Part shown: positions 1-24,000 of the stretch, piece after piece
Layout of the letters: the number at the start of each line of letters is the position of its first letter
How positions within the stretch are numbered: the first letter of the stretch is position 1
NCBI GenBank assembly: GCA_002437495.1
Contig: DJQA01000008.1
Span: forward strand, 128,251-152,250
From: Prevotellaceae bacterium UBA6398
Lineage (GTDB): Bacteria; Bacteroidota; Bacteroidia; Bacteroidales; Bacteroidaceae
Reading direction: 5' to 3'
DNA: 24,000 nt
The notes under the pieces: model-generated
Database searches by the model: none
What the model was told of the DNA's origin: nothing
Seen by the model: only the letters and a program-made list of their open reading frames with translations
Made by a program: the position numbers and the translations under genes

Positions 1-1240
1 ACAGAGGCGAATTCTGGCAATATTTGGCTATTGGGTAAACTCGCTGACCGGCCTCTGTGTAACGCATGTTCTCCCAGCGGCGCATATCTGACTGACTGTA
101 AACTCCGCTCGTGTTGTCTATTCCCTTTGAAACACTCTGAAGCGGGGATGCTGCCTGAAGCAAGCCTGCATCGCTGTTTTCCGCACAATAAAGCCCCACT
201 CCACTACTATATGAATACAAGGGAGTGTTCTTGTTTGAACTTCCGTCAAACTGCAACTCAAATATACTCTCGCTGCTGTTTCGGTCAATGAAAATCTGTT
301 GATAGATTTCATCGGTTACGTTCTTTGTACTTCCGTTAGAAGAACGCATTCTTATAAGGAAATAGGGATTATCCTGATTTGTGGCGGAACTCTGGTTGTA
401 TTCGGGATTAGCCTCCTTGTATCGCGTAAGATACATTTCCAAAGCCGCATCGCAAAGAGTTATAACCTTTTGGTAGTCCTCCTGCGATTTGTTACCATAC
501 TTTGCTACCGAATCGGCAGATGCATTCTTGGCCGCACGCCACAAATACATATCCGCAAGAAGTGTGTATATTGACTCGCGTGTGAAACGCCCTTTGTCTT
601 CATCTGTTGAAGAATAGCGACGCATTCCGTTGTCCTTAATCCTATCAACATCGTTGATTATGGAGTCAAGCACCAACTCGGCTGCCACCTGACGACCCGA
701 GTGAGCCCTTGCCTCACGGTCGGTGCCGATTGACTTGAAGTCTAGGGGCACATCGCGGAAAGTGCGCACCAGGTAGAACATATTGAGAGCACGCAAGGCT
801 TTAATTTCCGCCTCTATTGGCTTCCAGTCCTCTGATGTAAAACTGGCATCTCTCTCTATAACCTTTGGGCCATACTCCAGTACTTTGTTGCAGAAGTTGA
901 TGTCTTTGTAGAAGTCAGCCCAGCTGAACAATGAGTTTGTCTGAAGAAGGTTGGCGTTCATCAAATCTTTCATGTCATCCCAGTTTTCAGACAAGAGGTC
1001 GAAGTTGTCAGAACGGCACTCGCCCCATATTACGAGCCTCGACATTACGCCGCTTCCTATAAACTGCTTGTAGCATCCACGCACTGCACTCTCCAAGTCA
1101 TTGCGGTCTTCCCAAAACTCCTCCTCAGTAATCTTGTTGGATGGGTGTATGGTCAAGAAGTCATCGCACGAGGTGGTGCCGAGCATCAGCACTGCGAAAG
1201 CCGATGTGAGCAGACCTTTATATAAATTTTTCTTTTTCAT
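1..1240 (-). CDS. SusD/RagB-family outer-membrane nutrient-binding lipoprotein (partial; the C-terminus lies beyond the window start)
   Basis: Absent from the ORF track because it runs off the window. My translation from the ATG at 1240 stays open to position 1 (about 413 codons). It begins MKKKNLYKGLLTSAFAVLMLGTTSCDDFLT (lipoprotein Cys followed by acidic residues). SusD-like stretches follow: EEEFWEDRNDLESAVRGCY, IYTLLADMYLW, ESIFELQF. It starts 14 nt after the SusC-like stop, the canonical susC-susD arrangement. Confidence 0.85.
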   Translation of the reverse strand, partial: MKKKNLYKGLLTSAFAVLMLGTTSCDDFLTIHPSNKITEEEFWEDRNDLESAVRGCYKQFIGSGVMSRLVIWGECRSDNFDLLSENWDDMKDLMNANLLQTNSLFSWADFYKDINFCNKVLEYGPKVIERDASFTSEDWKPIEAEIKALRALNMFYLVRTFRDVPLDFKSIGTDREARAHSGRQVAAELVLDSIINDVDRIKDNGMRRYSSTDEDKGRFTRESIYTLLADMYLWRAAKNASADSVAKYGNKSQEDYQKVITLCDAALEMYLTRYKEANPEYNQSSATNQDNPYFLIRMRSSNGSTKNVTDEIYQQIFIDRNSSESIFELQFDGSSNKNTPLYSYSSGVGLYCAENSDAGLLQAASPLQSVSKGIDNTSGVYSQSDMRRWENMRYTEAGQRVYPIAKYCQNSPL

Positions 1241-1254
1241 TTTTTGCTGAATCT

Positions 1255-4200
1255 TTAAAATCCTACATTAACGCTGAATGTAAATGAACGCGAACGCGGT
1301 GTCTGCGAACTATCAAAGCAAGGCGAGAACCCGCTCTGCGAGTGTTCCGGATCCACACCCGAATATCTAGACCAGAATATGAGGTTATTGCCCGAAAGAG
1401 CGAAGCGCAATGAGCGAAGGCCGTAGCGTTTCAACTTCTTGGCATCAAAATCATAGGCTAACTGCATGTATTGGAAACGGATGTAATCGCCCGGCTCCAC
1501 ATATCGGTCACTACAAAGAGCATTGTAAGAAGTACCTGCCTCTGCACTCATGGCACGAGGTATATCTGTAATGTCGCCGTTTTTACGCCAACGCCAACGT
1601 GTAGCAGTACTCTGGTTGCGGTTTGTGCGCATATCCTCGGCCTCCATGCGGGCAAGGTTCACAATCTTGTTGCCATATCGGAAGTTGAAGCTGGTTTTCA
1701 AGCTCCAGCGCCCATAGTAAAGGTCTATACCGAAACCGCCGTTCAATTTAGGGTTGGAGCTACCGAGATAAACCATATCGAGTTCGTTGATTTGTCCGTC
1801 ATGGTTGATGTCCTCGTAAATTGCATCACCACCGCTGAACGTATAGTTCCTGCCGCCATAGTTATAGTACATCTGAAGGGGATTTCCCTTTGCGTCATAT
1901 ATAATATTGCCATTAGCATCGCGTGCCACAGGGCAGGTTGCATTGTAGCTGCCGTTCAAACCATATTTTTCGGCATATGCTGCGGTGCGCTCACCGTATA
2001 TGGTGTTCTTTGACTGGTCGGCGAAATACCCGCTGTGGTCGTAGTCAAAACGATATACACCTTTATAGCGGAAGCCGTAAATGCCACCAAGCGCGTTGCC
2101 AATCTGAACGCGACTCATCCAAGTTTCGTTGTTGTAATTGAAATCGCCATTTAGACTTGAAAGCACACTTGCATCCATCTGCGTGATTTCATTCACGTTC
2201 TGAGCGATGTTGAACTTACCAACAACCTGCAACTTGGGAACTACGTTGATTTTCCTCGTTACGAAGTTGAGCTCCCAACCCTTGTTTTCCATCTTGCCGA
2301 CATTTGCCCATGCAAGAGTGCTGAAACCTACAGAAGATGGTATGCTCACGTTCCTCATCAAGAGATCCTTTGTGTATTTGTGATATACGTTCAAGTCGAA
2401 CTGAAGGAGGTCTTCAAACAAATTCAAATTAAAGCCCATGTTCCATGCAGAAGTCTTTTCCCACTTAAGGTCGGTAAGGCGAAGGTTCTGTGGTGCGATT
2501 GCTGTTCCTCCGATATAGGTACCGGTACTTGAATATGTGTTGTACATAAGACCTTCCTCGCTGGGCTGGTTACCATTTACACCCCAGCCGGGACGGAATG
2601 CCAGCATGCTGATATACTTGTGCAAAGGCTTCATGAAAAGCTCATCGCTTATATTCCAACGTCCCGACACACCGGGGAAGAAACCCCAGCGATTGTCTGC
2701 GCCGAAGCGTGTACTTCCATCCGCACGAAGCGTAAAGTCAGCCACGTATTTTGATTTGTAAGAATAGTGCATACTTCCGATAACGCCGATACTGTGTCCT
2801 TTTCCCACACCTGTATAAGCGTTGGTAAGATAAGCCAAGACGCTCGGATCGGTTATGCCGCCGGCCAAACCGTTTGAGGATATGTTTTGGTCGTCACTTG
2901 TGCTGGTTGACAGCTCCATACGTCCCAGCGCTGTAAAGAAGTGGTCTTCACTCTTGAATTTCGGAGTGTACACGAGAGTGTGTCGGGTTGTGAAAGTAAG
3001 GCTCTTAGATTCGCCATCGCTGGCAATGTTCACACCGCCGGCGTCATACCAATGGCTGCTGGATAGAGACGCAGGGTAGTATCCCTGGTTTGTATTGGTG
3101 TAAGCCTTCATGTAAACCTCACCCGTATAGTTGAGCTGTGTGGCACTTTCGTCTTTGCCAAGCAATTTGTACTCAATCTGGAATTGTGGGTCAATCGTAT
3201 AAGTGCTCTCCTTAATCCACGAGCCGTTGGCTATGGCAACGGGGTTGCCGTTGCTAACCATGTCGCGAAGATAATATGAACTAAGACCATCACGCACAGC
3301 ACCGGCGCCACCTGCGGCGGGGAACATCTTGAAATATTCGTGCGTGTTGTAGTACTCTTTTGCCTCTGTGTCGTACTCATAACGGTAAACCGACATGTTA
3401 GGCATTGCTTTGTATGCACGGTCCAAAATGCCGACATAGTTTTTCTTGTTGTTAGTATATGTGAGGGAGAAGTTCGACGAGAACTTTATGCGGTCGCTCA
3501 CATAATAGTCAAGAGCCATACGTGTTGAGAAACGGTCGAGGGCTTGCTTGATAATAGTACCGGTTTCGTGGTCGTAGCTGCCCGATATACGGAACTGTGC
3601 CTTGTCGCCACCACCGGAGAGCACAACGTTGTAGTTGTGGGTCTGACCAAACTGTGTAACCTCATCACGCCAATCTGTGTTCTTGTTGAAGTTTCCGAAA
3701 TACATGGGACGATTGCGGTCGTACGAAATCTCGACAATGTCGGAAGCGAGGTTGCTCTGCGAAGGATTGAAGTATGCCTCCTTAAGCATCATGGTGTATT
3801 CATCGCCATTAAGCATCTTCATGCCCTTGGGCTGCCACGAGCCTGTGAAACGGTATGAGAAGTCAACACGCGCAGGACCACGGTGTCCGCGTCGTGTCTT
3901 GATTTCAATCACACCGTTGGCTCCACGCGCACCCCAAATGGCAGTTGCAGCGGCGTCTTTCAACACGTTAATACTTTGAATATCTTCCGGGTTCACGGAA
4001 AGCAGCTGTGCGAATTGCTCGCTGTTATCCATATCTTGAAGGTCAATGTCGGAAGAGTTGTAGTTTTCGAGAATGTTGCCGTCAACTACAATCAAAGGCT
4101 CCTGGTTTCCGTTGATACTGGTAACGCCACGCAGACGCATGGTAGTTCCCGAACCGAGGTTACCCGAATTCATAACGATGTCGAGACCTGCAATCTGTCC

Positions 4201-4656
4201 CTGCAAAGCCTGGTCGGCTGTTTCGAACGAAAGACCTTTCATCTCGTCCATGTTGAGTTCCTGTGTTGCTCCGGAAATCTCCTTCTTTGGAATTGACAAA
4301 CCGTTGGCTTTTACGCGCTGCCTACCTTTTACGGTTACGGTTTTGAGTTGTGTCTTGCTGCGGAGTTCTATACGGAACACTTTGGTTGCGCCAATTACCT
4401 GGCTGTACTTTGCATAACCAATATAAGAAATCTCAAGGCGGTGCTTACGGTTCTTCACCGGCATGGAGAAGTTACCGTTAACATCCGTCGTGGTATTCTC
4501 TACAATACGGTTGTTTTGGTCCACCTCGACCACATTCGCCATCATAACCGGTCCGTCGGCCTTATTCCAAACGTGTCCGGAAATTCGGTCCTGCGCCGCC
4601 ACCGAAGTAAAGCATAGGCACAAGGCGAAAAGCAATAGATATTTTATTTTATTCAT
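1255..4656 (-). CDS. SusC/RagA-family TonB-dependent outer-membrane transporter
   Basis: 1133-aa ORF with signal peptide MNKIKYLLLFALCLCFTSVAAQ. It has a carboxypeptidase-regulatory-like N-domain (GHVWNKADGPVMMANVVEV...DVNGNFSM), a plug motif (TTMRLRGVTSINGNQEPLIVVDG), a long barrel and a terminal aromatic residue (..FSVNVGF). No STN signalling domain was seen. A SusD-like gene follows directly. Confidence 0.93.
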   Translation of the reverse strand: MNKIKYLLLFALCLCFTSVAAQDRISGHVWNKADGPVMMANVVEVDQNNRIVENTTTDVNGNFSMPVKNRKHRLEISYIGYAKYSQVIGATKVFRIELRSKTQLKTVTVKGRQRVKANGLSIPKKEISGATQELNMDEMKGLSFETADQALQGQIAGLDIVMNSGNLGSGTTMRLRGVTSINGNQEPLIVVDGNILENYNSSDIDLQDMDNSEQFAQLLSVNPEDIQSINVLKDAAATAIWGARGANGVIEIKTRRGHRGPARVDFSYRFTGSWQPKGMKMLNGDEYTMMLKEAYFNPSQSNLASDIVEISYDRNRPMYFGNFNKNTDWRDEVTQFGQTHNYNVVLSGGGDKAQFRISGSYDHETGTIIKQALDRFSTRMALDYYVSDRIKFSSNFSLTYTNNKKNYVGILDRAYKAMPNMSVYRYEYDTEAKEYYNTHEYFKMFPAAGGAGAVRDGLSSYYLRDMVSNGNPVAIANGSWIKESTYTIDPQFQIEYKLLGKDESATQLNYTGEVYMKAYTNTNQGYYPASLSSSHWYDAGGVNIASDGESKSLTFTTRHTLVYTPKFKSEDHFFTALGRMELSTSTSDDQNISSNGLAGGITDPSVLAYLTNAYTGVGKGHSIGVIGSMHYSYKSKYVADFTLRADGSTRFGADNRWGFFPGVSGRWNISDELFMKPLHKYISMLAFRPGWGVNGNQPSEEGLMYNTYSSTGTYIGGTAIAPQNLRLTDLKWEKTSAWNMGFNLNLFEDLLQFDLNVYHKYTKDLLMRNVSIPSSVGFSTLAWANVGKMENKGWELNFVTRKINVVPKLQVVGKFNIAQNVNEITQMDASVLSSLNGDFNYNNETWMSRVQIGNALGGIYGFRYKGVYRFDYDHSGYFADQSKNTIYGERTAAYAEKYGLNGSYNATCPVARDANGNIIYDAKGNPLQMYYNYGGRNYTFSGGDAIYEDINHDGQINELDMVYLGSSNPKLNGGFGIDLYYGRWSLKTSFNFRYGNKIVNLARMEAEDMRTNRNQSTATRWRWRKNGDITDIPRAMSAEAGTSYNALCSDRYVEPGDYIRFQYMQLAYDFDAKKLKRYGLRSLRFALSGNNLIFWSRYSGVDPEHSQSGFSPCFDSSQTPRSRSFTFSVNVGF

Positions 4657-4667
4657 GGTTGTTTATT

Positions 4668-7600
4668 TTATTTCCGAATACGATATTTGGCGATGAACTT
4701 TCTGGCAGCACCCGTGGTAGCCCAGTCGCTGTCGTAACGGCCGTTTTTAAGCTCCTTGAAGTTAAGCACACCGTCTATTTGGTGAACAACTGCATAAGAA
4801 GACGTTTCTATAGTGGTGGCATTCCTTGCCCTTGTATTGAAAGTGTAGTCGCGTGTCATGATGTTCCTCAAAGTCTCGTCGCTTGTTACGTGGCGCTCCG
4901 GCCCTTCAACATCGTGACCATTTGCATCTGTGCTGTAAACCGAACGTACGTTCAGAGTTCCGTTGCCTGTGGAAGAAACCTTTACAGAGCGGTAGCGGTT
5001 GGTCTCGTCGTTTATGCAGGCCGTTTCATACTTTGTAGCATCTATGGCGTTATGGTCGGCAAACACTGAATTATCCTGGAAATGATACTTGAGGAAGTTC
5101 ACAAGACAGGTAATCATTGCCTGGGCTTTGAACTTGTACTTGCGTGTGAGTTCGAGTATCCGCTCCTCGCTTTCCCCATCATCGGTTGCCTTCTGAACCT
5201 CATTCTCGCCGTTGGTTATTACCTCGGAAATCTGATCCCATGTGGGCAGTCCCTGCTCGATGGCTTCGAGCACGGCCTCGTTTGAGGGAACATACACCGT
5301 GTATCTGAACGAATTGAAGAAACGCACATTGTCGGTAAGACCGTTTTGCGATGATGTGAACACTGTGTATTTCTCTATCTCTGTGTCCTTGTCCTCCTGT
5401 TTCTTTACACTGTCGGCAACACCGGCACGAGTAAGCAAGTCTGCATCAATCTGGCAAAGGTTGAAGAACTGGTAGAAAGGAGAAGTTTCGCCCTCGCCCT
5501 GAAGAACGCTGTAAACTGACTTCATCGTGGTCTGAATGGGGCGGTTTATGATATATGTCATACCGTTACCGTAGCCTGTGGTCTCTTCACGACGGTCGTA
5601 TGTGCGTTCAACGGTAATCAAGGAGTCGTTATCAATCTGGAAACCACCCTGAACATTGAAGCCGGGCTTGGTCTGGTCGAAGTCGCTCGAGAGAGTTCCG
5701 TCCTGGCGGTTGGATATCTTCACGGCGCTGCCTCCTTTGGTTACATAATATTGGTTGAGCGAACCGAAGCCGGTCTTTGACTCGGCATCCGAGTGCACTA
5801 TGATATGAGAGTCAAGAAGGTCCTTCAAACGGTTGTTTATTTGAGACGCTGCAATAGTACCGGGAATGGAGCCGCCGATTTCGTTGGTTGCTGGATCCCA
5901 CTTGTAAGCACGTGCCTTAACAGGTGCTGTGGCATCTTGGCGGCGCGTACTGTAATAGAATGAAAGGATGCGCGGCTGTGTCCACTGGCATGTAACCTCA
6001 TCATAATATGTAGAGAGAGCATCATCGGTTGGGATGAAGAAGCTGAAGCGCGAGCTCATTGCCAACAAGTAGTATGAGAAGAACGCGTTAAGCGGAGCGG
6101 CGTTCGGGTTTGTTATATAGGAGTCATCGGCCCCGATAGCCCAGTTGAATATCTTCATATCCTTGCCTACAAGCGCAGGAGCGGAAACCGCTGCGTATTT
6201 TGCAGGAGCGAATACCTGGTTCATTACATATACCGCACCATTGTTTGCAAGAAGCGTGGTGTCTATCGTAGCACGGAAGCCTTCAACGCCGCCCTCGATG
6301 TTACCGAACATGGGGTCTTTTGCATCGTTCATAATTGTAATGTACTTGCTTGGCACAGAGTTGATGAACGAAGACTTCATAAGGTTCTGCACAAACGGCT
6401 GGATGATACGTATAGGTATCTGGTCGGTATTGTACACAAGGTTCTCTTTGGTATTTTCCTTCTTTGCATATGCCTCCATTAGGAACTCGCCGGCTCCACC
6501 GGGAAGGAAGTATTTTTCAAGCACCTCGTCCGAAGGCACAAACATTGCGCCCATGTCGGTGTATAGCTGCTGACCTTCGGGATAGTATTGATTCCACCCC
6601 GGGTCGTAGTCAAGAATAAGATTGCTGCTTACCTGAGCCCCATACGGATCTCTGTCAAGACGACCGCCCTGAGAGCGTGCTGAAAAATAGCGCTTCTCAA
6701 ACACAGAGTCGCGAATGCCCGTAAGCTGTGTATGAGACGAAGTGAGCGTTGAGTTGTAGAAAGGCGCGGAGAAGCGGTCAAGCATATGGCTGAAGAGACT
6801 GGTTTTGCCGTTCGTGCGTATCATCTCTGCCATGTTTGACGGAGAAACCAGCACACGGTCCAACTTATCTACATATCCGTTCAAACAAGTCTGGTCTTGT
6901 TCTACAACCTTGCTACCATATATATGTGCGTCTGTCGGTTCGCGAGTTGTACCTGCCAATGTCTCAAAGTCGGCATCGGTGATGTTGGTTTCACCCATCT
7001 GCCCCGCAATAAAGTGAGTCATCAGCGGAGTTGTTCCGTCAAGGGCGAGCCATATGCCGGCTTTCTCTTGCGTGCGGAAACGCTGCCAATAGTCAATTTC
7101 CGCAGCTTCAGAATCATCGCTGTTCTCGCAGAATTTCTCGGGTATGTCGCCTCCATCCCATGTGAAATAGGGTATTGAGTCGGTAACCGCAGCCGAAGTG
7201 GGCTGGCGCAAGCACTGGTTCTTGGAGATTGTGGACCCGGAGCTGATGTTGGTCATCATCTCAAGAAGATAAGCGTTGTCGAGCATGGAAGAACCCAACA
7301 GCAAACTCTTCATTGCGGTGGTCAGGTCCTCATACTTCTTTACGCCCCATTGGTTGTTTTGGTAAAACTTGGCAAAAGCATCGTCGTCTGCCACGAACAA
7401 CGTTTTACTACCTGTACGTTCCAAGACTTCCTTGTAATCAAGATCTTGAATCAGACGCACGGTATTGGTATAGTTCTTCTGTCCCACCAAATAGTCGTAG
7501 ATGCTTGCTCCAAGCCAGCTTGGCTTTTTGTCAGGCAAATCGTAATCATCGGAACAGGAGTACGTCAATCCGCACATCGATAGCAGACAAACAGCCATGA

Positions 7601-7673
7601 GCCATTTTCCGCCTTCTTTGATCAAACGGTTTCTCATACACTTAATATTTACATTATTATTATTTGTTTTCAT
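4668..7673 (-). CDS. Large surface lipoprotein with about four fasciclin (FAS1)-like repeats
   Basis: 1001-aa ORF. The likely real start is M13 at 7637 (MRNRLIKEGGKWLMAVCLLSMCGLTYSC). The Cys is followed by SDDYD, an acidic Bacteroidetes surface-export-like signal. FAS1 H1-like motifs recur: KTLFVADDDAFAKF, GAMFVPSDEVLEKYF, FSFFIPTDDALSTYY, YTVYVPSNEAVLEAI. H2-like motifs also recur: NGAVYVMNQVFAP, AVVHQIDGVLN. The gene ends 11 nt before the SusC-like start. Confidence 0.7.
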   Translation of the reverse strand: MKTNNNNVNIKCMRNRLIKEGGKWLMAVCLLSMCGLTYSCSDDYDLPDKKPSWLGASIYDYLVGQKNYTNTVRLIQDLDYKEVLERTGSKTLFVADDDAFAKFYQNNQWGVKKYEDLTTAMKSLLLGSSMLDNAYLLEMMTNISSGSTISKNQCLRQPTSAAVTDSIPYFTWDGGDIPEKFCENSDDSEAAEIDYWQRFRTQEKAGIWLALDGTTPLMTHFIAGQMGETNITDADFETLAGTTREPTDAHIYGSKVVEQDQTCLNGYVDKLDRVLVSPSNMAEMIRTNGKTSLFSHMLDRFSAPFYNSTLTSSHTQLTGIRDSVFEKRYFSARSQGGRLDRDPYGAQVSSNLILDYDPGWNQYYPEGQQLYTDMGAMFVPSDEVLEKYFLPGGAGEFLMEAYAKKENTKENLVYNTDQIPIRIIQPFVQNLMKSSFINSVPSKYITIMNDAKDPMFGNIEGGVEGFRATIDTTLLANNGAVYVMNQVFAPAKYAAVSAPALVGKDMKIFNWAIGADDSYITNPNAAPLNAFFSYYLLAMSSRFSFFIPTDDALSTYYDEVTCQWTQPRILSFYYSTRRQDATAPVKARAYKWDPATNEIGGSIPGTIAASQINNRLKDLLDSHIIVHSDAESKTGFGSLNQYYVTKGGSAVKISNRQDGTLSSDFDQTKPGFNVQGGFQIDNDSLITVERTYDRREETTGYGNGMTYIINRPIQTTMKSVYSVLQGEGETSPFYQFFNLCQIDADLLTRAGVADSVKKQEDKDTEIEKYTVFTSSQNGLTDNVRFFNSFRYTVYVPSNEAVLEAIEQGLPTWDQISEVITNGENEVQKATDDGESEERILELTRKYKFKAQAMITCLVNFLKYHFQDNSVFADHNAIDATKYETACINDETNRYRSVKVSSTGNGTLNVRSVYSTDANGHDVEGPERHVTSDETLRNIMTRDYTFNTRARNATTIETSSYAVVHQIDGVLNFKELKNGRYDSDWATTGAARKFIAKYRIRK

Positions 7674-7885
7674 ACCTCATTCCCACGGTTTTTGTTCATG
7701 GATAAAGGGGTGCAGCTGCAACAGCCGAACCTCCGGTGTAATTTCAAGACACTTTTTCATGCTTCATAAACGACAATTAAGGGCTTAATAGAAAGCCGGT
7801 TAATACGGTATTTTATTATCTAATCTTCTGTTCTGTATCTTTGTTTAGCTAAGCACGTTATCCTTGCAGACGCAAGTTGCACCTC

Positions 7886-7916
7886 CAAAAGTACTGTTTT
7901 TTTTATTTTTAGCAAA
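7886..7916 (-). promoter_or_regulatory. Candidate Bacteroides-type promoter (-33 TTTG / -7 TACTTTTG) for the FAS1-susC-susD operon
   Basis: The minus strand reads agagTTTGctaaaaataaaaaaaacagTACTTTTGgagg. TTTG lies at 7916-7913, followed by a 19-nt spacer and TAnnTTTG at 7893-7886. This is about 210 nt upstream of the ATG at 7673. Confidence 0.35.
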
Positions 7917-8664
7917 CTCTGATAGCAGTTTTTTCTGCTTTTTCACTTTCCCACCTTTCCGTTTTTACAGGAACCACAGGATTTCCACTCTAAAATTACT
8001 AAGTTTTTCACACGCGGCGGCATGTTGGGAGCATTTTTTATGATTTTTATTTGCACACCGTGATTTTTGCGGTTTTTGCGGCTTAGAATTTAACATTCCA
8101 AGGGCAACGTAACCGGGAAACGCACCCTTGTCGATGCCAAAATCCACCGCGAAAACAGATGCCCGAAATTCCACCCCGCACATCATTTCCGTATCCCATC
8201 CGCCGGCACATCCGTGCGCCCTCAATCCCACCGCACAAAGGGCAGCCCACACTCCGGTGCCATAAGTCGGCACCGCCGGCATTTCTCCTGCCGCCCTTGC
8301 GTCCTCCGGGCTTCAAAAATTCCACCCAAACACCTTTTCACGGCGGACGCGTCTTTTAGATTTCGCTTTTTACAAAATATACAAGATTTTACATTACAAG
8401 TTAACAGATACGTAACAATCAGTGAAAACTCCTTTTGGCACAAATTGTCGAATCATTAATTATAAAGACGGCAAAATTAAACATAGGTTTAATTTTGTGT
8501 TTCAAATTAACATATTATTTTCACACGAGCGTACACCGCCACCGAACATAATTTCACAGTATTTAAGCATAATCACTCCACGGGCATATATGTTTTGCCG
8601 TGGCATTCGGACATTGGGGCCTTTGGCGCGACCATGCTCCTGCGCGAACTTGCAGAAAGCTATC

Positions 8665-8785
8665 AGCCATCGAATTGCGCCGCCATTGGTGCAATAGTTT
8701 GCTTTGTTTGCACGGTGCGGTTCATGCGGCGGAGTAAAGGGCGTATGCCATACGCCCCTACAATTTCCGCAAAACCAATACCGCC
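8665..8785 (+). repeat. REP/BIME-like module, copy A (one intact GC hairpin plus a hairpin-less remnant)
   Basis: The hairpin GGGCGTATGcCATACGCCC lies at 8739-8757. Its flanks, CGGTGCGGTTCATGCGGCGG..(hairpin)..CTACAATTTCCGCAAAACCAATACCGCC, are shared with copies at 11458-11526 and 23818-23886. Positions 8665-8686 match the CAACCAA.GAATTGCGCCRC junction of copies B and E but lack the hairpin. Confidence 0.8.
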
Positions 8786-8909
8786 AAAATTATATTTGAC
8801 ATCGGAAAAACTACATAGGACATAGGAAAAATTATATCAGACATAATTCAATTTACATCAGACCTTTTTTCTCCACTTACAAACGTCTTAAAAACAAAAA
8901 CTTACAAAA
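8786..8909 (+). repeat. Phased 21-nt mini-palindrome array plus T-run plus A-rich tail, copy A
   Basis: A-tract starts at 8786, 8806 and 8827, with the fourth unit starting near 8848. Units include CTACATAGGACATAGG, ATTATATCAGACATAAT and the half-unit TTACATCAGACC followed by T6 (8865-8870). The tail GTCTTAAAAACAAAAACTTACA lies at 8885-8906. Confidence 0.85.
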
Positions 8910-8989
8910 TCGGGACAAATCCTGCCTAACTTCCGCAAACCATGGGATCAGCAAATCTGCCCCTTCATGCCCCACAAATCCGAAACACA

Positions 8990-9029
8990 CAAACCGCAGC
9001 CTTGGCCGTTATGCCTTAGCTGCGGTTTG
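8990..9029 (-). terminator. Candidate intrinsic terminator after the 684-aa FAS1 gene
   Basis: Near-perfect 11-bp inverted repeat: CAAACCGCAGC (8990-9000) and GCTGCGGTTTG (9019-9029) with an 18-nt loop. It sits 63 nt past the stop at 9092. On the minus strand it is followed by a moderately T-rich stretch (TGTGTTTCGGATTTG). Confidence 0.4.
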
Positions 9030-9091
9030 CTTTGCCTTATAAGGATTGGCGTTTGCGGCAAACTTCATCATGCCTTTTTACGCCAACCGCT

Positions 9092-11146
9092 TCACCATTT
9101 ATCCTCGGGTTTTGTACCGTTGTAAACGCTCTTGGGTACCCATTCTATGAAATCGGGACCGAAGTTTGCAGGACCGTTGAGCAGCGACTTCATACGCATA
9201 TAATATGTAACTCCGGGGCGGCAGTTCGCAGTTGTTACTATATGGCGCAATTTAGCCCCGCCCGGACCATAGTTTCGCCCACCTTCCGTAACATTTGTCG
9301 AGTTGAAGCCGAAACTGTTCGGGCACTTCATGAAAGTATGGTTGCGCATATTCTTGTCGTTCTCGCGGTTCACGTCGTTATCATCGGGATCGTCCTTTAT
9401 CCAGCCTATTACCGCCTTGTCGGGTTCTATGCGCGCATCAATGGGAAGCCCCACCGCCGTGAGATTGTTTGGGTCTTCCCCAAAATAGAACTGCAACATT
9501 CCGCGACCGCTGTCGTTGCAATAGCCAAGGCGCAATTCATATATTCCTTCGTATGGCACAGGTGGAAGCTGCCACGTTATGTCGTAATATCCTTCAAGCA
9601 CAAAGTCATCGGCCTCGTAGTTAAGCCAGTTGATGTTGTAGTTGTTTATGGATATGAGCAGCGTCTGGTCCGTGAATTTCACTTTGCGCAGATAGCCGGA
9701 GGGAATCATATTGTATATGTTTGTGGGCTGCTGGCGCAGGCCGTTCGTCATAAGCTCATGCTGCATTGTCTGCGTGTCCCAGCGCATACGCTCGTTAAGC
9801 ACCTTGTACCTTACAACATCGTCATATACAAGCACGCCGTCAATCATGTGGTAGAAACCGTTTAGAGCCTGGTTGTCGCGTGTGCCGTTGCCCGACTGCA
9901 CGAGGATTCCCTTTATGGGCACCTCCAGCTCGCGGTAGCTGTCATCGTCATACTCGCTGACATAGCGGTTAATCCTTATCCCTTCTGTCTGCTCGCCGAG
10001 CGTGAACTTCAATATGCGGTGTTCCTTGCCCATAGTCTCGTAATACTCGAACTTGTCTATACCGAGTTGCTCCGGGCGGTTGTATGAATAACCCAACTGT
10101 CCTTTGGTGATGACAATATTATTATATGCCATGCTCACGTCAACTATATGGTATCCCACAAACTGGTTCAAGGCGTTGTCAATACTCGTCGGGTCGTCCG
10201 ACGAAGCATCGGGATAGTATTCTTTCACCTTTTGGTTTATCACAGGCATAACCTCGTCCCAATTAACCACGTTGCCGCCCACAACCTCGAGCTTTATCCC
10301 CCATTCGGCCTCGAGCAAACTGTCGGGCTCAACAAATGCCGTATAACCCCAATTGTGATGTAGGGGTTCGTTGAGCCTTTCGCTGTACCATATATGTTTG
10401 TAGTTCTGCGGGTGATCTTGCAGCTCGTACTCGTCATCACGGTATTTTGCCATGCTGTCGCCCCACGAAGTAACCTCAAGCAGGTGTGAGAAGATTCGTG
10501 TATTGTCCTGCATTCCGAGAAGTCCGGGGAGCGTTGTCGATGCCGGCATTACCACATTGTCAACCACGTGCACCTGCCCGTTCTCCACCTCGTTGTCCGA
10601 GCTTATTATTCGCGAGAAAGTATTGATGCGGGTTATCACCTTGCCGCTATCGTTTGGCTGAAAGTTTATAACAATGTATCTGTCGGCCATGGTCTTAAGC
10701 TGCAGAACGCCCTCCTGGAAGTCGGTTGACTTGTAAGCCTCTACATCACCGTTGTCAATTATGCTGTTGAACACTATAACCTGCGCCAGGGAGTCGCTAA
10801 CCAAGTTTATGTCATAATTGCTTTGGTTTTCAACCGAGTCAACAAACTCTTGTATTGCATCGTTTGTAGGAATGAAACACGTGTAGTTGCCACGGCTTTC
10901 GAGCATGTGGTCCATTGTGGAGCCGCGACCCATTCCGGAACGTGCCTTTTTGAGCAGAATTAGGTATTTGCTCAATTCGGGCTGCTCCTTGACGAAATCC
11001 GCGGCACTCTGCCCTGTGAAAACATAAAGATTCGACTCGTCAATTTTATCCGAACACGAACCGAGCGTTATTCCGGCAACCAACAAAGACACCGCAAGCA
11101 CAAAACGTGCTATCCCTTTTGCAACAATGCAGTCTGAAATTTTCAT
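9092..11146 (-). CDS. Surface lipoprotein with an N-terminal fasciclin (FAS1)-like domain
   Basis: 684-aa ORF with lipoprotein signal ..LLVAGITLGSC followed by SDKIDE. It carries an FAS1 H1 motif (YTCFIPTNDAIQEF), an H2 motif (ENGQVHVVDNVVMP) and a second H2-like motif (LNGFYHMIDGVLVY). I could not assign the C-terminal ~350 aa to a family. Confidence 0.65.
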   Translation of the reverse strand: MKISDCIVAKGIARFVLAVSLLVAGITLGSCSDKIDESNLYVFTGQSAADFVKEQPELSKYLILLKKARSGMGRGSTMDHMLESRGNYTCFIPTNDAIQEFVDSVENQSNYDINLVSDSLAQVIVFNSIIDNGDVEAYKSTDFQEGVLQLKTMADRYIVINFQPNDSGKVITRINTFSRIISSDNEVENGQVHVVDNVVMPASTTLPGLLGMQDNTRIFSHLLEVTSWGDSMAKYRDDEYELQDHPQNYKHIWYSERLNEPLHHNWGYTAFVEPDSLLEAEWGIKLEVVGGNVVNWDEVMPVINQKVKEYYPDASSDDPTSIDNALNQFVGYHIVDVSMAYNNIVITKGQLGYSYNRPEQLGIDKFEYYETMGKEHRILKFTLGEQTEGIRINRYVSEYDDDSYRELEVPIKGILVQSGNGTRDNQALNGFYHMIDGVLVYDDVVRYKVLNERMRWDTQTMQHELMTNGLRQQPTNIYNMIPSGYLRKVKFTDQTLLISINNYNINWLNYEADDFVLEGYYDITWQLPPVPYEGIYELRLGYCNDSGRGMLQFYFGEDPNNLTAVGLPIDARIEPDKAVIGWIKDDPDDNDVNRENDKNMRNHTFMKCPNSFGFNSTNVTEGGRNYGPGGAKLRHIVTTANCRPGVTYYMRMKSLLNGPANFGPDFIEWVPKSVYNGTKPEDKW

Positions 11147-11269
11147 TTTTATTATTTTACATTTTACGCTTCGAATTTAGAAATTTTTCATCAAAGCGCA
11201 AAGGCAAATTTGAATTTTTCAATAAAGTAATTCTCCACCGGGGCTTATGCCGCACATTTTGCACGAAAT

Positions 11270-11526
11270 CTGCCGTTCTGTATGCCGCGCCGTGCCGACG
11301 GATGCCAATGTACTTCAAGCGGCGGAGTAAAGGGCGTATGCCATACGCCACATAAATACACCGCTCATAATCAACCAACAAATTGCGCCGCTGTAGGGGC
11401 GTATGGCATACGCCCTGAATTGAGCGGATTTGCGGCGTTTGGGCAGCAGTTTGCGACGCGGTTCAAGCGGCGGGGTAAAGGGCGTATGCCATACGCCCCT
11501 ACAATTTCCGCAAAACCAATACCGCC
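11270..11526 (+). repeat. REP/BIME-like cluster, copy B (three GC hairpins in + / inverted / + orientation)
   Basis: Hairpins lie at 11332-11349, 11392-11416 (TGTAGGGGCGTATGGCATACGCCCT) and 11480-11498. Positions 11392-11416 are a perfect 25-nt reverse complement of 11479-11503. The flanks are shared with copies A and E. Confidence 0.85.
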
Positions 11527-11547
11527 CGTTCTTTCTCAAACACTCCC

Positions 11548-11668
11548 AAAATTATATCTGACATCGGAAAAACTACATAGGACGTAGAAAAAATTATGTC
11601 TGATATAATTCAAATTACATCAGACCTTTTTTCGGCCATTACAATCCGCTGAAAAACAAATCGTTATG
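11548..11668 (+). repeat. Phased 21-nt mini-palindrome array plus T-run plus tail, copy B
   Basis: Units are AAAATTATATCTGACATCGG, AAAAACTACATAGGACGTAGA, AAAAATTATGTCTGATATAAT and TCAAATTACATCAGACC followed by T6 (11627-11632). The tail is ..GCTGAAAAACAAATCG. Confidence 0.85.
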
Positions 11669-11783
11669 TGTCTTTCTGTTTGTTTGTGCATTTTTCTGAA
11701 AATCAAAATCTTACGCAAGCCGGAGCGCTCGTGTATCAATCAAAAGCCTAACGGCAAAACTCCGTGTGCATACACAAAACAAA

Positions 11784-11814
11784 GCTGTCGCGAAGCGCGA
11801 AACTTCACGACAGC
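11784..11814 (-). terminator. Candidate intrinsic terminator after the YfhO-like gene
   Basis: The minus strand reads GCTGTCG-(17 nt)-CGACAGC followed by TTTGTTTTGTGT. The arms are at 11814-11808 and 11790-11784. It lies 24 nt past the stop at 11838. Confidence 0.5.
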
Positions 11815-11837
11815 CTTGCTCTGTATATATCAAATGC

Positions 11838-14438
11838 TTATTTTACGGCAGACACACCCTTTTTGCGGCGCAACGACACAACCACCGCCATAACGAGCGC
11901 GAGAAGCATTACGGCAAGAGCCGCATAGGCTACAGCCTCTGTGGTGTGGAGCGACTGCGGGTCGAACTTCAGGACGAGCGTATGCTGCCCCGCGGAAACC
12001 CTTAGCGCACGCAGCACATAGTCGACACGTCCTATGGGAATGTCCTTGCCATCGAGCGTTGCCGTCCATCCCGGATAGTAAATTTCCGAAAGCACAACCA
12101 CACCGCCGCCACGCGAGTTGAGCTTGTATGTAAGCTCATTCGGCTCGTATGCCGTAAGCGTGATTTTAGCCGTTGTGTCGGCGGCGGCATTCGCATACGC
12201 CGCGCCAAGCTCCTTTTCGAACTCCTTGTCGGCCACGGCCTCAACGCGGCGGTTTATATTCTTGAGCAGGGACATCTCGGCTTTTGCCCCGTCAACATAT
12301 GTCAGCTTGCCAACAAACCACGCATTGCCATAGGCGCACGGGTTCTGAATAGGAACGGTTTTACCGTCCTGCAAAGGCAGTATAAAATACTTGCCGTTCA
12401 ACATATTTATTGTGGGGCATATCGAGTCGGCATTGAATTTCGAGAAATCGCCGCCGGTTTGCGGTATCACCTTCATAAGTTCCTGCATTTCGGGCACTAT
12501 ACACTGCGTTATCAAATCCTGGTAACGTCCGAGCTTGGCTGCGTGGTAGCCTCCTATGCTCTTGTGCCAGTACGATGTCTCATTCTCGTTGAAAGTGTCG
12601 GACGCAAAGTTAAGCACACGATAGTCAAGGCTCTTGTCCTGCAATATCCGCTCATCGGTCTCGGTTTTGGCAAACACCTGCTGCTTTTGCAGCGGGTCAA
12701 CGAACATTTCGTTGTTAAGATACCTGCGGTTCACGCCCCACATATCCACGAGACAAAGCGCCGTTACGGCAACAACCATCCATGTAGCCTTCAACTTTCC
12801 GCTGCGATATATCATAAGTATTGCCATGCCAACGGCTATAACCCAAAAACTTCTCCAGGCATCGGCAGAGAGTATGGAGTGGCGTATTGCCGTTATGTCG
12901 GCTGAGAAAGAGTTAACCGTTTCGGGCGGTATTATCCCGCGCAGCTCATTCAGCACGTGGTGCTCGCCACTCGTGAGGCAGTCGCCGAAGAACGTTCCGG
13001 GCATCACCGCAAACAAAACGCACAACCCCGCCGTTACCCCGAACGATATGTAAAGCGGTATAGGTTTCTTGCGCAGCAGGTCCGGCTCCGATGCAATTCG
13101 CGACAGCGTGAGTGCGGCGAGCAGAGGAATTGCGAACTCGGCAACAACAAGGATTGACGATACGGCGCGGAATTTATTGTACATCGGGAAATTGTCAATC
13201 ATCCAGTTTGTGAACGCAGGGAAGTTATGCCCCCACGAAAGCAGCATGGAAAGCACCATGAGCAGCATGAGGCTACGGCTAACCGCTCCTTTTAAATAGA
13301 AAAGCGATAGGACGAAAAGCATGCACACAAATGCGCCAACGTACACAGGGCCCGAGGTTCCCGGTTGTTCGCCCCAGTATTGCGATAGTCCCGGTGTGCT
13401 TCCCCCGAGCTGCGGGTAAAGCTGCTGCAGAGTCTGCATATACTCGGCGAAGTGGGAGTTTGCCTGCGCTTTCTCGTTTGCCGTGAGTGCGCCGCTTGCA
13501 CCTCCTTTAACGTTAGGCACGAGGAGCGAGAAAGTCTCCCCCTTGCCGTAGCTCCACTGAGTGATGTATTCCTTCGACAGTCCCGATGAGGCTTTCTTGC
13601 CCCCTTCGGCGGGAGACGCGAGCTCGCTGCTGCCGCGCATGGTTTGCTTGCTGTACTGGTACGTGTGGTAAAGGTTCGACGAGTTCACCGCCACGCCGAC
13701 CAGCGAAGCCGCCACAAAAACGCCCACGCCCTTTGCAAACCTTGCAAGCTGCCTCTCCCTCACCGCCGTAATAAGGAAGCCGAGAGACATAAGCACCATG
13801 GCGAAGATGAAGTAGTATGTCATCTGCAAGTGGTTCGACAAAATCTGCCACGCAATGAAAAACATTGTCATCACTCCGCCCCACAGGTATTTTCCGCGAT
13901 AGCAAAGCACCATTCCCGCCACCGTGGGAGGGATGAATGCAAGCGTAAGCACTTTCCAAAGGTGCCCCGCCCCTATTATTATGAAGAAATACGACGAAAA
14001 CGCCCATGCCACCGCGCCGAAAACCGCCACGGAGGGGCGTGCGCGGAACGTGCGCATAAGGATGTAGAAACCCAGAAGAAGGATGAACACATACATTGCG
14101 CAGTCGGTCAGACCTAGTTCGTACACCCTTTCAAGCCCCGACAAAACACTGCGCGACTTGTAGCTCGGCGCTATCTGATACGTCGGCATACCGCTGAAGA
14201 GGGCGTTCGTCCAACGGGTGTCGTTGCCCGTGCGTTCGAGATATTCCATTCTTTCGCGCCCCGCGCCCACGCCGCCTGTGATGTCGTTGCCCGAAAGCAC
14301 CAGTCCCTGGGTCATGGGAGTGATGAAATACGCCACAGACACGAGCACAAACAGCACAACAGCCACCGCGTCGGGCGCAATGCGCCTCAGCCACGGGCTG
14401 CCCTGCTTTGCCTTTTGGTTTTCGCTGTTCATATTCAT
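11838..14438 (-). CDS. YfhO-like polytopic membrane protein (putative GT-C-type glycosyltransferase)
   Basis: 866-aa ORF with many predicted TM helices in the first ~560 aa, then a soluble domain and a terminal TM helix. The N-terminal pattern (..FITPMTQGLVLSGNDITGGVGAGRERMEYLERTGNDTRWTNALFSGMPTYQI) resembles Bacteroidetes YfhO-family proteins as I recall them. The family assignment is unverified. Confidence 0.55.
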   Translation of the reverse strand: MNMNSENQKAKQGSPWLRRIAPDAVAVVLFVLVSVAYFITPMTQGLVLSGNDITGGVGAGRERMEYLERTGNDTRWTNALFSGMPTYQIAPSYKSRSVLSGLERVYELGLTDCAMYVFILLLGFYILMRTFRARPSVAVFGAVAWAFSSYFFIIIGAGHLWKVLTLAFIPPTVAGMVLCYRGKYLWGGVMTMFFIAWQILSNHLQMTYYFIFAMVLMSLGFLITAVRERQLARFAKGVGVFVAASLVGVAVNSSNLYHTYQYSKQTMRGSSELASPAEGGKKASSGLSKEYITQWSYGKGETFSLLVPNVKGGASGALTANEKAQANSHFAEYMQTLQQLYPQLGGSTPGLSQYWGEQPGTSGPVYVGAFVCMLFVLSLFYLKGAVSRSLMLLMVLSMLLSWGHNFPAFTNWMIDNFPMYNKFRAVSSILVVAEFAIPLLAALTLSRIASEPDLLRKKPIPLYISFGVTAGLCVLFAVMPGTFFGDCLTSGEHHVLNELRGIIPPETVNSFSADITAIRHSILSADAWRSFWVIAVGMAILMIYRSGKLKATWMVVAVTALCLVDMWGVNRRYLNNEMFVDPLQKQQVFAKTETDERILQDKSLDYRVLNFASDTFNENETSYWHKSIGGYHAAKLGRYQDLITQCIVPEMQELMKVIPQTGGDFSKFNADSICPTINMLNGKYFILPLQDGKTVPIQNPCAYGNAWFVGKLTYVDGAKAEMSLLKNINRRVEAVADKEFEKELGAAYANAAADTTAKITLTAYEPNELTYKLNSRGGGVVVLSEIYYPGWTATLDGKDIPIGRVDYVLRALRVSAGQHTLVLKFDPQSLHTTEAVAYAALAVMLLALVMAVVVSLRRKKGVSAVK

Positions 14439-14460
14439 TATATATTATATGACGGTAAAC

Positions 14461-14487
14461 GGAGAAGCGGCGCTTTGCCGCGTCTCC
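14461..14487 (-). terminator. GC-rich hairpin between ahcY and the YfhO-like gene (weak terminator or attenuator candidate)
   Basis: GGAGAaGCGGCgctttGCCGCgTCTCC sits in the 60-nt gap. The U-tract on the minus strand is poor (GTTTACC), so read-through co-transcription is plausible. Confidence 0.3.
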
Positions 14488-14498
14488 GCCATTACTTT

Positions 14499-15914
14499 TT
14501 AATATCTGTAGAAATCGGCTTTGTAAGGACCGTCAACTTTCACGCCGATATAGTCGGCCTGTTCCTTGGAAAGCTTGCTGAGGTGTGCGCCGACACTTGC
14601 AAGGTGCAGACGCGCCACTTCTTCGTCGAGCGACTTGGGAAGGCGGTAAACGCCAACCTCGTATTTCTTGTTGAAAAGTTCAATCTGCGCAAGAGTTTGG
14701 TTTGTGAACGAGTTGCTCATCACAAAGCTCGGATGCCCGGTGGCGCAACCGAGGTTCACAAGGCGGCCGTCGGCAAGCAGCGTTATGTGGTGTCCGTCGG
14801 GGAACTGGTAGCTGTCCACCTGCGGTTTGATGTTCTCGTGCTTTATGCCGGGAACTTTCTTCAGCTTCTCAACCTGAATTTCGCTGTCAAAGTGTCCGAT
14901 GTTGCACACTATGGCCTCATCGGGCATCTGCTTCATGTGTTCCACCGTTATAACGTCGATGTTGCCCGTTGTGGTAACGAAAATGTTGCCCACCGGCGCA
15001 GCCTCCTCCATGGTAACCACCTTGAAGCCCTCCATTGCGGCCTGAAGGGCGCAAATCGGGTCAATCTCGGTTACAAGCACGCGTGCGCCATACGAGCGCA
15101 GGCTCTGGGCGCAGCCCTTGCCCACTTCGCCGTAGCCGGCAACCACAGCCACCTTGCCGGCAACCATCACGTCGGTTGCGCGCTTTATGCCGTCAACCAG
15201 CGACTCGCGGCAGCCGTAAAGGTTGTCGAACTTGCTCTTGGTAACACTGTCGTTCACGTTGAAAGCCGGGAAAAGCAACTCGCCCCTCTCGGCCATCTGA
15301 TACAGACGGTGCACGCCGGTTGTAGTCTCCTCGCTCACGCCGCGTATTTCCCTGGCGGTCTTTGCCCAGCGTTCGGGGTCGGCAGCAAGAACCTTCTTGA
15401 GAATTTCCTTGAGTGCAGCCTCGTCTCCGCTCCCGCTCGGAGTGTCGAGCACGGAAGCGTCCTTCTCGGCCTTTGCGCCGAGGTGTATCATGAGGGTTGC
15501 GTCGCCGCCGTCGTCAACAATCATGTTGGGCAGCTTGCCTCCGGGGAAGTTCATCGCCTGAAGCGTGCACCACCAATAGTCCTCAAGGCTCTCGCCCTTC
15601 CATGCGAACACGCCCACGCCCATGTCGGCAATAGCCGCTGCGGCATGGTCCTGGGTGCTGTATATGTTGCACGAGCACCAGCGCACCTCGGCCCCGAGAG
15701 CCACAAGGGTCTTTATGAGCACGGCGGTCTGTATGGTCATGTGCAGCGAGCCCATTACACGCGCCCCTTTCAATGGCTTAGAGCCGCCATACTTTGCCTG
15801 CAAGGCCATCAGACCCGGCATCTCGTGTTCTGCTATACGAATTTCCTTGCGGCCGAAATCGGCCAAACCGATATCTGCCACCTTGTAGGGCAGAGCGGAA
15901 AACAGTTCTTCCAT
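14499..15914 (-). CDS. ahcY: Adenosylhomocysteinase (S-adenosyl-L-homocysteine hydrolase)
   Basis: The 471-aa ORF looks like AhcY along its full length. Examples: [49 protein letters not shown], the NAD site [24 protein letters not shown], and C-terminal ..[10 protein letters not shown]. Confidence 0.97.
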
Positions 15915-15949
15915 TCTTATATTATATTGTATATGTTTCTAATTGGAAG

Positions 15950-15957
15950 CAAAGATA
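15950..15957 (-). promoter_or_regulatory. Candidate -7 box (TATCTTTG) of the ahcY promoter
   Basis: The minus strand reads ..ttttttatagcTATCTTTGcttcc.., which matches TAnnTTTG. It lies about 36 nt upstream of the ATG at 15914. No clean -33 TTTG sits at the expected spacing. Confidence 0.4.
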
Positions 15958-16049
15958 GCTATAAAAAACGAGAAACGGAAAAGGCGGGGGAAAGGTGTGT
16001 GAGCCGGGGATAAGGTGCTTCAAAAATTCGGGCATGATTGCGCGGTATG

Positions 16050-16115
16050 CATCTGCGGTTCGGGCGATGGCATACATGGCGCGTGGCATGCGCCCCTGCA
16101 AATGTCGCAAAGCGC
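16050..16115 (+). repeat. Degenerate REP-like module, copy C
   Basis: GCGTGGCATGCGCCCCTGCAAATGTCGCAAAGC aligns with GCGTATGCAATACGCCCCTACAAATGGCGCAAAAC of copy E, but the palindrome is eroded. Confidence 0.5.
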
Positions 16116-16145
16116 AAATCGATTGCCCTTGGCAAAACACGCATA

Positions 16146-16266
16146 ATACCATATGGGACATAGAAAAAACCATGTCCCATGTAGAAAAAATCATGTCTGA
16201 TGTAATTAAAACTACATCAAACCTTTTTTTGCCCATTTCAAGTCCTTGAAAAACAAAAACTTGCAC
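16146..16266 (+). repeat. Phased 21-nt mini-palindrome array plus T-run plus tail, copy C
   Basis: Units are CCATATGGGACATAGA, AAAAACCATGTCCCATGTAGA, AAAAATCATGTCTGATGTAAT and TAAAACTACATCAAACC followed by T7 (16224-16230). The tail CCTTGAAAAACAAAAACTTGCA lies at 16244-16265. Confidence 0.8.
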
Positions 16267-16351
16267 TTTATTGCTTATACGTTGTCTTCTTCTTGAAAAC
16301 CAGCATCTTACGGAAATTTCCGCAATATGCGCCAAGCGCATGACACGCCCC

Positions 16352-16371
16352 AAAAAACGCAGCCCGGCTGC
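16352..16371 (-). terminator. Candidate intrinsic terminator of the redox operon
   Basis: The minus strand reads GCAGCCgGGCTGC (16371-16359) followed by GTTTTTTGGGG, with the T6 at 16357-16352. It is about 100 nt past the stop at 16474. Confidence 0.45.
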
Positions 16372-16473
16372 ATTGCCAAAGCTGCTGATTGTTTCGTGTT
16401 GTGGCTGGCGCTTATTTGTCCACACACGCCCACACGGTGAAATGGTTCTATTAAGTTTATTTTCCTCCCTTAC

Positions 16474-16986
16474 TCAACGGCGCACAATGCGGTTTATGAA
16501 CAGCCAGCCTCCAAGCACCTGCAAAAGCATTCCGGGAAGCCCTATTCGCAAGCTCTGCACCGCCACACCGAAAGAGCCCGTCATTGCCCATTCGCCCAAC
16601 GTGCCTATTCCCTGATAGCACAAAACCACAATGGCGAGCAGCGGGAGCGAGGCTTTTTTGTAACGCGCCGATGCCATGCCGGCGGCAATGGCGAGCAATG
16701 CCGACTTAATAAGTATCGAAGGCAGCACTTCCGGGGCGGGCATTGAGAAGAGCGCGGAGTTTGCCAGAGGGGAAAGCACGGCAACCATAAGCCCCACGCG
16801 CCAGCCGTATTTGTAAGCACCCACAAGGGTGAAGAAATATATCGGCAGCCATGTTGCCCCGCCCTGGTGCACAAGGTGGAACAGCCGGGGCAACACAACG
16901 TTGCCCAATGCAAACAACACTGCCGCCAAGTAGGCTTTCGTGTCGCCATATCCGAGAGAATACAGTTTTACTGTTCTTGATTCCAT
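16474..16986 (-). CDS. Small polytopic membrane protein (~5 TM helices), possibly ECF S-component-like
   Basis: 170-aa hydrophobic ORF and last gene of the operon, 19 nt after the DUF1893-like stop. The pattern ..WLPIYFFTLVGAYKYGWRVGLMVAVLSPLANSALFSMPAPEVLP.. recalls solitary vitamin or precursor S-components (ThiW/NiaX-like). That similarity is an impression only. Confidence 0.3.
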   Translation of the reverse strand: MESRTVKLYSLGYGDTKAYLAAVLFALGNVVLPRLFHLVHQGGATWLPIYFFTLVGAYKYGWRVGLMVAVLSPLANSALFSMPAPEVLPSILIKSALLAIAAGMASARYKKASLPLLAIVVLCYQGIGTLGEWAMTGSFGVAVQSLRIGLPGMLLQVLGGWLFINRIVRR

Positions 16987-17005
16987 GATTGTTTTATAAT
17001 TGTAT

Positions 17006-17449
17006 TCAGTTTGTTCTACTTTCCGTTTGTTTTCTTTTTGAGAGTTCCGCGATTGTCTCTTTTATTGCGCATAGCATTTCGCGGGGCGACTGCAAGTGCT
17101 CGCACGCCTTTTCCATGGGACACCACCCCGTGCCATCGCGGTTTGTTATGTGCTGCACTTCCTCGGCAAACTCCACCTCCACGCCGTTATCGCGCAGCAG
17201 CGAAACGGCAGGCGTGCTTATGATATGGCCATACACACCCGCCACTTTGCCGAGAACCATGAGCGCGGCGGCGGCTTTTCCCACCACCTTGTCGGCAATT
17301 CTCGCACCATGCAACACACGCGGCTCCTCATCAAGCAGTCGCAGCAAATCTTTCACTCCCCGTCCGTCGAAAGTGCGCACCACGCGGTTCTCAACCACAA
17401 GAGAATGTCTGCCCATCTCCAGCAGTTCCGCAAGTTGTGCGTTTGTCAT
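17006..17449 (-). CDS. DUF1893 / TM1506-like protein (deaminase-like fold family, function unknown)
   Basis: 147-aa ORF with no signal peptide. The sequence (..HSLVVENRVVRTFDGRGVKDLLRLL..ADKVVGKAAAALMVLGKV..VYGHIISTPAVSLLRDNGVEVEFAEEVQHITNRDGTGWCPMEK) matches my memory of DUF1893. Its ATG overlaps the upstream stop (ATGA at 17446-17449). Confidence 0.5.
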   Translation of the reverse strand: MTNAQLAELLEMGRHSLVVENRVVRTFDGRGVKDLLRLLDEEPRVLHGARIADKVVGKAAAALMVLGKVAGVYGHIISTPAVSLLRDNGVEVEFAEEVQHITNRDGTGWCPMEKACEHLQSPREMLCAIKETIAELSKRKQTESRTN

Positions 17450-18867
17450 AGCGTGCCTTGCTTTAGCTGTTCCACAAAATGGTCTATACGCTGCATTTCC
17501 TTGGGTATGTCAATGTTCTGCGGGCAATGTTCCACGCATTTTCCGCACCCTATGCAATGGTTGGCCTGACGCAGCCGGGGAACGCTGCGGTCGTAGCCCA
17601 CAAGGAAAGCCCTGCGCGCCCGGCGGTAGTTCTCCGCCTGGCGGCTCTCAGGCACATCGCCCTCGTTGACGCATTTGTTGTAATGCACGAATATGGCAGG
17701 AATGTCTATTCCATAGGGGCAGGGCATACAATATTTGCAGTCGTTGCATGGGATTGTGGGGTATTGCACAATTATTTCGGCAGTGTCGTAAAGAAACTTT
17801 GTCTCATCGTCGGTAAGCGGCTTCAAGGGGCAGTATGAGCGCAGGTTGTCTTGCAAATGTTCCATATACGTCATACCGCTTAGCACCGTGAGCACACCGG
17901 GCATTGTGCCGGCATAACGAAACGCCCACGAAGCCACGCTCCTATCGGGCTCGCGCTGCTTCAATCGCGCCACCACGTGGTCGGGAACCTTAGACAGTCT
18001 GCCGCCGAGCAGCGGCTCCATTATCACGGCGGGGATGTTGCGCTTCGCAAGCTCGCCATAAAGATATTCGGCATCGGTGTTGAAAGAGTTAAGTTCCTTG
18101 GCGTGCTGCCAGTCAAGGTAATTGAGCTGTATCTGCACAAAGTCCCACTTGTAGCGGTCGTGCTGCGAAAGCAAATAATCAAACACCTTTATGTCGCCGT
18201 GGTAGGAAAAGCCGAGGTTGCGCACTCTGCCGGCCTCGCGCTCGGCAAGCAGAAAGTCGAGCACGCCATTGTCAACATACCGCGCCCTATAATCCTTCAT
18301 GGCATCGCCACCCATGCCAACGCCGTGAAGCAACATGTAATCTATATAATCAACCTGCAAATACTTCATCGAGTTGCGGTACATCTCCAAAGACTTTTCG
18401 CGGCTCCATGTCGAGGGGTCGAAATTGGAAAGCTTGGTGGCGATGAAAAACTTGTTGCGGGGGTGGCGTTTCAAGGCTATGCCCGTGGCCTCTTCCGAAT
18501 GTCCCTTGCAATAAGCCGGGGATGTGTCGAAATAGTTCACCCCATGCTCTATGGCATAATCCACAAGGCGGTTCACGGCTTCCTGATCTATTTTTTCCTC
18601 GCCCTCTCTCGCGCCTTCGTCGGTAACCGTGGGCCAACGCATGCAGCCGTAGCCGAGAATTGAAACCTTTTCGCCCGTCTTGGGATTTGTGCGATATGTC
18701 ATTTTGTCTTTCGGAATCTCTCCCGATGCCTTTGTGGTTTCGCCGCTTACGGGGTTTTTTCCGGATTCGCAGCCCGCCAGAACGGCAGAGGCGGAGAGTG
18801 CCGCGCCCGCGCCGAGTTTTTTCAGAAACTCACGCCTGCATATATTTTCTTTGCCTATTGTATTCAT
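17446..18867 (-). CDS. Tat-signal lipoprotein aldo/keto reductase with a C-terminal 2x[4Fe-4S] ferredoxin domain
   Basis: The ORF track gives 17446-18963. I prefer the ATG at 18867, 7 nt after the upstream stop. That start gives MNTIGKENICRREFLKKLGAGAALSASAVLAGC, a twin-arginine motif RREFLKK followed by the lipobox LAGC. The AKR catalytic tetrad context is retained: FDTSPAY, IATK, MLLHG. The C-terminus has CNDCKYCMPCP and CIGCGKCVEHCP. Confidence 0.75.
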   Translation of the reverse strand: MNTIGKENICRREFLKKLGAGAALSASAVLAGCESGKNPVSGETTKASGEIPKDKMTYRTNPKTGEKVSILGYGCMRWPTVTDEGAREGEEKIDQEAVNRLVDYAIEHGVNYFDTSPAYCKGHSEEATGIALKRHPRNKFFIATKLSNFDPSTWSREKSLEMYRNSMKYLQVDYIDYMLLHGVGMGGDAMKDYRARYVDNGVLDFLLAEREAGRVRNLGFSYHGDIKVFDYLLSQHDRYKWDFVQIQLNYLDWQHAKELNSFNTDAEYLYGELAKRNIPAVIMEPLLGGRLSKVPDHVVARLKQREPDRSVASWAFRYAGTMPGVLTVLSGMTYMEHLQDNLRSYCPLKPLTDDETKFLYDTAEIIVQYPTIPCNDCKYCMPCPYGIDIPAIFVHYNKCVNEGDVPESRQAENYRRARRAFLVGYDRSVPRLRQANHCIGCGKCVEHCPQNIDIPKEMQRIDHFVEQLKQGTL

Positions 18868-18874
18868 AATTCTC

Positions 18875-20353
18875 TCAAATGGTTTTATGCTGTTCATGCC
18901 CTTCAACATATATTGCTCCAAAAGGACGCGCCGGACACAGGTTCTCGCACGCTCCGCAGCCAATGCAGCGTTCCTCGTTTACCACGGGAATCTTTAAGGA
19001 GTTGTGCTTTTGCGGGTCGGAAGGCACCATTGTTATCGCCCCTGCGGGACAGTGGCGCGCGCAATTGCCGCATTCCACTCCGTCTGCGATAGGCAAGCAG
19101 TTTTTGCCCACCCAAACCGCATGACCTATCTGTATCGATGATTTTTCGGCAGGAGTGATTTCAAGGATTGCGCCGGCAGGGCATACTTCAGAGCATTTGG
19201 TGCATTCGGGGCGGCAGTATCCGCGCTCATAAGAGGAATGTGGCTTCATAAGCTTACCGGGGCGGAGCACATCGTTGGGACATACGGCAACGCATAGCTG
19301 ACATCCGGTGCAATGCTCATCCAAATGTTTCAAGCCGACAGCTCCCGGCGGCACTATCGGGGTGTTACGGTTAGGTATCTTCTTGTCGAGAATCACTGCC
19401 AAGCCGCCGTCAACGGTCTTACCCCGAGCGTTCGCCACCGCCGCGCCGAGAATAATGCCGGCTCCCGTCAGGAAACTGCGGCGCGAAGCGTCGGGAACTT
19501 TTTTAGGTGTTTCCACCGCTGTTTTTGAAGAAGTTCCCTTTTTGCGCAGTTCGAAATGCAGCGCACCATGCCTGCAACCGTCCACACAGTCCATGCATGC
19601 CACGCAGCGGGAATAGTCTATCTTGTGATTCTTGTAGTCAATGCACGAAGCCTTGCAGCCACGGGCGCAAATCGAGCAGTTGCTGCACTTGCCTGCATCT
19701 ATCACTGGTCGGAAAAGCGAATAACGCGAAACAAAACCCAGAAATGTACCCACAGGGCAAATGGTATTGCAATAAGTGCGTCCGCTGCGCCATGCCAACA
19801 CCGCCACCACCACAAAAGTAACTGCGGCAAGGATTAGCGTTGAAAGGGCGCGGAGCCACACATCCCTTTCATAGAAAGCATAGCTCCCCATGCGCTCGGA
19901 AATGTATGCAAGCAAGTTGTTTCCCCATGTATAAAGCGGTGCAAACATGGTCTGAGCCATTCTGCCATATGCGCTGTAGGGGTCGAGCAAGCCCGCCAGC
20001 CCGGTGAAAGTCGCCGCCACAAATAATGCAAGAACCGCATAGCGCAGCCACGCCTTCGCACCTGAATACGAGAAACGTAGTTTTTTGCCCTTGCGCCTTG
20101 CGCTAAGCCGGGAAACCACATCCTGGAAAACGCCGAGCGGACAGATTACCGAACAATAAACACGCCCGAAAAGAAATGTCAGCAACAGCACCACGGCAAT
20201 AACGCCGATGTTCATAGCCATCACAGCCGGAAAAAACTGGATTTTCGCCATCCAGCCGAACCAGGCGTGGACTGTTCCCGTAAAATCAAGGAACAGCATA
20301 CTGACAAGCGCAAAAAACACGGTTGCCAGGATAATTCTTATTTTACGCAGCAT
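18875..20353 (-). CDS. Membrane polyferredoxin, apparently a NapH-like/NapG-like fusion
   Basis: The ORF track gives 18875-20422. The likely start is MLRKIRIIL at 20353, because AT-rich promoter-like sequence overlaps the longer ORF. The N-terminal TM region has two CxxxCP motifs (CSVICPLG, CNTICPVG). Two ferredoxin motifs follow (CSNCSICARGC, CVACMDCVDGC). Next comes an internal SRRSFLTGAGIILGAAVANA segment. Four more cluster motifs follow: CTGCQLCVAVCP, CTKCSEVCP, CGNCARHCP, CIGCGACENLCP. Confidence 0.7.
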   Translation of the reverse strand: MLRKIRIILATVFFALVSMLFLDFTGTVHAWFGWMAKIQFFPAVMAMNIGVIAVVLLLTFLFGRVYCSVICPLGVFQDVVSRLSARRKGKKLRFSYSGAKAWLRYAVLALFVAATFTGLAGLLDPYSAYGRMAQTMFAPLYTWGNNLLAYISERMGSYAFYERDVWLRALSTLILAAVTFVVVAVLAWRSGRTYCNTICPVGTFLGFVSRYSLFRPVIDAGKCSNCSICARGCKASCIDYKNHKIDYSRCVACMDCVDGCRHGALHFELRKKGTSSKTAVETPKKVPDASRRSFLTGAGIILGAAVANARGKTVDGGLAVILDKKIPNRNTPIVPPGAVGLKHLDEHCTGCQLCVAVCPNDVLRPGKLMKPHSSYERGYCRPECTKCSEVCPAGAILEITPAEKSSIQIGHAVWVGKNCLPIADGVECGNCARHCPAGAITMVPSDPQKHNSLKIPVVNEERCIGCGACENLCPARPFGAIYVEGHEQHKTI

Positions 20354-20406
20354 GGTAGTATTATTTTCATTGATAAATATAATTGTTATGTAATCCTGTT
20401 CCGGTG

Positions 20407-20414
20407 CAAAAATA
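20407..20414 (-). promoter_or_regulatory. Candidate -7 box (TATTTTTG) for the redox operon
   Basis: The minus strand reads ..gtttgtTATTTTTGcaccgg.., which matches TAnnTTTG. It lies about 54 nt upstream of the ATG at 20353. A second match, TAATTTTG, lies at 20470-20463. Confidence 0.3.
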
Positions 20415-20530
20415 ACAAACATCGCGCTTTTTGCCGCTTATATTTTTTACTGATTTGCATACCAAAATTACCGCACTCCCGGTTTTTCATCCCCCGGCTT
20501 CAGACTGCCGGAAAATTACACCTGAAATAA

Positions 20531-20620
20531 AAAAAACTATGTCTGATGTAGAAAAAACTACGTCAGACGTAGGAAAAATTACATCAGACCTTTTTCCGCC
20601 TTTTTCAAATCTCTTAAACA
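20531..20620 (+). repeat. Phased 21-nt mini-palindrome array plus T-run plus degenerate tail, copy D (three units, no intact REP hairpin)
   Basis: Palindromes are CTATGTctgATGTAG (20537-20551) and CTACGTcagACGTAG (20558-20572). The half-unit TTACATCAGACC (20579-20590) is followed by T5. Unit starts are spaced exactly 21 nt apart. The flanks at 20455-20475 and 20625-20700 retain only fragments of the REP-module linkers (CCAAAATTACCGC, GGATTTGCAATACCGC, AAATTGCGC). Confidence 0.8.
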
Positions 20621-20740
20621 CACGGCGTTACAAGGGCGCGGATTTATTGCATCCACGCATGGATTTGCAATACCGCTTTTCGCAAAATTGCGCATTTATA
20701 GGCATTTTGTGCAAAAAACGGACGATTTTCGACTAAAAAT

Positions 20741-20771
20741 TTTGCCATATAAATCAATAGACTTAATTTTG
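20741..20771 (+). promoter_or_regulatory. Bacteroides-type promoter of acpP-fabF(-rnc)
   Basis: TTTG (20741-20744), a 19-nt spacer, then TAATTTTG (20764-20771). This leaves about 40 nt to the acpP ATG at 20813. Confidence 0.55.
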
Positions 20772-20812
20772 CATCCTGATATAACAATATTATTTATCAA
20801 ATTAGTAAGATC

Positions 20813-21049
20813 ATGTCTGATATCGAATCAAAAGTAAAAGCTATCATTGTTGACAAACTCGGTGTTGATGAAGCCGAAGTAAAGAACGACGCAAGTTTCG
20901 CAAACGATCTGGGCGCTGACTCTCTTGACACTGTAGAGCTCATCATGGAGTTCGAAAAAGAGTTCCAGATTCAGATCCCCGATGACCAGGCAGAGAAAAT
21001 CTCTACCGTGGGCGATGCTATAGCATATATCGAGAAGCACGTTAAGTAA
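20813..21049 (+). CDS. acpP: Acyl carrier protein
   Basis: 78 aa with the phosphopantetheine-attachment motif [20 protein letters not shown]. It sits immediately upstream of fabF. Confidence 0.97.
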
Positions 21050-21081
21050 TAGGCTTAACGCGCTTCCCATAACATCTCACG

Positions 21082-22347
21082 ATGGAATTGAAAAGAGTTG
21101 TCGTAACCGGCATCGGCGCGATAACTCCGCTTGGTAAAACTGCACCCGAAACATGGGAGAACGCCAAGCGGGGAGTTAGCGGAGCTGCCGAGATTACGCA
21201 TTTTGACACGTCAAAGTTCAAAACCCACTTTGCGTGCGAAGTGAAGGACTACAACGCCCTCGACTACTTCGACCGCAAGGAAGTGCGCAAGATGGACCTT
21301 TACGAGCAGTATGCCATAATAGCTGCCGATGAGGCCATAAAGGACTGCGGATGGGATTTGGAGAAAGTTGACAAAAACGAAATCGGTGTTGTGCTCGGCG
21401 TGGGCATAGGCGGTATCCACACTTTCGAGGAGGAGTCGGCCAACTACGCCAGGACAGGTGAAACCCTCGGTCCGCGCTATTCGCCATTCTTCATCCCCAA
21501 GATGATTTCCGACATAGCAGCCGGTCAAATTTCCATCAACTACGGTTTCCACGGTCCCAACTTCGCCACAACCTCTGCATGCGCTTCCTCCACCAACGCC
21601 CTTGCCAGCGCGTTCAACCTGATACGCCTGGGAAAAGCAAACGCAATAGTTGCAGGCGGTGCCGAAGCAGCAATTTGGCCAACCGGAGTTGGTGGCTTCA
21701 ACGCCATGCACGCACTTTCCACACGCAATGACGACCCGCAGCACGCTTCACGCCCGTTCAGCGCATCGCGCGATGGTTTCATTATGGGCGAGGGGGCAGG
21801 AGTGCTAATACTCGAAGAGCTTGAACACGCTCTGAAACGCGGCGCACACATATACGCCGAAGTTGCCGGAGCGGGAATGTCGGCCGATGCACACCACATT
21901 ACAGCATCACACCCCGAAGGACTCGGCGCAAAACTTGTGATGACGCGAGCACTGCAAGATGCCGAAATGAAACCCGAAGACATAGACTACATAAATGTTC
22001 ACGGAACTTCAACCCCGGTGGGCGACCGTTCCGAGGCACTTGCAATCAAAGACGTGTTTGGCGACCACGCCTACAAACTCAACATAAGCTCCACAAAATC
22101 CATGACAGGACACCTGCTCGGTGCTGCCGGAGCCGTTGAGGCACTTTTCTCGGTTAAAGCTGTTGAAGAGGATATTGTTCCCCCGACAATCAACCACGAG
22201 GAAGGCGATGACGACCCCGAAATCGACTACAAACTGAACTTCACGTTCAACAAGGCACAAAAGCGCACCGTTCGCGCAGCCTTGAGCAATACATTCGGAT
22301 TTGGCGGACACAATGCCTGCGTCATCGTAAAGAAATTCGCGAAATAA
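21082..22347 (+). CDS. fabF: 3-oxoacyl-ACP synthase II (KAS II)
   Basis: 421 aa with the active-site Cys context (NFATTSACASSTNAL) and the His motifs (HHITASHPEG, INVHGTSTPVGD). The C-terminus NTFGFGGHNACVIV is typical of FabF. Confidence 0.95.
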   Translation: MELKRVVVTGIGAITPLGKTAPETWENAKRGVSGAAEITHFDTSKFKTHFACEVKDYNALDYFDRKEVRKMDLYEQYAIIAADEAIKDCGWDLEKVDKNEIGVVLGVGIGGIHTFEEESANYARTGETLGPRYSPFFIPKMISDIAAGQISINYGFHGPNFATTSACASSTNALASAFNLIRLGKANAIVAGGAEAAIWPTGVGGFNAMHALSTRNDDPQHASRPFSASRDGFIMGEGAGVLILEELEHALKRGAHIYAEVAGAGMSADAHHITASHPEGLGAKLVMTRALQDAEMKPEDIDYINVHGTSTPVGDRSEALAIKDVFGDHAYKLNISSTKSMTGHLLGAAGAVEALFSVKAVEEDIVPPTINHEEGDDDPEIDYKLNFTFNKAQKRTVRAALSNTFGFGGHNACVIVKKFAK

Positions 22348-22396
22348 AACTTCGGGCATTAACAAGATTTTTCATTAAGTTGACACAAACATCTGA

Positions 22397-23512
22397 ATGA
22401 TTAATTTCATAGACAAACTAAAGCTCCCTTTCCGTAAGGACAAGGAGCTTTTTTCATCCCTATACGCCATTATGGGGTTCTACCCCCACAACATAAGCAT
22501 ATACAAGCAGGCTCTGTCGCACAGTTCCAGCGCAATGCAATCCGAAAGCGGGCAGCGACTCAACAACGAACGCCTTGAATTTTTGGGCGATGCCATAATC
22601 GAGGCCGTTACAAGCGACATCGTATACCGCCACTTCAGCAAAAAGCGCGAAGGTTTTCTTACCACCACCCGCAGCAAGCTCGTGCAAAGGGACACGCTAA
22701 ACAAAATGGCGCAGGAAGTGGGCATAGACAAACTTATTCGCACAAGCATACACAAAAGCGGGCACAACAGCAACATAGGCGGCAACGCCTTCGAAGCAAT
22801 AGTGGGCGCAATATACCTTGACAGGGGCTACAAATATTGCATGTGGTTTCTGAAAAGCCGCATAATAGCCGCACACCTGAACCTAAACGAGGTAGCAAAA
22901 AAAGAGGTGAACTTCAAGAGCAAACTGCTTGAATGGGCACAGCGCAACCGCCTGTTTATAGATTTCGTTTCAAACAACCCTGCAAAGGATGCCGCCACAA
23001 GCGAAAAGCCGGCTTTCACTGCCACGGTTGTGATTGAGGGCGTGGAATGCGGCAAAGGCAGCGGATTCTCGAAAAAGGAAAGCCACCAGAACGCCGCACG
23101 CGAAACATTGTTAATCCTGGACAGCAGTAAACATAAAATAGCAGAAATACTGAAGTCCAAGGAACTACGCACGGCAATGGAGGCAGAACTCGTGTGCGTG
23201 CCGCCACGTGTAGACAACAGTGAAGGCAAACGCCGCCAACGCCCCAAACGCCGCAACTCCACACCGCAGCGGGCACAGGAAAAGACGCAGGAAAAAACTG
23301 CATGCGACACAAACACGCCCCAAGTGAACTCACTAAGCCAAAGCGCAAAGGCATGTGCAAAAAAAGCCAGCCTGAGCGAAAACGCCGAAAATGCCGAAAA
23401 TGTAAAAGGCAACCGAAAGCGCACTTACGGCAAACGCCGCAAACCGCGCACTAAGCCGGATGGCGTAAAAAGCCAAGACAACGGTAGCGATAAAATAGCA
23501 ACCGAAAACTAA
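22397..23512 (+). CDS. rnc: Ribonuclease III with a long basic low-complexity C-terminal extension
   Basis: RNase III signature NERLEFLGDAIIEAV and catalytic-domain stretch GGNAFEAIVGAIYLD. A dsRBD follows (KSKLLEWAQRN...GSGFSKKESHQNAARETL). About 120 further residues are rich in K/R/Q/E/N (..GKRRQRPKRRNSTPQRAQEKTQEK..ENAENAENVKGNRKRTYGKRRKPRTKPD..). Confidence 0.9.
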   Translation: MINFIDKLKLPFRKDKELFSSLYAIMGFYPHNISIYKQALSHSSSAMQSESGQRLNNERLEFLGDAIIEAVTSDIVYRHFSKKREGFLTTTRSKLVQRDTLNKMAQEVGIDKLIRTSIHKSGHNSNIGGNAFEAIVGAIYLDRGYKYCMWFLKSRIIAAHLNLNEVAKKEVNFKSKLLEWAQRNRLFIDFVSNNPAKDAATSEKPAFTATVVIEGVECGKGSGFSKKESHQNAARETLLILDSSKHKIAEILKSKELRTAMEAELVCVPPRVDNSEGKRRQRPKRRNSTPQRAQEKTQEKTACDTNTPQVNSLSQSAKACAKKASLSENAENAENVKGNRKRTYGKRRKPRTKPDGVKSQDNGSDKIATEN

Positions 23513-23588
23513 CACAAGGCGTTAGGCTAATAACAAAAGCATAAACCACAAGGGCGGACGGCTGAAAACGCGCCCTATGTTACACCAC

Positions 23589-23636
23589 AAAATTCCGCCG
23601 CACGGACGAACGATGCCTGTCCATGCGGCGGAATTT
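23589..23636 (+). terminator. Candidate terminator hairpin after rnc
   Basis: AAATTCCGCCGCA-cGGAC..GTCCa-TGCGGCGGAATTT forms a 13-bp outer stem plus a 4-bp inner stem. It is followed by TCTGTATG, so the T-tract is short. It begins 77 nt past the rnc stop. Confidence 0.45.
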
Positions 23637-23886
23637 TCTGTATGCGGTGCGGTTCATGCGGCGGCGGGCAGGGCGTATGCAACAAGCATCACGAACGCAC
23701 AAACAGCAATCAACCAAAGAATTGCGCCACTGTAGGGGCGTATGGCATACGCCCTGAATTGCGCGAATTTGCAATGTCGCGGCGCTGGTTTGCGGATTTT
23801 GCGGCGTATTCCCAAATGCGTTTCATGCGGTGGCGTACAGGGCGTATGCAATACGCCCCTACAAATGGCGCAAAACCAATACCGCT
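23635..23886 (+). repeat. REP/BIME-like cluster, copy E (degenerate + / inverted / + hairpins)
   Basis: A degenerate first module lies at 23645-23690 (CGGTGCGGTTCATGCGGCGG..GGGCGTATGCaacaagc). The inverted hairpin TGTAGGGGCGTATGGCATACGCCCT lies at 23731-23755. The third hairpin GGGCGTATgcaATACGCCC lies at 23840-23858. The cluster is collinear with copy B. Confidence 0.85.
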
Positions 23887-24000
23887 AAAACTACATCGGA
23901 TGTAGGAAAAACTACGTCCTATGTAGGAAAAATTATGTCTGATATAATTAAAACTACATCGGACCTTTTTTTGCCTACTTACAACATGCTGAAATTCAAA
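23887..24000 (+). repeat. Phased 21-nt mini-palindrome array plus T-run plus tail, copy E (tail cut by the window end)
   Basis: Palindromes are CTACATcggATGTAG (23891-23905), CTACGTcctATGTAG (23912-23926) and ATTATGTctgATATAAT (23932-23948). The half-unit CTACATCGGACC is followed by T7 (23966-23972). Confidence 0.85.

Follow-up and report, generated by a model that had tools for sequence, protein, structure and literature searches.

In the 24,000-nt stretch of a Bacteroidota genome that was analysed here (the window), five copies of one composite intergenic repeat are present, all of them on the + strand, and two of the four short units that form the array within this repeat exist in two exact mirror-image states. 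The part that differs is an asymmetric core, GTCYKAT / ATMRGAC, which lies between short inverted arms (4-6 bp, imperfect) and constitutes two exact mirror alleles at the second and third unit, u2 and u3. This confirms and extends the observation of the first-pass annotation, the interpretation of which is supported in part. With moderate confidence, we explain the two states by a core micro-inversion of the template-switch type, which generated mirror alleles that persist and are shuffled among the copies, with rotation being tolerated at u2 and u3. The two states, hereafter flip and flop, would then represent fixed variation and not a working switch.

The composite repeat and its five copies

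The window carries genes for a SusD/SusC-like pair, fasciclin-domain proteins, YfhO and AhcY, as well as acpP-fabF-rnc. Its nearest named relative among the matches listed is the MAG 'Prevotellaceae bacterium UBA6858', whose contig L067 is syntenic with window positions 7996-15988 at 83-91% identity. The five copies correspond to about one copy per 5 kb, and a two-unit pattern scan of one genome per species detected at least 85 loci, which among the matches listed come from four MAGs and are nearly all intergenic. The composite repeat is a mosaic that occupies the intergenic DNA of a Prevotellaceae clade in very high numbers, and our literature searches found no description of this repeat family. 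The neighbours of the arrays are chromosomal housekeeping genes on contigs of up to 326 kb, and a location at a replicon end was not encountered there. The repeat disrupts assemblies and generates spurious ORF calls, and the frames at 20431-20736 and 15995-16249, for instance, are artefactual.

The element begins with GTAG-headed GC-rich hairpins, often paired in inverse orientation; a module of about 21 nt, which is optional, may come next, and then follow the four-unit array, a T-run and a conserved tail. Within the array, the units u1-u4 follow each other with a strict 21-nt period, with A5-6 between the units and T5-7 at the end. The units u1-u3 are full 15-nt quasi-palindromes of the form YTAYRT-NNN-RYRTAR, and u4 is a half unit, CTACATCAGACC. 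The terminal letters differ in that u1 and u2 end with GTAG (GTAG/CTAC at their ends), whereas u3 ends with ATAA.

The array of copy A covers 8786-8870 (+), with u1 at 8790-8804 (TTATATTTGACATCG), u2 at 8811-8825 (CTACATAGGACATAG, flip), u3 at 8832-8846 (TTATATCAGACATAA, flip), the half unit u4 at 8853-8864 and the T-run at 8865-8870; all units of this copy have a single polarity. In copy B (11548-11632, +), u1 lies at 11552-11566, u2 at 11573-11587 (CTACATAGGACGTAG, flip), u3 at 11594-11608 (TTATGTCTGATATAA, flop), u4 at 11615-11626 and the T-run at 11627-11632. Copy C (16145-16230, +) is composed of u1 at 16149-16163 (CCATATGGGACATAG), u2 at 16170-16184 (CCATGTCCCATGTAG, flop), u3 at 16191-16205 (TCATGTCTGATGTAA, flop), u4 at 16212-16223 and a T-run at 16224-16230. 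Copy D (20512-20595, +) has u1 at 20516-20530, u2 at 20537-20551 (CTATGTCTGATGTAG, flop) and, at 20558-20572, a u3 that is a perfect palindrome with two CpG (CTACGTCAGACGTAG), followed by u4 at 20579-20590 and the T-run at 20591-20595. Copy E (23887-23972, +) begins with a u1 that is likewise a perfect palindrome (23891-23905, CTACATCGGATGTAG) and continues with u2 at 23912-23926 (CTACGTCCTATGTAG, flop), u3 at 23933-23947 (TTATGTCTGATATAA, flop), u4 at 23954-23965 and the T-run at 23966-23972.

The conserved tail of copy A at 8871-8915 (+) contains the motif YGCCACTTGCAAAC..CTGAAAAACAAA..TTAYAA, and equivalent tails follow the arrays of copies B-E. The tails are less conserved than the arrays (65-75% vs 82-92%), and a consistent match to a Bacteroidetes promoter (TTG ... 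TAnnTTTG) was not seen in them by eye on either strand. The GC-rich hairpins are situated upstream of the arrays and read on one strand GTAG-GGGCGTAT-[T/G]GC-ATACGCCC; in 104 of 115 copies, GTAG is found on one side only. A REP-like hairpin of this kind lies at 8738-8762 on the - strand, with the minus-strand reading (T)GTAG followed by GGGCGTATGGCATACGCCC. Just upstream of array B, two such sequences form a REPIN-like doublet (11392-11503), in which 11392-11416 (+) and 11479-11503 (-) are 100% complementary over 25 nt and 62 nt apart, and upstream of array E (23731-23863) the GTAG-headed hairpin again occurs as an inverted pair, 23731-23756 and 23838-23863, with 96% complementarity over 26 nt.

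Several conventional identities of the repeat were considered and dropped. The 21-nt period equals seven codons and could in principle encode a heptad repeat (K-T-M/T-S-D-V/I-E/G), but the best frame is open in only 35 of 69 arrays, and AGG loops result in TAG stops. Rfam returned no family at gathering thresholds for the whole window and only chance-level matches (E>2) in 8600-9000, and a known RNA family was therefore abandoned. A CsrA-type sponge RNA would expose GGA in hairpin loops; GGA is found in some units only, and the orientation of the arrays is random relative to the genes. To our knowledge, CsrA is absent from Bacteroidota.

Two mirror-image states of the inner units

The first-pass annotation had noted strings that are exact reverse complements of each other in different copies, and all of them were found in the window at their positions. 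The sequence at 8831-8847 is ATTATATCAGACATAAT, and both 11593-11609 and 23932-23948 are ATTATGTCTGATATAAT, the exact reverse complement of ATTATATCAGACATAAT. Similarly, 11573-11587 is CTACATAGGACGTAG and 23912-23926 is CTACGTCCTATGTAG, the exact reverse complement of CTACATAGGACGTAG. Neither the A5 spacers nor the order of the units changes between the copies. Chance is excluded as source of this mirror relation: according to our calculation, only 1 of 12,285 triple substitutions of a 15-mer results in the reverse complement when there are three differences, and for the commonest u2 pair, with its seven differences, the odds are about 1 in 1.4e7.

For a census, 70 non-redundant canonical arrays were compiled from the window and from at least 85 matches listed in four related genomes, with u4 and the T-run as anchor. 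In these arrays from the matches listed, the exact reverse complement of a unit is present at the same slot of another copy for 61 of the 70 u3 units, for 49 of the 69 u2 units and for none of the 69 u1 units. The main pair at u3 is TTATGTCTGATATAA (n=29) and its reverse complement TTATATCAGACATAA (n=21) in the 70 arrays from the matches listed, next to a rarer mirrored pair (n=4/3) and perfect-palindrome intermediates (n=5). At u2, there are three mirrored pairs (four by another count) with 19/9, 7/1 and 6/4 members among the matches listed. Both states are found at intermediate frequency in each genome sampled. Such a census had been proposed to distinguish a continuum of point mutants from two states, and what it reveals is two discrete mirror states with no continuum; single-step variants amount to about 5%, and a single transition suffices to convert these few exceptions into a main state. 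Within each unit, the arm mismatch has a polarity (G..T vs A..C) that is nearly fully linked to that of the loop (u2 20/2/1/46, u3 27/4/1/37), with Fisher p values of 4e-14 to 1e-17. The linkage tables and the exact mirror states thus bear out the claim that a block was inverted, as opposed to independent point mutations.

What could point mutations contribute nevertheless? Without any inversion, the two states would have to originate mainly from CpG decay of ACGT to ATGT or ACAT. A perfect CpG-bearing unit exists in u3 of copy D (CTACGTCAGACGTAG), and one-CpG intermediates are common (CTACGTCCTATGTAG, CTACATAGGACGTAG), and therefore some arm differences are CpG transitions. However, the triplets in the loops also form reverse-complement pairs (AGG/CCT, CAG/CTG, CGG/CCG), the polarities of loop and arm agree in about 95% of the units, and the two combinations with perfect arms, for which CpG decay predicts 50%, account for at most 7%. 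An origin from independent point mutations is hence hardly credible, and CpG decay, which is refuted as full explanation, survives only as source of the CG/TG/CA variants within each state. This decay is moreover one-sided, as CG-type flops have changed to TG at position 4 in 39 cases and to CA at position 5 in one case, and the flips mirror this. Since one-sided decay keeps one GTC/GAC per unit together with the mismatch, its direction points to a constraint on the sequence and not on hairpin stability.

The inverted block is smaller than initially described. Inversion as such stands, but it is not the whole 15-17-mer that turns as a block. The A-tracts show zero turns in canonical arrays, and the outermost 3 nt of each arm are likewise never turned. 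A GCAG variant at the 3' arm of u2 occurs together with flop (n=11) and with flip (n=3), and no unit was seen with its mirror image, CTGC, at the 5' arm; at locus E of contig L092, the inner 7 nt of u2 are inverted relative to the orthologs, and GCAG is kept. As GCAG stays in place while the core turns, the inverted block comprises the inner 7-9 nt.

The dimorphism is confined to u2 and u3. In the case of u1, 34 units are perfect-armed, 26 are of the flip type and only 2 of the flop type, which is thus almost never found, and its CGG or TTG centre is never reversed. The half unit u4 is always of the flip type. The GC-rich hairpin has perfect arms of 8-9 bp and a 3-nt asymmetric centre, and this centre has one orientation relative to the GTAG head in all informative copies (104:0).

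Persistence, exchange and folding of the mirror alleles

Six contigs from other samples are >99.9% identical to window positions 10813-24000, and they have the same states at copies B, C, D and E. Only around u4 of copy E do these strains show a clustered difference, with three substitutions in 25 nt that resemble a conversion tract. Strains are also uniform in state within two other species-level groups. In a metagenome scan for heterogeneity within the species, an anchor specific for copy B yielded nothing, and an anchor for locus E yielded five loci with no flip and with one mosaic allele. The identical states in seven assemblies of >99.9% identity and in the two other species-level groups, which are consensus sequences in which minor variants are invisible, argue against the ongoing switching that had been considered.

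Over longer distances, the states do change. Orthologous arrays of lineages that are 86-91% identical remain in register, and orthologous loci at 2-14% divergence show flips, usually inside clusters of changes that have the appearance of ectopic conversion. The arrays are more conserved than the surrounding intergenic DNA (92% vs 75-84%, 83% vs 57-73% and 82% vs 51-74%), with flipped cores being scored as mismatched. At the loci of copies A and B, u2 is flip in the window, L102 and L092, and flop in L094 and L098; in L067, u2 of copy B also has the state opposite to the window. The u3 of copy A is flop in L105, a perfect-pair variant (TTATGTCAGACATAA) in L102, and flip in the other lineages. 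The u3 of copy C is TCATGTCTGATGTAA in the window and TTACATCAGACATAA in L092, which is a mirrored, rare variant, and u2 of copy E is mirrored in L092 relative to all others. The state of copy D is the same in all ortholog lineages. At locus C, L094, L098 and L102 differ from L105 at only three inversion-predicted sites, with 54 nt being otherwise identical, and in all four of these the entire composite element is oriented opposite to the window. In the comparison of L105 and L106 (same AhcY protein, 97.6% identical), a u2 flip lies inside 12 differences over about 45 nt, and the 100-nt bin with this flip contains 15 differences vs 0-5 per 100 nt in the adjoining bins (1-2 in the flanks by another count); no donor for this tract was found in the related DNA searched. 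In L114, the left half of element E is replaced, resulting in a mosaic, and in L092 GCAG is found in all u2 units, which is a family-wide concerted change. A palindrome-perfecting double change, CA -> TG, is seen in u1 of copy E. Ectopic conversion could give the same pattern of changed states and of this perfecting change, and the clustered multi-site differences between close lineages appear to point to such conversion.

In these comparisons, clustered conversion-like replacements dominate the short-term dynamics, and the inversions behind the mirror alleles could be many and recurrent or few and ancient. It is possible, albeit doubtful, that there were only one or two ancient inversions and that all present flip/flop differences came about by ectopic conversion or recombination, without any recurrent inversion. 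Conversion-like clusters are found wherever close relatives differ, the flipped-u2 lineages at loci A and B differ across the entire left half of the element, and the minor core variants (CCG, CCC, CTG) are less often flipped than the main variant (17:2 vs 29:18), all of which would be in line with such a history, as would the concerted change to GCAG in every u2 of L092. On the other hand, the core states of u2 and u3 are unlinked to polymorphisms of the neighbouring spacers or to the first base of u4, only 5-10 nt away, although the tracts seem to be 25-50 nt long, and the four different mirrored u2 pairs would require parallel mutations in both orientation classes. In any case, a history with few inversions is a sub-case of the core micro-inversion that we favour, and not its opposite.

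A rival reading, which follows the first-pass annotation, is an active, continuing flip/flop via DNA hairpin or cruciform intermediates, or via an HUH or other hairpin-binding nuclease; the annotation had taken the units to extrude as DNA hairpins in vivo. Formally, the relocated mismatches in mirrored imperfect palindromes resemble the terminal flip/flop of parvoviruses and poxviruses, and the arrays are adjoined by GTAG-headed REP-like hairpins, which are RAYT substrates in other phyla (PMC3733652). However, single units are predicted to be barely stable as hairpins: the common u2 and u3 forms have energies between 0 and -1.1 kcal/mol (RNA) or between 0 and -1.8 kcal/mol (ssDNA), which means marginal hairpins. 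The array of copy A, predicted at -4.2 kcal/mol as ssDNA (z -0.6), is all of one polarity and folds no better than shuffles, and the arrays that do fold are joined by pairing between units, not within them. If hairpins were to drive the flipping, the most stable palindromes would be expected to flip most, but both the GC-rich hairpin (104:0) and the perfect-armed u1 never do so. All sites lie inside the chromosome; single units flip while their order is kept, whereas a terminal resolution inverts the whole inner region; and near-identical strains show no heterogeneity. The 24,000-nt window is without a nuclease, transposase or recombinase gene, and a tblastn search for RAYT / IS200 in 0.93 Mb of related DNA gave nothing, which is a weak test, as the IS200 TnpA query is approximate. 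Two matches of this probe are at chance level, and the one that was checked runs antisense to a real gene. An active hairpin-based flip/flop is therefore very improbable. Among the mechanisms that had been listed for it, hairpin-primed replication and cruciform resolution belong to replicon ends or long palindromes and do not agree with internal chromosomal sites with 4-6-bp arms, whereas template switching at a quasi-palindrome fits.

Whole arrays behave differently from single units. As single strands, their predicted energies have means of -21 and -26 kcal/mol vs -10 kcal/mol for shuffles, and the ssDNA energies are about -9 to -10 kcal/mol for copy B (z about -2.2) and about -11 to -12.5 kcal/mol for copy E (z -3.6 to -4.4). 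In these folds, u1 pairs with u2 and A6-u3 with u4-T6, or the pairing is nested, and the topology depends on which states the units have. It is thus conceivable, though quite improbable, that the polarity of u2 and u3 is functional in the single-stranded form, and that a flip toggles between a two-hairpin, terminator-like fold and one nested hairpin, with both being selected. Besides the folding of whole arrays and the z values of copies B and E, this would agree with the fact that u1 is the exact reverse complement of u2 in some arrays, including rare variants (L092, L067, L071); the u1/u2 loop complementarity, counted by eye in 12-13 of 26 cases vs about 8 expected, is suggestive only. Selection of such folds should however be visible as covariation between units, and this candidate sign was dismissed, as the states of u2 and u3 are independent (25/17/10/9, p = 0.78), as are those of u1 and u2 (p = 0.78). 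Arrays with the same polarity in all units are not depleted (9 observed vs about 8 expected), and there is therefore no sign of selection for a single-strand fold. The poor folding of copy A also stands against a single-stranded role, and so does the CpG decay, which retains the mismatch instead of improving the pairing.

Nor does the gene context support such a role, since arrays are found in all contexts, divergent promoter regions included. Array orientation is random relative to the flanking genes (++16, +-14, --14, -+9), and with these mixed contexts and a u3 state that does not consistently track 3' gene ends, a consistent terminator role was discarded. The orientation relative to GC skew is 25:24, which rules out a replication-polar motif. 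There is a weak association of unit state with the direction of the flanking genes, with flop 14 / flip 17 for (+,+) and flop 22 / flip 6 for (-,-) (p = 0.015, based on crude ORF calls and 59 units), which could be counted in favour of a toggled fold; if it is real, rotation is not fully neutral. Unit pairing is strand-asymmetric, in that the pairing possible on one strand fails on the other, and flop pairs with G.U on one strand and flip on the other. Because neither state is rare, and because the states of the two units vary independently of each other and, apart from this weak association, of gene orientation, a strand-specific RNA hairpin is not the sole selected feature, as had been argued before.

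How, then, could the mirror alleles of the core micro-inversion have come about? The nascent strand would switch to the complementary strand in one arm and return in the other, which is an interstrand template switch that inverts the core in place. Inversion of spacers or loops by such switching is documented (PMC8794818, PMC8604942), and the flips as well as the palindrome-perfecting double changes would be explained by the same process. Both alleles would then persist in the multi-copy family and spread among its hundreds of copies by short-tract ectopic conversion, possibly with further inversions. Selection or homogenisation would preserve the core, with one GTC/GAC per unit, and the A-tract phasing, but would be blind to the rotation of u2 and u3. 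Such a combination of indifference to rotation with sequence conservation is expected of a duplex site, because in a duplex either rotation presents one and the same site, and a strand-specific RNA or ssDNA hairpin predicts otherwise. A duplex-level reader might thus be involved, for example a symmetric protein with the units as its sites, and the A-tracts could phase these sites on one helical face. As the stable u1 and the GC-rich hairpin (104:0) never flip, against a purely mutational ranking, position-specific selection must be assumed in addition.

It is unlikely that the inner units are genuinely invertible modules, turned by a RAYT-like HUH enzyme or by repair at an ssDNA stage, or that their cores are sites of symmetric proteins at which rotation tunes architecture or termination. 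If this were the case, hundreds of micro-invertible sites per genome would provide gut Prevotellaceae with a regulatory layer that is spread over the genome and switches slowly.

Comparison with known systems

Most of what is known on micro-inversion at very short inverted repeats stems from reporter assays and from isolated cases in comparative work. The present genome appears to contain hundreds of nearly identical sites in two mirror states, with u1, u4 and the GC-rich hairpin as internal controls. This offers a natural system for what sets the inversion rate and what selection tolerates, in which, given complete genomes or long reads, template switching could also be told apart from ectopic conversion. 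A composite repeat of very high copy number, with GTAG-headed hairpins and A-tract-phased mini-palindromes, is herewith documented in an uncultured gut Prevotellaceae clade. Should rotation matter, for which the weak link to gene direction is a hint, the element would represent a cis-element of a new type.

The terminal hairpins of parvoviruses (AAV ITR) and poxviruses share with the array two mirror states and a mismatch that moves to the other arm (PMC8956199 for poxvirus). They are ends of linear replicons, however, where the two forms are made in each replication round by hairpin transfer or resolution, occur at about 1:1, and result from inversion of the whole inner block. The units of the array are internal in the chromosome and stable among strains, and they turn singly with their order kept. 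The invertible promoters of Bacteroidales comprise segments of hundreds of bp, are accompanied by recombinase genes and are heterogeneous within a culture. They are found in the same host order and also have a segment between inverted repeats in two orientations, but the segment of the array has only 7-9 bp, the window is without a recombinase gene, and the assemblies are without heterogeneity.

With the REP/BIME/REPIN sequences of Proteobacteria, the element has in common that abundant imperfect palindromes are extragenic, with GTAG at one hairpin end and with inverted doublets, and that modules form mosaics which are conserved at orthologous sites and evolve in concert. It differs in its Bacteroidota host and in that the weak test mentioned above detected no RAYT gene in 0.93 Mb of related DNA, and a mirror-image dimorphism of single modules is not a described feature of REP/BIME. 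For the A-tract-phased array of 15-nt mini-palindromes, we know of no counterpart. In a survey of GTAG repeats, the Bacteroidetes are among five phyla with CGTC repeats (PMC3733652).

The closest parallel to the flip/flop is the inversion of spacers between short inverted repeats, as known from Ripley-type quasipalindrome mutagenesis, from template-switch mutations (TSM, Löytynoja) and from the chloroplast 'small inversions', and the shared feature is an exact reverse complement between arms with intact flanks. Events in that system are recurrent and reversible, are accompanied by a 'perfecting' of arms and need no dedicated enzyme (PMC8794818, PMC8604942, PMC12928735). Its documented spacer inversions have arms of >9 bp (PMC8604942), and the chloroplast small inversions have arms of 11-24 bp (PMC12928735), whereas the arms in the array are imperfect and have 4-6 bp, and the arm mismatch is carried along and not corrected. 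A further difference is the family-wide dimorphism of 30-40% at two of four units, with longer perfect palindromes remaining uninverted. The trend of template-switch inversion with arm length and stability is accordingly not followed here, as 4-6-bp arms flip while the GC-rich hairpin with its 8-9-bp arms (104:0) and u1 do not. With these differences, the flip/flop works like short-inverted-repeat spacer inversion and stands outside both the flip/flop of terminal hairpins and the recombinase-driven switches, and the whole element most resembles the REP/BIME/REPIN mosaics.

Possible exchange and concerted change among array copies

The array of copy E ends in a segment (window 23949-23972) at which the window differs from the orthologous stretches of other assemblies, L086-L089, by 3 substitutions in 25 nt (TTAAAACTACATCGGACCTTTTTTT vs TTCAAACTACATCAGACCTTTTTCT), while elsewhere the strains compared here differ at just 2-8 sites per 13 kb. 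As the alternative form agrees with the family consensus, this suggests a short-tract ectopic conversion. On a larger scale, the 3' arm of u2, the second quasi-palindromic unit of the array, is changed from GTAG to GCAG or ACAG throughout the related lineage L092, where all five of the 5 arrays carry the altered arm and none do so in the window lineage; the change is also seen in L094, L098 and L102. Such a lineage-wide change indicates either concerted evolution or a co-evolving recognition. In one strain (L090), an M13 peptidase gene has been duplicated in tandem together with its array (~3.2 kb), and the two resulting arrays (L090:15711-15800 and 18888-18980) are identical.

Orientation, modules and variant arrays

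In the intergenic site between a 170-aa gene and ahcY, the complete composite element (~400 nt), including hairpins, array and tail, is opposite in orientation between lineages, as judged by comparison of window 15915-16473 with L094:9446-10015, L098, L102 and L105. This can be either an inversion of the whole element or an independent insertion. Elements also differ by an optional module of ~21 nt between hairpin and array (CCGTTCTTTCTCAAACACTCCC-like, with the consensus ..TTCTTTCCCAAACACCCCG), which is found at window 11505-11547 and missing at 8764-8785, and whose presence varies among copies as well as among orthologous loci (L094 and L092 equivalents compared). In variant arrays (L016:5887-5990, L063:2531-2613, L082:7777-7860; also L079, L010 and L003), one or two unit-plus-spacer modules are turned as a block, which places T-tracts where A-tracts are expected and generates perfect 20-bp palindromes (AAAAATTATGTCTGATGTAG / CTACATCAGACATAATTTTT). 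A second type of array, with TCACGTCGTACGTAA units, A7-8 spacers and a terminal T-run, forms a larger palindrome (L027:4281-4360 and L081:122-190; Bacteroidales MAG W0P31.024); it is distinct from the window arrays, yet probably related to them.

Arrays and coding sequence

Because the 21-nt period equals 7 codons, arrays give rise to spurious ORFs (window 20431-20736, 15995-16249 and 11282-11587; L086:5183-5437), and for one of these, containing ...KKTMSDVEKTTSDVGKITSDLF..., public assemblies list a gene of 84 aa. The 7-codon frame that yields KKTMSDVEKTTSDVGKITSDLF is open in only 35 of 69 arrays. The core of the third unit, u3, in its flop state, i.e. one of two mirror-image forms, recurs without change over its 11 nt as ATGTCTGATAT in the acpP start codon region (window 20813-20823). 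Such matches are expected by chance at ~0.01 per 24 kb, and the identity may just reflect the MSD N-terminus.

GTAG-headed hairpins and their distribution

The GC-rich hairpins near the arrays (window 8738-8762, 11392-11416, 11479-11503, 23731-23756 and 23838-23863, with further ones of this type at 11331-11349 and ~16070-16093) are GTAG-headed on one strand and read there as GTAG+GGGCGTAT[T/G]GCATACGCCC. In 104 copies, the hairpin centre keeps one orientation relative to the GTAG head without exception. Dozens of composite elements and GTAG hairpins also occur on CAVCON01 contigs (L004, L006, L009 and others) of a bin named 'Oscillospiraceae bacterium', which probably is wrongly labelled or contaminated; outside this bin, they were found in Prevotellaceae/Bacteroidales MAGs. 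These REP-like, GTAG-tagged repeats of the Prevotellaceae lineage appear not to have been described before. Inverted pairs are frequent among the hairpins, with a spacing of 62-81 nt, and in forming such pairs the hairpins of the window resemble REPINs.

Follow-up and report, generated by a model that had tools for sequence, protein, structure and literature searches.

The question raised by this locus is what the short, strictly periodic array of imperfect palindromes at positions 11546–11670 represents, given that sequences of the same design recur between the genes of the same stretch of DNA, i.e., the whole 24,000-nucleotide sequence from Prevotellaceae bacterium UBA6398, which we refer to as the window. 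An earlier note on this DNA had described five such copies, with their positions, as a dispersed family that it did not recognize as any named type of RNA or repeat, and the family proved genuine, all five copies being present there on the + strand. A profile HMM that was built from 83 copies of other genomes, with the window left out, returned exactly five strong matches in the window (E 8e-33 to 1e-24), each of which has the + orientation and sits between genes. Tandem Repeats Finder reported a period of 21 at 8786–8845, 16161–16212, 20522–20589 and 23887–23963. When the entire window was compared to Rfam with cmscan (E ≤ 1), no array was matched; the sole match was an S15 leader at 20767–20872, on the start of acpP, with 21.8 bits versus a gathering score of 39.5, and the tRNA scan found no tRNA in the window. 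The open reading frames that overlap the repeats have no Pfam match, in agreement with the suggestion that the arrays contain no conserved reading frame. We conclude that a single intergenic repeat, which is non-coding, lineage-specific and of high copy number, is present at all five sites.

Each copy in the window starts with an A-run that is followed by three 15-nt quasi-palindromes in an exact 21-nt register, and continues with a truncated fourth unit (YTACATCRRACC), a run of T5–7 and a conserved tail of ~45 nt. The half-unit that runs into the T-run and the conserved tail, the unit starts at 20537, 20558 and 20579, and the loops CGG, CTG, CAG, CCT and AGG had all been noticed before, and can be read directly from the sequence. 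The terminal motif TACATCRRACCTTTTT occurs five times versus 0.04 expected, and five occurrences were reached in 0 of 100 shuffles. In the focal copy, copy B (11546–11670, + strand, HMM E 8e-33), an A-run precedes unit 1 (11552–11566, TTATATCTGACATCG), followed by unit 2 (11573–11587, CTACATAGGACGTAG), unit 3 (11594–11608, TTATGTCTGATATAA), the truncated unit 4 (11615–11626, TTACATCAGACC) and T6 (11627–11632); the tail, which includes CTGAAAAACAAATCGTTA, then runs to ~11670. Copy A (8783–8909, + strand, E 7e-29) has its units at 8790–8804, 8811–8825 and 8832–8846 and the truncated unit 4 at 8853–8864, with T6 and the tail after it. Unit 3 of this copy is in a “flipped” state (TTATATCAGACATAA) and, therefore, there is no unit 3/unit 4 hairpin; the fold of the + strand is at the shuffle level (z 0.0). 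Copy C (16145–16267, + strand, E 1.7e-28), an array with its tail, has the terminator of an ECF-S gene on one side and the promoter of ahcY on the other. Copy D (20509–20637, + strand, E 1.2e-24), an array without a REP hairpin, is a recombinant in which the left part of one array is joined to the tail of a second; in the sister species, an AraC-family gene is flanked by two arrays in direct orientation. Copy E (23884–24000, + strand, E 2.7e-31) comprises an array and the start of a tail, the rest being cut off by the end of the window; its neighbors are rnc (+) and, outside the window, a convergently oriented gene for an M13 peptidase, a context taken from loci L102–L107.

A second module, a REP-like hairpin (GGGCGTATGCCATACGCCC), adjoins copies A, B and E on their left, is degenerate near copy C and is absent at copy D; the earlier note had described the array as usually fused to the 3' side of this module, with no intact hairpin at copy D. 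The core left of copy A (8739–8757) reads GGGCGTATGCCATACGCCC and then CTAC. Left of copy B there is an inverted, REPIN-like doublet with the GTAG tags outside (11397–11498; cores 11397–11415 and 11480–11498) and a third core at 11332–11350, while copy E has an inverted doublet at 23736–23858 (cores 23736–23754 and 23840–23858). The degenerate REP left of copy C (16040–16105, GGCGCGTGGCATGCGCCCCTGC) was assigned by alignment. A search with the core pattern gave 12 strand-matches at six sites of the window versus 0 expected. GTAG-type REPs are GC-rich palindromes of 20–40 bp with GTAG at one end, extragenic and of high copy number; the GTAG lies outside the GC-rich stem, and the units are single or form inverted dimers, head-to-tail arrangements being rare (PMC3733652). 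The left-hand module is of this type, with GGGCGTATGCNATACGCCC followed by CTAC at six sites of the window, and its doublets, with GTAG tags outside and inverted arms of ~37 nt, have the structure of REPINs; it resembles the REPIN/RAYT system likewise in an 8-bp GC-rich stem with a loop of 3–4 nt. Vertical persistence, as found for the present repeat, is also described for REPINs. The array itself, however, is not a REP: CTAC and GTAG form the base of the stem and thus lie inside it, the stems are AU-rich and only 6 bp long with two non-Watson–Crick positions, and one unit follows another strictly head-to-tail every 21 nt. A tblastn search with E. coli RAYT and IS200 TnpA sequences found no match in ~0.7 Mb of sampled loci, which is a weak test given the distant queries. 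In the sampled loci, there are 136 REP cores, 82% of them GTAG-tagged; a core lies within 350 nt to the left of 55 of the 111 arrays only and REP-less species carry homologous arrays, so that the array is indeed separable from the REP module, as had been proposed.

Further copies, for which the earlier note had suggested a search, are numerous: the sampled loci and the window together contain 111, with more than 100 across three related MAGs, and all copies found are intergenic. The host is an uncultured gut Bacteroidales clade that includes the window species, its sister UBA6858 (titled Prevotellaceae by NCBI) and at least two further MAGs; GCA_002405135.1, which belongs to the window species, has the same region. 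There is ~1 copy per 5 kb in the window, four arrays lie in 21 kb of locus L109, and MAG contigs break at the repeat. The consensus of a copy, ~125 bp in length, has A4–5 and then three 15-nt units YTAYRT-NNN-AYRTAR with 6-nt A-rich spacers in a 21-nt register, followed by the spacer TTCAAAC, the truncated fourth unit YTACATCAGACC, T5–8 (mostly T6 or T7) and the conserved tail, CGCC..TTGCAA..CTGAAAAACAAA..TTAC. In the composite consensus, drawn from 78 copies, the order is REP doublet, linker, optional 21-nt segment, array, T-run and tail.

The reported period of about 21 nt turned out to be a strict phase. The alignment of 86 copies over 85 columns has zero gaps, although the mean identity over the array is 81.5%, i.e., the copies have diverged by ~18% and are still without indels in these columns. 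Exactly three units plus unit 4 in register are found in 77 of 85 copies, and the spacers between units are constant at 6 nt. Directly 3' of unit 4, there is a 1-nt length polymorphism in ~30% of copies; the contrast between the T-run length and the fixed spacers is weaker than it first seemed, because some of this variation is C-to-T substitution and not an indel. The optional linker segment is exactly 21 nt long, which yields distances of 21 versus 42, and the A-run of the tail lies ~64 nt (about three periods) past the third A-run. The outer arm positions and T6/A10 are conserved, variation being confined to the Y-R steps at ±3,4. The orientation of the array is independent of the neighboring genes: on the tail side, 46 genes share the strand of the array and 55 are on the opposite strand, and the corresponding numbers for the REP side are 43 and 37. 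One or more genes read into the element in 56 of the 66 fully flanked copies; location between convergent genes is not enriched (18/71), and divergent promoter regions are mildly depleted (11/71). The shared orientation of all five copies in the window prompted the idea of a replication-strand-specific (IS200/IS605-like) behavior, but copies facing either way occur together in many of the 8-kb loci, and the idea was rejected.

The earlier note had also interpreted changes in the arms as compensatory. Its two quoted examples are accurate, yet the arms show no covariation across the 86 aligned copies: pairing within units amounts to 85.4%, compared to 88.1% after shuffling, and covariation scores 0.111 versus 0.178, the observed score being equaled or exceeded in all 500 shuffles. 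A structured-RNA test on units 3 and 4 revealed zero pairs altered on both sides, G.T or A.C is found at most of the inner Y-R positions, the counts of G.U and A.C being balanced, and the pairing between units barely exceeds the permutation null. The variation consists of inversions of the whole unit core, which yield exact reverse complements and are seen even in orthologous copies of sister species; the loops invert on the same strand as well (AGG to CCT, CTG to CAG). CpG deamination was rejected as the main cause of the Y-R variation, because the loop orientation flips along with the arms. Template switching has been documented to invert hairpin loops in place (PMC8794818), and the core inversions probably arose in this way, when replication switched templates at the hairpin. 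Units 3 and 4 are complementary in only 43 of 85 copies, and in 35 copies unit 3 directly repeats unit 4, so that the canonical hairpin at the end of the array is not maintained. Neighboring units tend to share an orientation and not to be inverted (Q'R 32 and QR' 13 versus Q'R' 16 and QR 8). A conserved long hairpin between units 1 and 2, which single folds suggested, was rejected, since the permutation of partners gave nearly equal complementarity and adjacent units tend to be co-oriented.

The folding of the element is well above the background. Compared to dinucleotide shuffles, z is below −2 for 88% of the 86 copies on the + strand and for 99% on the − strand (mean z −4.8 and −5.5, respectively), which is true of both flip states; among the five copies in the window, four have significant folds on each strand. 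The terminator scan flagged copies B and C, in which unit 4 paired with unit 3 is followed by a T-run: the minus strand of copy B contains a 12-bp hairpin and then a T-run at 11625–11598, and the minus-strand hairpin of copy C is at 16222–16195 (minus-strand fold −42.8 kcal/mol, z −5.9). On the + strand, the unit 3/unit 4 stem stands directly 5' of T6–7, where it is present. Single units on the minus strand are too weak as terminators, and the stems of the window family are AU-rich and weak by terminator standards. A canonical GC-rich terminator is already located between the upstream gene and the array at the ECF-S gene of the window, and the same is found before the arrays at yfhO (L109, L111) and priA (L194). 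Copies toward which a gene is transcribed from the side of the tail show only a weak enrichment of the hairpin-competent state (odds ratio 2.3, p = 0.08).

A comparison can be made to relatives without REPs, whose homologous 21-nt arrays occupy the same two sites, upstream of ahcY and downstream of yfhO; the array is, therefore, older than its association with REPs. The arrays of L109/L192 and L111 are homologous to the family in the same orientation (nhmmer E 7e-11, 5e-5 and 3e-3), and their unit sequences are entirely different from those of the window family. The design of the REP-less arrays is that of the family: after an A-run, an arm X is present one to three times in direct orientation, and then come the spacer TTCAAA, an inverted arm X', a T-run and the tail. 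The stem arms are TTCCAAGGCATCTAA / TTAGATGCCTTGGAA in L109 and CTACATTTGAGA / TCTCAAATGTAG and CTACAAGGCACATG / CATGTGCTTTGTAG in L111, while L194 has two copies of TCTGCAAGCACTGCAGA and then its reverse complement, and the stems at all three loci are bounded by an A-run and a T-run. The stems of the REP-less relatives are perfect over 12–23 bp, with fold z of −2.8 to −8.5, and z is −5 or below on both strands in three of four arrays (L109, L111 upstream of ahcY, and L194). The period of 21 is retained in arrays of unrelated units; no fewer than three types of unit are found within 21 kb of L109, the units of L109 and L194 are not palindromic, and the spacers of the relatives are TTTAAA or TTTGAA. 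The AhcY identity is 89–93% among the species with homologous arrays at the same two sites. A relative with 86% identity has a similar A-run/palindrome/T-run element downstream of yfhO, and a metagenome scan with AhcY returned only relatives at ≤81% identity, without arrays.

Both flanks were matched in another species in 22 cases, all 22 with a comparable stretch between them; no empty site was found among these cross-species cases, and all eight aligned pairs carry the array. Hence the copies are retained at orthologous sites across species, and the unit cores invert in place. There is also a gene-conversion-like patch between strains, and one unit has been replaced between close strains; around the window, a gene has been lost in one case and a segment inverted in place in another. 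Such sequence patterns suggest that the copies are homogenized through gene conversion and act as substrates for deletion and inversion.

These features make the unannotated repeat an unusual relative of known bacterial intergenic repeats, not a new kind of gene. It is a composite of modules that also occur separately, and we assign it to a BIME/BOX-like mosaic class, in the functional sense and not by homology. BIMEs of E. coli combine REP (PU) sequences with short accessory motifs, including those of the IHF-binding RIB/RIP type, and effects on transcription attenuation and mRNA ends, as well as the binding of architectural proteins, have been reported. In BIMEs, likewise, a GTAG-tagged REP hairpin, often an inverted doublet, is joined to short motifs in a composite extragenic repeat, with hundreds of copies between genes in either orientation. 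However, BIMEs belong to another phylum, have no sequence homology to the present repeat and are not known to contain anything like its 21-nt-phased mini-palindrome array with a T-run and a 45-nt tail; moreover, related species have the array but no REPs. BOX elements of Streptococcus pneumoniae (boxA - boxB(n) - boxC) are similarly modular, dispersed and non-coding, with a tandem inner subunit between conserved ends and predicted stem-loops, but boxB is 45 nt long with a copy number of 0 to 8, whereas the unit described here is 21 nt and its number is nearly fixed (three plus the truncated one); there is no homology.

Several mobile or replicative elements were considered as well. Plasmid iterons and the site arrays of Tn7 and Mu are also direct repeats with a period of 21–22 bp, i.e., two helical turns, typical of iterons and of TnsB or MuA sites, and the earlier note accordingly raised a Tn7-like transposon end with multiple transposase-binding sites or an iteron-like platform. 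The context of the arrays is wrong for such elements in every respect tested, and we consider a transposon end or a plasmid-type iteron origin highly improbable. Tn7/Mu-like ends are two inverted ends with site arrays around transposition genes and a target-site duplication; the arrays found here are single, paired inverted ends around cargo are missing, pairs within a locus face either way around ordinary housekeeping genes, and no transposase gene was detected nearby. An iteron origin is one locus per replicon by a rep gene, with an AT-rich unwinding element, DnaA boxes and one iteron sequence. The window alone has five copies in its 24 kb and the sampled loci have more than 100, with housekeeping genes around them; the chromosomal copies number in the hundreds, no rep genes are nearby, and the unit sequences differ between the arrays of related genomes. 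Searches of plasmid, phage and IMG/VR collections gave no real match, the five viral pattern matches being chance or ordinary terminators. A MITE was rejected because the consensus of 78 copies has no terminal inverted repeats and the both-flank comparisons contain no empty site. CRISPR arrays have repeats of 24–48 bp, unique spacers of similar length and cas genes, and were rejected given the total period of 21 nt, the 6-nt A-rich spacers, three to four units and no cas genes nearby. Integron-like cassettes were rejected because housekeeping genes lie between the copies and the orientations vary.

Of the readings that do fit the context, the one we prefer, with a probability of about 40%, is that of a persistent, DNA-level, BIME/BOX-like modular repeat that most likely acts as a bidirectional terminator-like insulator. 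The properties conserved in the repeat are best read as the 21-nt phase and the formation of hairpins on either strand. Bidirectional intrinsic (Rho-independent) terminators likewise have an A-tract, a palindromic stem and a T-tract, and, because of this arrangement, either strand gives a hairpin and then a U-run. The core palindrome between the A-run and the T-run would provide this geometry, and the reiterated quasi-palindromic arms could form several alternative stems on either strand, so that the element would work as a DNA-encoded structural “punctuation” in either orientation. The likeliest effect would be to stop or insulate read-through transcription from both sides, or to protect RNA 3' ends; such effects on transcripts are known for REP/BIME elements and bidirectional terminators. 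However, the arrays differ from ordinary terminators in being homologous copies of one family with conserved flanks and extra in-register copies of one arm. The terminal hairpin of the window family is intact in about half of the copies, without unit 3/4 covariation, the stems are weak, adjacent units are co-oriented rather than inverted, and a separate GC-rich terminator often precedes the array; the enrichment of the hairpin-competent state is weak, and that between convergent genes is absent. The strict 21-bp phase suggests an additional constraint at the DNA level that is unexplained by the terminator model, and a terminator role likewise does not account for the constant number of units or for the conservation of the 45-nt tail.

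The phase is what a DNA scaffold would explain, in which the dyad-symmetric 15-bp units and the A-tracts, repeated every two turns, bind a dimeric or oligomeric protein, possibly nucleoid-associated or gyrase-like as for E. coli BIMEs, or bend the DNA; this is the iteron-like platform of the earlier note minus the origin. We regard this as the main rival reading, possible if rather unlikely. It is consistent with the gap-free alignment of divergent copies, the fixed spacers and unit number next to the polymorphism after unit 4, the exact 21-nt linker, the distance to the A-run of the tail, the conserved outer arms and T6/A10 with variable Y-R steps, the independence of orientation from genes, and the period kept by arrays of unrelated units, and the apparent neutrality of the core flips is what a symmetric site for a dimer would predict. 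Nevertheless, unit sequences vary between the arrays of one related genome and some units are non-palindromic; therefore, no single recognition sequence exists across the class. Moreover, the spacers of the relatives are not bending A-tracts, the phase could be inherited and maintained by gene conversion, and there is no candidate protein. Gene conversion, together with slippage duplication of arm and loop and template switching, would also produce the regular features as by-products in a selfish or neutral non-autonomous repeat that spread with or beside REPINs and has no host function. This reading is doubtful: high copy number, the breaks of MAG contigs, physical linkage to GTAG-REP doublets, exchange between strains, deletion and in-place inversion at the repeat, no selection for specific pairings and the mild depletion from divergent promoter regions point to it, whereas presence/absence polymorphism is not seen where both flanks are matched, homologous arrays (or, in the 86% relative, a similar element) keep the same sites across species, indels are absent despite the divergence, and neither terminal inverted repeats nor, in the weak test over the sampled ~0.7 Mb, a transposase was found. 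Much less probable is a family of small trans-acting or protein-sponging RNAs with multiple hairpins, A-/U-rich linkers and a promoter in the tail. The strong folding and a tail motif, TCAG-N12-GCGAAAA, located upstream of the array in the T-rich orientation also in distant relatives, would fit; however, inspection of the repeat consensus by eye found no Bacteroidetes promoter (−33 TTTG / −7 TAnnTTTG) in the tail or linker, the loops invert on the same strand, and there is neither a strand-specific G.U signal nor an Rfam match. It should be noted that small open reading frames in the tail are not conserved.

Thus, the repeat is not a protein-coding gene, a known RNA family, an iteron origin or a transposon end, and a bidirectional terminator-like insulator of the BIME/BOX-like kind is the reading that we favor. 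More tentatively, the comparison of arrays among relatives hints that an undescribed intergenic class, with a host function and an obligatory 21-bp register, may extend across the clade, the window family being one of its branches. Members of such a class would share the order of A-run, direct arm copies, inverted arm, T-run and tail and would occupy the same intergenic sites across genera, with their unit sequences fully replaced by in-place inversion and conversion between arrays. They would either insulate transcription in both directions or serve as a phased platform that a Bacteroidales chromosomal protein binds or wraps. If true, this would be a structurally distinct counterpart of enterobacterial BIMEs.

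Non-coding repeats of the host phylum have hardly been described. If our census is representative, the repeat and its REP partner fill a large share of the intergenic DNA in a group of uncultured gut Bacteroidales, where the repeat breaks MAG assemblies, draws spurious ORF calls and promotes deletions and inversions. It also represents a natural experiment, since the cores of the hairpins are inverted and exchanged while the register and the flanks are fixed, and thus offers a clean system for the study of template-switch mutation and concerted evolution; furthermore, it could be used to test whether the two-turn phase means a protein scaffold or transcriptional insulation.

We applied a profile HMM of the family, trained on 83 copies from other genomes with the window left out, and obtained exactly five strong matches in the window (copies A to E, at 8783-8909, 11546-11670, 16145-16267, 20509-20637 and 23884-23999), with E-values from 8e-33 (11546-11670) to 1e-24 (20509-20637). 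All are intergenic and on the plus strand, which confirms the five copies of the earlier note, and the unit starts, loop sequences, terminal half-unit and tail read from the sequence are as described there. Tandem Repeats Finder called period-21 arrays at four of the five copies, and the window has five instances of the terminal motif TACATCRRACCTTTTT, compared to 0.04 expected by chance. The suggestion that the array lies outside named RNA families also held, the window arrays having no match in Rfam. The sole Rfam match in the window at E<=1 is an S15 leader at 20767-20872 that scores 21.8 bits, below the gathering score of 39.5; it lies across the beginning of the gene for acyl carrier protein and is a false positive. 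The genes around the arrays are ordinary Bacteroidota chromosomal genes, encoding a SusC-like receptor, two fasciclin-domain proteins, YfhO, AhcY, an ECF-S component, DUF1893 and two Fe-S proteins, together with acpP, fabF and rnc. Public gene calls and a mechanical ORF list place "hypothetical proteins" of 84-119 aa on DNA of the array and of the REP, a GTAG-tagged hairpin module (window 11282-11587, 15995-16249 and 23642-23905; 1621-1980, 9666-9920 and 17633-17950 in L102, a locus of the same species); since none of these ORFs has a Pfam match, they are probably spurious.

In the consensus of 78 copies, the composite consists of an REP doublet, a linker, an optional segment that is exactly 21 nt long, the array, a T-run and a tail. 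The doublet is inverted (GTAGGGGCGTATGGCATACGCCC ... GGGCGTATGCAATACGCCCCTAC) and is joined by the linker CAAATGGCGCAAAACCAAWA to an array of the form A4-5, unit 1, GGAAAA, unit 2, GAAAAA, unit 3, TTCAAAC, unit 4 (TACATCAGACC) and T6-7, followed by the tail CGCC..TTGCAA..CTGAAAAACAAA..TTAC. The array alignment is gap-free (86 copies by 85 columns), and 77 of 85 copies contain exactly three full units in register. By sequence criteria the REP module belongs with GTAG-tagged REPs and REPINs; about 0.7 Mb of sampled loci gave no RAYT hit with distant queries. The array follows a logic like that of BIME accessory motifs and of boxB, the repeated subunit of BOX elements in pneumococci, but is homologous to neither. 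Of the REP cores in the sampled loci, 74% are no more than 350 nt away from an array. An REP core stands to the left of just half of the arrays, and arrays are carried by REP-less relatives; thus, the array is indeed separable from the REP, as had been proposed. Orientation relative to neighboring genes is random (46 versus 55 on the tail side, 43 versus 37 on the REP side), and the 71 fully flanked copies lie between 42 tandem, 18 convergent and 11 divergent gene pairs. Some 45-60 nt past the first copy of the motif CTGAAAAnCAAAnnnTTAC, the tail has another, weaker one (window 11649-11668 and 11696-11716; 16244-16265 and 16290-16312).

A 20-nt pattern was used to scan species-representative genomes, and among the matches listed nearly all real ones fall in three MAGs, namely Prevotellaceae bacterium UBA6858, a Hadza-gut "Bacteroidaceae" MAG and a MAG titled Oscillospiraceae; the other listed matches, in unrelated taxa, have no array and are due to chance. 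The third MAG ("Oscillospiraceae bacterium H07624-L1_cleanbin_000029", CAVCON01, loci L002-L097) has this Bacteroidales repeat in dozens of copies, with flanking DNA that shares 95-98% identity with that of the Hadza MAG (e.g., L043 versus L086), and its label is probably wrong. Many copies are found at contig ends (e.g., L014 21-40; L033 19-38; L047 53-72 and 5202-5221; L052 53-72 and 2969-2988), and many MAG contigs start or stop within an array, so that the repeat breaks up assemblies made from short reads of these genomes.

The window species is the one in GCA_002405135.1 and several ENA assemblies, and six strains of it have identical arrays but for a patch in copy E. There, window 23946-23975 differs from L102 and L104-L107 (ATTAAAACTACATCGGACCTTTTTTTG versus ATTCAAACTACATCAGACCTTTTTCTG) by four clustered changes towards the family consensus, which looks like gene conversion; the other four arrays are unchanged, save a 1-nt difference in A-run length beside copy D in L103. 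L108, which represents the sister species, matches UBA6858 contigs at 100% identity in each of the two loci that were compared. Both flanks matched another species' locus in 22 comparisons, each with a comparable stretch between the flanks and none with an empty site, and the array is present in all eight aligned orthologous pairs. Divergence between orthologs falls mainly in the cores and takes the form of whole flips; the spacers stay in place. There are 0.33 differences per site at the inner Y-R positions and in the loop, 0.12 in the outer arms, 0.14 in the spacers and 0.02 at T6/A10.

The earlier note considered the arm changes to be compensatory, and formal pair counting on the 86-copy alignment against shuffles contradicts this. 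Within-unit hairpins have 85.4% paired cells (shuffled mean 88.1%) and a covariation score of 0.111 (shuffled 0.178), with 500 of 500 shuffles equal to or above the observed value on both measures; for unit 3 with unit 4 the values are 65.9% (66.0%) and 0.002 (0.002). G.T and A.C predominate at the inner Y-R positions, and overall neither strand is favored. The variable feature is the orientation of the whole unit core: unit 2 occurs as CTATGTCCTATGTAG or, exactly reverse-complemented, as CTACATAGGACATAG, unit 3 occurs as TTATGTCTGATATAA or TTATATCAGACATAA, units 3 and 4 are complementary in 43 copies and direct copies in 35, and adjacent units tend to share orientation. Because each unit is itself a quasi-palindrome, folding is far stronger than in dinucleotide shuffles for both flip states (in 88% of copies on the plus strand and 99% on the minus strand). 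In-place inversion of hairpin loops by template switching during replication has been documented (PMC8794818), and template switching is the likely mechanism of the core flips.

Larger rearrangements were found as well. In the sister species (L108 3927-5425), an AraC-family regulator gene lies between two arrays in direct orientation, whereas copy D (20509-20637) combines the left part of one array with the tail of the other, and the gene is absent; copy D lacks an REP because it is a recombinant of two arrays. This looks like a deletion mediated by the repeats or, alternatively, an insertion that took place in the sister species. The composite upstream of ahcY (REP, array and tail; window 16040-16330) is the opposite way round in L108 (~9590-9880), with an inverted match that is clear over 209 nt (74% identity) and apparently reaches ~290 nt between collinear flanks, reflecting either in-place inversion or re-insertion.

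The loci of three relatives (L109/L192, L111 and L194; AhcY 93%, 89% and 86% identical to the window) contain neither REPs nor window-type units, but do contain period-21 arrays: L109 2178-2240, 9788-9870, 14199-14255 and 16694-16753 (four in 21 kb), L194 4399-4493, 14160-14226 and 18412-18469, and L111 9668-9735 and 14262-14350. Two of them share sites and orientation with copies C (upstream of ahcY) and B (downstream of yfhO), and the family HMM detects such same-site arrays (E-values 7e-11, 5e-5 and 3e-3); therefore, the array module is older than its link to the REP. The units are unrelated in sequence (TTCCAAGGCATCTAA; CTACATTTGAGA; CTACAAGGCACATG; TCTGCAAGCACTGCAGA), with a common design of GCGAAAA, arm X, TTTGAA, inverted arm X', a T-rich spacer and further arm copies, and the tail motif TCAG-N12-GCGAAAA is kept. 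Their predicted hairpins are near-perfect (12-23 bp, A-run paired with T-run, several perfect palindromes), with fold z of -2.8 to -8.5, at or below -5 on both strands in three of four arrays folded; the L109 array upstream of ahcY is decayed (z about -0.5). Judged by these sequences, the array retains period and geometry while its unit sequence turns over. Between the close strains L192 and L109 (14210-14245, downstream of yfhO), the third unit is swapped (CTAGATGCCTTGGAG -> TTTGGTGGCCCGGAG) within identical flanks, and the new unit resembles the reverse complement of one in the ahcY-upstream array. In L193 (14154-14320; AhcY 90% identical), the yfhO-downstream site has tRNA-Gly(GCC) and tRNA-Leu(TAA) and no array.

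As to function, we infer from conserved traits, at a probability of about 0.4, that the element may be a structural, orientation-independent terminator-like or insulator element. The conserved traits are the capacity to form hairpins on either strand between A-run and T-run flanks, which gives the geometry of a bidirectional intrinsic terminator, the exact 21-nt register with its unit number, and the tail. Copies B and C are picked up by a simple terminator scan; however, about half of the family lacks an intact terminal hairpin, the array is often preceded by a GC-rich terminator, and competence to form the hairpin shows only a weak association with genes reading in (odds ratio 2.3, p = 0.08). 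A phased, dyad-symmetric DNA scaffold would fit the invariant 21-nt phase and the neutrality of core flips, but the variety of units found within related genomes speaks against one sequence-specific protein, and we regard this account as somewhat unlikely. That the repeat is purely selfish or neutral is also unlikely. An sRNA family is improbable, the absence of within-unit covariation and of strand preference ruling out an RNA on a defined strand. A transposon end, for which Tn7-like elements had been offered earlier as an analogy, or an iteron origin is highly improbable, given the ordinary chromosomal neighbors, random orientation, no empty site seen and no match in plasmid, phage or viral collections.

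With high confidence, the element is a persistent, non-coding, modular intergenic repeat. In the literature searched, we found no description that combines its features of a 21-nt register, a nearly fixed unit number, in-place core inversion and an architecture conserved across genera.
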